Shown: positions 1-64,000 of the stretch, in pieces
Layout of the letters: the number at the start of each line of letters is the position of its first letter
Numbering within the stretch: position 1 is the first letter of the stretch
Made by a program: the position numbers and the translations under genes
Notes under the pieces: model-generated
The model's input: only the letters and a program-made list of their open reading frames with translations
Told to the model about the DNA's origin: nothing
The model's database searches: none
Assembly: GCA_963716745.1 (NCBI GenBank)
Contig: OY970320.1
Span: forward strand, 2,592,001-2,656,000
Length of the DNA stretch: 64,000 bases
Reading direction: 5' to 3'
Source of the DNA: an uncultured Gemmatimonadaceae bacterium
Lineage (GTDB): Bacteria; Gemmatimonadota; Gemmatimonadetes; Gemmatimonadales; Gemmatimonadaceae

Positions 1-501
1 CTTCCCGATCGGTGCGATGAGGTCCATCACGCGCATCGAGAGATCGCCGTTGCCGGATTCCAGGCGGAGCCGCCGGTCGGGGTAGCGCGGCCGCATCGTG
101 TCGAAGGTGGGGCGCCCCTTCATCGTCTCCGGATCGGAGCCGTTCACCGTCTCCACTTTGAGCAACGCGAGATATCGCTCGCCCGGCTTCGGCGGCCGCA
201 CGTGCCCTGCGATGGTGTCGCCGGTGCGCAGATTGAAGCGCTTGATCTGCGATGGGCTCACGTAGATGTCGTCGGGTCCCGCGAGATAGCTCCAGTCGGG
301 GCTGCGCAGGAAGCCATAGCCCTCCGACATGATCTCGAGCGTCCCCTCGGCGCGCAGCATCGCGTCCGTCTTGAGCAGCGCGTGCTCGATACGGAGGATC
401 AAGTCTTGCTTCCGAAGGCCTGAGACGCCGGCGATATTCAGCCCGGAGGCCATCGTCTGCAGATCGGGCACGGATTTGCGGCGGAGTTCGGCGATGTCCA
501 C
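1..501 (-). CDS. rho: Transcription termination factor Rho, 5' part (runs off window start)
   Basis: Manual minus-strand translation from GTG at 501: VDIAELRRKS...GTLEIMSEGYGFLRSPDWSYLAGPDDIYVSPSQIKRFNLRTGD...VMDLIAPIGK, the Rho RNA-binding domain leading into the ATPase region. Not in the ORF track because it is truncated. Confidence 0.95.
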   Translation of the reverse strand, partial: MDIAELRRKSVPDLQTMASGLNIAGVSGLRKQDLILRIEHALLKTDAMLRAEGTLEIMSEGYGFLRSPDWSYLAGPDDIYVSPSQIKRFNLRTGDTIAGHVRPPKPGERYLALLKVETVNGSDPETMKGRPTFDTMRPRYPDRRLRLESGNGDLSMRVMDLIAPIGK

Positions 502-655
502 GGCGGGGGGCAGGGCGGGGAGCGGAAGCGTCGCGGTGCGGGGCACGAGCACGCGGGAAATGCGCGCGGCGCGGAATGGCGGGGGAACGAGCGGCGGGGG
601 AGTGGCGGAGGGTGGCGCACGGCCAAGCTATGTCGGAGCCGATGGAGGGTCAATA

Positions 656-1579
656 GTGGAAGACACGCCGGTCGAGGAGATCGAGATCGTCTACGCGAGC
701 GAGCCGCCGCGGGAACGGTGGTGGCTGCATGCGCTGCTGCTCGCGATCACCGTCGCGTCGATGACCGTTGCCGGCGTGGCGATCGCGGGGCACGGCTTCG
801 AGTGGAGTACATGGTCGTTCGCGTCACTGCGCACGGGATTGTCGTTCTCGCTGCCGGTGGCGGCGATCCTGCTCGCGCACGAGTCCGGTCACTATTTCGC
901 CGCGCGCCGCTATCGCGTGAACGCGAGCCCGCCGTACTTCATCCCGTTCTGGGGTGACTGGAATCTGCTCGGCACCCTCGGCGCGTTCATTCGGATCCGG
1001 TCGCCGATCTTCGACCGGCGCACCTTGTTCGACGTGGGGATCGCGGGCCCGCTCGCGGGGATGGCCGTCGCGCTGCCGGTGCTCGTGGCGGGGGTCGCGC
1101 TGAGTACGCCGGCGATGATCGCGGGCCGGCCGATGGCCGACCAGATCATCTTGTGGGGCGGCTCGCCGTTGTACTTCGGCAATTCGATCTTGATGTCCCT
1201 CGCGCGAGAGCTCGCCGGCGTGCGCGGCACGCTGCTGCTGAATCCCGTGGCCGTCGCGGGATGGGTCGGATTGCTGGTGACGTCGCTGAATCTCTTGCCG
1301 CTCGCGCAGTTCGATGGCGGGCACATCCTGTATGCGATGAGCCGGCGCGCGCAGCGGCTCACCGCGATCTACGTGTGGCTGTCGCTGTTGGGGCTCGGCG
1401 TGCTCTGGCCGGGCTGGTGGCTGTGGGCCGTGGTCGCGCTGGTGGTGGGGCGGGGGCGGCTCTCGCATCCCGACGTGCTCGCGCCGTCGATCCCGATCGA
1501 CCGGAACCGGATGATGCTCGGGTGGTTCGCGATCCTCATTTTCATTCTGACGTTCGCGCCGATGCCGATCGCGGGGTAG
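656..1579 (+). CDS. Site-2 protease (peptidase M50) family membrane metalloprotease
   Basis: HESGH motif, GIAGPLAG, NLLPLAQFDGGH and multiple TM segments. Start set at GTG 656 after GGAGGG; the ORF track extension to 329 overlaps rho. Confidence 0.9.
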   Translation: MEDTPVEEIEIVYASEPPRERWWLHALLLAITVASMTVAGVAIAGHGFEWSTWSFASLRTGLSFSLPVAAILLAHESGHYFAARRYRVNASPPYFIPFWGDWNLLGTLGAFIRIRSPIFDRRTLFDVGIAGPLAGMAVALPVLVAGVALSTPAMIAGRPMADQIILWGGSPLYFGNSILMSLARELAGVRGTLLLNPVAVAGWVGLLVTSLNLLPLAQFDGGHILYAMSRRAQRLTAIYVWLSLLGLGVLWPGWWLWAVVALVVGRGRLSHPDVLAPSIPIDRNRMMLGWFAILIFILTFAPMPIAG

Positions 1580-1615
1580 AGTGCGGTCGGTGCAGTGTTA
1601 CTCCTTACTCCGGCG

Positions 1616-2176
1616 CTATTGCCTCCGCACCTGTCCGCTGAGCGATGTGACGGTGTTCCATTCGTCGGCGGTCAGGTGCCGCGGCGACTCCGGCGGCTGA
1701 CTGGGGCTCTCCGTGTCGAGGTAGGGGAATCCGATCACCCAATCGCGCAGTGTCGCGTCCACATCTAGACTCCCCGGATAGAACTTGACCCGCTCGAGCG
1801 CCGCGCTCCGCGGCACAAGCATCACCCACCGGCCACCGCTGCGGCCGCCGCCGCCGCCGACGCGAAAGCCGGAGATCTCTTCGCGTTGCAATCGCCTCGG
1901 CTTCAAGGGAAAGGCGTCGCGCACCTCGATGGCATCCCCGGTGAGGATCAACTGCCAGCGAGACGCGTGCTGAAAGCTCCAGATTGCTGCGGCAACAACC
2001 AGAAGCCAGAATACTCCGAACGTGGCCAGGAACGAGCGACTCGTGTGCTCGGTCGCGGCCATACCGATCAGCACGCCGAGCACGAGAACGACTACGGTCG
2101 GCACCACTCTCGACTGTACGCGGATCGAGAAACTCAGTCGGTAAATTCGTGGACTCGCTGATGACTGGCTCTGCAT
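1616..2176 (-). CDS. Hypothetical membrane protein (two TM helices plus soluble C-terminal domain)
   Basis: 186-aa ORF with two hydrophobic segments; no recognisable motif. Confidence 0.5.
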   Translation of the reverse strand: MQSQSSASPRIYRLSFSIRVQSRVVPTVVVLVLGVLIGMAATEHTSRSFLATFGVFWLLVVAAAIWSFQHASRWQLILTGDAIEVRDAFPLKPRRLQREEISGFRVGGGGGRSGGRWVMLVPRSAALERVKFYPGSLDVDATLRDWVIGFPYLDTESPSQPPESPRHLTADEWNTVTSLSGQVRRQ

Positions 2177-2242
2177 TCGTTTCGCTCGCGGCGAGGTTGG
2201 CTCGCAGAGGATACGCGAGCCGCACCGCCGAGTCCAGCACGG

Positions 2243-2284
2243 CGATGCCCGATGCCCGATGCCCGATGCCCGAAGCCCCGCCCG
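2243..2284. repeat. Heptamer tandem repeat (CGATGCC)x4 followed by CGAAGCCCCGCCCG
   Basis: Read directly from sequence; 2257-2284 recurs at 4567-4594 with one mismatch. Confidence 0.9.
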
Positions 2285-2359
2285 TTGTGCAACTTGTGCG
2301 CGCTTGCGCGTCTGCTGATCGTGCGCCGGAACGCTGCCACGGATTTGCGGGAGGCCGCC

Positions 2360-4522
2360 ATGCGTGCTCGGTTCTTCGCTCGCTCTTCGATTCTCCTCAT
2401 TCTTTTCTCAGTGCCACGCGCCCCGGCGCAACAGCCGCGCTCAGGAGCGTCGCCGAAGGCTCTGCAACCGTTCGCGTCCGATTCGGAGCTGTCGGCCTAT
2501 CTCGCCCGGATCTGGCCCGCAGAGGTCAGCTGTTCGAGCGGGAACGTGCTCGACACGACGGCCGTTCGCATACCCGCGACTGACTCGATCGGGCAGCGTT
2601 TCGCGGTAGTCCGCGGGCGCGTGACTTCCGCGGCGGGTTCTCCGCTCAATGGCGTGCAAGTCTGGAGCACTGAGTCAGGCGTCGGCGTTCAGACCAATAG
2701 CGACGGACGATACTCGCTGAGCATTCCGGCGGATCGCCTTGCCGCGCGCGATAGCGTGACGATCTCAGCCCGCCTGATCGGGTATAGCGAGGCCCATCGC
2801 GTCCTGAAGCTCCGGCTCGGCATGATGCGAGCGCTCGATATCTCGCTCTGTGCCCGGCCGATCAGACTCGAGCCGGTCATGTACGACGCGGGCCGGGAAC
2901 CGATCAGCATTGCGAGCGAGCCGGGCGTGGAGGAGCCGGATCTCGTCAAGCGCCATGGCGACTTTATCGTGATCCTGCGGCGTGGTTTCCTCTTCACGGT
3001 GCGCGTCGGCGATGGCGCGCTGTCGCCAGTCTCGGCCGTGGACATCGAAGATGCCGGCGGACCGAACGGGCCCTGTCATGAGATCTTGGTCGTGAACGAT
3101 CTGGTCCTTGTCATCGGCCTCTGGACCACCGGCAGTGCGACCCGGCCGATGATCGACGTCTTCCGGATCGATTCCGCGGGCCAGCTGATACGCGACGACT
3201 CGTATGAAGTCGCGCCGGAGATGGGGCGCGTCTTCGTGGTGAACGGACGGCTCGTCGTCGTGGGCAGCGATTTAGTGCGAACGCCCATCCGCGATCCGTC
3301 GAGCGTATTCCCTCGCGTGCAACGGCTCGAGCATCAGCGAGGCGGCGGCGATTTCGCCGCGATCGCATCGGCGCGCGATGTCTACCGGCGGCCCGGGGTG
3401 GCGCCGCGCGCCGGCGCGCTCACCGTGCACTCGGTCTCGAGCTGCGACGTCTCGACGCGACCGTGGACGTGCCGCGCCACCGTCGTGCTCGGCGACGCGA
3501 GCCAAGGCATGCATCTCTCCCGAGCGGCCGCGTATTTCTGGACGAGTCCAGCCCGGCGGGGCGCTGCTCCCATGACACCGCGCCTCGAGAGCGCCAACGC
3601 CATGCTGTTCCGGGTGCCGCTCGACGGCGGACCGCCTCAGGCGCTGGGCGTCGCGGGGTCGCCGTACTACTTCGATTCCTTCATGGACGATGGGACGACA
3701 CTCAGCATTTTCGTCGCTGGCGACTCGACGGGCGATGATGTGTGGTACTCGAGGAAACGCACGAGCGAGGCCGCATTATTGCAGCTGCCGCTGTCGAATT
3801 TCGGAGACGGCTCAAGTTCCGCCCCCATCGGGAACTATAGGTGGACCCCGCTGGACTCGGGCGGCATGCCAACGGTGAGGCTCACGGCGCAGGCGCTGGT
3901 GTACGCGGTCGATCATACGGCGAAGGATGGGAGATCGAGCAGCGCGATCTTGCACGTCGTGCGCTTCAAGGCGAGCGGATTGCAGCGACTCGAGGTGCCA
4001 TACGCGGTCGACATCATCGCGCCCTCGCCCGGCGGCGCGCTCGTCGCGGGATCCGATGGCCGCGCTTTTCACGTGAACGAGCTCGATCTCGCGACCGGTA
4101 CTCGAGTCACCCGGCCACTCGAGTTGGACAGCGCCACACTGGGAGCGCGACGCGGCCGCGGCATCTTCGAGGCGCTGCGCGCGAACGAGCGCACGCTCGG
4201 GATCGCGCTCCGAAGCGGCACGCTTCAGGGCGACGACACGCTGTTCGAGATGCCAGCTGCCGTCCTCTTCTTCGAATCGCGTGGGAATCAGTTCCGGGCG
4301 GCCGGATCACTGGCCGTGCCCGCGGATACGATCGGGCCCGCGAGGTTCGATCCGCGGTGCGTCGAGTGGTTCGGGAGCGCTCGTCCGATCTGGGTGGATC
4401 GGCGGACTCTCGCGGTGATCGGTCCGTGGCTGGTCGAGGGCACGGAATCGCGCGGAGTGATCGTCGAGTCACGGCGGGTTCGCTTCGATAGTCGGCCGCC
4501 TGAGGTGGCACCACCGAAGTGA
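2360..4522 (+). CDS. Secreted protein with carboxypeptidase-regulatory-like domain and probable beta-propeller domain
   Basis: Signal peptide; VRGRVTSAAGSPLNGVQV...TNSDGRYSL...ARLIGY (CarboxypepD_reg-like); GVEEPDLVKRHGDFIVILRRG resembles the GVDEgDiVK start of Beta_propel (PF09826) proteins. Start after GGAGG. Confidence 0.7.
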   Translation: MRARFFARSSILLILFSVPRAPAQQPRSGASPKALQPFASDSELSAYLARIWPAEVSCSSGNVLDTTAVRIPATDSIGQRFAVVRGRVTSAAGSPLNGVQVWSTESGVGVQTNSDGRYSLSIPADRLAARDSVTISARLIGYSEAHRVLKLRLGMMRALDISLCARPIRLEPVMYDAGREPISIASEPGVEEPDLVKRHGDFIVILRRGFLFTVRVGDGALSPVSAVDIEDAGGPNGPCHEILVVNDLVLVIGLWTTGSATRPMIDVFRIDSAGQLIRDDSYEVAPEMGRVFVVNGRLVVVGSDLVRTPIRDPSSVFPRVQRLEHQRGGGDFAAIASARDVYRRPGVAPRAGALTVHSVSSCDVSTRPWTCRATVVLGDASQGMHLSRAAAYFWTSPARRGAAPMTPRLESANAMLFRVPLDGGPPQALGVAGSPYYFDSFMDDGTTLSIFVAGDSTGDDVWYSRKRTSEAALLQLPLSNFGDGSSSAPIGNYRWTPLDSGGMPTVRLTAQALVYAVDHTAKDGRSSSAILHVVRFKASGLQRLEVPYAVDIIAPSPGGALVAGSDGRAFHVNELDLATGTRVTRPLELDSATLGARRGRGIFEALRANERTLGIALRSGTLQGDDTLFEMPAAVLFFESRGNQFRAAGSLAVPADTIGPARFDPRCVEWFGSARPIWVDRRTLAVIGPWLVEGTESRGVIVESRRVRFDSRPPEVAPPK

Positions 4523-4581
4523 CGCGGACATCTTTCGGCGGCGAAAGTGTGCCGAGGCACGACGAACGATGCCCGATGCAC

Positions 4582-4613
4582 GAAGCCCCGCCCGATTTGC
4601 CGGGCGGGGCTTC
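4582..4613. terminator. GC-rich hairpin between the convergent beta-propeller gene and tRNA operon
   Basis: GAAGCCCCGCCCG-atttgc-CGGGCGGGGCTTC, perfect 13-bp stem. Confidence 0.75.
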
Positions 4614-4629
4614 AAGTTGTATCGCGGAG

Positions 4630-4703
4630 TGCGCGAGGAGGGATTCGAACCCTCGACCTTCGGCTCCGGAGGCCGACGCTCTATCCAGCTGAGCTACCCG
4701 CGC
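4630..4703 (-). tRNA. tRNA-Arg(CCG)
   Basis: Reverse complement GCGCGGGTAGCTCAGCTGGATAGAGCGTCGGCCT-CCG-GAGCCGAAGGTCGAGGGTTCGAATCCCTCCTCGCGCA folds as a cloverleaf. Confidence 0.96.
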
Positions 4704-4745
4704 TCAACGCTTACCCGGAGCGATGTCCCCGCTCCGTTCTAAAGA

Positions 4746-4823
4746 TGGTCGGGGCGAGTGGATTTGAACCACCGACCTCCTGGTCCCGAACCAGGCGCGC
4801 TAACCGGACTGCGCCACGCCCCG
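4746..4823 (-). tRNA. tRNA-Pro(CGG)
   Basis: CGGGGCGTGGCGCAG...CCTGGTT-CGG-GACCAGG...GGTTCAAATCC...CCCCGACCA, encoded CCA. Confidence 0.96.
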
Positions 4824-4856
4824 CCTGTGCCACCTCTCCATTCGAACGGTGGCGAA

Positions 4857-4933
4857 TGGTGCGCCCGGAGAGACTCGAACTCCCAACCTTCTGATCCGTA
4901 GTCAGATGCTCTATCCAATTGAGCTACGGGCGC
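4857..4933 (-). tRNA. tRNA-Arg(ACG)
   Basis: GCGCCCGTAGCTCAATTGGATAGAGCATCTGACT-ACG-GATCAGA...GTTCGAGTC...GGGCGCACCA. Confidence 0.96.
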
Positions 4934-5047
4934 CCGTCTTGATCGCTTCGATTGTGCAAACTGAACCGGCGGCAGCGTCCGGAAGACGCGGCCGCCGTGG
5001 ACGTGCAACCTAGTCTTGCGTGGAGCGAGAATCAAGCGAAATCACTG

Positions 5048-5120
5048 CTCGGGACTTGGGACTCGGGATTCGCCGCGGGACTCGGTAGTTGTCGAGTCCC
5101 GAGTGCCGAGTCCCGAGTAG
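5048..5120. repeat. Inverted heptamer repeats (GGGACTC)n ... (GAGTCCC)n in tRNA spacer
   Basis: ctcgggacttgggactcgggattcg ... cgagtcccgagtgccgagtcccgagtag; same family as 48233-48372. Confidence 0.8.
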
Positions 5121-5122
5121 TA

Positions 5123-5196
5123 TGGGCGGTACAAGACTCGAACTTGTGACCTCCACGATGTCAACGTGGCGCTCTAACCAACTGAGCTAACCGCCC
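5123..5196 (-). tRNA. tRNA-Val(GAC)
   Basis: GGGCGGTTAGCTCAGTTGGTTAGAGCGCCACGTT-GAC-ATCGTGG...GTTCGAGTC...CCGCCCA. Confidence 0.96.
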
Positions 5197-5205
5197 GGCA
5201 GTTTG

Positions 5206-5243
5206 CTAACGTCCAACGTCTTCTAACGTCTAGGTCTAACGTC
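5206..5243. repeat. Degenerate heptamer repeat (CTAACGT)n in tRNA spacer
   Basis: ctaacgt ccaacgt ctt ctaacgt ctaggt ctaacgt. Confidence 0.6.
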
Positions 5244-5305
5244 TCAGTCTGTCGTTCGAAAACCCGGTAAACAAAACCGGTGTCTAACGCGTAGTGATTG
5301 ATGAA

Positions 5306-5378
5306 AGCGGGAAACGGGACTCGAACCCGCGACCCCAACCTTGGCAAGGTTGTGCTCTACCAACTGAGCTATTCCCGC
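5306..5378 (-). tRNA. tRNA-Gly(GCC)
   Basis: GCGGGAATAGCTCAGTTGGTAGAGCACAACCTT-GCC-AAGGTTG...GTTCGAGTCCCGTTTCCCGCT. Confidence 0.96.
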
Positions 5379-5409
5379 AATGTCGAGCGCCAGCGGTGCA
5401 GTGATCCAG

Positions 5410-5482
<73 letters not shown>

Positions 5483-5516
5483 TGGAGACCCCCCCGGCTC
5501 CCGCCGGGAACCCATA

Positions 5517-5545
5517 AGGCTAGATACGGGTATATGCTCTGTCAA
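5517..5545 (-). promoter_or_regulatory. Sigma-70 promoter of the tRNA operon
   Basis: Minus strand TTGACA-17 nt-TAGCCT, ~35 nt upstream of tRNA-Ala. Confidence 0.7.
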
Positions 5546-5712
5546 GGAATTATCACAGTTCGCTCTGGCGGAAATCGAAAAAAAGTGTATTTTAGCTCGG
5601 CCTCCCGACCGGCCAGTCAGTTACGGTCCCGAGTGCTTTCAGATCCCGCCGATCGTGACGGTCCGCCGCCACTATCTCCATAGATGCACCACCGCAAGTT
5701 GAGGTTCCCAAA

Positions 5713-6600
5713 ATGACCGAAGTCAAGCGCCGCCGCCGTCGCACGACCCCCACGGGGATCGCGCCGAACGAGCCCGATCGCGACATCCTCGATCAGTACC
5801 TTTACGAAGTCTCCACGTACCCGCTCCTCAAGGGCACGGCGGAGTTCGACCTCGCCCGCAAGATCCGCGCAGGCGATCAGGAAGCGCTCCAGGAGCTCGT
5901 CAAGCGCAACCTCCGCTTCGTGATCTCGGTCGCCAAGAAGTACCAGAACCGCGGACTCCCCCTCATCGATCTCATCGGCGAAGGGAACGTCGGCCTGCTC
6001 ACGGCCGCGCGGAAGTTCGACCCCGACCAGGGCGTCAAGTTCATCTCCTACGCGGTGTGGTGGATCCGCCAGGCGATCCTCTCGGCGCTCGCGCGCCAGG
6101 GCCGCACGGTCCGCGTCCCGCTCAACCGCACGGCCGACCTCTCGCGCATCATCAAGGCCTCCGAGATCCTGCGCCAGAAGCTGCGCCGTGAGCCGAGCCC
6201 GGAAGAGCTGTCGCAGCTCACCGGCCTCAGCGTGGATGTCGTGCAGTCGCTCGCCGCGCTGAACACCGGCGACGTGCGCCTGGACGCGCCGATGGACCCC
6301 GACGGCGATCGCTCGCTCATCGAGCGCTTCGTCGCCGACGAAGTCCCGGATCCGGAAGAGGAAGCGATGAACCGCTTCGTCACCGATGAGATCGAAGCCG
6401 CGCTCGGCACGCTGCCGGCGCGCGACGCGAAGGTCCTGCGTCTTTACTTCGGACTCGACGGCGGCCGCGAGCACACGCTGGAAGAGATCGGCGCGATGCT
6501 CGGCGTCACGCGCGAGCGCGTTCGCCAGCTGCGCGACCGTGCGCTCAAGCGTCTGCGCGAAGGCGATGTGGGCAAGGCGCTGGGCTCCTTCGCGGCGTAG
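5713..6600 (+). CDS. RNA polymerase sigma factor, RpoD/SigA family (short group-2 type, no region 1.1)
   Basis: Regions 2-4: NLRFVISVAKKYQNRGLPLIDLIGEGNVGL, KFISYAVWWIRQAI, TLEEIG...TRERVRQ. Confidence 0.93.
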   Translation: MTEVKRRRRRTTPTGIAPNEPDRDILDQYLYEVSTYPLLKGTAEFDLARKIRAGDQEALQELVKRNLRFVISVAKKYQNRGLPLIDLIGEGNVGLLTAARKFDPDQGVKFISYAVWWIRQAILSALARQGRTVRVPLNRTADLSRIIKASEILRQKLRREPSPEELSQLTGLSVDVVQSLAALNTGDVRLDAPMDPDGDRSLIERFVADEVPDPEEEAMNRFVTDEIEAALGTLPARDAKVLRLYFGLDGGREHTLEEIGAMLGVTRERVRQLRDRALKRLREGDVGKALGSFAA

Positions 6601-6624
6601 TCGCGCGACACGCACCATGAAGTG

Positions 6625-6662
6625 AAAGCGGCGCGAGACAGCAACCGTCTCGCGCCGCTTTT
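6625..6662. terminator. Bidirectional intrinsic terminator
   Basis: AAAGCGGCGCGAGAC-agcaacc-GTCTCGCGCCGCTTTT between convergent genes. Confidence 0.85.
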
Positions 6663-6683
6663 CTCATCCTGCGGTCGCCGGCC

Positions 6684-6704
6684 ACAGCCGACAGCCGACA
6701 GCCC
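6684..6704. repeat. Heptamer tandem repeat (ACAGCCG)x3
   Basis: Read directly; same unit at 50591-50611 and inverted at 54204-54224. Confidence 0.8.
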
Positions 6705-6721
6705 GCCGTCGTCATCCGCAG

Positions 6722-8266
6722 TCAGTCACTCGTGCTGTCCGACGACGTGGACGTCGGCGCCGGTTTCTTGGGCTTCTTCGTCATGTGCCCGTGCATCGTC
6801 CAGATCAGGATCGTGCCGCACGCCGACTGATTTCCCTGGTACTGGATCGGCGTCGTCGTCGCGCTATTGTAGACCTCGATCGCTTCCACTTCGATCGGCG
6901 GGAAGAGCTCGTCCGGGTCGTCCTGGTCGGTCATCTGGTACGGCGCGCCGTCCACGTACCACTGCGCCGAGACGCACGACTGGTTGAGGCGGTTCGACAC
7001 CACGATGTATTGGCCGTTCGAGAACATCACCTTCATGCCCGGCACGCGCCGGAAGATGTCGGTGATCGCGCCCGAGTTCGCATCCTGGATCTGCGACTTC
7101 GTGAAGTACGTGCCCAGGCCGAGCTTCTTGCGCTCGTCGAACCCGGGAATGTCGGTCGTCTCGTTCGCGGTCACGGTCACCGGATCGAGCACCTGCGCGC
7201 GCGCGTCGAGCACCGCGTTCAGATGCGCCTCGCGCACCGTCGACAGGTTCACCACGTAGCTCTTCATTTGGTATGACAGCAGCCGCACTTCAACCTTCTG
7301 CGTGCCGGCCGGCAGCCCAGTCATTCGGAACGCCCCTTTGTAGTCGGCTTTCGCGCTGAGCGACGTGCCCACGAGGAGCACCTGCGCGCCTTCGAGCGGC
7401 GCGCCGTCGGGGCCCATGACGGTCCCGGTCAGTACGGACTTCCCGAGCGGCGCCGGCGGACCCGCCGTGGCCACGGCCGCCTGACCGGTGGCCGCACCGG
7501 CCGCCGCCCCAGCCGCCGCCCCGGCCGCCGGCGCTTTCGCGGTCGTGGCGCCCGGCAAGGGCCGGTCGCCCACGAGGAATTCCTGGATCACGACGCCATA
7601 CGGCTCGAGCGTGAGATCGATGAAGCCGCTCGACTTGGGCCGCTTGCGCGCCTGCGCCCGCAGCGCGATGTGCGCCGGTACGCCGCACAGACGGTACAGC
7701 CCGCTGGAGTCGGCGAAGACGCTCGCGGCCTGCGGGAGCCGCGAGATGCTGGTGTTGCCGATCGCCATCGTGCTCCACTGCACCACCACCAGCGCGCCCG
7801 CGAGCGGCTTGTCCGCGTCCGCATCGCGCACGTCGCCCATGATCAGCGTGTGATCGCCGGACGTGTCGGCCGGACAGAACATCCGCACGATCGTGCGCGC
7901 CGACGGCATCCAGAGATCGACAGTGGCCGAAACGCCGGGCTCCAGCACCACCGTACGCGGCGGCGCGGCGATGCCCATGGTGTCGATCGCGGCGTGGAAG
8001 AACGAGAAGCGCCGCGTTCCGGCGCCGATGCTGTCGAGCGGGATGGTGTAGTGGCCCTTGGCGTCCGTCGTCGAGGTGATCGAAAGACCATCGATCACGA
8101 CGGTCGCGCCGGCGAGCGGCCGCCCCGCCAGACTGTCGTACACGGTGCCGCTCACGGTGGGCGGACCCGCGGCGGGCGCCGTAGCCGCCGCGCCGGGGCG
8201 CACCTGCGCGGCCAGCGCGCCGGCGGCGCACACGATCATCAGGAAGAGAGGGAGCAGTCGGCGCAT
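6722..8266 (-). CDS. Secreted protein with three carboxypeptidase-regulatory-like domains and a C-terminal TonB-receptor plug-like domain, no beta-barrel
   Basis: Signal peptide MRRLLPLF; repeated GTVYD/GDVRD/GTVMG-PLxGA modules; GFDERKKLGLGTYFT...ITDIFRRVPG...YVDG...VEAIEVY...CGTILIWT. Confidence 0.8.
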   Translation of the reverse strand: MRRLLPLFLMIVCAAGALAAQVRPGAAATAPAAGPPTVSGTVYDSLAGRPLAGATVVIDGLSITSTTDAKGHYTIPLDSIGAGTRRFSFFHAAIDTMGIAAPPRTVVLEPGVSATVDLWMPSARTIVRMFCPADTSGDHTLIMGDVRDADADKPLAGALVVVQWSTMAIGNTSISRLPQAASVFADSSGLYRLCGVPAHIALRAQARKRPKSSGFIDLTLEPYGVVIQEFLVGDRPLPGATTAKAPAAGAAAGAAAGAATGQAAVATAGPPAPLGKSVLTGTVMGPDGAPLEGAQVLLVGTSLSAKADYKGAFRMTGLPAGTQKVEVRLLSYQMKSYVVNLSTVREAHLNAVLDARAQVLDPVTVTANETTDIPGFDERKKLGLGTYFTKSQIQDANSGAITDIFRRVPGMKVMFSNGQYIVVSNRLNQSCVSAQWYVDGAPYQMTDQDDPDELFPPIEVEAIEVYNSATTTPIQYQGNQSACGTILIWTMHGHMTKKPKKPAPTSTSSDSTSD

Positions 8267-8401
8267 TCGCGAAATCTCACCGGAGGGGCGCTCTATTGTC
8301 GAGGGGCGCGGCCCCGCGCGCCTCACATGCCCTACGTGCTACCCCCGAGCAACGCTGAGGTGCGGTTTGCCGCGAGACTCGCGGCGAGTCAGATTGGGGG
8401 C

Positions 8402-9178
8402 GTGATCGAATCCATCGGACGAGCGGTGCGGCAGCGGGTGACCTCGCTAGGCCAGGTCGGCGAATTCATGGCCGAGACCGGCCGCGGGGTGCCTGAGTTC
8501 AAGACGTGGACGGTGAATGCCATGCAGCAGGCGCGCCGCCTCGGCGTGGATTCCATGCCGCTCGGGCTGCTCATCGCCGCGTTCACCGGTATCGTGCTCG
8601 CGCTGCTCGCGAACTACGCGCTCACCGGCGCCGTACCGCTCTATTTCGTCGGCACGCTCCTCGAGAAAACGATCACGCTCGAGCTCACGCCCGTGCTCAC
8701 GGGGCTCGCGCTCGCCGGCCGCGTGGGCGCGAACATCGCCGCCGAGATCGGCACGATGCGCGTCACCGAGCAGGTCGATGCGCTCGAGACGCTCGCGTAC
8801 GATCCCTATGCGTATCTCGTGGTGCCGCGCGTGATCGCGGGCACGCTGATGTTCCCGATCGTGGTGGGCTGCGCGATGGTCGTCGCGATGATCGCGGGCT
8901 ACATTGCGGCGCTCGGCATCGTAGGCCTCACCACCGCGGAGTTCGAGCAAGGGGTGCGGCTGTTCTACGGCAACTTCGACATCGCGTACGGGCTTGTGAA
9001 GTCGGCGAGCTTCGGGTTCGCGGTGTCGTTCATCGGGTGCATGGCGGGTTTCCGCGCCGAGGGCGGCGCGGAGGGCGTGGGTCGCGCCGCGACGAACGCC
9101 GTGGTCTACTCCGCCGTGATGATCCTGGTGCTCGACGCCTTCTGGGCGATGACTTGGCTGCAGGCGAGGTCCCATTGA
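8402..9178 (+). CDS. mlaE: MlaE family ABC transporter permease
   Basis: ELTPVLTGLALAGRVGANIAAEIGTMRVTEQVDALE and GGAEGVGRAATNAVV; start estimated at GTG 8402. Confidence 0.92.
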   Translation: MIESIGRAVRQRVTSLGQVGEFMAETGRGVPEFKTWTVNAMQQARRLGVDSMPLGLLIAAFTGIVLALLANYALTGAVPLYFVGTLLEKTITLELTPVLTGLALAGRVGANIAAEIGTMRVTEQVDALETLAYDPYAYLVVPRVIAGTLMFPIVVGCAMVVAMIAGYIAALGIVGLTTAEFEQGVRLFYGNFDIAYGLVKSASFGFAVSFIGCMAGFRAEGGAEGVGRAATNAVVYSAVMILVLDAFWAMTWLQARSH

Positions 9179-9951
9179 TCCGACTCGACAACGTCTACAA
9201 GGCCTTCGGCGAGAAGAAGGTGCTGCAGGGATTCTCCCTCGACGTGAACGAGGGCGAGACCGTGGCGCTCATCGGTTTCTCGGGCGGCGGGAAGTCGGTG
9301 ACGATCAAGCACATCGTCGGCCTGCTCGATCCGGACTCGGGCACCGTCACCGTGGATGGGGAGGATGTGCCGAATCTCCCGCGGAAGGACCTGTACGCGC
9401 TGCGCTCGCACATCGGGTACGTGTTCCAGTTCGCGGCGCTCTTCGACTCGCTCACGATCGGCGACAACGTGGCGATGGGGCTGCGCAAGCAAGGCACGCT
9501 CGGCGAAGCGGACATCCAGAAACGCGTGGCCGAAGCGCTCGCGCTGGTGGACCTTCCCGACACGCAGGAACGATTCCCCGCCGAACTCTCGGGTGGCATG
9601 CGGAAGCGCGTGGGCATCGCGCGCGGCATCGCGCTCCGCCCCAAGTACATCCTGTACGACGAGCCCACGACGGGGCTGGATCCCGTGACGAGTGCCGTGA
9701 TCGACGAACTGATGATCCGCATGCAGAAGCAGCTCGGCGTCACCGGTGTGGTGATCACGCACGACATGCGAAGCGCCTATCGCGTGGCGTCGCGGATCGC
9801 GATGCTGTACGAGGGGAAAGTCCAGCAGGTGGGCACCGTGAAGGAGATCCAGGAGACACGGGACCCGATCGTACGCCAATTCATCGAAGGCCGAGCGAGC
9901 ATCGATCAGGAGAGTGCCGCACGGACCGGAGTGCCCGGAGGAGCGCGATGA
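9175..9951 (+). CDS. mlaF: MlaF family ABC transporter ATP-binding protein
   Basis: Walker A GFSGGGKS, LSGGMRKRV, YDEPTTGLDP; TTG start overlaps the mlaE stop (TTGA). Confidence 0.92.
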   Translation: MIRLDNVYKAFGEKKVLQGFSLDVNEGETVALIGFSGGGKSVTIKHIVGLLDPDSGTVTVDGEDVPNLPRKDLYALRSHIGYVFQFAALFDSLTIGDNVAMGLRKQGTLGEADIQKRVAEALALVDLPDTQERFPAELSGGMRKRVGIARGIALRPKYILYDEPTTGLDPVTSAVIDELMIRMQKQLGVTGVVITHDMRSAYRVASRIAMLYEGKVQQVGTVKEIQETRDPIVRQFIEGRASIDQESAARTGVPGGAR

Positions 9952-10958
9952 GACGCCAGGATGATTTCGTGGTCGGACTCGTGGTCATCGCCGCCGTAGT
10001 GGCGGTGACCGGCATGGCACTCTGGCTCAGCCGCGCGCAGTTCGGTGCGCGCTCGGCGCCCGTCGTGGCCCGGCTCCGCGAAGTGGGCGGCGCACAGGTG
10101 GGATCGCCGGTCGTGATCCGCGGCGTGGCCGCCGGACGCATCACCGGCATCAACCTCGATGAGAAGACCGGCTGGGTGCTCGTGAAGATCGTTCTCGACA
10201 AGGGCATCACCCTGCCGCTGAATCCGGTGCTGCTGCTGAGCGAGGCGAGTATGTTCGGCCAGTGGCAAGCGACGCTCGAGGAGCGCAACGCGGCGCCGCC
10301 GAACACCGACGTGCAGGCGCAGCTGGATGATCCGGCGGCCAAGCTCAACGGCTCGATCCCGGGCGCCGTGCTCCCGGGCATCGGCGAGTTGTCGGTGGTG
10401 GCCGGCCGCATCGCCGGCGACGTCGAGGCGGTGGCGCACCGCTTCGGCACCGCGTTCAGCGACAGCGCCGCGCGCGAACTGCGCGCGACGATCAAGAACA
10501 TCAACAATCTCTCGACGACGCTCAACACCACCGTCGGCGAACAGTCGAAGAACCTCGACCGCATCGGGGCGCAGCTCGCCGTGACGATCAAGACCATCGG
10601 GTCGGCCGCCGACGCGATCGATCGCACCGCTGACCGGATCGATTCGTCTACCGCGAACGGCCAGTTGAAGGCCTTGGTCACCAACGCGCGGCTCGCGTCG
10701 GAAGACCTGCGCGAGATGGCGGCGCGCCTCAAGAAATCGGCGGGCTCGATCGACACCACCGCCGCGAGCTTCCAGTCCACCATGATCCACACCGACTCGG
10801 TGATGGTGAAGATCAATCGCGGGCAGGGGAGCCTCGGCTTGCTCATCAATGACCCGCGCTTATACCGGGACGCCGATTCGCTGCTCGTCGCGTTCCGGAA
10901 CCTCGCCACCGACGTGAAGGCGCACCCGTCGCGCTATGTGAATGTGAAGATCTTTTGA
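9948..10958 (+). CDS. mlaD: MlaD/MCE family protein
   Basis: N-terminal TM, GSPVVIRGVAAGRI MCE motif, helical tail ending GSLGLLINDPRLY. Confidence 0.88.
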   Translation: MRRQDDFVVGLVVIAAVVAVTGMALWLSRAQFGARSAPVVARLREVGGAQVGSPVVIRGVAAGRITGINLDEKTGWVLVKIVLDKGITLPLNPVLLLSEASMFGQWQATLEERNAAPPNTDVQAQLDDPAAKLNGSIPGAVLPGIGELSVVAGRIAGDVEAVAHRFGTAFSDSAARELRATIKNINNLSTTLNTTVGEQSKNLDRIGAQLAVTIKTIGSAADAIDRTADRIDSSTANGQLKALVTNARLASEDLREMAARLKKSAGSIDTTAASFQSTMIHTDSVMVKINRGQGSLGLLINDPRLYRDADSLLVAFRNLATDVKAHPSRYVNVKIF

Positions 10959-11431
10959 TGAAGGCGCCGGCGACTCGCGAGGAGACATCGGCGGGCGGCG
11001 TCGTGTACCGGATGATCGCGGGTTCGCCGCAGTATCTGCTCATCCGCGACAGCTACGAGAACTGGGGCTTCCCGAAGGGGCACCTGAAGCAGGGCGAAGC
11101 GCCGGCGGACGCGGCGGCTCGCGAGACGCGCGAGGAGACGGGGCTCAGCCGCCTCGAACTGCAGGGCGAGCTTGGCACCATCGAGTGGTGGTTCCGGTTC
11201 CGCGGGCGCCGGATCCACAAGTACTGCCACTTCTATCTCTTCGAGAGCGCGGAAGGCGACACGACGCCTCAGCGGGCGGAGGGGATCACGGAGTGCGAGT
11301 TCGTTGCGGAACAGGAGGCGATTTCGCGCTTATCGTATGCCAATGCGCGGGACGTGCTGAAGCGGGCCGTTGAGCTGGTCGAGGGCATCGTGCATCGTGC
11401 ATCGCCCATCGATGGAGCGCGGCCGGGATAG
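10955..11431 (+). CDS. NUDIX hydrolase (Ap4A hydrolase-like)
   Basis: SAGGVVY...WGFPKGHLKQGEAPADAAARETREETG Nudix box. Confidence 0.9.
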   Translation: MMKAPATREETSAGGVVYRMIAGSPQYLLIRDSYENWGFPKGHLKQGEAPADAAARETREETGLSRLELQGELGTIEWWFRFRGRRIHKYCHFYLFESAEGDTTPQRAEGITECEFVAEQEAISRLSYANARDVLKRAVELVEGIVHRASPIDGARPG

Positions 11432-11464
11432 GGATTCCGACGCACGATGCACAATGCACGATGA
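11385..11464. repeat. Inverted heptamer repeats (GCATCGT)n ... (ACGATGC)n straddling the NUDIX stop codon
   Basis: gcatcgt gcatcgt gcatcgc (11385-11405) and acgatgc acaatgc acgatga (11444-11464). Confidence 0.75.
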
Positions 11465-11491
11465 ACGCCGGTCCTTGCACGAGCGGGATCC

Positions 11492-11509
11492 TTGTGACAA
11501 ATTTCACAA
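11492..11509. promoter_or_regulatory. Palindromic operator upstream of atpA (Rex- or CRP/FNR-type)
   Basis: TTGTGACAAATTTCACAA: one mismatch to Rex consensus TTGTGAA-N4-TTCACAA and a perfect TGTGA-N6-TCACA. Confidence 0.65.
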
Positions 11510-11542
11510 GCTGGAACACGACCTCCATCCGAACTCCGAGTT

Positions 11543-13126
11543 ATGGCCTCCGACTCCGCGCTCCGCCCCGCCGAAATCAAGGACATCCTCCTCCGCGAGA
11601 TCGACGCGGCCGACCTCAAGGAACTCGATGTCGAACAGGTCGGAACGCTCCTTGAAGTGAAGGACGGCATCGCCCGCATCTACGGCCTCACCAAGGCGAT
11701 GTCCGGCGAGATGCTCGAGATCAAATCGTCCGAGACCGGCGAAACGGTCACCGCCCTCGCGCTCAATCTCGAAGAAGACAACATCGGCGCCGTCGTCCTC
11801 GGCGATTATCTGAAGCTCCGCGAAGGCGACGAGGCCCGCCGCACCAAGCGCGTGCTCGAAGTGCCGGTCGGTCCGGAACTCGTCGGCCGCGTCGTCGATG
11901 CCCTCGGCAATCCGCTCGACGGCAAGGGCCCGATCAACGCGAAGTTGACGCGGAAGGTCGAGTCGCAGGCGCCCGGCATCATCGTGCGCCAGCCCGTGAA
12001 GGAGCCGCTCCAGACCGGCATCAAGGCGATCGACTCCATGATCCCGATCGGCCGCGGCCAGCGCGAGCTCATCATCGGCGACCGCGCGATCGGCAAGACC
12101 GCGATCGCGATCGACACGATCATCAACCAGAAGGGCACCGGCGTCATCTGCGTGTACGTCGCGATCGGACAGAAGAAGTCCACGGTCGCGGCCACGGTGG
12201 ACAAGCTGCGCGAGATGGGCGCGATGGATTACACGATCGTCGTCCTCGCCGCCGCGTCCGATCCGGCGCCAATGCAGTACATCGCGCCCTACACGGGCTG
12301 CGCGATGGCCGAGTACTTCATGTACCACGAGGGCAAGGCCGCGCTGTGCGTGTACGACGACCTCTCCAAGCAGGCCGCCGCGTACCGCGCGATCACGCTC
12401 GTGCTGCGCCGCCCGCCGGGCCGCGAAGCGTATCCGGGCGACGTCTTCTATCTGCACTCGCGCCTGCTCGAGCGCGCCGCGAAGATCAGCGAGGATCCGA
12501 AGGTCGTGGACAACAAGACGATCTTCAAACCGGGCGGCTCGCTCACCGCGCTCCCGATCATCGAGACGCAGGCCGGCGACGTGTCCGCCTACATCCCGAC
12601 GAACGTCATCTCGATCACCGACGGCCAGATCTTCCTCGAGTCCGACATGTTCAATGCCGGCACGCGTCCCGCGATCAACGCCGGCATCTCGGTGAGCCGC
12701 GTGGGCGGCTCGGCGCAGATCAAGGCGATGCGCTCGGTGGCCGGCCGTCTCCGCCTCGACCTCGCGCAGTTCCGCGAGCTCGAAGCGTTCGCCGCCTTCG
12801 CGTCCGACATGGACAAGGCGACCAAGGCGCAGCTCGAGCGCGGCGCGCGCATCGTCGAAGTGCTCAAGCAGCCGCAGTACCAGCCGATGCCGGTGGAAGA
12901 GCAGGTGATGATCATCTACGCCGCGACGAACGGGCACTTGGACGACATCGCTGTTCCTCGCGTGAAGGCGTGGGAGAAGGATTTCCTCGGCTTCATGAAG
13001 AAGAGCTACCCGCAGGTCGGCATGGCGGTGCAGAAGGAGAAGGTGCTCTCGAAGGAGAACGAGGCCGCGCTCAAGGCCGGCATCGAAGCGTTCAAGAAGA
13101 CGCCCGCCGGCGCGCCGGCCGCGTAA
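11543..13126 (+). CDS. atpA: F1F0 ATP synthase subunit alpha
   Basis: [43 protein letters not shown]. Confidence 0.98.
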
Positions 13127-13129
13127 CGC

Positions 13130-15465
<2,336 letters not shown>

Positions 15466-15473
15466 GCCGCTTC

Positions 15474-15731
15474 GTGCTCACGATCTCGGTGATCTCCCCC
15501 GAACAGACCCTGTACGAGGGGAACGCGACTTCCGTGGTGGCTCCCGCGTACGACGGGGAAGTAGGTATACTTACCGGGCATGCGCCGCTCATGACGTTGT
15601 TGGGCAGCGGCACGCTGCGCGTCATGAACGGCGCAGCGGAGGAACGGTTCGCGGTTGAAGGCGGATTCCTGCAGGTCGTGGATGATGTCGTTCGCGTCGT
15701 GACCGAGAAGGCGAGTCCCGCTGCACGCTAG
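15474..15731 (+). CDS. atpC: ATP synthase subunit epsilon (short form)
   Basis: VISPEQTLYEG...GEVGILTGHAPL...VEGGFLQV; beta-sandwich only, 85 aa. Confidence 0.92.
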   Translation: MLTISVISPEQTLYEGNATSVVAPAYDGEVGILTGHAPLMTLLGSGTLRVMNGAAEERFAVEGGFLQVVDDVVRVVTEKASPAAR

Positions 15732-15759
15732 TCCACTAACGTTCTCCGGAGACGATACC

Positions 15760-16395
15760 ATGTTGATTCCCCGCACTCGTACGCTGGCCGTGCTCGCGGT
15801 CGGCGCACTGCTCACTCTTGCGGCACCGGTGCACGCGCAGGCGTGGCACTATCCCGCCATGCAGCCGGCGTCGCAGGAACCCAATGAGATTAACGTCCTT
15901 ATCGCCGGCTTCGGTGGTGATTACGGCGAATCGTTCATCGGGCAGTACCGCTGGACGATGGACAAGCGCACGCAGCTGTGGGCCGATGTCGGCGTGTCCA
16001 CGCCCACCGGCTCGACGCTGTTCGACATCGGCATTGCGGGCGGCGTCATGCTGTTGGCGCCGACGCCCGAGCGGCCGATCGATCTGATGGCGACGCTGGG
16101 CATCTATGGCGCCTTCGGCGATGGCTCGGTGTGGCGCATTCCGATCGGCATCAATGTCGGCCACACGTTCATCCTCGACAACAAGCACGCGCTCAAGATC
16201 TTCGGCTTTCCGCGTCTCTCGATCGACTTCTGCTCGAGCGATTGCGGCACCAACGCGAATCTCAATTTCGACGCGGGCGCGAGCTACGATATCACCAGCG
16301 CCATGAGCGGGCGTGCCGCGTTCACGTTCGGAGCGGTGGGAGCGGGAAGCTCGGATGCAGGATTCGGGATCTCGCTGGCGTTCAAGACGAAGTAA
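15760..16395 (+). CDS. Putative outer-membrane beta-barrel protein
   Basis: Signal peptide (APVHA-QA), alternating amphipathic strands, C-terminal GFGISLAF. Confidence 0.65.
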   Translation: MLIPRTRTLAVLAVGALLTLAAPVHAQAWHYPAMQPASQEPNEINVLIAGFGGDYGESFIGQYRWTMDKRTQLWADVGVSTPTGSTLFDIGIAGGVMLLAPTPERPIDLMATLGIYGAFGDGSVWRIPIGINVGHTFILDNKHALKIFGFPRLSIDFCSSDCGTNANLNFDAGASYDITSAMSGRAAFTFGAVGAGSSDAGFGISLAFKTK

Positions 16396-16423
16396 CGCGC
16401 GGTAGACCATTCGTGATCCGAAC

Positions 16424-16454
16424 GAGGGGAGCGGCGCCTAGCGCCGCTCCCCTC
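16424..16454 (+). terminator. Hairpin terminator after the atp/OMP operon
   Basis: GAGGGGAGCGGCGC-cta-GCGCCGCTCCCCTC, perfect 14-bp stem. Confidence 0.75.
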
Positions 16455-16462
16455 TTCGCATC

Positions 16463-16675
16463 AACGGCGTGCGTACCGAGTCGTGCGTGTTCGACCACAC
16501 ACGGCGTAAGTACCGAGTCGTGCGTGTTCGACCACCACGGGCGTGCGTACCGAGTCGTCCTGTGTTTCGTCCGCGACGCGCGACTCGGTACCCACGCGGT
16601 CGGTGGGCCACGGCGCACGACTCAGTACTTACGCACTCAGTGGTCGAACACGCACGACTCAGTACGCACGCCGTT
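16463..16675. repeat. Large imperfect palindrome of ~37-bp tandem units (copy A)
   Basis: Three forward units ACGGCGTGCGTACCGAGTCGTGCGTGTTCGACCAC.. then three inverted; outer 36-bp arms (16463-16498, 16640-16675) differ at one base. Confidence 0.9.
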
Positions 16676-16680
16676 TGCAG

Positions 16681-17965
16681 TCAGTCGAGCAGCTCGCCCA
16701 CCATTTTCGCGCTCCGCTCCGCCGCTCCCAGCCCTGATCGTACCATCTCCCGCGCCGCATTCCCCGCGCGCTCGCACTCATCCGGATCGGCAAGCCACTT
16801 CGTGAGCAGTACGCCGAGCGCGTGCGCATCCTGCGCGCTCGCTCCTCCTCCGCACGCGATCAATAGCCCCGCATCGCGGCTCATCGCGAATTGCGGACCG
16901 AACGCCACCGGCGCGCCGAACGCCGCGGGCTCCAGTACCGAGTGCAGCCCCGCGGCGTGGAACCCTCCGCCCACGAGCGCCGCCGCGGCGAGCGCGTACA
17001 ACTCGCCGAGCACGCCCACGCGATCGACGATCACGACGTCGGCCTCGCGCGCGTGGCCGGCGCCGAGGCGTGCCCAGCGTGAGACCCTGCTCGGCCGCCG
17101 AGCGCTCGAGCGGCTCGAGGTGCGCGGCGGTCGGTTCGTGCGGCGCGATGATGAGACGCGCCGCCGGCACGCGCGATCGTACCGCGGTCCATGCGGCGAA
17201 GAGCGCCCGTTCGTCGGCCGGCCACGTCGAACCCGCCACGAGCGTGGGCCGCGGCGACGCGAGCGGCGCGAGCAATGCCCCGTGACGGTCCGCAGCCGCG
17301 GCGCGCGCCCACACTTGATCGTACCGCGTATCGCCGGTCACGCGCACGCGGTTGGCCCGGGCGCCGAGCGCCGCGAGGCCGATCGCGTCGCGCTCATCGA
17401 TCGCGCCGATCGCATCCAGCTGCGCGTACGCATCCCCGAGCACCGCGCGCGCGAATGGCGAGCGGCGTCCCGACGTATCGCTCAGCGTCGCACTAATGAG
17501 GGCGAGCCGCACCGCGCGCGCGGCGGCCTCGCGCGTGAGCGCCGGCCACACGTCGAGTTTGCTGAATACGAGCGCACGCGGGCGCAGCGCATCGAGCATC
17601 GCGCGCGCATCGGCCGCGCGATCGAACGGCAGGTAGTCGGCGGCGTCCACATCCAGCGAGCGCGCGAACGATTCCGCGCTCGGCGAGAAGAATGTGTACG
17701 CGATCTGCGTCGCGGGCCGCTCGCGCCGGATGCGTTCGATCACCGGCCGCGCCTGCAGACCTTCGCCCACCGAGGGTGCGTGCACCCAGAGCAACGGACG
17801 CGCCGGATCGCGGTGCGCGGTGGCCCACTGTGTCCACCGGCCAACGAGGCCGTGACGCGCCGCGAACGTGCGCTGGGTCTTGCTCCCGCCGGCCGGCGCG
17901 ATGTGAGCCCCGAGCTGGGCCGCACGCGCGGCCCCCTCGTACAATAGCGCGACCAGCTTGTGCAC
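16681..17965 (-). CDS. waaA: 3-deoxy-D-manno-octulosonic acid (Kdo) transferase, with one frameshift near 17073
   Basis: LWVHAPSVGE, YLPFD, TGDTRYD, LVAGSTW, IIAPHEP in one frame; DRVGVLGELY...VGGGF...VLEPAAFGAPV in another. Removing one base of the G run (CCC 17073-17075) joins them. Confidence 0.88.
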
Positions 17966-17977
17966 GCGGGTCGTGCG

Positions 17978-18613
17978 CTAGGGCTTGGCGGCGGCGCCGG
18001 CGAGCGCAGCGTCCAGTGCCTGGCGGAACACCGCGATCCCCGCGGCGCCCGCGAGCTTGCGGCCGCCGATGAGGAAACTGGGCGTGGAGGTCACACCTTG
18101 ATCCGCCGACTTGTCCATGTCGGCCTGGATCGTGGGCATCATCGCGCCGGATTTGATGCAGGCGTTCATCTCCGCGACGTTCACCCCCACGCGCTGCGCG
18201 AGCGATTCGAACACCGGCGCCGGGTTCGCGAGACTCTCCCACTTCTCCTGGTTATCGAAGAGCAGGTCGGCCATCGGCCAGAAGATCCCCTGCGCTGCTG
18301 AGCACATCGCCGCCTGCGCTGCCGGCATCGCGTTCTTGTGCATCGGCAGCGGGAAGTTCACGTACGCGAGACGGATCTTGCCCGTGTCCACGTACTCTTT
18401 TTTCACAGCCGCGTACGTGGAGTCGTGCCACATCTTGCAGTAGGGGCATTGGAAGTCACTGATCTCGACGAGCCACACCGTCGCGGTGGGGCTGCCCTCG
18501 ATGCGGGCGTGGTCGGCGCGGCGCGCCATCGAATCGGCGGCCGCCTTCTGGGCGGCCGCCGGCGTGGTGGCGAGCGTGACGGCGACAGCGAGCAGCAGCG
18601 GCGATCGGGTCAT
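17978..18613 (-). CDS. DsbA/DsbG family thioredoxin-fold oxidoreductase
   Basis: Signal peptide, SDFQCPYC, GVTSTPSF. Confidence 0.9.
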   Translation of the reverse strand: MTRSPLLLAVAVTLATTPAAAQKAAADSMARRADHARIEGSPTATVWLVEISDFQCPYCKMWHDSTYAAVKKEYVDTGKIRLAYVNFPLPMHKNAMPAAQAAMCSAAQGIFWPMADLLFDNQEKWESLANPAPVFESLAQRVGVNVAEMNACIKSGAMMPTIQADMDKSADQGVTSTPSFLIGGRKLAGAAGIAVFRQALDAALAGAAAKP

Positions 18614-18619
18614 CGGTCC

Positions 18620-19837
18620 TCAGAAATCGGAGTCGAATCGGCGGAGCGTATCGGTGCGTCCGTCGAGCAGATAAGTATAGCCGTCCGCCGATACGATGGC
18701 GGCGGCGAAGCCGAGGTCGCGCGCGACCCCGATCGTGATGAGCATGTCCTGCTTCAGGTCGACGACGTACACGCCGTCGGGACCCGCCGCGACGAACATG
18801 CGCGCGCCCTGGATCGAGACGTCGTACGCGAAGCGCGCAACGGTCCAGCGATGGGCGGCCGTGGGGTGCAGCGGGTCGGCGACATTGAACATGCGCACGC
18901 CGCGCTCGCCGACGGCGACCGCCACGCGTCCGCCGCCGACGGCGATCTTGCGCGCGCCGCCATCGATCGGCAGCGCGGCGAGCCGCTGGAGCGAGTCGCC
19001 GTCCATCCGGAAGGAGACAAGGGAGTCGTCGGTAGCGGCCCATACGACCGACCGCTCGTGATCCAGCGCGAGCGCGCGCACCGGCAATGTGAGCGTGACG
19101 CCGGGCCATGCCATCTCGCTGTCGGCATTCACCGGCGTGATCGTCACGCGGTCGGCGGACGCGGCGATCACGCGGCCGCTCGTCGTGACAATGGCGGCGA
19201 CCTCGCCCGTGTGCACGAGCACGCCGCGCCCGCGGCGCGGCGGGAAGAGGTAGAGTCCGCTCCCCGTGCCTACGGCGAGCCAATTCGTGGACGGCGTGAT
19301 GCCCACGGTCGTGATGCCGATCAAGCCGCGCGCGCGCACATCGCCGGGCAGGAGACTGCGCTGCGAGAAGAACGTCTGCACCCCCTCGCTCGACGCGACG
19401 TCGACCAGCGAGTCATGCGCCGCGAGGGCGACCGGATCGCCGTCGATCTCGATCTCACTGCTTCGCACCGGGAGCGGACGCACGCCACGATACTGCACGG
19501 CGTGGATCTCATCGTACTGTTTCCCGAGCAGGTAACCGGCGATCGCGCCGAGCAAGAATCCGGCGGCCGGGACCGAGTAGGCCGTGGGTTTCTGCGAGGA
19601 GCCGATGGCGAAACCGACGCCGAACCCGACGAGGGCACCGAGGACGGCCATGGATTTCTTGCGCGGCGTGCGCCCGAGCTCCTTGTAGACCGTGTCGGCC
19701 TGGGCACGCGCCGGCGGGGCGATGGTCGCGATGGTGCTGGCGACTACGAGGGCGATGGCGGCCGAGCGGCGGCGGGTCGGACCGCTCGAGATGAACCGGC
19801 GGTGACGCGAAAGTGGAGGCGGACGCAGCAGGTTCAT
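18620..19837 (-). CDS. Hypothetical membrane/secreted beta-propeller protein (LVIVD-like repeats)
   Basis: Signal-like N-terminus, two Gly-rich hydrophobic helices, repeated VAVGERGVRMFNVADP / VAAGPDGVYVVDL blades; start uncertain. Confidence 0.6.
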   Translation of the reverse strand: MNLLRPPPLSRHRRFISSGPTRRRSAAIALVVASTIATIAPPARAQADTVYKELGRTPRKKSMAVLGALVGFGVGFAIGSSQKPTAYSVPAAGFLLGAIAGYLLGKQYDEIHAVQYRGVRPLPVRSSEIEIDGDPVALAAHDSLVDVASSEGVQTFFSQRSLLPGDVRARGLIGITTVGITPSTNWLAVGTGSGLYLFPPRRGRGVLVHTGEVAAIVTTSGRVIAASADRVTITPVNADSEMAWPGVTLTLPVRALALDHERSVVWAATDDSLVSFRMDGDSLQRLAALPIDGGARKIAVGGGRVAVAVGERGVRMFNVADPLHPTAAHRWTVARFAYDVSIQGARMFVAAGPDGVYVVDLKQDMLITIGVARDLGFAAAIVSADGYTYLLDGRTDTLRRFDSDF

Positions 19838-19962
19838 TCAGGGTGGCCTGGAGTCAGGGCGGGTGAGGGGCGGGTAAGTATAGTAGGGAAGAGCGGGAGC
19901 ACGAGGTGCGATAGCGCGCGAGTGGCCGCTGTCCAGTCTCGTGGACAGCCTGTGACCGCTTC

Positions 19963-19991
19963 TTGACACGGTCTGGACCCTTTCCTATACT
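19963..19991 (+). promoter_or_regulatory. Sigma-70 promoter of the first SusC/SusD locus
   Basis: TTGACA-17 nt-TATACT. Confidence 0.75.
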
Positions 19992-20226
19992 CGACAGACA
20001 AGGCAGTGGGTCCGAACGGTCGTCCGCCCCCGGTCCGTTTTTTGGGGGGCGTCCGTTGGGCTCGCAGCTAATCGATGTATCTCTGCTTTCGAAACTCAAC
20101 CAGGGAGGTGCTCCGGAGGTCGCAAGCCCGGTGCGGTTGGCTGCGACGCGTGTGCGCGCAGCGTGGTTCCCACGGTTGGATCGTTAGATCCACACGTTCA
20201 TTGGAACGAGTTCGAAAGGAGGAAGC

Positions 20227-23200
20227 ATGGGACGTCTTGTCAAGTCAGTTCTCGCGATCGTGTGCGCACTGATCGCGTTGCCCGCTCTGGCGGCAGCGCA
20301 GGAAGGCGCGACGATCAGTGGGCGCGTGACGAGTGAGGCCGGTGCACCACTGAATTCCGCCAACGTGTTCCTCGAAGGCATGAACATCGGAACGCTGGCG
20401 AAGGAAGATGGCCGGTACACGTTCGTCGTGCCCGCAGCCCGCGTGAAGGGGCAGCAGGTGACCGTGACCGCACGCTTGATCGGGTATCGCGCGAAGTCGG
20501 CGACGATCACCCTCGCGGCCGGTGCGATCACGCAGGATTTCGTGTTGGCGACCAATCCGCTCCGCCTCGGCGAAGTGGTGGTCACGGGTGCTGGTACGAC
20601 GACCACCGTCGGCAAGCTGGGCGTCGTGATCAACCAGGTCGATTCGACCGCGATCAGCAACTCCAACGAGTACAACATCGTGAACGCGCTCGCGGCGAAG
20701 GCCCCGAACGTGAAGATCACGAACCAGGCCGGTGACCCGGGCTCGTCTTCCTACATCCAGATCCGCGGCCTCCGGTCGCTGTCTGGTTCGGGACAGCCGC
20801 TGTTCGTCGTCGACGGCACGCCGATCGACAACTCGACGATCTCCACCACGGCGATGACGGGCGGCACGGTGGCCCCGAACCGCGCGGCGGACATCGATCC
20901 GAACGACATCGAATCGGTGGACATTCTGAAGGGTTCGGCGGCGGCCGCGATCTACGGTGCGGCGGCGTCGGACGGTGCGATCCTGATCACGACCAAGACC
21001 GGTAAGTCCGGCGCGACGCGCTTCAGCTTCAACACGCAGCTGCAGCTCAACGACGTGAGCCATGATGTCCCGCTCCAGACGGATTGGGCGCAGGGCAATG
21101 GCGGCGTGACGGATCCGTGCTCCGTGAACCTGACGACGGGCTGCTCGGCGACCAGCATCTCGTACGGCGCGCAGCTCGCGGCGGGCACACAGACGTACAA
21201 TCACTACACCGATCTGTTCCGTGAGGGCGATCAGTGGAACAACAACCTGACGCTGTCGGGCGGCAACGACAAGACGACGTACTTCTTGTCGATGGGCTAC
21301 TCGAACACGCAGGGTGTTATCACGGGCCCGAACAACTGGTACGATCAGTACAATCTGCGCGTCAAGGCGTCGCAGCGGCTGGCTGACCGCGTGGTGGTCA
21401 GCGGCAACATCGCGTACGTCGACACGCACGGCTCGTTCATCCAGCGCGGCTCGAACGTGTCCGGTCTGTTGCTCGGCGGGCTGCGCACGCCGCCGGCGTT
21501 CAACAACCAGCCGTTCCTCGACACGCTGACGGGCCTGCAGCGTTCCTACCGGCATCCGGCGTACTGGCCGGGTTCGCAGGTGTCGTCGCGTGGTTACGAC
21601 AACCCGTTCTTCGTGCTGAACGAGGATCCGGCGACGTCGCAGCTCAACCGCGCGTTCGGCAACGTCGCGATCGATTGGGAAGTGAACGACTGGCTCTCGC
21701 TCAAGGACAACCTGGGTGGGGACTACTACAACGACCAGCGCACGGAAGCGTTGGCGCAGTCGTCGTCCGGCTTCCCGACCGGTTCCGTCACGATCGGCAA
21801 CAACTCGATCTACAGCATCGACAATTACCTCACGGCGACCGGCACGCACACGTTCAGCCCGAACTTCAGCGGTTCGCTGACGCTCGGAACGGACGCGCAG
21901 TCGCAGAGCGTGACGCAGAACTTCACGACCGGCCAGACTCTGGTCGCGCCGACGCCGTACGCGCTCACGAACACGGTCGTCTACGTGCCGGCGACGTTCA
22001 ATTCGCTGATCCATTCGCTCTCGTACTATGCGCATGCGACGGCGGACCTGTACAACCAGCTGTACGTCACGCTCGGTATGCGCCGCGACGGGTTCTCGAC
22101 GTTCGGTGAGAGCGAGCCGTATGCGTGGTATCCGCAGGCCAACGTGGCGTGGACCTTCACGAACGCGCTGGGCAACACGGAGCAGAAGGGTGTGCTGAGC
22201 TTCGGCAAGCTGCGTGTGGGTTACGGCGAGACGGGCAAGCCGCCCGCTCCGTATTCCACGCAGACCGTGCTGGCGGCCGGCGCGTCGAGCTTCTTCGGCT
22301 CCGGCTACGGCGACCTGCTCCTCGGGACGCAGAACGGCAAGGGCGGTCTGTTGACCGGTGGCAATCTCGGCAACAACAACATCCTGCCCGAGCGTGAGAA
22401 GGAACTGGAGGCCGGTGTGGACTTCGGCTTCTTCAATCAGACGGTCGATGCCGGTATCACGTGGTACAAGGAGAACTCGACGGACGTCATTCAGGCGCTG
22501 CCGATTCCGCCTTCCACCGGCTTCTTCGGCGCGCTGTCGAACGCCGCGGCGATCGAGAACAAGGGCTTTGAAGTGACGGCGAACTGGCGTCCGCTGACCA
22601 CCGCGAAGACGTCGCTCGAGTTCGGTGTCACCTGGGGTCAGAACTTCACGGTCGCCACGAACCTGGGCGGCGCGCAGTTCTACTATATCGCCGGCGGCAC
22701 GTTCACCGGCGCGGTGGCCGCGATGTATCTCAACAACGGCCTCGTGATGCAGGGACAGGACTTCATCCGTTGCGGCAAGGGCCTGGGCGACACGGACACC
22801 ACAGGGGGCGCGAACAGCCCCGCGGCGGCTTGCAATGGCGCGCCGAAGAACGCGTTGTACATCGATTCGAACGGCTTCCCGGTCACGGATCCGAACCAGC
22901 AGATCATCGCGAATCCGAATCCGAACTGGATCGGTGGGTTCCACGGCTCCATGCGCTTCGACAAGCTGACCGTCACCTTCCTGGTGGACCACAAGCAGGG
23001 CGGCCAGGTGTGGAACGGAACGCAGGGCGCGTTGGAGTACTTCGGCACGCACAAGATCACGGACATTCGCAATACGAACCAGGTCTTCGGTTCGGCTGGC
23101 TGGTTCCCGGGTGCCGTTGTTGGTCCGGGCGCGGGCATGCCGGTGCTGATCGATCAGGATTGGTTCGAAGGCGACGGTTCAGGCTTCAGCGGTCCGTCGG

Positions 23201-23466
23201 CTCAGAACGTGGAAGACGGCACGTACACGAAGCTCCGCGAGATCGGGGTGCAGTACACCTTCTCCGGTCGCTGGGTCACGCACAATCTCGGTCTGTCGAG
23301 CGTGGACCTTCGCGTCGCTGGTCGCAACCTGTACACCTGGACGAACTACACGGGTGTTGATCCCGAGACGAACCTCGCGGGAGCCGGTGCCACGTTCCAG
23401 GGCGTCGACTACTTCAACACCCCGCAGACCAGGTCGTTCGTTCTGTCCATCGGCCTGAACCGCTAG
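20227..23466 (+). CDS. SusC/RagA family TonB-dependent outer-membrane receptor
   Basis: CarboxypepD_reg-like N-domain, plug QPLFVVDG...DIDPNDIESVDILKGSAAAAIYG, C-terminal GRNLYTWTNYTGVDPE; AGGAGG RBS. Confidence 0.95.
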   Translation: MGRLVKSVLAIVCALIALPALAAAQEGATISGRVTSEAGAPLNSANVFLEGMNIGTLAKEDGRYTFVVPAARVKGQQVTVTARLIGYRAKSATITLAAGAITQDFVLATNPLRLGEVVVTGAGTTTTVGKLGVVINQVDSTAISNSNEYNIVNALAAKAPNVKITNQAGDPGSSSYIQIRGLRSLSGSGQPLFVVDGTPIDNSTISTTAMTGGTVAPNRAADIDPNDIESVDILKGSAAAAIYGAAASDGAILITTKTGKSGATRFSFNTQLQLNDVSHDVPLQTDWAQGNGGVTDPCSVNLTTGCSATSISYGAQLAAGTQTYNHYTDLFREGDQWNNNLTLSGGNDKTTYFLSMGYSNTQGVITGPNNWYDQYNLRVKASQRLADRVVVSGNIAYVDTHGSFIQRGSNVSGLLLGGLRTPPAFNNQPFLDTLTGLQRSYRHPAYWPGSQVSSRGYDNPFFVLNEDPATSQLNRAFGNVAIDWEVNDWLSLKDNLGGDYYNDQRTEALAQSSSGFPTGSVTIGNNSIYSIDNYLTATGTHTFSPNFSGSLTLGTDAQSQSVTQNFTTGQTLVAPTPYALTNTVVYVPATFNSLIHSLSYYAHATADLYNQLYVTLGMRRDGFSTFGESEPYAWYPQANVAWTFTNALGNTEQKGVLSFGKLRVGYGETGKPPAPYSTQTVLAAGASSFFGSGYGDLLLGTQNGKGGLLTGGNLGNNNILPEREKELEAGVDFGFFNQTVDAGITWYKENSTDVIQALPIPPSTGFFGALSNAAAIENKGFEVTANWRPLTTAKTSLEFGVTWGQNFTVATNLGGAQFYYIAGGTFTGAVAAMYLNNGLVMQGQDFIRCGKGLGDTDTTGGANSPAAACNGAPKNALYIDSNGFPVTDPNQQIIANPNPNWIGGFHGSMRFDKLTVTFLVDHKQGGQVWNGTQGALEYFGTHKITDIRNTNQVFGSAGWFPGAVVGPGAGMPVLIDQDWFEGDGSGFSGPSAQNVEDGTYTKLREIGVQYTFSGRWVTHNLGLSSVDLRVAGRNLYTWTNYTGVDPETNLAGAGATFQGVDYFNTPQTRSFVLSIGLNR

Positions 23467-23476
23467 GAGACCCCAG

Positions 23477-24898
23477 GTGCATAAACTCATAAAGATCACC
23501 CTCGCAGCCGCGCTGCCCGTTGTCTGGGCAGCCGGTTGCAGCGACTTCCTGAAGGGCGGCGAGTTGACGAACAACCCCAACAACGCCACCCAGGGAAGCG
23601 CCACGAACGACAACCTGTTCATCCCGATCCAGGTGAACTTCGTTGCGCAGCAGAACTCCGAGGTCGCGTGGTCGATCGCCCAGTGGATGCAGTCACTGTA
23701 CGGTCACGCGCGGCAGCAGGTCGGCGTGTACAACTATTCCAATCAGCAGCTGGGAACGGCTGGCTACGATGGCGATTGGAATACGATCTTCACCGGCGGC
23801 GGTCTTGTCGACCTCCGTCAGCTCGAGACGCAGGCCCTGAGCGGCACGGCGCCGGATCACAAGTACAACGGCATCGCGCTGATCATGGAAGCGTGGTTGA
23901 TGGGCAATGCGGCCGACTGGTGGGGTGACATTCCGTACAACCAGGCCAATAACTACTTCGTGTATCCCACGCCGCTCTTTGACGGGCAGCTCGTCGCGTA
24001 CGACAGCGTCGAGGCGAAACTGGATCGGGGGATCTCCGAGCTCACGCTCGGCGGCGTTGGCCCTGGCCCGGGCGTGGATCTCGTGTACAACGGCAACTCG
24101 GCGAAGTGGACCGCGTTGGCCCATACGCTCAAGGCGCGCTTCATGCTCCACGAAGTGCTCGCCGGCAACGCGACGTATGCCAATATCCTGACGGAGGCGG
24201 GTGCGGGCATCGCGTCGAACTCGGGCGACTACACGATCGTTTGGTTCGTGAATGGGATCCAGAACTCGTCGAACAACTGGTGGCAGGAGATGGACGGTGG
24301 TGGTGGAACCGGCCGTTCCGGCGACATCATTGCAGGCATCGCGACGTCGTCATCGGCCGGTGTGCCGCAAGACACCAGCAAGATCGTGAAGATCCTGCGC
24401 GCTGCCTCCGATCCGCGTCTTGGCGAGTACTTTGACGCCAGTAACTCGAACGAGGCGTTCCTGACCGCGTTCCGGCTCAACGCTGGCTACCCGCAGCCGT
24501 TGGCCACGTACAACGAAAACCTGCTCATCATGGCCGAGGCGCAGCTGAACACTGCTGGCGGCCCCGCGGCAGCACTCACGACACTGAGGAACGAACAGAC
24601 CTCGTGGGGAACCGCCACGAACTGGCACAACGCGGTGACCGTTCCGCTGGCGACTGTCGCGAACGACAGCACCATCGGCACGGAGAAGTACATCACGCTG
24701 TTCCAGAACCCCGAGGTATGGAACGACTGGAAGCGCCTCTGCTTCCCGAAGCTCCTGCCGGTCACCCCGAATGCGACGTTCGGGAACACGGTGCCTGCGC
24801 GTATCCTGTACCAGATCACCGAGATCCAGACGAACCCGAACGTGCCGCCGAATACGCCGTTCAACCCGAGCGATACGCGTAAGGGTTGTACGCTCTGA
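23477..24898 (+). CDS. SusD/RagB family lipoprotein
   Basis: Lipobox WAAGC, NNPN, DWWGDIPY, HTLKARF, EKYITLF...EVWNDWKR. Confidence 0.9.
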   Translation: MHKLIKITLAAALPVVWAAGCSDFLKGGELTNNPNNATQGSATNDNLFIPIQVNFVAQQNSEVAWSIAQWMQSLYGHARQQVGVYNYSNQQLGTAGYDGDWNTIFTGGGLVDLRQLETQALSGTAPDHKYNGIALIMEAWLMGNAADWWGDIPYNQANNYFVYPTPLFDGQLVAYDSVEAKLDRGISELTLGGVGPGPGVDLVYNGNSAKWTALAHTLKARFMLHEVLAGNATYANILTEAGAGIASNSGDYTIVWFVNGIQNSSNNWWQEMDGGGGTGRSGDIIAGIATSSSAGVPQDTSKIVKILRAASDPRLGEYFDASNSNEAFLTAFRLNAGYPQPLATYNENLLIMAEAQLNTAGGPAAALTTLRNEQTSWGTATNWHNAVTVPLATVANDSTIGTEKYITLFQNPEVWNDWKRLCFPKLLPVTPNATFGNTVPARILYQITEIQTNPNVPPNTPFNPSDTRKGCTL

Positions 24899-24945
24899 CG
24901 GCGAGCACCACTTTCGCTGGCACGTACGGTAGTTGAAATAAGAAA

Positions 24946-24980
24946 GGCAGCCCGGCCCGGAACGTTCGGGCCGGGCTGTC
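24946..24980 (+). terminator. Hairpin terminator after the SusD gene
   Basis: GGCAGCCCGGCCCG-gaacgtt-CGGGCCGGGCTGTC. Confidence 0.7.
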
Positions 24981-25086
24981 GTACATTCTACAGTATGTTC
25001 AGGCCGGGCGGCGCGGTGCCTTGACGGAGTGCCGCGACGTAAGGCAACTTCAAGTATCCGATATTCTTATCACCCCAAGGGATGCC

Positions 25087-25527
25087 ATGCGCAGATTCGC
25101 CCCCCTCGTCCTCATCGTGGCCTTGGCCGGCTGTTACACCTATGCTCCATATAGAGTCGCGACTCCGGAACCGGGCAAATCGTTGCGCGTGGTGTTGACG
25201 GACACGGGCGGCGACTCGCTTGCCCGGTTCGTGGGGCCGAACGTGGCGACGATCGACGGGAAGCTCGTGCTCGCGAATGACGATGGATTGGAGATCGGCG
25301 TCAAGCAGGTGACGATGCACGACGGTCTGGAGCAGTACTGGAAGGGCGAGACGGTGACGATCCCCAAGCCGTACATCTCGTCGGTCCAGGTGAAGACGTT
25401 CTCGTGGCCGAAGACGGGCCTGCTCGCCGGCATCGTCGTCGTCGCCGTTCTGGCGCTGCAGGGATCGGGCGCGTTGAACGGCGTATTCAACCAGGGCGGG
25501 TGCAAGACCAGCTGCAACCAGCAGTAA
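25087..25527 (+). CDS. Hypothetical lipoprotein
   Basis: Lipobox LAGC, C-terminal hydrophobic helix. Confidence 0.75.
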   Translation: MRRFAPLVLIVALAGCYTYAPYRVATPEPGKSLRVVLTDTGGDSLARFVGPNVATIDGKLVLANDDGLEIGVKQVTMHDGLEQYWKGETVTIPKPYISSVQVKTFSWPKTGLLAGIVVVAVLALQGSGALNGVFNQGGCKTSCNQQ

Positions 25528-25654
25528 TCTCGCCGCGATAGGTGGTTGGTGCTCTACCGGGATTTGACTTCCCGGGTACCTTGAAAGTCTAACAGACGGC
25601 CCCCGCCCACAGCGGAGGCTCTCGTTCCGTTCCATTCCTGATTGCGGAGGCTCC

Positions 25655-26884
25655 ATGCGCACGATGCGGTCGGGTGTCAGCCTCGTCGCCGGCGCACTCA
25701 TGGTCACGATCACCGGCGCGTTCGGCGCCGCGGCGCAGGAGCCTCAGGGCACCGGCGTCACGCCGCCGCCGTCGTACCCCATGACGCGGCAGTTCGGCAC
25801 GGGGTTGGTGGATATCCCAGTCGCGTGGATCTCGCCCTACAATGGCGACGTGTGGATCAACGCGTCGGGCACGGACATTCCAGCATGTGGGAACCCGTGT
25901 GACCTGAACGGCGATGAAAAATGGAATTCCAACCTCTCGTTCGAGACGCACTGGATGCAGCGTTTCACGCTGGGGTTGTCGATCTACAGCAATAATCCCG
26001 AGTGGGGATTCTACGGCCAGTTCCTGGCGCTCACCGAGAAGGAAGGGAGCGCCCGGCCCGCCATCGCGATCGGCTTCCGGAATCTGGGACCGTACACGCA
26101 CGAGGAACGCTTCCTGATCGGTCACGACGTCACCATCGATTCCATGGGCGGCGTGAAGCCGACGAATCCGACCTGGTCGGAAGGGTTCAAGACCGCGCCG
26201 ACCTTCTACGCCGTCGCGACCAAGGACTGGAAGGTCGGCAGCACCGGCACGGTCGGCGCAACGCTCGGATACGGCACCGGGATCTTTAGCGACGACGGCG
26301 GCCTCGGAACCAACTACAACGATAAGGGCACGATCGTGAAGGGGCTCTTCCTGGGCGGGCGCTACGCGTTCCGCCCGTCGGAGAGCACCGCGCTCAACTT
26401 CGTGCTCGAGAACAACGGCTGGGACTGGAACGCGGGCGTGGTGGGCGAGTGGCGGGGGCTCTACCTCGGCTTCTACGCCACCGAGCTCGAAGAGGGCAGC
26501 CAATCGCCCACGAAGGGCAGCCTGTACCAAGTCTACAATTACACCAAGTTCAGCATCGAGATCGGCATCAACACGAACATCTTCCTCGTGAAGGAAGGCA
26601 CCGTGTTGCGGTCGCAGGTGGCCGACCTGCAGCGTGAACAGGCGCAGTTGAACGCGTCGATCTCGCAGAGCAACGCGAAGATCGCGGATCTCGAGAAGCA
26701 ACTGACGAAGGCGCAGGCCGGCGGACTCGCGGAAGTGTCCAAGCGCCGCGAGCAGCTGGACTCGCAGATCCAGGAAGAGAAGGAGTCGATCCGTCGGGCT
26801 GAAGAGCGGCTGCAGCAATTGCAGGGCGCCCAGAAACCGACCCCCCCGCCGCCGCCGCCGGCCGGCGGCACACCGCCGCGTTAA
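25655..26884 (+). CDS. YjbH-like outer-membrane protein with C-terminal coiled coil (paralog 1)
   Basis: Signal peptide, GTGLVDIPVAW resembling the YjbH N-terminal motif, strand-rich core, ~80-aa heptad-rich tail, poly-Pro end. Confidence 0.65.
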   Translation: MRTMRSGVSLVAGALMVTITGAFGAAAQEPQGTGVTPPPSYPMTRQFGTGLVDIPVAWISPYNGDVWINASGTDIPACGNPCDLNGDEKWNSNLSFETHWMQRFTLGLSIYSNNPEWGFYGQFLALTEKEGSARPAIAIGFRNLGPYTHEERFLIGHDVTIDSMGGVKPTNPTWSEGFKTAPTFYAVATKDWKVGSTGTVGATLGYGTGIFSDDGGLGTNYNDKGTIVKGLFLGGRYAFRPSESTALNFVLENNGWDWNAGVVGEWRGLYLGFYATELEEGSQSPTKGSLYQVYNYTKFSIEIGINTNIFLVKEGTVLRSQVADLQREQAQLNASISQSNAKIADLEKQLTKAQAGGLAEVSKRREQLDSQIQEEKESIRRAEERLQQLQGAQKPTPPPPPPAGGTPPR

Positions 26885-26900
26885 CCCTGGGCCACGGACG

Positions 26901-28125
26901 ATGCGTATGAATCGCAACGCGACGATCTTCTTGGTGGGAGCGGCGGCGCTCGCGGTCGCGGCGTTCGCGCCGCGCGCGGGCGCGCAGCAATCCTACCCGC
27001 AAACGCTCTATTGGGGCGCCGGTCTGATCGACATCCCGGTGGCCTGGGTGGCGCCGGTCTCGGGAGACTTCGCCGTTTCCTTCTCAGGCCAGACGTTCAA
27101 CAGCGCCGTCGCCTCGCCGCAGCTCGCGGCGCTCGACGGCTTCAATACCAACGGCGCCTTCTCGCTGTCCTTGTGGAGCCGCCTCGAACTCGGCTTGGCC
27201 ATCTACTCGAACAATCCGGAATGGGGATTCTTCGCCAGCGGTCTCGTGCTGAACGAGGAGAGCTACCGGATGAATAGCGGGGCGTCGCACTGGATCCCCA
27301 GTCTCGCGATCGGCGTGCGCAACGTGGGTCCGTACGATCACGTGGACCGATACACCATCGGCTACGAACTCTTCCCCGGGCCGCCGGCGGGGCCCGTGGT
27401 GGTGCACGAGCCCGATTCGTTGCACCAGAACTTCAAGACCGCGATGACGCTCTACGGCGTCGTCACGAAATCCTTCGCGCTCAATGAGATCAAGCCGACG
27501 TGGGGGATGACGAACATCAGCATCTCCCTCGGCTACGGTGACGGCCTCTTCTCGAACGACGGCGGCCTCGGCCGCGCCTACTCCAATCAGTCGACGGGCG
27601 GGCTCTTCGGCGGCATCAAGGTCGATCTGTATCCGATCCTCATCGAGCGTGCTGTCGTTCATGGTCGAGCAGAACGCGTGGCAGTGGAACCTCGGCGCGA
27701 ACTACGATTACCGCGGCCTCCGCTTCGGCGCATACTGGATGAATCTCTTCCCCGGACAGGCCGACACGGGCGTCGCGGGTCAACTCTACAATTACAGCAA
27801 GTTCGCGCTGTCGCTCAGCTGGCAGAGCAATTTCCTGGGCCTGGTGCACGGCGACTTCCTGCAGAAGCAGCATGCGGAGTTGGCCAAGCAGGTCGAGACG
27901 CTCAAGGGTGAGATCGCCGGTCGCCAGCAGCGGATCGCGGCGCTCGAACTCGAGATCCAACGCTACGAGGCGCAGAACTTGCTCGAGCTGGAGCAGCGCC
28001 GCGCGGCGGCGGAGCAAGCGCTCAGGCAGGAGAAGGACGCGTTGCGGGCGCTCGAGGAGCGTCTGCAGAAGCTCGAACAGAACGCGCCACCGCCGACGAC
28101 CCCGGCGAAGCCGCCCCAGGGATGA
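26901..28125 (+). CDS. YjbH-like outer-membrane protein with C-terminal coiled coil (paralog 2), frameshift near 27636
   Basis: Shares GLIDIPVAW, IYSNNPEWGF, LGYGxG(L/I)FSxDGGLG and YNY(S/T)KF with paralog 1; split across ORFs 26901-27911 and 27538-28125. Confidence 0.65.
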
Positions 28126-28850
28126 GGATCCCACCCGTGCACCTCCAGTCCGTCTCTCGCGCGTTGCGCGTTCTTGGCGTCGCCGTGCTCGTCCCGGCGG
28201 CGCTGCCCGCACAACAGCACGCCGATTCCGCGACCATGCAGCAGGCCTACGAGCAGCGTCGCACCGAACTGCTCAAGGATCTCCAGGAGACCCAGGACTC
28301 GCTCGGCTCCCTGCGGTCGCAGCGCGTGCGGCTCGAATCGCACATCGACAACGTGCTCGCACAGAGCACCGAACAGCGCGCGCAGCAGCTGCTGTTGAGC
28401 GGCGACCTGAACGCGCTCCTGCAGCTCGACGCCGTGCTGGCGCAGGCGCAGGAGAACATGACGGCGCAGCGCGACCGCATGACGGCGCTCGGCGACGCGG
28501 TGCGCAAGCGCTCGGGCGCGGCGCTGGTGGTGCTCTTCCGCGCCGATTCGGCGCCGATGGGCATCGCGACCGCCGTGGAGCTCACGATCGACAATGCGAG
28601 CGCGGCGACGCGCACCTACTCCACGATCGCCCAGACCGCGCTGCACCAGGGCGCGGTGGATGAATTGTACAACGCTGAGATGCTGCCCACGGTCCACACC
28701 GTGCAGGCGAGCGCGACCCTTGGCGGCCAGCCGGTGAGCGCGGCGCTCAACGTGCAGACCGCCCCGAACATGGTCACGTACGTCCAGTTCACGGTGCAGG
28801 ACGGCAAGGTCATCTCGTCGACGTGGACGAGCCAAGGTACCACGCCCTGA
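28122..28850 (+). CDS. Secreted coiled-coil protein with C-terminal beta domain
   Basis: Signal peptide, Q/E/L-rich helices; ATGA overlap with the upstream gene. Confidence 0.7.
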   Translation: MRIPPVHLQSVSRALRVLGVAVLVPAALPAQQHADSATMQQAYEQRRTELLKDLQETQDSLGSLRSQRVRLESHIDNVLAQSTEQRAQQLLLSGDLNALLQLDAVLAQAQENMTAQRDRMTALGDAVRKRSGAALVVLFRADSAPMGIATAVELTIDNASAATRTYSTIAQTALHQGAVDELYNAEMLPTVHTVQASATLGGQPVSAALNVQTAPNMVTYVQFTVQDGKVISSTWTSQGTTP

Positions 28851-28867
28851 TTATCCGGCGGCAGTCG

Positions 28868-31132
28868 ATGCGCATCCTGACGCTCTGTGCAGTCGCCGCG
28901 CTCGGAGCGGCGTCACCGCTCGCGGCGCAGCAGCCGGCGCCCGCGAGTGCGCCGGTGGTCGCGCCCGCCAGCGCGCCGGCCAGCGCGCCGGCCAGTGCTC
29001 CGGCCCGTGCGGACACCGCGCCGCATCCCGCGCCGGGTTCGGGCGCGCTGATGCCCGCGGTCACGCCGGCGCCCGATCAGGCGCGCGGCGTGGATGCCGC
29101 ACTCCGCGCGGCGTTGTTCGATCTCGTCGCCGACCGTCCGCTCACGGCGCTGAGCCGCCTCGAATGGCTCGCGTCGTCCAAGAGCGCGTTGAACGCCGCG
29201 CCGGGCGCGGGCCAGCGCACGCGCGAGGACATGCTGTTCCTGCTCGCGCAGTCGTACTACCGGCTTGGCCTGAGCACCAGCTTCCGTGCCGCCGCGGCAC
29301 AGCTGATCAAGCTCGCGCCCACCAGCCACTACGTACCGCTGATCCAACTGCAGTTGGCGCTCGACGCATATCGCCGCGGTGACTTTGCCGGCGCGCGAGC
29401 CGAGGCCGCCAAGGCGACGGGCGCGCCCGATGGCTCGCTCACGGACTTCGTGTCCGGGCTGTCGGCGTACCAGGGCGGCGATTTCGCGGCGGCGCGAGCC
29501 TCGTTCGCCAAAGTGATCGCGGCGGCGAACCCCGCATACACGCCGTACGCGCAGTACATGGACGCGATCGCGGCGATGCAGGGGGATACGTCGAAGGCCG
29601 CGGCGGCGCTCGAGGCGCTGCGGCCGCTCGCGAACAGCGCGGCCGGACCGTTCGCCGACCAGCTGCGGCTCGCGGCGGCGCGGCTCGCGTTCCAATCGGG
29701 CAAGTTCGACATCGCGGCGCAGCTCGCCGGCCAAGTGCCGGCGTCGAGCGGCCTCGCGCCCGAAGCGGCGTTGGCGCGCGCGTGGTCGCTCTATCGCGCG
29801 GGGCAATACGATTCCTCCGCCGCGATCTTCGGCGACTACGCCACCAAGTGGCCGCAACTGCCGGGACGCGATGAAGCGCGGCTCATGCACGGACAGATCC
29901 TGCTCGAGCAGCACCACGCGGCGGATGCCAATGCGTACTTCACGATCGTGGGTGATTCGCTCGGTGCGGAGATCGCCGTGCTGCAGAGCAAGCTGAACGC
30001 CGCAATGGCCGCGGCGGCGCGCGGACTGGTCGCGGCGCGCGCTTCCGGCGCGCTCTTCGTGCGTGAGGCGGCGACGGGCAAGTCGATGATGCTGGGGCCG
30101 AATGCCGGCGCTGAAGGCAATGTGCTCGTCGCGACCTTCGCGAGTCTGCCGGCGCCCGTGCATGCCGATTCGGCGCCGCCGTCGCTCGTGACCGTGGGCG
30201 ATCTGCAGACGCGCTTCGCTTCCGTCGCGCCGCCGCTGCCCACCGACATCACGATGCGCCCGCTCTATGCGAACGCGTCGGGGCCTGCGGTGTTCGGCGA
30301 CTACTTCCAGCGCGATCAGAATCTCCTCGAGGCCGACCTCAACGTCGCGGTCGGGCGCTACCGCATGCAGGCCGCCACCGGCGACTACGCGATGCGGATC
30401 GCGGCGCTCAAGAATCTTCAGCTGCTGATCACCGAGGGCACGGCGAACCTGAACGAGATGAACAAGCAGATCGCGTTCACGCAGGATTCGCTGTCGCACA
30501 TGAGTGCGAACCTCGTCGCGGCCCGGCAGCAGATGCACCACGCGCTGCTGGTGCAGGCGGCGGCCACGTCGCGGGCGGCCACCGACAACCTGGCGCGGCT
30601 CGACAGCGTGCGTGCCTCGCTGGGGTCGAGCGTGAATCCCGTGGAGTCGGATGTCCTTACCACCGAGGCGCAGACGGCCGCCACGTACCGCCGTCTGGCG
30701 GAGATGGTGACGCGCGGCGCGGACTCGGCGATCGGCCGACACCCGGCGTTCGCGCTCAAGGACTCGATCACCGTGCGCCTCGCGCGCGCCAAAGCGCTGG
30801 CGGAGCAGGGGCAGCAGCTGTTGGTCACGAACGGCGCGGTGGTCGCGGCGGAGTTGGCGCGACTAAACGCCACGGAGAGTGACCGGACGCGTGCCGCACG
30901 CCAGGAGCTTTCCGCCGCCGAGCAGGGCCGCGCGATCGCCGAACTCCGAATGTTCTCGCTGCTGGATGGCGAGCTTCGCGCCCGCGCGACGCAGATGGTG
31001 AACGCGCTCAAGGCGAGCCGCGAAGCCGCCGACTACGGATCCGCGAGCGCGGCCTTCTTCCTCGTGATCGACGCGAAGTCGGGCGGGACCCCGAACGGCA
31101 GCGCGGCACCCGCGCCGGCGCCGGAGAAGTAG
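28868..31132 (+). CDS. Secreted tetratricopeptide-repeat protein with coiled-coil C-terminus
   Basis: Signal peptide, PASA linker, TPR-like helices (LFLLAQSYYRLG, ALARAWSLYRAGQYDSSAAIF). Confidence 0.8.
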   Translation: MRILTLCAVAALGAASPLAAQQPAPASAPVVAPASAPASAPASAPARADTAPHPAPGSGALMPAVTPAPDQARGVDAALRAALFDLVADRPLTALSRLEWLASSKSALNAAPGAGQRTREDMLFLLAQSYYRLGLSTSFRAAAAQLIKLAPTSHYVPLIQLQLALDAYRRGDFAGARAEAAKATGAPDGSLTDFVSGLSAYQGGDFAAARASFAKVIAAANPAYTPYAQYMDAIAAMQGDTSKAAAALEALRPLANSAAGPFADQLRLAAARLAFQSGKFDIAAQLAGQVPASSGLAPEAALARAWSLYRAGQYDSSAAIFGDYATKWPQLPGRDEARLMHGQILLEQHHAADANAYFTIVGDSLGAEIAVLQSKLNAAMAAAARGLVAARASGALFVREAATGKSMMLGPNAGAEGNVLVATFASLPAPVHADSAPPSLVTVGDLQTRFASVAPPLPTDITMRPLYANASGPAVFGDYFQRDQNLLEADLNVAVGRYRMQAATGDYAMRIAALKNLQLLITEGTANLNEMNKQIAFTQDSLSHMSANLVAARQQMHHALLVQAAATSRAATDNLARLDSVRASLGSSVNPVESDVLTTEAQTAATYRRLAEMVTRGADSAIGRHPAFALKDSITVRLARAKALAEQGQQLLVTNGAVVAAELARLNATESDRTRAARQELSAAEQGRAIAELRMFSLLDGELRARATQMVNALKASREAADYGSASAAFFLVIDAKSGGTPNGSAAPAPAPEK

Positions 31133-31135
31133 CCA

Positions 31136-34100
31136 ATGCGCGCCCGCTCTCTCCTCTTCGTGGTCGCCGCCGCTTGGGCGGCGGGCCTGCAAGCACAGGC
31201 AGCGCCATCGGCGCCACCGGCGCCGTCGGGGCAGCAGGCGCAACTCGCGACCAACAAGACCGCTCCGCCCGTGCCGCTCAATGCCGCCATCGAGAAGCTC
31301 ACCACGTTCATCACGCGCTATCCGGCCAGTCCGCTTCGCGCCGACGCGCTCTTCGAGCTCGGCGAACTCCTGGTGCGCCGCGCGGACGAGAACTTCGCCG
31401 CGTCGCAGCGCGCATCCTCGGGCGGCACCGGAGCGCAGGACCGGCCCGACTATGCGCCCGCGATCGCCCGCTACGAGGAATTGATCGCGAAGTACCCGAA
31501 GTTCGACCGGCTCGATGCGGCGCAGTACACGCTCGGCACACTGTACACCGCCGACCAGCGCTTCTCGGATGCGGTCAAGATGTTCACGGCCGTCACCCTG
31601 CAGCACTCGTCGCATTTCCGGCCCGAGTCCTTCTTCCGGCTGGGCGACGCGGACTTCGAGCTCGCGGCCAAGGCGCGCGGCAATGCGCGCAAGGCACTGT
31701 TCGTGCAGGCCGCCGTCGCGTACGACAGCGCCACGCACACCGCCCCTCCGGGCGGCGACATCTATTTCCTCGCGCTCTACAAGCTGGGCTGGGCCTACTA
31801 CAATCAGGCCACCAAGGCCATGCAGCCGGAGTATTCGCAGGCCGTGGATGTGTTCGGCCGCCTCGTCACCGAATACGATCAGCTCACGCCCGCGCAGCAG
31901 GCCCGCCTCGGACTGCGCCGCGAGACGATCGACTATATGGCGGTGTCGCTCACGCAGGTGGGCGGCGTGGATGCGTCGAACAAGTACTTCGCGGCGCACC
32001 CGGCCGCGGGCACCAACCTGGAACTCACCGTGCTGCGGCGTCTCGCCGGCAGCCTGCGCGACCAGGGCGATTTCGGGAAGGCCGTGCTCGCATACAAGGA
32101 GATCCAGCAGAAGGCGCCGCTCGACTCCACGGCGCTCGCGGTGCAGTCCGACATCATCGACATCTACCAGAACCGCGTGCTCGAGCCCGACAGCGCGCAG
32201 GCCGCGCGGCTCGCGCTCGTGAACGACTTCGGTCCGAACACGAATTGGGGGAAGGCGAACCCGAACCTGCTCCCGGCCGCGACCGCGGCGCGTGAGCAGG
32301 CGCTCCGCCAGAGCGCGCAGTACGCGCTCTCGGAAGCGCAGCGCAAGAAGTCCAAGGACAAGGTGCCGGCCAAGACGCGCTACTCCGAAGCGGCCGCGCT
32401 CTACGGGCGCTACCTCACCGAGTTCGCGTCGAGTGACAGCGCGCAGGCCATGGCGTTCTACGAGGGTGAAGCCCTCTTCGGCGCCGGCGATTATTCGGAC
32501 GCCGGCGCGTCGTACTCCCTCGCCGCGTACACCTACAAGAGCTCGGATGCGAAGCTCGCCGACAAGGCCGGACAGGACGCGATCGTCGCGTACGATTCCG
32601 CCACGGCGCACGGCCGCGGCGATAAGGCCGCGCAGGATTCCCTCTTCGCGAGCGTGGACCGCTACGTCACCGCGTTCCCCGAGAGCCCGGTCGCGAAGAC
32701 GGCGCTCATTCAGAAGGGCAAACGCGCCTCGGAGTCGAAGCGCTGGGACGTGATGGAGGCCACCTTCCGCGCGTACATCGCCAAGTATCCGAATGACAAG
32801 TATGTGCCCACCGCCCAGAAGCTGGTCGGCGACGCAATGTACAAGCAAGGCGAGTACGGCAAGGCGCAGGCCCAGTGGGAATCGGCGGGCGCGCTGGCGG
32901 CCAGCTCCGGCAATAAGGTGCTCGCCGATTCGATCACGCGCATCCGGAACGCGGCCACGGTCACGTTCGGCGATTCGCTCGTGAAGGCGGGCGACTACAA
33001 CCGCGCCGCCGAGGAAGTGTACATCGGCTACGCCGACCGGAATCCCAAGTCGGACAAGGCGCCGGACGCGCTGCGGAACGCGGTGGAAGTGTACATGCTG
33101 GCCGACAGCGCGGCGCTCGCGAAGCACGACACAGCGGCGTCGACCGCGGCGCGTGAACACGCGCTGAACGTCGCCGATCGCATCACGCGCGACTATCCGA
33201 CCTACAAGTACAAGGTGCAGTACCAGGCGCTCCAAGCGCAGCTGCTGGGCGAACTGGGCCATCGCGACAGCGCCGCGGCGGTGCTCTCCACGCTCGTCAA
33301 GGAGAATCCGACGTGGCCGGGGCGCGCCGACGCAATGGTGCGCATCGCGGTCGACCTCGACTCGCTGGGCAAATACAAGGAATCGGCCGACGCGTACGAA
33401 CGGTTCGCGGCGTCGTATCCGAAGGACAAGCGCGCGCCGGACGCGCAGTACAACGCCGCGGCCGCGTATCTCCAGGCGGGCGACAGCGCGAACGCCGCCC
33501 GGGCGCTCGGCGCCTTCGTGAAGGTGAATCCGCGCGACAAGCGCGCGCCGGACGCGACCGCTGAGCGGATCGCGCTGCTCAAGGCGACGGGCGCGTCGGC
33601 AGCGGCCGACGCGGAGTTGGCGAAACTGTGCGGTCATCCGACCGCGCAGCTGAAGTCGGAGTGTGCCGCGCGCGCCGGTGCGGCGGCATTCGCGAGCGGC
33701 CAGGCGCTCTGGGCGAAATACCAGGGGATGCAGCTCGTCATTGCGAGGAAGAACAACCTGACGCGCGCCGGTGTGGCGCGGCTCTCGCAGCCCAAGAAGG
33801 ACCTGCTCGCGAAGATGAACGGCGAGTTCGCGAAGGCGATCGAGACCGGCTCGCCTGAGTGGGTGTCGGCGGGCAGCTACTACGCCGGCCTCGCGCAGTG
33901 GGAGTATGGAAACTTCCTGGCGAATGTAACGCTTCCGAAGGATCTCTCGCCGGAGGAGAGCCAGGCGGCGCAGGCAGGTGCGGCGAAGCAGGGAGAAGCG
34001 TACTATCAGGCAGCGAACAAGCTCTGGAAGGCTCTCGTGGACAAGTCGGTGAAGGAGAAGTTCACCAACGCATGGGTGGATCGTGCGCAGGCGGCGCTCG

Positions 34101-34318
34101 CGGGCAAGGTGGATGCGACGCCCGGAGCGGTGGCGCCCGCGCCGGCCGCGCCCGCGCCGGCGAAGCCCGCACCGCCCGCGCCCGCTACTGCGAAGCCGCC
34201 CGCGCCCGCCGCTGCGAAGCCGCCCGCGCCTGCCGCTGCGAAGCCGCCCGCGCCCGCTACTGCGAAGCCGCCCGCGCCCGCACCGGCGAAGCCACCAACA
34301 TCGGGAGGTGGGCGATGA
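31136..34318 (+). CDS. Large secreted tetratricopeptide-repeat protein
   Basis: Many TPRs (YPASPLRADALFELGELL, ALYKLGWAYY, YPKDKRAPDAQYNAA); Pro/Ala/Lys tail. Confidence 0.85.
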   Translation: MRARSLLFVVAAAWAAGLQAQAAPSAPPAPSGQQAQLATNKTAPPVPLNAAIEKLTTFITRYPASPLRADALFELGELLVRRADENFAASQRASSGGTGAQDRPDYAPAIARYEELIAKYPKFDRLDAAQYTLGTLYTADQRFSDAVKMFTAVTLQHSSHFRPESFFRLGDADFELAAKARGNARKALFVQAAVAYDSATHTAPPGGDIYFLALYKLGWAYYNQATKAMQPEYSQAVDVFGRLVTEYDQLTPAQQARLGLRRETIDYMAVSLTQVGGVDASNKYFAAHPAAGTNLELTVLRRLAGSLRDQGDFGKAVLAYKEIQQKAPLDSTALAVQSDIIDIYQNRVLEPDSAQAARLALVNDFGPNTNWGKANPNLLPAATAAREQALRQSAQYALSEAQRKKSKDKVPAKTRYSEAAALYGRYLTEFASSDSAQAMAFYEGEALFGAGDYSDAGASYSLAAYTYKSSDAKLADKAGQDAIVAYDSATAHGRGDKAAQDSLFASVDRYVTAFPESPVAKTALIQKGKRASESKRWDVMEATFRAYIAKYPNDKYVPTAQKLVGDAMYKQGEYGKAQAQWESAGALAASSGNKVLADSITRIRNAATVTFGDSLVKAGDYNRAAEEVYIGYADRNPKSDKAPDALRNAVEVYMLADSAALAKHDTAASTAAREHALNVADRITRDYPTYKYKVQYQALQAQLLGELGHRDSAAAVLSTLVKENPTWPGRADAMVRIAVDLDSLGKYKESADAYERFAASYPKDKRAPDAQYNAAAAYLQAGDSANAARALGAFVKVNPRDKRAPDATAERIALLKATGASAAADAELAKLCGHPTAQLKSECAARAGAAAFASGQALWAKYQGMQLVIARKNNLTRAGVARLSQPKKDLLAKMNGEFAKAIETGSPEWVSAGSYYAGLAQWEYGNFLANVTLPKDLSPEESQAAQAGAAKQGEAYYQAANKLWKALVDKSVKEKFTNAWVDRAQAALAGKVDATPGAVAPAPAAPAPAKPAPPAPATAKPPAPAAAKPPAPAAAKPPAPATAKPPAPAPAKPPTSGGGR
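34140..34295 (+). repeat. Coding 24-bp tandem repeat (AKPPAPAA/T)
   Basis: GCGAAGCCGCCCGCGCCCGC(T/C)(A/G)CT units, about five copies. Confidence 0.85.
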
Positions 34319-35076
34319 GCACCGGCACCTGCACGCGTGCGCGGCTCATCGTCGCGCTGACGCTCGTGATGGTCTTGGCCGTCGCCGGTGGTGCGCAGGC
34401 GCAGCAGCCGCCCGTGAAGAAGCCGGCCACGACCGGGCAAACGATCGAGATCCGCGGCCAGGCGCCGACGCCACAGGTGGTCACCGTGCGTCCGCGCGAG
34501 GTGCCCGACTATAAGGCGGGCGGGCTGCCCAGCGCCGTGATGGGATCGGGATCGTGGCCATCGGTGACCGCCGGATACGCGATCACGCCCGCGAACCAAC
34601 TGGCGGGACGTCTGCCGCTCGACACGAGCGCGGCCGGGATCGCGCGCGGCGGGACCACTGTGGGCGGCGTGGCGCTCGCGGGTGGAGCGGCCGCCGGTGC
34701 GGCGGCGGGCGCACCCGGAGGCGCGCCAGGCAGCGCGCCTGGCGGGAGCGCGGCCGAGATCGAAGCGATGCGGAAGGAGCTGGCGATGCGCAAAGCGCGT
34801 CTCGATTCGCTCCAGCGCGCGCAGAACGAGAACCAGGCGCATCAGGCCGCGCTCGGCGCAGCGCCCGCGGGCGCTAGGCATGCGACCGCCGCCGACTCGG
34901 CGGCCCGCGTCGCGGAGATCGAAGCGATCCGCAAAGAGCTGAATTACCGCATGCAGCGGCTGGATTCGCTGCAGCGGGAAGTGAATAACCTGGGTGGCAA
35001 GAAGGCCGCGCCCGTGAAGGCCGACACCACGAAGAAGGGGACGCCCGGCAGCAAGCCGCCGCGCGGCTCCCGTTGA
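34315..35076 (+). CDS. Secreted hypothetical protein with duplicated coiled-coil motif
   Basis: Signal peptide (GAQA-QQ); TIEIRGQAPTPQVVTVRPRE; AEIEAMRKELAMRKARLDSLQR repeated as AEIEAIRKELNYRMQRLDSLQR; ATGA overlap. Confidence 0.7.
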   Translation: MSTGTCTRARLIVALTLVMVLAVAGGAQAQQPPVKKPATTGQTIEIRGQAPTPQVVTVRPREVPDYKAGGLPSAVMGSGSWPSVTAGYAITPANQLAGRLPLDTSAAGIARGGTTVGGVALAGGAAAGAAAGAPGGAPGSAPGGSAAEIEAMRKELAMRKARLDSLQRAQNENQAHQAALGAAPAGARHATAADSAARVAEIEAIRKELNYRMQRLDSLQREVNNLGGKKAAPVKADTTKKGTPGSKPPRGSR

Positions 35077-35117
35077 ACCCTGACCGCGTTCGAAATCCTA
35101 CGGAGGATCCGCGTCGA

Positions 35118-35756
35118 ATGAATCTCATCCAGTATTTCCGGAACGGCGGCCCGATCATGTATCCCATCCTTCTGACGGCGATCGTCGGGATGGCGATATT
35201 CTTCGAGCGGTTGTACACGATCGTGATCCGGTCGAAGATCAACGGCCGCGCATTCATCGAGCGTGTGATCCAGCTCGTCCGCGCGGGCAAGGCCGACGAC
35301 GCGATCAAACTCTGCCAGCAGTCGAAGGCCGTGCTGCCGGACATGGGCATGCTGATCCTGCGCAGCCGGAGCCGCGACGAGGCGGACCTGCAGAACGTGG
35401 CGGACGCGGCGGCGCTCTCGGTGCTCCCGCGGCTCACGCGCCGGCTCCATTATCTCCCGATGCTCGCGAACGTCGCGACGCTCATCGGGCTGCTCGGCAC
35501 GATCTTCGGCCTGCAGGCGGCCTTCGCGTCGGTCGGTCTCGCCAGTGCGGCCGCACGAAGCGGAGAGCTGGCGAAGGGTATCTCGGTGGCACTGTACGCG
35601 ACGGGCTTCGGCCTGCTCACGGCGATCCCGCTGTCGGTGGGACACGCCTATCTTGTGAGCCAGGCGGAAGGGATCATCGAGCAGGTGGACGAGTTCCAGG
35701 TGCGGTTGATCAATGCGCTGATCGACCGGCCCGACGTGCGCATCGGGAACCGGTAG
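35118..35756 (+). CDS. MotA/TolQ/ExbB proton channel family protein
   Basis: GGPIMYPI...FFER, ATLIGLLGTIFGL, GISVALYATGFGLLTAIP; GGAGGA RBS. Confidence 0.93.
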   Translation: MNLIQYFRNGGPIMYPILLTAIVGMAIFFERLYTIVIRSKINGRAFIERVIQLVRAGKADDAIKLCQQSKAVLPDMGMLILRSRSRDEADLQNVADAAALSVLPRLTRRLHYLPMLANVATLIGLLGTIFGLQAAFASVGLASAAARSGELAKGISVALYATGFGLLTAIPLSVGHAYLVSQAEGIIEQVDEFQVRLINALIDRPDVRIGNR

Positions 35757-35823
35757 TGACGGTGTGCACGTCCGGCCGCGGCCGGCGTCCATCCGTAGTC
35801 CGACTTACCTGAGCTGATCCGAT

Positions 35824-36354
35824 ATGGCTTCGCTATTCCATCGATCCACCAATCGGCGCAAGGCGGCCGCGCCCCTGACGGCGCACGGGAACATCAATCT
35901 CGTGCCGCTCGTGGACATCCTCACGTCCATCGTCTTCTTCTCGCTCATCACGCTGCAGAACGCCGACGTCGCGACGCTCACGAGCTTCGACCTCGCGCTG
36001 CCGCCGGTGGTGGTGACCACGCCCGAGCAGATGAGCAAGCTGAAGTCGGACCAGGCGCTGGACCTGCTGCTCACCGTGCGCGTGGACAACGAGAAGATGC
36101 TCGTCGAGCACTCGGAGGAAGGCGGCTTCCATCGGCAGATCAACGGCGTCGATTCGGCATCGCTCGTGCAGCTGCAGGCGCTGATGACCGAGATCCGCAC
36201 GAAGTATCCGCAGAACAGCGATGTGACCGTGATCCCGGACGACGACGTGAGTTACGACAACCTCGTGCACGTGCTCGAGCACCTCAAACTCGCGCACTTC
36301 ACCGGCATCTCGCTGGGCACCCGTTCGCGCGGCGCCGCCGCGCCGGGAGCGTAG
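35824..36354 (+). CDS. ExbD/TolR family protein 1
   Basis: INLVPLVDILTSIVFFSL with conserved TM Asp; IPDDDVSYDNLVHVL. Confidence 0.9.
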   Translation: MASLFHRSTNRRKAAAPLTAHGNINLVPLVDILTSIVFFSLITLQNADVATLTSFDLALPPVVVTTPEQMSKLKSDQALDLLLTVRVDNEKMLVEHSEEGGFHRQINGVDSASLVQLQALMTEIRTKYPQNSDVTVIPDDDVSYDNLVHVLEHLKLAHFTGISLGTRSRGAAAPGA

Positions 36355-36355
36355 C

Positions 36356-36943
36356 ATGGCCGCCCGGGGCCGTGATGCCCGCGCCCAACGGCGCGCCGCG
36401 CAGTTCGCGAAGTTCCGGATCACGGAACTGAACCTCGTGCCGCTCGTGGACACGTTCGTGTCCATCGTGTTCTTCGCGCTCACCAGCGCGACCGTGGGCG
36501 AGCTCGCGCCGGTGGCCGCTGGCGTGCGGCTGCCCGAGGCGTCGGTGGGCAGCAGCGCGCTGCAGCAGCTCACCCTGGGCGTGGGGCGGGACCTCACGCT
36601 CGGCGGCGCGCGCGTCACCGGAACGCTCAATGCGGCCGCGGCGGTCTCAACCGATCCCACGCAGCCGCTCATGATCCCCGTGCTGCTCGCTGCACTCAAG
36701 GAAGCGGGCGATTCCATCAAGACCGCGCATGGCATCGCGCCCGACCAGCCGGTGGATGCGCCGCTCGCGATCCAGGCCGACAAGAGCATGCGCTACGATC
36801 TGCTCGCGCGGCTCATGCAGACATCCAGGCTCGCGGGCTTCAAGAACATCTCGTTGCAGGTGAAGCGCGTGGGTGAAGCCACGGCCGTCGTGGACAGCAC
36901 CGCCGCGCCGCCGCCCGCGGCCCCGCCGACGGGAGGGCGCTGA
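36356..36943 (+). CDS. ExbD/TolR family protein 2
   Basis: LNLVPLVDTFVSIVFFAL; IQADKSMRYDLLARLMQTSRLAGF. Confidence 0.9.
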   Translation: MAARGRDARAQRRAAQFAKFRITELNLVPLVDTFVSIVFFALTSATVGELAPVAAGVRLPEASVGSSALQQLTLGVGRDLTLGGARVTGTLNAAAAVSTDPTQPLMIPVLLAALKEAGDSIKTAHGIAPDQPVDAPLAIQADKSMRYDLLARLMQTSRLAGFKNISLQVKRVGEATAVVDSTAAPPPAAPPTGGR

Positions 36944-36944
36944 C

Positions 36945-37899
36945 ATGAACAAGCCGCCTTCGCGCCCGCCCGAGATCCGCAAGCGTGTGGACGAGGTCTC
37001 GTTCACGCGCAACATGCGATTCGAGATCGCCGACGCCGAAGGGCGCGCGCTCCTGTGGAGTTATGTGCTCGCCGGATCCATGGGCCTCATCTGGCTGCTC
37101 ATGGTGTGGTTCGGTCCATCGTCGCAGTCGCTGATCAGCCTGCTGCCGCCGGAGGAGACGCCGGTGGAAGTGAAGTTCGAATGACGCGAAGCCGGCGCCG
37201 ACGCCGACCGCCGCGCCTGTGGCGGCGCCTGCGGCGGCGGCTCCCGCGCCCAAGCCCGCCGGCGGCAATGAAGGGCAGAATCAGAAGAACATCAAGAAGA
37301 TGGGCGACGCGTTCGGCGGCGCCTCGAAGGGCGGCGGCGGGATGGTGGGCAATGTGACCAACGCGCTGCGCGGCGTGGACGTGAGTTCCTCCACCGGTGG
37401 CTCGCCCGGCATGCAGGGGAAAGCGGTGATCGGCTACGGCCAGGGCGGACAGGGATCGCGCACGCCCGGACGCGGCGGACTCGGCACCGGACTGGGCACC
37501 GGCGGCGGCGGGATTGGCGGCGTCGGCGGCACGGGCGTCGGATACTCCGGCGTGCTCGTCGCCGCGCCGCAGGTGATCCACGCGACCAACGCGGGCGGCC
37601 CCGGGCGTAACACGTCCGACCTCGGCAATTACGTGCGCGGCCGCGACTCGCAGCTCCGGTTCTGCTATGAGGAATACGGACTGAAGGTGAACCCGAGCCT
37701 CGCCGGATCCGTCACGGCGGCGGTGACCCTCACCGGCCAGGGGAACGTGACCGACGTCGCGATCAGCGACCGCACGTGGAGCGGCGCCGGATCATCGGAA
37801 GCAGAGAATTGCATCAAGCAGCGGATTTCGGGATGGAGGTTCCCGCCGTCCGAAGCAGGGGGCGGGACGTACTCCTTCAGCTTCTCCTTCTCCAAGTAA
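36945..37899 (+). CDS. TonB-like protein with AgmX/PglI-type C-terminal domain, frameshift near 37180
   Basis: N-terminal TM, Pro/Ala and Gly-rich linkers, QLRFCYEEYGLKVNPSLAGSV...GNVTDV...CIKQRISGWRFP. Removing one A at 37180-37181 gives FDDAKPAP and joins the ORFs. Confidence 0.8.
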
Positions 37900-38080
37900 C
37901 TACGAACGGCGTGAGTACCGAGTCGTGCGTGTTGGAGCACGCACGGCGTGAGTACGGAGTCGTGCGTATTGGACCACTGACGGCGTGAGTACCGACTCGG
38001 TATTCACGCCGTTCGCGATACGGACGACTCGGTCCTCGCGCCGTTGCGTGGTCGAACACGTACGACTCGGTACTCACGCG
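37900..38080. repeat. Large imperfect palindrome of 37-bp tandem units (copy B)
   Basis: Units start at 37906, 37943 and 37980 (ACGGCGTGAGTACCGAGTCGTGCGTG..), followed by inverted units ending CGACTCGGTACTCACGCG; fills the whole gap between convergent stop codons. Confidence 0.9.
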
Positions 38081-38081
38081 G

Positions 38082-38681
38082 TTAGTTGTTGATCGCGAGC
38101 GTATCCACCTTGTCCGCGCCGATCTCGACTCTCTTGGGAGTACCGAGTGCCTCCCCCCGTGCGCCGAGCGTCACAATGTACCATGTGCCCGTCGTCAGCG
38201 AGAACGACGCCCGTTCGTTCACGATCTTCTCGCGCGCGAGCGTCCGGCCCGCGGCGGTCGCTTCTTTCGTGAGTTCCTCAATGTCGAGTGCGCGCACCGG
38301 TCCGGCGTGGAGGCGCAGGCTGTCGCGTCGCATCCGGAGACTCTCGGCGCTCGCGGCGTCGCGCGTGAACGCCGCGTATGCCAATGCATATCCCGGCGTC
38401 CGGCGGTCCGTGCGATCCATGGAATCGGCGCGCGCATTGAGCACCGTGCGCACGCGCCGGTACACCGCGTTGAGCGAATCCGCCGAATGACGCGCCGGAT
38501 CGTTCACGATGAGCAGGGCGGGGTCCACCGGGGTCGCGAGGACTTCCACGCCTCCGGGCACGGTGGTAGAATCCAGCACCACGCGCAGGGTGCCGCTGCG
38601 CGCGCAGGCGATCGCGGCGAGAGCCAGGGCGGGGGCGGCGCGCCGCAGTCTTCCAATGAGGGCGCACACTGAGTGTGGCAT
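38082..38681 (-). CDS. Hypothetical lipoprotein
   Basis: LALAAIAC lipobox-like sequence in the 3' part of the long minus ORF; start uncertain. Confidence 0.55.
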   Translation of the reverse strand: MPHSVCALIGRLRRAAPALALAAIACARSGTLRVVLDSTTVPGGVEVLATPVDPALLIVNDPARHSADSLNAVYRRVRTVLNARADSMDRTDRRTPGYALAYAAFTRDAASAESLRMRRDSLRLHAGPVRALDIEELTKEATAAGRTLAREKIVNERASFSLTTGTWYIVTLGARGEALGTPKRVEIGADKVDTLAINN

Positions 38682-39461
38682 AGAGCGCTGCAAGGTATCG
38701 GCGCCCTCTGGGTGCTGCAAGCGGCGCCGGCGCTGCCGGAACCCCGCGGATACATCAACGACTTCGCGAACGTCATTCCCGCCGATGACGCCGCGCGCAT
38801 GAGCGCCATCATAAATGATGTGCGCGCGAAGTCGGGCGGCGAGATCGTCGTCATCACGATGCCGAGCATTGGCGACCGCGATGTGAACGACATGGCGCTC
38901 CAGTTCGGCCGCCAATGGAAGGTGGGCAAGAAGGCCGCGCCGGGCAATGCCGCGCGCAACACGGGCATCATAATCCTCGTGGTGCCCAAGGAGACCAGCT
39001 CCGACGGCCGCGGCCACGTAGCGGTCGCGACGGGTACCGGCACGGAAGGGTTCATCACTGACGGCGACGCGGGGCAGATCCGCGACGAGGCCATCCCGCT
39101 CTTCCGTCAACAGAACTACGGAGGCGCGATCGAGCTCATGGTCTCGCGCGTGGCCGAGCGTTATGCGCGCGAGTTCAACTTCCCGCTCGATTCGTCGCTC
39201 GCGATCGCGCCGCAACCCATCCGCGTGCCACCCGCGCGCCTGCCGAGGATCGATCCGTTCTGGATATTCTTCGTCATCATAATCGTCATTAACTTGGTGC
39301 GGCTGCTCATGGGCCGGCGCGGTTGCGTCGGCTGCGCGGCGCCAATGTTCATTGGCGGCGGGGGCGGCGGCAGCAGTTGGAGCGGGGGAGGCGGCGGCGG
39401 TTTCGGCGGGTTCGGTGGCGGCGGGGGGTTCGGTGGTGGCGGCGCAAGCGGGAGTTGGTGA
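38673..39461 (+). CDS. TPM domain protein (YgcG family)
   Basis: GYINDFANVI, TGTGTEGFITD, Gly-rich tail GGFGGGGASGSW. Confidence 0.9.
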   Translation: MWHRALQGIGALWVLQAAPALPEPRGYINDFANVIPADDAARMSAIINDVRAKSGGEIVVITMPSIGDRDVNDMALQFGRQWKVGKKAAPGNAARNTGIIILVVPKETSSDGRGHVAVATGTGTEGFITDGDAGQIRDEAIPLFRQQNYGGAIELMVSRVAERYAREFNFPLDSSLAIAPQPIRVPPARLPRIDPFWIFFVIIIVINLVRLLMGRRGCVGCAAPMFIGGGGGGSSWSGGGGGGFGGFGGGGGFGGGGASGSW

Positions 39462-39463
39462 CC

Positions 39464-40177
39464 ATGGCCAAGATGACGCTCGACGGACTCGTGTCCCAAT
39501 TGAAGCTCGCCTTCGGCGGCGAGCTCGTGGCCGTCGTGCTCTACGGCTCCGCGGCGCGCGACGCGTCGGGCGCGACGCCGCGCGGCAGCAACGTGCTCGT
39601 GGTAGTCGCGCGCATCACAATGGAGACGCTCGCGCGCGAGGCGGCGATCGCGGCCGCGTGGACCGAGGCGGGCCATCCGCCGCTGCTCACGATGACGTCC
39701 GACGAATTCCACGGATCCGCCGACATCTTCCCGATCGAGTACGCCGACTTGCTCGACGCACACCGTGTGCTCTACGGCGAGATCGCCCTCGATGCGATGC
39801 AGGTCGAGCGCGCCGATCTCCGGCTGCATCTCGAGCACGAAGCGATGGGGAAACTGCTGCGGCTTCGCCGCGGCATCCTCGCCACGGGTGGCGCGAAGAA
39901 GCCGCAGCTCGCGCTGCTGTCCGAGAGCGTGGGTGCATTCCTCGTGCTCTTTCGCGCGCTCTTGCGCGTGCACGGCGACATGGTGCCCGCCGACCCGGCG
40001 GCGCTCGTGACCGCCGCGGCCGCGCGCGCCGGATTCGATCCCGCACCCTTCCACTTGGCGCTGCACCACGCGCGCGGCGAGAAGATCCCCTCGGCCGACG
40101 CGCCGGCCATCCTCTCGGCGTACCTCGCGGGCGCCACGCAATTGGCGCACTACATCGATCGCATGGGAGCAACATGA
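39464..40177 (+). CDS. Nucleotidyltransferase-like domain protein
   Basis: LVAVVLYGSAARD, ADIFPIEY, HRVLYG; lies in the TPM/LemA cluster. Confidence 0.75.
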   Translation: MAKMTLDGLVSQLKLAFGGELVAVVLYGSAARDASGATPRGSNVLVVVARITMETLAREAAIAAAWTEAGHPPLLTMTSDEFHGSADIFPIEYADLLDAHRVLYGEIALDAMQVERADLRLHLEHEAMGKLLRLRRGILATGGAKKPQLALLSESVGAFLVLFRALLRVHGDMVPADPAALVTAAAARAGFDPAPFHLALHHARGEKIPSADAPAILSAYLAGATQLAHYIDRMGAT

Positions 40178-40659
40178 AACGACTCGCGCTCTTCCCGCTC
40201 GCGCTCTTGTTCGCGCTCGTCCTCGCGGCGTGCCCGGACAAACCCAAGCCCGCGCCTGTCGCGGTGGACACGACGCCCTTGAATCTCGATTCGGTGAAGA
40301 CGGCGATCGCACCGGCCGCGCCCGACACTTTCACGCCGATCAAGATCGCCCAGCCGATCCCGCCGGCCCCGCCGGCGCTGCTGGAGGCGGTGCAACGCGA
40401 GCAGTCGTTCAGCAAGTTCTGCTACCAGGAGTTCGGCCAGAAGGCCGACCCGTCGCTCGCCGGCGGCGTTGCGATGGTGGTCACGGTGGAAGCCAGCGGC
40501 ATCACCGACGCACACGTGCGCGCCGACAGCTGGACCTCCAAGGCCGGGAAGGCGGTGAACACCTGCCTGAACGAGAAGGCGCCGCTCGCGTGGAAGCCGG
40601 AACCCGGTGCGGTGAAGCCGGGCAAGTACATCGTGCAACTCGCCTTCCGGCCGTCGTGA
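40174..40659 (+). CDS. Lipoprotein with AgmX/PglI-type (TonB C-like) domain
   Basis: Lipobox LAAC; KFCYQEFGQKADPSLAGGV...TDAHV...CLNEK aligns by eye with the C-terminus of 36945-37899. Confidence 0.75.
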   Translation: MKRLALFPLALLFALVLAACPDKPKPAPVAVDTTPLNLDSVKTAIAPAAPDTFTPIKIAQPIPPAPPALLEAVQREQSFSKFCYQEFGQKADPSLAGGVAMVVTVEASGITDAHVRADSWTSKAGKAVNTCLNEKAPLAWKPEPGAVKPGKYIVQLAFRPS

Positions 40660-40675
40660 TCGCGCAGATCTCGTT

Positions 40676-40726
40676 CACGCACGACTCACGTCTCACGACT
40701 AACGCCTGCACGCACGACTCACGCCT
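40676..40726. repeat. Heptamer-type repeat (ACGACTC)n upstream of lemA
   Basis: cacgcacgactcacgtctcacgactaacgcctgcacgcacgactcacgcc. Confidence 0.75.
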
Positions 40727-40760
40727 GCAGTTTCTTTTCTTCAGATTCGGAGATCCCCTG

Positions 40761-41384
40761 ATGCGCAAGAACAAGTGGCTGGCTCTCGTGCTCCCGCTCG
40801 CGATGGCGGGATGCGGCTACAACCGCATCCAGACCATGGACGAAGCGGCGAATTCCGCGCGCAGCCAGATCGAGGTGCAATTGCAGCGCCGCGCCGACCT
40901 GATCCCGAATCTCGTGAGCACGGTGAAGGGATACGCGGCGCACGAGGACGAAGTGTTCACGAAGGTCGCCGAGGCGCGCAGCGCGCTGGTGGGCGCGATC
41001 GGCACGCACGATCCCGAGCAAATGGCGGCGGCGAACGCGCAGACCACGAGCGCGCTCGGCCGGCTGCTCGCGATCTCGGAGAATTATCCGCAGCTCAAGG
41101 CGGACCAGAGTTTCATCCGCTTGCAGGATGAGCTGACGGGCACCGAGAACCGGATCGCCGTGGCGCGCAGCGATTACAATCAAGCCGCGCAGGCGTACAA
41201 CGCGTTCATCCGGCAATTCCCCACCGTGCTCACGGCGAAGGTGATCGGCGCGAAGGCGAAGCCATACTTCGAGACGCTCACCGCCGGCGCGGGCACCGCG
41301 CCCACCGTGGACTTCACGAAGCCGGGCGCGGCACCGCCGCCGGCGCCTGCTCCCGCACCGGCGCCGTCGAAGAAAGTGCCTTGA
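40761..41384 (+). CDS. lemA: LemA family protein
   Basis: GCGYN, QLQRRADLIPNLVSTVKGYA, ENYPQLKA, QDELTGTENRIAVAR. Confidence 0.95.
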   Translation: MRKNKWLALVLPLAMAGCGYNRIQTMDEAANSARSQIEVQLQRRADLIPNLVSTVKGYAAHEDEVFTKVAEARSALVGAIGTHDPEQMAAANAQTTSALGRLLAISENYPQLKADQSFIRLQDELTGTENRIAVARSDYNQAAQAYNAFIRQFPTVLTAKVIGAKAKPYFETLTAGAGTAPTVDFTKPGAAPPPAPAPAPAPSKKVP

Positions 41385-41396
41385 TCAAAGCAGTGG

Positions 41397-41450
41397 AGGC
41401 GTGAGTCGTGAGTCGTGCGTGAAGGCGTGACGCGAGAGTCGTTCGTGAGA
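41397..41450. repeat. Heptamer-type repeat (GAGTCGT)n downstream of lemA, inverted relative to the upstream copy
   Basis: ggcgtgagtcgtgagtcgtgcgtgaaggcgtgacgcgagagtcgttcgtga. Confidence 0.75.
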
Positions 41451-41452
41451 GC

Positions 41453-42043
41453 GTGCGTCAGGGTCGGGCGTGCTTGAGGGCGTGCGCGGTGGTGTTGATC
41501 GCCGCGTGCGCCGGCGGACCGCCGCCCGGTTCGCCGGGCGCGCCGCCTCCGGTCGTGCCGATCTTGTTCCCGCTCGTGATCGATTCCGTGCGATTCACGA
41601 GCGGATGGGGCGATGACCGTGAGGGCGGCCGCAGTCATCACGGCCAGGACATGTTCTGTCCCAAGTGGACGCCGATCATGGCGGTGGTGAACGGCACGGT
41701 GGACTGGATCCTCAGTGCACCGCCGAAGCAGCCGAAGGGCTACCACATCCTGCTGCGCGGCGATGACGGGAACGTCTATCTGTACGAGCATCTCAACAAC
41801 GACGATCCCGGCACGAGCGACAACAAGGGCGCGCCGCGCTATGCCTACGCGCGCAACCTGAAGAACGGCGACCGGGTGGAGGCCGGCGACATCATCGGGT
41901 ACGTCGGCGATTCCGGGAATGCCGAGAAGTGGGGCGCGCATCTCCACTTCGAGATCCACATTGGGAAGTGGGGGAATCCGGTGGACCCCGCGCCCTCATT
42001 GCACGCCGCCCTGGCGCGCCGCCGCGCGAATTCCTCGAATTAG
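41453..42043 (+). CDS. M23 family metallopeptidase (lipoprotein-like)
   Basis: HHGQD, YEHL, IGYVGDSGN, HLHFEI. Confidence 0.88.
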   Translation: MRQGRACLRACAVVLIAACAGGPPPGSPGAPPPVVPILFPLVIDSVRFTSGWGDDREGGRSHHGQDMFCPKWTPIMAVVNGTVDWILSAPPKQPKGYHILLRGDDGNVYLYEHLNNDDPGTSDNKGAPRYAYARNLKNGDRVEAGDIIGYVGDSGNAEKWGAHLHFEIHIGKWGNPVDPAPSLHAALARRRANSSN

Positions 42044-42093
42044 TGGATTCTTAGGATAGCGCAGGGGATTCTTACGATACGGCCGGGGCGTTC

Positions 42094-42122
42094 TTGACAG
42101 CCCTGTTACCAAGTCGTAAGCT
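42094..42122 (+). promoter_or_regulatory. Sigma-70 promoter of the second SusC/SusD locus
   Basis: TTGACA-17 nt-TAAGCT. Confidence 0.65.
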
Positions 42123-42278
42123 CGCGATGACAGACAGCTCCAGCCCGATCGATCGTACCGGATATACCGGTGCGCTCGCCGTTCTGGACCTCTGGAAAGG
42201 AGGTGCGGCCGACAGGACGTGTTACTCGAACGTTCCGGAAAGGTTCCGCAAATGAGTTCTCCAATCCAGGAGGCGCGT

Positions 42279-45200
42279 ATGAAGTGGCGAGTTCTGTCAG
42301 CGCTCGCGGTGCTTGCGCTGCTGCCCCTCGCGGCGGCGGCGCAACAAGAAGGGCTGATCACCGGCAAGGTGACCAGCGATGCCGGAGCTCCGGTGGCCGG
42401 CGCCCAGGTGTACATCGAGAAGATGAACCTCGGCACGCAGACGAAGGACGACGGCACGTACCGCATCGTGATCCCCGCCGGCCGCGCGAACAGCCAGCAG
42501 GCGTCGTTGAGCGTGAAGCTGATCGGGTTCAAGCCGAAGTCCGTGCTCATCGCGCTCAAGCCCACCACGCAGACCATGGACTTCGTGCTCGGCGCGCAGG
42601 CCGTGGTGCTGCAGCAGGTCGTGATCACCGGTGAAGGGATCATGACCACGAACGAGAAGCTCGGTGAGACCGTGAACACCGTGCACGCGGACGCGATCAC
42701 CGGATCCAACGAGACGAACGTGACCAACGCACTCTCGGGCAAGGCGCCGAACGTGCAAGTGCAATCGTCCTCGGGCGATCCGGGATCCTCCACATCGATC
42801 CAGATCCGCGGCCTCAAGTCCTTCACCGGCGACGGCCAGCCGCTGTTCGTCGTGGACGGCGTGCCGCTCGACAATTCGTCGGTGAGCACGGACCAGTACG
42901 CCATAGGCAATCAGGGGCAGGGCGTGGTCACGTCGAACCGCATTGCCGACGTCAATCCGAACGATATCGAATCGGTGACGATCCTGAAGGGCGCCGCGGC
43001 CGCCGCGATCTACGGCGCGCGTGCGTCGCAGGGCGTGGTGCTGATCACCACGAAGAGCGGCAAGTCGGGTCAGACGCGCTATTCGTTCACGAGCTCACTC
43101 TCGCTGAACGACGTCACCCAGGGTTACCCGTTGCAGACCACGTACGGGCTGGGCACGGACGGCGTGGCGGCGACCTGCGATGCCACGTCACTCCCGGGCA
43201 GCACCGACGGCGGCAGCGACTGCTCGATGAGCACCGCACGTTCATGGGGCCCGGCGCTGCCGGCCGGCACGACGACGTACGATCACTTCGGTGAGATGTT
43301 CACCACCGGTACGCTGTGGGACAACATCCTGTCGATGTCGGGCGGCGATGACCGCCGCAGCTTCTACTTCTCGGCGGGATACTCGGCGAACGCGGGCGAC
43401 GTGACCGGCAATCAGAACGACTACAACCGCGCGACCTTCAAGCTGAAGGGCTCGCAGATGATCGCCGACCAGATGCAGATCTCGGCGAACTTCAACTACG
43501 TGAACGTCACCGGCAATTTCATCCAGCGTGGCGACAACGTGGACGGCATCATGCTGGGCTCGCTGCGCACACCCGCGAACTTCAACAACTTCTACTACCT
43601 CGACAGCGCGTCCGGACTGCAGCGGGCGTTCCGGTATCCGAATCCGAGCGCCTTCTCCAGCACGACCGGCCGTGGATTCGATAACCCGATCTGGGTGGCG
43701 AATTCGATGCCGGCGACGCAGGACCTGAACCGCTTCTACGGCAACTTCATGTTCAACTGGACGCCGCAGGATTATCTGACCGTCCAGTGGACGCCGGGCG
43801 TCGACTACTACGCCGACCAGCGTTTGGAAGCGTTCCCGCTGACTTCCTCGGGATTCCCGACAGGGCAGATCTTCCGCACCGACATGAACAGCTTCATCGT
43901 GTCGAGCCTGCTGACGATCATCGGGTCGCATACGTTCAACCCGAACTTCTCGGGCACGATCACGCTGGGCAACGATCTCAACAGCCAGTCGTTCAACCAG
44001 AATTTCATTCAGGGCTTCACGCTCATTTCACCGCTTCCCTACACGATCAGCAACACCGTGAGCTGGTTCCCGAACGACGATGAGACGCTGGTGCACCGCC
44101 AGTCGTACTTCGCACAGGCGACCGCAGACCTGTGGGACCAGCTCTACCTCACCGCCGCGATCCGCAACGACGGCTTCTCGACCTTCGCCCAGAACGATCC
44201 GCGGGCGTGGTACCCGAAGGCGAGCGCGGCGTGGACGTTCACCAAGACCACGGGCACCCGCGACTGGCTCCAGTACGGCAAGTTGCGCGCGGCATACGGC
44301 GAGACGGGCAAGGAACCGCAGGCCTACTCGACCCTCAACAATTATCAGGTGAACAAGATCTACGAGTACGGCGGTGTCGGGTTCCTCAATAGCGTGTACG
44401 AGGGGATCCCGGGACTCACGTCTTCCACGAAACTCGGCAACGATGGGCTGCAGCCGGAGCGCTCGAAAGAGTGGGAGACGGGTTTCGACCTGGGCTTCTT
44501 CAATGGCATGTCGGACATGAGCTTCTCGTACTACAACAGCAAGACGTACGACGTGATCTTCCAGGTGCCGCTGCCTCCCTCGAGCGGTTACCAGAGCCAA
44601 GTGCAGAACGGCGCGACGATCTCGAACAAGGGCTACGAGGTCCAGTGGAACTTCAATTCCAAGCCGCAGGCGAATATGCAGTGGTCGCTTGGCCTGCTCT
44701 GGGCGCAGAACCGGAACAACGTCGATGCCATCCACAACGCATTCGATCGTCTTCCTGCCCAACTCCATCGTGAACGCGGTCGCGATCGTCGGGTCGCCCG
44801 TGGGTTCGATCTACGGATATGACTTCTATCGCTGCGGCAAGGGCGAGACCGTCGCCAATGTCGACATCGACAACACGCCGACGTCGGGTGGCGGCTGCGG
44901 TACGGGCTACGCCAAGAACGCCATGTATATCGGCGCCGATGGCTTCCCGATCATCAATACCGATTCGAACATCCCGCTGGGCAGCGCCCAGCCGAACTGG
45001 ACGGGCGCGATCCGCGGTTCCCTCACGCCGATCAAGAACCTCCAGTTCTCGTTCCTGTTCGACATTCGCAATGGGAGCCAGGCCTACAACGGCACCCGCG
45101 GCGCGCTGTACGTGTATGGCACGCACAGAGACACCGATGTTCGCGGCCAGAACCTGATCTTCGGCACGTCGATCGATCCGGGCGCAGTCGCCGGACCGGG

Positions 45201-45534
45201 CGCCGGGCAGGCCGTACTCATCGACGCGAACTGGTTCCAGGGAGACGGCGGGTCGTTCGGCAACAACACCGCCAGCTTCGTGGAAGACGCCGGATTCACC
45301 AAGCTCCGCGAGATCGCCCTCGCTTACACCTGGGATGGCCGCTGGGTGACGCACAACCTTGGCCTGAGCAGCCTTCAGCTGCGCGTCGCCGGCCGAAACC
45401 TGTACACATGGACCAAGTACACCGGCATCGACCCCGAATTCAATCTCGAGGGCGTAGCGCTGGTGCAGGGTGTGGACTGGTTCAGCAATCCGCAGGCGCG
45501 TTCGTTCGTGATGTCCATCACCCTCAACCGCTAA
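42279..45534 (+). CDS. SusC/RagA family TonB-dependent receptor (second copy), frameshift near 44742
   Basis: Collinear with 20227-23466 (plug QPLFVVDG, NPNDIESVTILKGAAAAAIYG, GRNLYTWTKYTGIDPE); removing one T joins ORFs 42219-44822 and 44689-45534. Confidence 0.92.
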
Positions 45535-45549
45535 CCAGAGGTGAGCACA

Positions 45550-47005
45550 ATGAAGAAGCAACTCAAGCTCGCACTGGCAGCGGCGAGTTCGGTGCTGCTG
45601 CTGGCCGCCTGTACGGACTTCCTCAAGGGTCCTGGGCTGAACAACAATCCCAACCAGCCGACGTCCGCCACGGCCGACCAGCTCTGGGTCGGTTCGCAGG
45701 TGGCGGTGATGGCGCAGTGGGAGAACTATCCGTTCATGCTGTTCTTCCTGTGGGCGCAGCAGATCTCCGGCGTGAACCGGCAGTGGCAGAACTACGCACG
45801 CTTCCAGGCCGGGACCGATCAGAACACCGCCGATGGCGCTTTCAACCAGACGTACGGCCCCGGCGGGCTCGTGGATCTGCGGCAAGTGGATACCCTGACC
45901 ACCAAGAGCGGCAATCTGAAGATGCGTGGTGAGTCGGAGGTGCTCGAGGCGCTGTACATCGGAACGGCCGCCGACATCTTCGGCGCGATCCCGTACAGCA
46001 ACGCGCTCACCGCGCAGCCGACGTACGACGCGCAGGCAACAGTGTACGATGAGGTGCAGACGACGCTGAACAACGCGATCAACGACCTCAACAGCGCGCC
46101 GTCCACGGCGAACGCCGGACCGGTGGCCGACTTCTTCTACACCAACGACTACACGAAGTGGGTCGCGGCCGCGAACACGCTAAAGGCGCGGTTCTTCATG
46201 CACACCGCGCGCACGGGCACTACGACATACAGCGCGGCGATCCTCGACTCTGTGATCAAGTACACGCAGATCGGGATCTCCAGCTCGGCAGGCGATCTGT
46301 CCACGACCCACACGGGAACGCCGGGAGAACAGAACCTGTTCTTCAGCTTCCTGTTCAGCCGTCAGGGCGACGTGGAGCCGAGTGCGATGCACATCAATCT
46401 GATCAAGCAGGCTGGTGAGACGGGGCTGCTGGCCGTCTACTACCTGCCGAATTCAAGTGACAGCACGTTCGGCTCGGCGCCTGACGCGTCGTTGCCGGGT
46501 GTGGCGGCGTTCGCGACACAAGCCACGACGCCGGTGCCGATCGTCACGTACGTCGAGAACCAGAATGCTGTTGGCGGAAGCCAACCTCATCAACGGCACG
46601 TCGGTGGGCGGTACGCCGCTGGCGATCCTGAATGCGTATCGTGCGACCGTGGGAGGTGCGGCGCTCGCTTCATCGGGCGCGGTGCTCCACCAGAATATCA
46701 TTCGTGAGAAGTACATCCACATCTTCTTCAATGTCGAAGTGTGGGATGACTACCTCCGCACCTGCTATCCGAACGTGCCGACGACGCCGAATATGATCTC
46801 GCCGGGTGGAAGCGTGGGGCCGTATGTGCCCGCGCGGTTGCCGATCGGCATCACGGAACAGTCGGCCAATCCGAACGTTCCGGCGACCGTTCCGGGCGGA
46901 CAGCCGATGAACGGGAACAACGCCGCGAATCCGACCAATCCGAAGAATCTGGTGGATCTGGTTGGAGCGGCATGCGTCGGGCAAGTGAACCGGCCGGGGA
47001 CTTGA
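45550..47005 (+). CDS. SusD/RagB family lipoprotein (second copy), frameshift near 46564
   Basis: Lipobox LAAC, NNPN, DIFGAIPY, NTLKARF, then EKYIHIF...EVWDDYLR in the shifted frame. Confidence 0.88.
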
Positions 47006-47031
47006 GATCCCGGTAGTTCGACGAACGAAAT

Positions 47032-47067
47032 GAAAGAGCCCGGGTCGATGCTGACCCGGGCTTTTTC
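47032..47067. terminator. Intrinsic terminator
   Basis: AGCCCGGGTC-gatgct-GACCCGGGCT followed by TTTT. Confidence 0.85.
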
Positions 47068-47081
47068 ACATCCTGCGAACC

Positions 47082-47342
47082 CGAACGGCGTGAGTCGAAC
47101 CCCGAACACCGTGACTCGTAACCCTGACGCCGTGAGTGCCGAGTCGTGCGTCGTACTGACTGTGATGCGTGTGTGGTACCCCGAACTCCGTGCGTCGCGC
47201 CCCGAACGCCGTGAGTGACTCACGACGCACGGAGTTCAGGGGTGCGAGTCACGCCGTACAGTCAGTACGACGCACGACTCGGTACTCACGGTGTTCGGGG
47301 TACGACGAACGGCGTTGGGGGTACGACTCACGCCGTTCGTAG
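47082..47342. repeat. Large imperfect palindrome with 21-bp subunits (copy C)
   Basis: Arms of ~120 bp; begins CGAACGGCGTGAGTCG, ends CGACTCACGCCGTTCGTAG; shares GAGT(A/G)CCGAGTCGTGCGT with copies A and B. Confidence 0.9.
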
Positions 47343-48230
47343 TCAGTCGGGGATCGCCGTGCCGGGAAGGACGTACGTGAGTGGATCCACCGCACGTCCG
47401 TTCACGTGGATCTCATAATGCAGATGCGGCCCGGTGGAGAGTCCCGTGTTGCCAACGTTCGCGATCACCTGGCCGCGCTTCACCTTCTGGCCGGGGCGCA
47501 CGACGATGCGCGAGCAGTGCGCATACTTCGTGGTGATGCCGAAGCCGTGATCGATCTCGAGCACGTTGCCGTAGCCCGTTTCGCGGCGCACCGCCATCAC
47601 GACGCCGCCCGCGGGCGCGACGATCGGCGCGCCCATCGGCGCGCTCACGTCGATGCCCTCGTGCGGCCGCGCGATGTGCAGGATCGGATGGAATCGCGAG
47701 CGGCTGAAGCTGCTCGAGAGCCAGCCGGCGGTCGGCATGATGCTCGGGATCGACTGGAATTTCGCGGCGCCGGCGCGGAGCGTGTCGGACACTTCGGCGA
47801 AGCTCGCCGAGAGCGTCTTGGCGCGTACGATCATCCCGTCGATGTCGGGCTGGTCGGTGTTGAGTCCGAGCGCGGTCAGGCCACGCTTCGTGGAATCGTG
47901 GCGCGCGGCGTACGTGTCATCCGAAGAAAGGCCCGCGAGGAGCCGGATCTCCGTGTCGCGCCGGTCGATCTCATCAAGCGTTCCGGTGAGCGTGTCGATC
48001 TGCGCGCGCAGCGTCGTGACCGCCGCGCGCAAGCTCGCGTCGTCCTGCCCGCGCGCGAAGCTGCTGATGCTGTGGATGCCGATCGTCACCCCGACCACCG
48101 CCGCGAGTGCCAGCGCGCCGAGTCCGGCCACGAGCCAACGCGCGCCCCGCTCCGAAAGCTGGAGCTGGCGCGGCGCACGTTCCCCACCATGGGGGACGAG
48201 GAGGATGGTCCAGCGGCGGGGAGAGTTCAA
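47343..48230 (-). CDS. M23 family metallopeptidase (MepM/NlpD-like)
   Basis: N-terminal TM, coiled coil, HEGID, TKYAHC, VGNTGLSTGPHLHYE. Confidence 0.92.
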   Translation of the reverse strand: MNSPRRWTILLVPHGGERAPRQLQLSERGARWLVAGLGALALAAVVGVTIGIHSISSFARGQDDASLRAAVTTLRAQIDTLTGTLDEIDRRDTEIRLLAGLSSDDTYAARHDSTKRGLTALGLNTDQPDIDGMIVRAKTLSASFAEVSDTLRAGAAKFQSIPSIMPTAGWLSSSFSRSRFHPILHIARPHEGIDVSAPMGAPIVAPAGGVVMAVRRETGYGNVLEIDHGFGITTKYAHCSRIVVRPGQKVKRGQVIANVGNTGLSTGPHLHYEIHVNGRAVDPLTYVLPGTAIPD

Positions 48231-48232
48231 AC

Positions 48233-48372
48233 TACTCGGGATTCGGGACTCGGGACTCGGGGGTACAAAACTACACCCTTAAGACTCCCGGCGGGAGACG
48301 GCCGTCACGGCTGTTACGCAGCCGGACGGCGCCGTTTTTGAGTCCCGAGTCCCGAGCGCCGAGTCCCGGTAG
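48233..48372. repeat. Inverted heptamer repeats (GGGACTC)n ... (GAGTCCC)n flanking a ~78-bp spacer
   Basis: tactcgggattcgggactcgggactcggg ... gagtcccgagtcccgagcgccgagtcccggtag; occupies the entire intergenic region. Confidence 0.85.
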
Positions 48373-49041
48373 TTATTGGTACAGCGCCGGGAATTCCTTC
48401 TTCAGCGCCTCGACCTTCGGAATGTCGTTGTACACGATGTACGGCTGGTCGGGGTGCTTATCGAGGTATCCCTGATGATAGTCCTCCGCCTTGTAGAACT
48501 TCTTCAGCGGAGTGACCTCCGTCACGATCTTGCCGCTGAACGTCTTTGCGGCCGTGAGCTGCGCAATGTAGGCCTTCGCGACACTCTCCTGCTCGGGCGT
48601 CATGTAGAAGATCGCCGAGCGGTACTGCGTGCCGTGGTCGGGGCCCTGGTAGTTGAGTTCAGTGGGATTGTGCGCGACCGAGAAGAACACCTTGAGCAGA
48701 TCGCCGTAGGTGACTTGGCTCGGATCGTAGATGACCTGCACCGATTCCGCGTGGCCCGTGGTGCCCGTGCTCACCGTCTCATAGTCGGCCGTGCCCGCTT
48801 CGCCGCCGGCGTAGCCGGAGGTGGAGGAGATCACGCCCTTCACATGCTCGAACACCGCCTGGATCCCCCAGAAGCAGCCGCCGGCGAAGACAGCCGTGTC
48901 GCGGCCGGGGGCTGTGGTCAGCGCGGTATTCTTTTCAGGATCGGGGACGGGAACGGTCGCGCCGGCTACTCCACAGCCCATGGCGAGGGCGAGGGGGAGC
49001 ATGGCAAACATCATGAGGAAATGAGGGAGGGTGGTACGCAT
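48373..49041 (-). CDS. msrA: Peptide-methionine (S)-S-oxide reductase MsrA with export signal
   Basis: FAGGCFWG, GYAGG, TGHAE, QGPDHGTQYRS, AEDYHQ; hydrophobic N-terminus. Confidence 0.95.
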   Translation of the reverse strand: MRTTLPHFLMMFAMLPLALAMGCGVAGATVPVPDPEKNTALTTAPGRDTAVFAGGCFWGIQAVFEHVKGVISSTSGYAGGEAGTADYETVSTGTTGHAESVQVIYDPSQVTYGDLLKVFFSVAHNPTELNYQGPDHGTQYRSAIFYMTPEQESVAKAYIAQLTAAKTFSGKIVTEVTPLKKFYKAEDYHQGYLDKHPDQPYIVYNDIPKVEALKKEFPALYQ

Positions 49042-49110
49042 CTTAATGATCCTCGGAATTGATGGTCGACTGCATTGTATCAACACTTCTCGAGTGGGGC
49101 GAGTTCCGAC

Positions 49111-49789
49111 TTACCGCTAACGGCGGGGTTGGTACCGCTAACGGCGTGTGTGGCGTTGGCGTTGGGAATGCGAGCGCCGGTCAGACCGCGAAATGCCTCT
49201 CAACGCAGAAACATGGTGCCAGAACGCTCATTGCTCAGCGATATCATTGGCTCCTCGCGTAAAGCGGAGGAGCCGGTTGAGCTACGCAGCGTGGGAGTCG
49301 TCAATTCCCGCCGAAGTGCGCGCGGATCCGCTCTGGGGACTGCGGGTGTACCGTGCGGCCCTTTATGCGGGTGATCTCGGGCGCCGCGAGCATGCTGGCT
49401 TGCGCGAAAACCCGGGTTCGCAGACCTTGCCCCGCAATTGGTGCGCGCGACCGGATCGATCAGCGCGAACATCGCCGAAGGATACGGCCGCAATGGCCGC
49501 AAGGATCGCCTGCGATTCTACTGCTTACGCGCTCGGTTCTGCTCGTGAATCGCGCGACTGGTACTACAAGGCACGCGACGCGCTCGGCGCACCGCGCTAC
49601 ACAAGCTCGCATGTCGCTCCACACGTCGATCATTCGCATCATGACCAAGCTTCTGCGCAAGCCGAGCGCCGTCGCACCGCCAGAGCCAGAACAGGCCGAC
49701 TCCTGATCGCAGTCCCCAACGCCAACGCTAGACACGAATCTTGCGGTTCCAACCCCGCCGTCAGCGGTACCAGTCCCGCCGTCAGCGGT
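49111..49789. mobile_element. Putative insertion element: four-helix-bundle gene flanked by inverted repeats of 21-bp units
   Basis: Left end 49111-49173 (ACCGCTAACGGCGGGGTTGGT, repeated in part, then GTGTGTGGCGTTGGCGTTGGG) matches the reverse complement of 49707-49789; interrupts the co-oriented msrB-msrA pair. Mobility is inferred, not shown. Confidence 0.55.
49277..49706 (+). pseudogene. Four helix bundle protein (23S rRNA IVP / Avd-like family), at least three frameshifts (pseudogene or sequencing errors)
   Basis: GGAGG plus TTG start; stitched frames give LSYAAWESSIPAEVRADPLWGLRVYRAALY / DLAPQLVRATGSISANIAEGYGRNGRKDRLRFY / YALGSARESRDWYYKARDALG / RMSLHTSIIRIMTKLL. QxxRAxxSIxxNIAEG and ALGSaxE are family hallmarks. 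Confidence 0.8.
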
Positions 49790-50404
49790 CAGGCAGTAGC
49801 GAGCTTCACGAACTTCAGCGCCACTGAATTAATGCAGTACCTCAACCCAGTCGGCTTCGGCCCGTCTTCGAATACATGCCCTTGATGCCCATCACATCGC
49901 TTGCACTTGATCTCCGCCAGCGCACCATAGCCGGTGTACGGCGTCTCCAGCACATTCTCTTTCGCGATCGGCTGCCAGAAGCTCGGCCATCCGGTGCCCG
50001 AATCGAACTTGTTGGCGGAGCTGAACAGCGCGGTATCGCAATCGAATGCACCGGTAGATCCCGACATCCTTGAATTCGTCGTACTGCCCCGTGAACGCGC
50101 GCTCGGTGCCTTCCTGCCGTGTGACAATGTACGACTCGGGCGAGAGCTGCGTGCGCCACTCGGCGTCGGTTTTCACCACCTTCGGTACCTTTTTCGCGCC
50201 GAGGTTCTTGCCGTCGGCGCCGAATTCGACGATCAGCACGTCGGTCATTGGAGTGATCTCGGTCTCGGTCATGGTCTGGGCGGGGATCCGGCGGCGGAAC
50301 GCCGCGAGCATCGCGGTGGCCGCCAGCACGCCGCCAGCCGCGAGGAACGCGCGGCGCGTGGAGGGAGCGAACTTGGGGTCGCTCCCCTGATCGGGATTGG
50401 TCAT
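49789..50404 (-). CDS. msrB: Peptide-methionine (R)-S-oxide reductase MsrB with Tat signal, frameshift near 50046
   Basis: STRRAFL twin-arginine signal; [38 protein letters not shown]; removing one base gives YRCIDCDTALF. Confidence 0.92.
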
Positions 50405-50503
50405 CGTTGTGTTGGATGGTGGTCTTGGTACGCCATATGAATACATACGCTCGCCGCAGGTTCCCGGATTGACAACCTCCGAAATCCCTCCGACATCATA
50501 GCA

Positions 50504-51736
50504 ATGCATACCCCACTTCGCGTCCTAGCGGTAGTTGGCCTTTGGACCCTTTCGACGGTCTCGGCTTCCACGGCCCAAGCGCCGCATGCGACAGCCGACA
50601 GCCGACAGCCTGCAGTCGTAGTTCTCGCTTTCGACGGTTTCGCCCGGCGGTATTTGGATCAGGATTCTGCGCCTACGTTCCATATGCTTGCGCGAGAAGG
50701 GGTGCTCGCCGAGGCGATGATCCCGAGCTTCCCGACGCTCACCTTTCCCAATTTCTACACTCTGGCGACGGGATTGTACCCGGCGCATACGGGGATCGTG
50801 AACAACCGGTTCTGGGACCCATCGTTCAATGCCATGTTCATCTATACCGGCGCGATGGCGAAGGAGGCGCGGTGGTGGGGCGGGGAACCGATCTGGGCCA
50901 CGGCGCAGAAACAGGGGTTGCGCAGCGCTTCGATGTTCTGGGTGGGCAGCGAAGCACCGATCGGCGGGGTCCAGCCGACGATATTCGTCCCGTTCGACAC
51001 GCGAATCCAGTTCGAGTCGCGCATCGTGCAGATCCTGAGTTGGCTGTCGCTACCGGATTCGGTGCGGCCACACCTCATCATGGGCTACTTCGAGGAGCCC
51101 GATCACACGGGGCACTCGTTCGGCCCCGACGCGCCCGAGACCGCCGCGCAGGTGCTGCGCGCCGACAGCATGCTCGCGATGTTCGTGAATGGACTTCGCG
51201 CGCGCGGCCTCTACGACAAGGTGAATCTCATCGTGGTGGCCGATCACGGCATGTCGGCCGTATCGAAGGATCGCGTGATCTACCTGGACGACGTGGTCGA
51301 TTCCGCCAGCGTGCGCGTGGTCGGCGAGACGTCGCCGGTGCTCACGATCAGCGCGCGCGACGGGAACGACTCAGCGCTCGTGCGCCAGCTGCGAAAGCTT
51401 CCCCACCTTACCGTTTGGCCGCGCGACAGCATCCCGGCTCGGCTCCATTTCTGCTGCAATCAGCGAATCACCGCAGTAGTGGCCGTGACCGACGACGGCT
51501 GGAGCATCACGTGGCGGCACGCCAAACCATCGAAATTGGGCGGCGCGCATGGATACGATAACGCGGACCCGAATATGCGAGCGCTTTTCATTGCGCACGG
51601 GCCGGCGTTCAAGCCGGGGACGACGATCCCCGCGTTCGAGAACGTGAACGTGTACTCATTGCTGGCCGATCTGCTGGGAGTGAAGCCCGCGCCGAATGAC
51701 GGCAGTTTGGCGCCATTTGCTGCGGTGCTGAAGTAG
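50504..51736 (+). CDS. Alkaline phosphatase superfamily, nucleotide pyrophosphatase/phosphodiesterase (ENPP-like)
   Basis: LAFDGF, PTLTFPNFYTLATGLYP, WWGGEPIW, EPDHTGH, ADHGM, GAHGYD. Confidence 0.93.
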   Translation: MHTPLRVLAVVGLWTLSTVSASTAQAPHATADSRQPAVVVLAFDGFARRYLDQDSAPTFHMLAREGVLAEAMIPSFPTLTFPNFYTLATGLYPAHTGIVNNRFWDPSFNAMFIYTGAMAKEARWWGGEPIWATAQKQGLRSASMFWVGSEAPIGGVQPTIFVPFDTRIQFESRIVQILSWLSLPDSVRPHLIMGYFEEPDHTGHSFGPDAPETAAQVLRADSMLAMFVNGLRARGLYDKVNLIVVADHGMSAVSKDRVIYLDDVVDSASVRVVGETSPVLTISARDGNDSALVRQLRKLPHLTVWPRDSIPARLHFCCNQRITAVVAVTDDGWSITWRHAKPSKLGGAHGYDNADPNMRALFIAHGPAFKPGTTIPAFENVNVYSLLADLLGVKPAPNDGSLAPFAAVLK

Positions 51737-51797
51737 GGCTGTGTTTGATTGTTGACAAAATCTATCGGGATACCGATCTTGAGGCGCGAACGGTAGG

Positions 51798-51812
51798 TGA
51801 AAGCCATTCTCA
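51798..51812. promoter_or_regulatory. Possible Fur-type 7-1-7 operator
   Basis: TGAAAGC-C-ATTCTCA versus TGATAAT-n-ATTATCA; AT-rich context, TTGACA at 51752, upstream of a heme oxygenase gene. Confidence 0.4.
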
Positions 51813-51823
51813 TCTAAGCGCTC

Positions 51824-51934
51824 ATGCGGAAGCTGACCAGGAACCTGTCCATCGTCGCGTTCCTGCTCTTTCTGCTCAAGGGGCTGATCTGGCTAGCCCT
51901 GCCTGCGCTTCTCGCCATGAAAGGGTGTCCTTGA
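51824..51934 (+). CDS. Small membrane protein, 36 aa (not in ORF track)
   Basis: MRKLTRNLSIVAFLLFLLKGLIWLALPALLAMKGCP; its stop overlaps the TTG start of the next gene (TTGA). Confidence 0.6.
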   Translation: MRKLTRNLSIVAFLLFLLKGLIWLALPALLAMKGCP

Positions 51935-52559
51935 GCGACCAGACCGCTGTCCCCGCCTTGTCGTCGGCCCTCGCGCTCCGTGAACGCACTCAACCCACCA
52001 TAAGAACGCAGAGCAGTCCGAGTTCCAGCGACAGTTCGTGAGCGGCAAACTCGAGACGGCCGGCTACATCGGCTGGTTGGGGCAGATGTGGTTCGTCTAC
52101 CGCGCAATGGCGGCGCAATTCAGCGCGCGACCCGGGAAGTCGGCCATTTTCTCTGCTGAGCGCGACCGGACAGCGGACCTCGACGCCGATCTGACGTTCT
52201 TTGGGCTTCCGGCCAAGGCGCGCGAGGCGTTGCCGAGCACAAGGGCGTTCATTGGGTTGCTCGCGCAATGGGGCGCGGCCGAAGGCAACGAGTTGTTGGG
52301 TCCCTTGTATGTGCTGGAAGGGAGCACCAACGGTAGCAAGTTCATCGCGCGCGCGGTGCGAAAGGCGTATTTCCTCGAGGGCTCGCAGGGCACAAGATTT
52401 CTGGACCCATATGGCGACGAGCAGACCGCGAAGTGACAGGCGTTCCGCGCGGAGCTGGACTCAGGCGTCGCCGCCGATCAGGTGGATGCGGTGATCGAAT
52501 CCGCGAAGGCGACCTTCGACGCGGTGACTGCGATCGGCGTGGAGCTGCTCGCGCGCTAG
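51931..52559 (+). pseudogene. Biliverdin-producing heme oxygenase, with a frameshift near 51995 and an in-frame TGA at 52434
   Basis: LRERTQ/HHKNAEQSEF (proximal His), LDADLTFFG, LYVLEGSTNG, then AK*QAFRAELD...AKATFDAV continuing in frame to TAG 52559. Confidence 0.8.
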
Positions 52560-52575
52560 ACTAGGGCGGATCTGC

Positions 52576-54085
52576 CTAGGCGGCGGGCTCCGGCTTCGGG
52601 AACAGCGCGTCGCCCTTCTTCACTCGCCAGCCCTTCGGCTCGATGAGTTTGCCGAGTGATCCGGGTTCGTCCGCGCGCCCCGGCGCGCCGAGTTGCTTCC
52701 AGAGCTCGGCGGACTTCTCGGGGATGAACGGCGAGATGCATCGCGCGACGCTCGCGATCACGTAGATCAGCGTCGCGAGTGTTTCCTCCAGCTCGGCGCG
52801 CTTCGCGGGATCCTTCGCGAGTTTCCAGGGCGCCTGCTGGTCGACGTACTGGTTCATCGCGGCCACGCGCGCGAGGAGATTCGCGAGACCTTCGTGCAGC
52901 ATGAGGCCGTCCATCGCGGCGTCGTAGTGCTCGAAGCTCCGCTTGGCGTTCACGGGCACGACGCCGTCGCAGTACTTCTCGACCATCGCGATGGTGCGGC
53001 TCGCGAGATTGCCGAGCGCGTTCGCGAGGTCGGCGTTGTAGCGGTCGTCGAAGCGCTCCCAGCTGAAATTGCCGTCGGTGTCGAACGGCACTTCGCGCAT
53101 CAGGAAATAGCGGAACGCGTCGGCGCCGTACTTGTCGATCGCCTCGCCCAGGTCGAGCTTCACGCCGCTGCTCTTCGAGAACTTCTCGCCGGCGAGCTGC
53201 ACGAAGCCGTGCGCCCAGACTCTCTCAGGCAGCGGAAGGCCGGCGGCCATGAGCATCGCGGGCCAGATCACACAATGGAAACGCGTGATGTCCTTGCCGA
53301 TGACGTGCAACTGCGCCGGCCAGCGGTTCTCGAAGCCGGCATCGGGGAAACCGGTGCCGGTGAGATAGTTCGGCAGCGCGTCGAACCAGACGTACACGGT
53401 CTGTTTGTCGCCGTCGCTCGTAGGGCGGGGGAAGGGCACGCCCCATTTCAGTCGCGAACGGCTCGCCGAGATGTCGTCGAGTCCGCCGCGTAGCAGCGCG
53501 AGGATCTCGTTACGGCGGCTCTCAGGCTGCACGAACTCGGGATGCTGCTCGAATGTGCGCGAGCACGCGCGCGGTGTACGCGCTCAACTTGAAGAACCAG
53601 TTCTTCTCCTCCACCCACTCCAGCGTGAGCGTGGGATGGAGCATGCACTTCCCGTCCTTGATCTCGGCGTCCTGCTTGAAGCTCTCGCAGCCCACGCAAT
53701 AATTGCCCGCGTACGCCTTCTCGTAGAAATCGCCGGGATTGGTCTGGAAGATCCGCTCGATGAGCGCCTGCACGCCGCTCACGTGCGCGGGCGCGGTGGT
53801 GCGAACGAACTGATCGTTCGAGATGTTGAGCCGCTTCCACATCTCCTGGAAAATTTCGGCGATGCGATCGGTCTGCTGCTGGGGCGAAACGCCCGCAGCC
53901 GCGGCGGCCTGCTCCACCTTCTGGCCGTGCTCGTCCATCCCAATGAGCAGCCACACGTCGTCACCCTTCAGCCGGCGATAACGCGCGATCACATCGGCGG
54001 CGATCTTCTCGTACGCGTGCCCAATGTGGGGCTCGCCGTTGGAATAATCGATCGCGGTGGTGAGGTAGAACCTGCGAGGGGCCAC
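52576..54085 (-). CDS. metG: Methionine--tRNA ligase (short form), frameshift near 53552
   Basis: FYLTTAIDY, PHIGH, GMDEHGQK, YVWFDAL, IGKDITRFH, KFSKS; removing one base joins the two ORFs. Confidence 0.93.
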
Positions 54086-54090
54086 GCGGA

Positions 54091-55164
54091 CTACGACGCG
54101 GAAGGCGGGCTGCTCGGGCCCGACGATCCACCGCCGCCCTCGCGGCGGCCGCCGCGACGCCCGCGGCGGCGGCGGCGGGGGGCTTCGGATGACGGCGAAC
54201 TGCTGGCTGTCGGCTGTCGGCTGTCGGTGACTGCCGAGCGAGGCTCATCCTCGAGGATCGATTCGCCGTCGACGACGATCGCGTGCGTGCCGGTGTCTTC
54301 GCGCTCCTCTTCGACGACGGCAGGCTGCGAGACGCCGGCGATCTCCGCTTTGTATTCCACGAGCGTGATGATCCGCGTTTCGCCTTCGGCGTTCCGCAGC
54401 GTCACCCGATCGTTGAAAATATCATTCAGCACGATCTTCTCTTCGCCGAGCGCGGTCGTGACGACCTTCCCTTCTTTCGGGAATCGCTTGCGCGCGGCGG
54501 CGTAGAATTCGTGCTCGTAGCGCAGGCAGCACATGAGACGCCCGCACGCGCCGCTGATCTGGCTTGGATTGAGCGACAGCTTCTGATCCTTCGCCGCCTG
54601 CAGGTTCACGGGACGCAGATCGGGCAGCCAGCTCGCCGAGCAATAATCGCGGCCGCAGCGGCCAATGCCGCCGAGCCGCTTCGCCTCGTCGCGCACACCG
54701 ATCTGCTTGAGTTCGATCCGGGTGCGGAACAGTCCTGCGAGATCGCGCACGAGCGCGCGGAAGTCCACGCGCTTCTCAGCCGTGAAATACAGCGTGATCT
54801 TGCGCTTGTCCCACTGCCACTCGGCGTCGCTGATCTTCATCTGCAGCTTGTGCTCGCGCACGCGCTCGGCAGCCTTGCGACGCGCCTCCTCATCGAGCGC
54901 GCGGAGCTCGGCGTGCTTGCGCTCGTCCTCGCCGCTGGCGGTGCGCAGGATCTTGTGGCTCGGCGTAGCGGTGGCGCCGAGTCCGTGCGCGCAGCCGGCG
55001 CAGCGCTTCTCGGCGGCCTCGCCGGTGGCGTGCACCTTGCCGAGATCCTCGCCGCGATCGACCTCCACGATCACGCTGGCGCGTGTCGCGAGAGGAGATT
55101 CGCCCTCCCAGAGGAAGAATTCCTTGCGGTTGCCTTTAAAGGCGACTTCGGTGAGGTGTGGCAC
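54091..55164 (-). CDS. PSP1 domain protein (RicT/YaaT family)
   Basis: YFTAEKRVDFRALV, RIELKQIGVRDEAKRLGGIGRCGRDYC, ISGACGRLMCCLRYE. Confidence 0.93.
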   Translation of the reverse strand: MPHLTEVAFKGNRKEFFLWEGESPLATRASVIVEVDRGEDLGKVHATGEAAEKRCAGCAHGLGATATPSHKILRTASGEDERKHAELRALDEEARRKAAERVREHKLQMKISDAEWQWDKRKITLYFTAEKRVDFRALVRDLAGLFRTRIELKQIGVRDEAKRLGGIGRCGRDYCSASWLPDLRPVNLQAAKDQKLSLNPSQISGACGRLMCCLRYEHEFYAAARKRFPKEGKVVTTALGEEKIVLNDIFNDRVTLRNAEGETRIITLVEYKAEIAGVSQPAVVEEEREDTGTHAIVVDGESILEDEPRSAVTDSRQPTASSSPSSEAPRRRRRGRRGGRREGGGGSSGPSSPPSAS

Positions 55165-55188
55165 CCCTACAATCTACTCGCTGAGGGC

Positions 55189-55350
55189 AGAGGGGCGGAA
55201 CTGGAACCGCGAGGGGCGGTGCTGGTACCGCTGAGAGGCGCGTGTGGCGTTGGCGTTGGGTCACTGCGGATCCCGCGGGGCTAGCGGTCGCCCAACGCCA
55301 ACGCTACACGCGCCTCTAGCGGTACCAGCACCGCGCCGTTCAGCGGTGCC
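55189..55350. repeat. Gene-less palindrome matching the ends of the four-helix-bundle element
   Basis: Arms 55216-55260 and 55291-55334 are near-perfect inverted; GGTACCGCTGAGAGGCGCGTGTGGCGTTGGCGTTGGG matches 49131-49166. Confidence 0.9.
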
Positions 55351-55367
55351 ACGCACGCCGCCTGCCG

Positions 55368-56330
55368 TTATTCCGTGACCATCCCCATTCGAAGGAATTT
55401 CTCCCTGCGCCGACGCACCAGTTTATCCGGCTTCACGCGGCGCAGATCATCCAACGCACTCGTCAGCGCGGCCTGCAGCGATTTTGCGGCGGTGGCTTGG
55501 TCGATGTGCGCGCCGCCGAGTGGCTCGGGAACGATCTCGTCGATCACGCCGAACTCGAGGAGATCGGTGGCCGTGATGCGCAGCGCCTTGGCGGCGCGCT
55601 CCTTCATCTCGACGCTCTTGCCGTCCTTCCACAGAATGGCGGCGCAGCCTTCCACGGTGATCACGGAGTAGATCGCGTTCTCGAGCATGAGCACGCGGTC
55701 GGCGACGCCGAGTGCGAGCGCGCCGCCGGAGCCACCCTCGCCGATCACGGTCGCGACGATCGGCACTTCGAGGCGGCTCATCTCCAGCAGATTGCGCGCG
55801 ATCGCTTCGGATTGTCCGCGCTCCTCGGCGCCGAGTCCGGCCCACGCGCCCGGCGTGTCAATGAGCGTGAGCACGGGCACTTGGAATTTCTCGGCGAGCT
55901 TCATGAGGCGCAGCGCTTTCCGGTAGCCCTCGGGGTGGGGCATGCCGAAGTTGCGCTTGAGATTCTCCTTGGTGTCGCGGCCGCGCTGGTGGCCGATGAC
56001 CATGACCGTCTCGCCGTCGAGCCGCGCCCAGCCGCCGACGATCGCGGGATCCTCGCGGAAGGCGCGGTCGCCATGCAGCTCGATGAAATCGGTGAAGGCG
56101 AGCGCGATGTAATCGAGCGTGAACGGCCGCTTGGAATTGCGCGCGACCTGCACGCGCTGCAGCGGCGAGAGGTTGCCGTAGACGATGCGGCGCAGTTCGT
56201 CGAGCTTCGCCGCGAGCGGCGCGATCTCGGCGTCCATGTTCACTTGGCCCTGCGCGCCGGTCTTCTTGAGCTCCTCGATCTGCTTCTCGAGCTCCAGGAT
56301 CGGCCGTTCGAACTCCATCGTCGAGCCCAT
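55368..56330 (-). CDS. accA: Acetyl-CoA carboxylase carboxyltransferase alpha
   Basis: ELHGDR, RNFGMPHPEGYRKALRLM, AEERGQSEAIA, GEGGSGGAL. Confidence 0.97.
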   Translation of the reverse strand: MGSTMEFERPILELEKQIEELKKTGAQGQVNMDAEIAPLAAKLDELRRIVYGNLSPLQRVQVARNSKRPFTLDYIALAFTDFIELHGDRAFREDPAIVGGWARLDGETVMVIGHQRGRDTKENLKRNFGMPHPEGYRKALRLMKLAEKFQVPVLTLIDTPGAWAGLGAEERGQSEAIARNLLEMSRLEVPIVATVIGEGGSGGALALGVADRVLMLENAIYSVITVEGCAAILWKDGKSVEMKERAAKALRITATDLLEFGVIDEIVPEPLGGAHIDQATAAKSLQAALTSALDDLRRVKPDKLVRRRREKFLRMGMVTE

Positions 56331-56331
56331 G

Positions 56332-59821
<3,490 letters not shown>

Positions 59822-59951
59822 AGCTCGGCTCTCGGCGCTCGTCTGTCGGCGGCGGATCGGAGCTATATTATAGCCTGCGGCGAGTTCGACGGTGAGGCCT
59901 TGCGGCCGACGACGGCAATTCTAAACGCTTACGACTAACCACTGGACCACT

Positions 59952-61656
59952 ATGAGACTCTCTTCATGTGCGCCGATCGTCATCGCGGCCTCCGTACTCG
60001 CGGCCTGCAACAGCGCTCCATCGTCGACCGAGACGACCGATCAATGTACGGGGACGCCGTTCACGATGACCGACAACGAGGTCACGACCATTCCGGCGAC
60101 GGACGCGCCGTGCGCGACGATGCCGCCGGATGGTGCCACGTACATCGTGACGCCGCAGTACGGGAGCGGCGTGGGGCCGACGACTTCGGTGGGCTATGAG
60201 ATCGGTGCCGTCGCGCCGCCGCAGCAGGATCGCGCACCGTACATGATGACCGGCGACGCGAATCGAGTTCGGCCGTGGGCACGGCGCGGGCACGGGATGC
60301 AGGAGAAGTTCGATTACGGCCTGCGCGAGCGCGAGCGCGCGATCGCCTCGTCGGGTCACAACATCACGGCGTCGCGGAGGCGCCCCACGTCGGCGCTGCG
60401 CACGCTGCCAGTGATCGTCACCGATACGTTCGAAGTGTGCGTCAGTCTCGACTGCACCCAGTTCAAGCTCGACACGGCGACGCTGAAGTATTCCGGCTCC
60501 CACATCGAGATCTTCGTCAGCAATCGTACGCCCTCGGGCGGTTTCACCCCGGCGAACATCACGGCCATGGGGAACACGTTCGATCAGGACCTCTATCCCA
60601 TCGATACCGTCGCGTTCGGCGCGCCGTCGGATCTTGACGGTAACGGCCGCGTGATCGTGCTCATGACGCCGTACGTGAACCAGATCACGCCGTCGAACCA
60701 GTGCGCGACGCTCGGATTCGTGGCCGGCTTCTTCTTCGGGAACGACCTGACGAACGGCTCGCATTCGAACCACGGCGAGATCTTCTATTCGCTGGTGCCC
60801 GATTCGCTCGGAACCTTCAGCTGCATTCACTCGCGCGGCGAGCGTGGGCCCGATCATCCTGCCGACGTTCATTCACGAGTTCCAGCACATGATCTCGTGG
60901 AACCAGCATGTGATCCTGCGCAGTGGCCCGAGCGAGGAGACGTGGCTCAATGAAGGGATGAGTCATATCGCGGAGGAACTCGGATCGCGTTACTACGAGA
61001 ACAAGTATCCGCCGCCGAATGGGCGGACGGATCCGTCACAGCTCTTCCCCGATTCCGCGGAGGGGTTCATCAGCGGCGACTTGGAGAACTCGTACTCGTT
61101 CCTGCAGTCGTCGCCCGGGTCGTCGATCACGCAATTCGCGAGTTCGGGTTCGCTCGAGGAGCGCGGCGGCGCGTGGCTGTTCCTGCGATGGCTCGCGGAC
61201 CAGAAGGACAGCCTGATCCTCGGCAAGCTCGATCAGACATCGCTCACCGGCGTGACGAACGTCGCGACGCAGGCGGGCGAGCCGTTCGAAGCACTCTTCG
61301 GCGATTTCTCGGCCGCCGTGTTCGGCGACAGTCTGCCCGGATTCCCGCGCAACACCATAGTTGCGCGCGATCGGTTCGCGTCGCGCAACCTGCGTCAGAT
61401 CTACAACCGTCTATTCACGACGTCGGGCGGCAGGCTGCCGACAGCATTCCCGGTCGTGGCGCGCACGATGCCGGTGGGCGGGAAGGCCACATCGACGATG
61501 CTCATCGGTACGATGGAGTATTGGAAGCTCACGATGCCGTCGAGCGGTGGCACGATGCAGCTGCACTTCGCCAAGCAGGGCGGCGGAACCTTCCCGTCGA
61601 GCTACACGGCGCAGGTGAGCATCCTCCGCTGTCCGTCGGCGGCTGCGTGTCCGTGA
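59952..61656 (+). CDS. Lipoprotein zinc metallopeptidase (M30/hyicolysin-like), frameshift near 60834
   Basis: Lipobox LAAC, FGAPSDLDGNGRV, GFFFGNDL, HEFQHMI...WLNEGMSHIAE. Confidence 0.75.
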
Positions 61657-61660
61657 CGGC

Positions 61661-62827
61661 ATGATCGACGGCACGAATGAGGGAGCCCGGCGACAGCAGT
61701 CGCCGGGCTCCTTCTCATCCTGGCGCCGCGCGCGCCGCTGGCTCGTGCGCGGCGTGCTGCTCGTGATCGCTGCGCTCGTGCTCTTCGCGGTCGCGACGCC
61801 GATGGGACGGTATCTCGCGCGCGCCGGATGGGCGGAGGCGCGGATCCTGCGGCGGCGCCATCCCATCGCGGCGTTCGTCGCGGACCCGGCGACGGACGCG
61901 GCCACGCGCGCCAAACTCGGACTCGTACTCGCGGCGCGCGGATTCGCCGCGGACTCGCTGCACCTCGATGCGCGCGAGAGCTTCACCACATACAGCGCAC
62001 TCGATCACGACACGCTCGTGCTCGTGGTATCCGCCGCGTACCGAGACACGCTCGCGTTCCACACCTGGTGGTTCCCGATCGTGGGCAGCGTGCCGTACAA
62101 GGGGTTCTTCCGCGCGGCGGACGCGCTCGCCGAAGCGGCTTCTCTCGAACGTGAGGGCTACGACACGATCGTGCGGCCGGCGTCGGCGTTCAGCACGCTC
62201 GGTTGGTTCAACGACCCGCTGCTCTCCACGACGCTCGCCGAGGACAGCACGTCGCTCGCGAACACAGTGATCCACGAGCTGCTGCACAACACGTTCTACG
62301 CGCCGGGTTCATCGGCGTTCAACGAAAGCTTCGCGAATTTCGTGGGCTCGCGCGGCGCTGAGCGGTTCTTCGAGGCGCGGGGCGACAGTGCGCACGCGGC
62401 GAAGGAGCGCGTGGAATGGGAGCGTGAGAAATATCTCGGGCGTTTCTGGACCACCGTATACAACTCCGTGGACTCGGCGTTCAAGGCGCACCCGGGTGAT
62501 CGCGCCGCGCGGCTGGCGGCGCGCGACACCGTGTTCACCCGGATGCGGGAGTATTTCACGCGCGACGTGCGGCCGAACGTACCGGGCGTGCCGCCGGGGG
62601 CGCCGTTGGGCCTGCGGTTGGACAACGTGACCGTGATGTCGCGCCGGCTCTATCGCACCGGGCTCGATGACTTCGACGCGGTGTACGCGCACGAGGGGAA
62701 CGATCTGAATCGCGCGATCGCGAAGATCACCGAGCTGGCGCGCGCACGGCCGAAGGAACCGTTCGCCGCGGTGCGCGAGTGGGTGAGCTCAGCCGGCGCC
62801 GAAGCGCCCGCGCAGCAGCGCCCGTAG
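61661..62827 (+). CDS. Putative zinc aminopeptidase (Aminopep/DUF2265 family)
   Basis: WWFPIVGSVPYKGFF, AFSTLGWFNDP, IHELLH, FNESFANFV; start may be downstream. Confidence 0.88.
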   Translation: MIDGTNEGARRQQSPGSFSSWRRARRWLVRGVLLVIAALVLFAVATPMGRYLARAGWAEARILRRRHPIAAFVADPATDAATRAKLGLVLAARGFAADSLHLDARESFTTYSALDHDTLVLVVSAAYRDTLAFHTWWFPIVGSVPYKGFFRAADALAEAASLEREGYDTIVRPASAFSTLGWFNDPLLSTTLAEDSTSLANTVIHELLHNTFYAPGSSAFNESFANFVGSRGAERFFEARGDSAHAAKERVEWEREKYLGRFWTTVYNSVDSAFKAHPGDRAARLAARDTVFTRMREYFTRDVRPNVPGVPPGAPLGLRLDNVTVMSRRLYRTGLDDFDAVYAHEGNDLNRAIAKITELARARPKEPFAAVREWVSSAGAEAPAQQRP

Positions 62828-64000
62828 GTCCACCGGCTGGCCCGTGAAGGGCGCGGCGTTCGCGCCGGGGCCGGGCAGCACATCGGGAGCGGCGGCGACG
62901 CGGGTCATGAGGTCGCGCACGCCGGTGTCGATGAACCGGCTGAGCTGGTCCACCGAGTACTCGGTGCCGAACCGCGACTGATAGGCGTTGAGCGGATACA
63001 CGGCGTGCAGATGTTTCCGTGCGCGCGTCATCGCGACGTACATGAGGCGGCGCTCTTCTTCGGTATCTTCGTCGGAGCCGAGGGACCGATTCGAGGGGAA
63101 CCAGCCGTCGACGGCCCAGATGATGAACACGGCATCCCACTCGCGTCCCTTGGCGCTGTGCGCGGTGCTGAGGATGAGCGCGTCCTCTTCCGTGTTCGCA
63201 CCGCTCGCGAAGTCGTGCGTGGCGCTCGGCGGTTCGAGGGCGAGTTCGCTCAGGAACGCGGCACGATTGGGGAACGAGCCGGCGATCACCTCGAGCTGCG
63301 CGAGGTCGGCGAGCCGCGGCTCGGCGCGGTCGTAGCGTTCGCGCAGGATCTCGTCGTACATCGCGCGCAGCGCCGCGATCTCCTCGCTCACCGTGCGCTC
63401 GGCGCCCGCGGGATCGGGCTTGCTGAGCACCATTAGAAGGAGGGAGAGCGATGCGTGCGCGACCCGCGCGCGCGGCGGCGGCGTCCACTGCGCGAAGGCG
63501 GCGGGATCCCACGAGCGCTCGGCCATGAGCGTGAGCGCCTGGCGCGCGGTGATGTCGCCGATGCCGGGGAGGAGCGTGAGCACGCGGAACCAGCTCACTT
63601 CGTCGCGCGGGTTCTCGAGGATGCGCAGGAAGGCGAGCACGTCCTTCACGTGCGCGGCCTCGAGGAACTTGATGCCGCCCCATTTCTCGAAGGGGATCTG
63701 GCGGTTCGTGAGCTCGATCTCGAGGTCGGCGGACATGTAGCCGGCGCGGAAGAGCACGGCGATCTCGCGCAGCGGCGTGCCGGCTTCGTGCAGTTCGAGG
63801 ATCCGATCGACCACATACTGGGTTTGCTCGTGCTCATCGCGCGCGGCCACGAGCAACGGGCGGTCGCCGCCGGTGCGCGTGGTGAAGAGCTGCTTGGTGT
63901 AGCGCTGCCGCGCGCGGGAAATGAGTGCATTGCTCACATCGAGCACCGGCTGGGTGGAGCGGTAATTCTGCTCGAGCGTGACGATCGTGGCGTTCTCGAA
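62789..64000 (-). CDS. UvrD/Rep/PcrA family ATP-dependent helicase, 3' part (runs off window end)
   Basis: LEQNYRSTQ, IAVLFR, LSTAHSAKGREW, EEERRLMYVAMTRA. Confidence 0.93.
   Translation of the reverse strand, partial: FENATIVTLEQNYRSTQPVLDVSNALISRARQRYTKQLFTTRTGGDRPLLVAARDEHEQTQYVVDRILELHEAGTPLREIAVLFRAGYMSADLEIELTNRQIPFEKWGGIKFLEAAHVKDVLAFLRILENPRDEVSWFRVLTLLPGIGDITARQALTLMAERSWDPAAFAQWTPPPRARVAHASLSLLLMVLSKPDPAGAERTVSEEIAALRAMYDEILRERYDRAEPRLADLAQLEVIAGSFPNRAAFLSELALEPPSATHDFASGANTEEDALILSTAHSAKGREWDAVFIIWAVDGWFPSNRSLGSDEDTEEERRLMYVAMTRARKHLHAVYPLNAYQSRFGTEYSVDQLSRFIDTGVRDLMTRVAAAPDVLPGPGANAAPFTGQPVDLRALLRGRFGAG

Follow-up and report, generated by a model that had tools for sequence, protein, structure and literature searches.

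How does one family of hairpin repeats come to displace another at the ends of the same genes in a genome where no transposase or reverse transcriptase has been recognized, and what part is played by the small four-helix-bundle (4HB) gene that one of its copies carries? The locus that raises this question lies in the window (the whole stretch of 64,000 nucleotides analyzed here) of the single-contig, 3.29-Mb genome of a soil bacterium, G000, which was compared with genomes G001 to G005, the six together representing the genus. Our main reading, to which we assign a probability of about one half, is that a family-specific 4HB protein would maintain its own hairpin family, the hairpins of that family being copied onto gene ends where older ones stood.

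The cassette between msrB and msrA

The features of the locus are compiled in Table 1. As originally predicted, the 4HB gene is enclosed by inverted arms; the pair 49112-49166 and 49715-49769 comprises 55 nt on each side, 84% complementary, with 548 nt in between. The left arm contains two 21-nt units (49113-49133 and 49134-49154) and the inner block GGCGTTGGCGTTGGG (49152-49166), and its inner stem matches the one found at the apex of gene-less copies of subtype E1. In the global fold of the cassette the arms pair (z = -6.6), and the long stem made by the complementary termini encloses the ORF, as in the intervening sequences (IVS) of rRNA; the cassette lies between msrB and msrA and not in a 23S rRNA helix. 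Its interior codes for the 4HB gene alone, whose TGA stop codon (49704-49706) directly abuts the right arm, and the final bases of this arm overlap the stop codon of msrB. The leader is homologous to those of the family-H cassettes of G002 and G004, yet diverged.

Table 1. Features of the window discussed in the text, in window positions.
Feature	Position	Strand	Remarks
Gene-less hairpin, sister family D	37899..38097	.	Orthologous G002 site (L052) is a family-H hairpin
msrA (PMSR)	48373..49086	-	Left neighbor of the cassette
Family-E cassette (left arm, leader, 4HB gene, right arm)	49111..49790		4HB gene on +
Left arm of the cassette	49111..49185	+	Short-read contig X3: 49011-49161, 0 differences
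Leader, left arm to start codon	49186..49276	+	~110 nt
4HB gene (PF05635/TIGR02436), subtype with N-terminal extension	49277..49706	+	Profile matches
Right arm	49707..49790	+	Inner block 49715-49728; units 49748-49768 and 49769-49789
msrB (SelR)	49789..50290	-	Right neighbor of the cassette; read in two frames
PSP1-domain gene	54091..55164	-	Adjoins the gene-less hairpin
Gene-less family-E hairpin	55203..55345	.	Between PSP1 and accA
accA	55368..56399	-	Adjoins the gene-less hairpin

The gene-less copy expected between accA and PSP1 is also present, having a 44-nt arm in common with the cassette (86%) and inner blocks 30 nt apart, and profile matches agree with the identities first given to msrA, msrB, PSP1 and accA. 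Folded as single-stranded DNA, this hairpin has -72.6 kcal/mol and z = -12.25, while its outer 21-nt units have diverged so far that they are not recovered when up to three mismatches to the unit are allowed. The unit ACCGCTRACGGCGGGRYTGGT has three matches in the window at that threshold (49113, 49748 and 49769) and none in 100 shuffles, and GCGTTGGCGTTGGG has four at up to one mismatch (49153, 49715, 55247 and 55291), against a shuffle mean of 0.05.

These counts and the fold of the gene-less hairpin make it extremely improbable that the inverted repeats arose as chance GC-rich matches or through misassembly of a long-read metagenome genome. Inverted matches of 12 nt are indeed frequent at the 67% GC of this genome, where 320 of 546 loci could not be assigned to a family, and the assembly does contain indel errors: metG and dnaE are split, gap openings between the G000 and G002 assemblies amount to 2.45 per kb, and the extra base at 50045 that splits msrB is an assembly error, because the short-read contig lacks it. 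However, both arms are reproduced in independent short-read contigs obtained from other runs than the window's assembly (X3, and X4 for 49714-49864 in the right-arm region, with 2 differences), and relatives that were assembled separately contain these families and cassettes as well.

Another explanation would have the hairpins act in transcripts, at gene ends, as targets of RNase III, as terminators or as stabilizers, with the 4HB protein as an RNA-binding regulator of the transcripts bearing its hairpin, its own included. Stop codons are abutted by hairpins (e.g., that of msrB and at the L047 site), RNase III cuts the homologous ORF-bearing IVS stems of Coxiella (PMC4990558), and the titles of PDB entries 8UB7 and 8UBE put the related protein Avd in the ribonucleoprotein reverse-transcriptase complex of a diversity-generating retroelement (DGR), so that it acts within an RNA-protein complex. 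On the other hand, scoring of the cassette yielded neither terminator-like nor promoter-like sites, and no sigma-70-like promoter in the leader, and an Rfam scan of the window returned six tRNAs only, with no match in the cassette. Strand-specific G-T over A-C mismatches show no clear excess per hairpin (346 versus 319 ± 19, P = 0.086), and 21 of the 103 hairpins with classifiable flanks lie between divergent genes, by a rough strand call that misread PSP1.

The 4HB gene and the arm families of the genome

Reading the 4HB gene of the window requires three single-nucleotide frame corrections (-1 at ~49386, +1 at ~49525 and +1 at ~49590). At the above rate of gap openings, three or more in 430 nt have a probability of 0.09, and the three breaks may be assembly errors. 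The in-frame piece 49387-49527 reaches 38.3 bits with TIGR02436 (cut-off 24) and 35.3 bits with PF05635 (cut-off 33.8), which confirms the family membership first proposed; in the six-frame scan of the genome the gene scored 32 bits, slightly below the cut-off. The homologue at the same position in G002 reaches 63.1 and 56.6 bits, respectively, and a model of this homologue (not of the window's broken reading), built from a 14-sequence alignment, has a pLDDT of 93.2. The best solved matches of the model are 2GSC (E = 2e-4, TM 0.81-0.85) and 2RLD (TM 0.82-0.89), followed by Avd (4DWL) and then by the DGR complex, in agreement with the structural kinship to Avd that had been suggested. No catalytic motif that would support an activity was found in the 4HB protein. 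Its net charge ranges from -1 to +14 and is positive in 37 of the 39 proteins listed. Avd is a basic protein that probably contacts nucleic acid.

The family-E gene and the G002 gene share 75% identity (80/86/57% at codon positions 1/2/3), compared with 97.5/97.9/85% at these positions for the adjacent msrA. Because of this difference, the sequences point to a replacement, by a gene that had diverged under selection, rather than to decay in place.

Far from being confined to the two loci first noticed, the E arms occur at 50 merged loci in G000, namely the two arms of the cassette and 48 others, 29 of which are full hairpins of 91-157 nt. The 15-mer inner block (up to one mismatch) has 35 matches in the genome that form 15 pairs; the spacing is 43-46 nt in 13 of them, 27 nt in the pair 1204426/1204453 and 563 nt, start to start, in the cassette, which is the sole gene-carrying copy of family E in G000. 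The gene-carrying and gene-less copies of the original prediction thus do coexist in one family, although as members of some 50 loci and not as a pair. The gene-less E1 copies look like internal deletions of the cassette, since they retain both of its inner ends.

The arrangement is general: each of the seven PF05635 matches in G000 is flanked by inverted arms with 471-553 nt between them and has a distinct arm sequence, found at 17-59 loci, so that the six other 4HB genes are likewise flanked by their own repeats, and in the six genomes of the genus such arms accompany 39 of the 42 4HB loci. The rule of one gene for one family is not strict, because two hairpin families of G000, the GGGACTC type (24 loci) and the L022 type (11 loci), have no resident 4HB gene. 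With these families, and with three frame breaks in the window's copy, the division into autonomous and non-autonomous elements that had been proposed stands only with the autonomy of the gene as putative.

The arms inside one copy are no more complementary than arms taken from different copies, and for this reason we see no sign of structure-preserving selection on single copies. Protein distance and arm similarity correlate with r = 0.41, a value that is expected from physical linkage alone and comes from a run that included the frameshifted E reading.

It could be argued that the 4HB gene is a selfish or neutral cargo in hairpin apices, as in 23S rRNA intervening sequences, with no role in the spread, and that the hairpins are turned over by the host machinery alone (e.g., by hairpin cleavage and recombinational repair) or by an unrecognized enzyme. 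The existence of gene-less families agrees with this, as does a fold without known enzymatic activity, but the consistent placement of the genes within hairpins, each with its own family and one gene per family, does not; the inner ends retained by the E1 copies suggest that these derive from the cassette and not that the gene entered one of them, and the codon-position identities indicate purifying selection on the E gene.

Replacement of family H by family E

A 4HB cassette occupies the msrB-msrA site in all four close relatives recovered, and the site is therefore inherited vertically; the msrB-msrA arrangement is absent from other genera. Vertical sharing of the cassette by relatives, which the original prediction regarded as evidence against mobility, applies to the site but not to its contents, as the arms are of family H in G002 and G004, of an H-like variant in G005 and of family E in G000, where gene and arms were swapped from H to E in this lineage only.

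The same change is met across the genome. With up to one mismatch, the H inner block is found once in G000, 30 times in G002 and 14 times in G004, and the E inner block 44 times in G000, 34 times in G002 and 4-8 times in the other four genomes, where a reversed-pattern control gives 0-2. Nineteen of the 20 H sites of G002, the closest relative, could be mapped into G000, and they hold E in 10 cases, another family in 4 (D-type and G-type hairpins), H in 1 and a truncated or absent hairpin in 4. Three extra sites located from the G000 side bring the orthologous H-to-E sites to 13. At the five sites with H in both G002 and G004, G000 has E at two, a remnant at two and H at one, and these sites show the direction of the change, from H to E. 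Subtype E2 has 27 matches in G000, 4 in G002 and none elsewhere, and family E, above all this subtype, looks recently active. The family-D hairpin of the window (Table 1) represents a further in-place switch. At the accA-PSP1 site, G002 has an E hairpin and G004 an E' hairpin; the hairpins of G005 and G003 are unrelated, and G001 lacks one.

In every change seen, a hairpin had taken the position of an older one. The junction comparison proposed to find empty sites and target duplications thus returned in-place replacement: insertion into an empty site was not observed, and no filled and truly empty sites were close enough to compare (G001, without the accA-PSP1 hairpin, is too diverged), so a target duplication cannot be defined. 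Mobility in the usual sense has no support, since no empty-site insertion was seen.

Wholesale in-place switching between genomes whose flanks are ~94% identical is left unexplained by a regulatory role of the hairpins in RNA, which we consider quite unlikely. The view of the gene as cargo gains from the D-type and G-type replacements, which show that the process is not restricted to a single family, from the window's E gene, possibly broken while E2 expanded, and from G002, where none of the 13 PF05635 matches is an E cassette despite the 34 E-block matches, in an assembly rated 63% complete. It fits poorly with the loss of the H cassette together with the near-loss of H itself in G000, and we judge it possible but rather unlikely.

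Relation to known systems

That no transposase or reverse transcriptase was visible in the window can be extended to the whole single-contig genome, which has no match to RVT_1 (PF00078), Y1_Tnp (PF01797, the RAYT type; the control search was positive in 6 of 14 genomes), rve or DDE_Tnp_1. The behavior matches that reported for REPIN-RAYT systems (PMC3116915, PMC3337134, 10.1101/2024.10.14.618302): a single-copy gene is flanked by its associated repeat, hairpin copies without the gene are scattered between genes by the tens, a genome has several such families, each with its own gene, and inheritance is mostly vertical. According to the REPORTH preprint (10.1101/2024.10.14.618302), REPINs switch at conserved positions to match the resident gene, as do the H-to-E sites and block counts described here. 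The associated protein is unrelated to RAYT, being a four-helix bundle of ~135 residues and not a Y1/HUH transposase; the gene lies inside the hairpin loop, and the arms consist of 7-nt or 21-nt periodic units. We found no literature linking REPIN-RAYT-like behavior to an Avd/S23p-like protein.

The IVS of Coxiella burnetii (PMC4990558) encodes S23p, a member of the same protein family, in an element of ~430-680 nt whose complementary termini form a long stem with the ORF in the loop, and an old proposal cited there holds that the ORF serves the mobility of the element; the cassette described here differs in lying between protein-coding genes rather than in rRNA and in having dozens of gene-less family copies. 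Avd (4DWL, 8UB7, 8UBE) shares the four-helix-bundle fold, with a TM-score of 0.69-0.74 for the model, normalized to the target, but sequence identity is ~10%, 2GSC and 2RLD are the closest solved relatives, and the genome has no match to RVT_1, the profile of the reverse transcriptase that accompanies Avd in a DGR. IS/MITE systems likewise have inverted repeats at their ends, and their gene-less derivatives retain both termini of the copy with the gene, whereas here no transposase match was found, and neither a target-site duplication nor an empty-site insertion was seen.

The GGGAATC and GGGGAYT heptamers of Xanthomonas and Nostoc (PMC4692102) are abundant intergenic 7-nt tandem repeats, often in convergent inverted pairs near stop codons and at positions conserved between species, and were interpreted as G-quadruplex formers. 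A term search of the text of that paper found no 'helix', 'S23' or 'intervening', so apparently no gene was linked to the repeats; its supplement (file 2, row 27) has a GGGAATC repeat overlapping the start of XCC0516, which is the 2GSC protein. Among the relatives studied here, locus L039 has CGGGAAT arms, and inverted arrays of ~7-nt repeats flank 38 of 58 genes of the window gene's subtype in other phyla, compared with 6 of 58 in a mismatched-locus control.

In our main reading, the 4HB protein would be a basic, ring-forming bundle of the Avd/S23p type that recognizes the arms; its predicted binding targets are the arms, periodic in heptads, of its own family, which it may protect or promote. 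Replacement would proceed by templated repair or gene conversion at the hairpins, carried out by host enzymes, and not by cut-and-paste. A wider and more doubtful proposal, offered tentatively, is that S23p/IVS-type 4HB proteins are specificity subunits of a widespread class of repeats, selfish or domesticated, that do without a transposase, each protein ring reading a 7-nt-periodic arm and having its own hairpin family written in place over rival hairpins and even over a rival's gene-carrying copy (E over H), which might also explain the heptamers of Xanthomonas and cyanobacteria and the ORFs of 23S rRNA IVS.

PF05635/TIGR02436 proteins are common and have had structures since 2006-2007 (2GSC, 2RLD), and we know of no function for them. 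The question of the IVS ORF has been open for about thirty years according to PMC4990558, and the short heptamer repeats of Xanthomonas and Nostoc are likewise unexplained. Long-read assemblies and gene calls also suffer from these repeats, a point of importance for the annotation of such metagenome genomes. If the 4HB protein is a family-specific factor of hairpin repeats, it would provide one testable answer to all three puzzles, with the H-to-E takeover between near-identical genomes as a natural experiment that a simple binding assay could exploit, and REPIN-like populations of sequences within genomes would then be run without a transposase.

The msr cassette and family E in the source genome

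Flanked by msrA and msrB, the cassette has the opposite orientation to both genes, as originally predicted and as the gene calls bear out. Its left arm, of about 75 nt, combines the block GGCGTTGGCGTTGGG with two 21-nt units, and a leader of about 110 nt separates this arm from a four-helix-bundle (4HB) gene of about 143 codons. The right arm (about 84 nt) follows directly after the 4HB stop codon, while its distal end overlaps the stop codon of msrB. An inverted-repeat search paired the arms over 55 nt with 84% complementarity and a spacing of 548 nt. In shuffled sequence the 21-nt unit was absent and the block essentially so (mean 0.05). For the gene-less hairpin, the fold computed as DNA has an energy of -72.6 kcal/mol (z = -12.25), and both arm regions of the cassette are present in short-read contigs from other, independent runs. 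The arm statistics, the fold and the contigs together confirm a 4HB gene inside inverted arms and a gene-less copy with the same arms. The coordinates of these and other features are compiled in the table.

Coordinates of the cassette, hairpins and other features (window positions unless a contig is named; G000 is the source genome, C1 its contig, and G002 and G004 are other genomes of the genus)
Feature	Location	Strand	Description
Family-E cassette	49111-49790	+	Order: arm, leader, gene, arm
Gene-less family-E hairpin	55203-55345		Between PSP1 and accA; inner arm faces itself over 30 nt
Long intergenic hairpins of sister families	16463-16681; 37899-38097; 47082-47339		Arms 46-101 nt, 82-87% complementary, units of ~37 or 21 nt; D type and L022 type
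Inverted repeats around LemA-like gene	40688-40726 / 41404-41442		39 nt, 82%, ACGACTCACGCC-type units
H hairpins with E-like apical unit	Loci L051, L054, L057 (G002/G004); G000 C1:2768499-2768685
TGTTAATCCTGTCCAATGC- and TAGACCTAGACGCTAGA-type hairpins	G000 C1:76931-77009, 117083-117140, 148713-148776, 150472-150598		No match to any 4HB cassette arm of the genus
Paralogous segments	20731-23381; 42774-45452		72-76% identity, 22 kb apart; probably duplicated large genes
tRNA cluster	4630-5482	-	Six genes

Scoring of 48950-49900 gave no site resembling a promoter or terminator, no Rfam family was found at the hairpins, and no upstream small ORF was consistent among the 4HB cassettes. At 35-85 nt ahead of the start codon, the leaders of most of these cassettes, of both subtypes (source genome and loci L013-L044), contain a motif of GATG(R) or TGATGA-like type, which no consistent small ORF explains.

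The original prediction had envisaged a pair of copies; the distinction between gene-carrying and gene-less copies stands, and the mere pair does not. In the source genome, a single contig of 3.29 Mb with 67% GC, the E arms match 50 merged loci, namely the two cassette arms and 48 others, 29 of which are full hairpins of 91-157 nt. The inner blocks are spaced 43-46 nt in 13 of 15 E pairs; the pair 1204426/1204453 is spaced 27 nt, and that of the cassette 563 nt from start to start. The gene-less copies of subtype E1 still have the inner stem found next to the gene at either side of the cassette, and so resemble versions of the cassette from which the interior was deleted.

Inverted arms surround all seven PF05635 matches of this genome; the arm sequence differs from one match to the next, and each is present at 17-59 loci. 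The period of 4HB cassette arms is 7 nt or 21 nt. Of 42 4HB loci in six genomes from the genus, 39 have inverted arms, the three exceptions being either cut by contig ends (two) or ambiguous (one). The rule of one gene for one hairpin family is not strict, since two hairpin types of the source genome, GGGACTC and L022 (about 24 and 11 hairpins), have no resident gene there. Bracketing by itself is not diagnostic of a cassette either, because neighbouring hairpin remnants can enclose an ordinary gene such as the LemA-like one: strong inverted repeats of the same family bracket 42 loci of 250-1500 nt, the LemA gene of the window among them. A rough tally of hairpin flanks, resting on a strand call that misread PSP1, gave 33 convergent, 49 tandem, 21 divergent and 69 unclear cases.

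Cassette replacement and in-place change of hairpin family

A 4HB cassette occupies the msrB-msrA site in the source genome and in G002, G004 and G005, a distribution that shows the site to be inherited vertically. Other genera offer no empty site for comparison, as msrB is not beside msrA in them. The arms at this site belong to family H in G002 and G004, to an H-like variant in G005, and to E in the source genome. The E gene is 75% identical to its counterpart in G002 (80, 86 and 57% at codon positions 1, 2 and 3), the adjacent msrA genes of the same two genomes agree at 97.5, 97.9 and 85% of these positions, and the 4HB genes of G002 and G004 are 92% identical to each other. The low identity and codon-position pattern of the E gene, against the higher identity of msrA and of the G002 and G004 genes, show that both gene and arms of the cassette were replaced by those of a diverged lineage previously under purifying selection. 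On the codon-position pattern, decay of an H gene in situ is rejected as a source of the E gene, and import of a larger msr segment is unsupported, the identity of msrA to G002 being ordinary.

Inner-block counts, allowing up to one mismatch, differ among the genomes. The H block occurs once in the source genome, 30 times in G002, 14 in G004 and 6 in G005, and the E block 44 times in the source genome, 34 in G002 and 4-8 in each of the four remaining genomes, for which a reversed-pattern control gave 0-2. The E2 block was counted 27 times in the source genome, 4 times in G002 and nowhere else. The H and E counts track the resident gene, except for the E hairpins of G002, an assembly rated 63% complete that despite these hairpins has no E cassette among its 13 PF05635 matches. 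In the source genome, the takeover of the cassette site goes together with a change of hairpin family across the whole genome.

This change can be followed site by site. Both flanks of 19 of the 20 H hairpins fetched from G002 mapped into the source genome. Of these 19 sites, 10 carry E there and 4 a hairpin of D or G type; one keeps H, and the remaining 4 show a truncated remnant or nothing. In the reverse direction, the fetched G002 stretches contain the two flanks of five of eight E loci of the source genome; G002 has H at three of these and the same E copy at two. At the five sites with H in both G002 and G004, the source genome has E at two, a remnant at two and H at one, which places the change in its own lineage. 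Nineteen E candidates were also fetched from G002, of which two proved to be chance matches in coding sequence and one was truncated by the end of its contig; each of the 16 true hairpins has an E counterpart at the corresponding site of the source genome, nine pairs being near-identical and seven different, including four with E1 in G002 and E2 in the source genome. No insertion into an empty site was found among the mapped hairpin sites. The site between accA and PSP1 likewise shows an in-place change of family: E in the source genome and G002, E' in G004 (which has E' cassettes at loci L028 and L029), other hairpins in G005 and G003, and none in G001.

Gene-less H hairpins contain a single E-like unit, GGTACCAnCCCCGCC, in their apical loops that is absent from the H cassette, which suggests that these copies are either a lineage of their own or hybrids. 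An outermost inverted unit, AACGGCGTGnGT ... ACnCACGCCGTT, is common to many hairpins of families E, H and D and is retained through the switch of inner family (L045, L050, L057 and their source-genome counterparts); it could serve these hairpins as a shared site for landing or homology.

The 4HB protein and a possible mechanism

The proposed family assignment passed its check in a profile search, in which the in-frame middle piece of the 4HB gene of the window matched both TIGR02436 and PF05635. An N-terminal extension of about 45 residues marks the subtype of this gene, to which copies D and G of the source genome and many relatives also belong. The predicted structure of the positional homologue in G002 (pLDDT 93) best matches the solved S23p-family pentamers 2GSC and 2RLD, followed by Avd and the DGR complex.

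Three 1-nt corrections are required to restore the frame of the window's copy. The assembly carries indel errors, which lower its completeness score: the frameshift that splits msrB, an extra base at 50045, is missing from a short-read contig, and metG (about 53530) and dnaE (about 57338) are also split by frameshifts. Assembly error could likewise be the source of the breaks in the 4HB gene; at the 2.45 gap openings per kb found in the flanks between the source genome and G002, three in 430 nt have P = 0.09. Counter to this reading, the other six 4HB genes of the genome have no frame breaks. In the contigs of runs X1-X4, X6, X7, X10 and X14, the cassette interior matched only short conserved motifs in genes of other organisms, and no RNA run containing the stretch was listed.

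Relatives of the subtype are found at no fewer than 582 loci of the species collection, in Chloroflexota, Poribacteria, Bacteroidota, Planctomycetota and others. Among the 58 such loci with full flanks, 38 have the gene between inverted arrays of ~7-nt repeats; a mismatched-locus control gave 6 of 58. At one locus from Poribacteria, the left arm and the upstream gene's stop codon overlap. In Xanthomonas campestris, a GGGAATC repeat listed in PMC4692102 overlaps the start of XCC0516, which encodes the 2GSC protein. The literature covered, in which subscription journals were mostly absent, contained no link between the PF05635 protein family and dispersed repeat families.

The absence of a reverse transcriptase or transposase from the window holds genome-wide for RVT_1, Y1_Tnp, rve and DDE_Tnp_1, none of which was matched in a profile search. 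There are four tyrosine-recombinase loci, all away from the cassette, and three loci with PDDEXK_3 matches. The hairpins gave weak or negative results in tests of constraint at the RNA level, with no significant wobble asymmetry and no copy-specific compensation of arm changes.

The cassette, a real and unusual find, is the gene-carrying member of family E. In our preferred reading, the basic, ring-forming 4HB protein would bind the periodic arms of its own family, and existing hairpins would be replaced by templated repair that favours the resident family. REPIN-RAYT systems behave in parallel: according to the REPORTH preprint (10.1101/2024.10.14.618302), REPINs at conserved positions shift to match the predominant RAYT.
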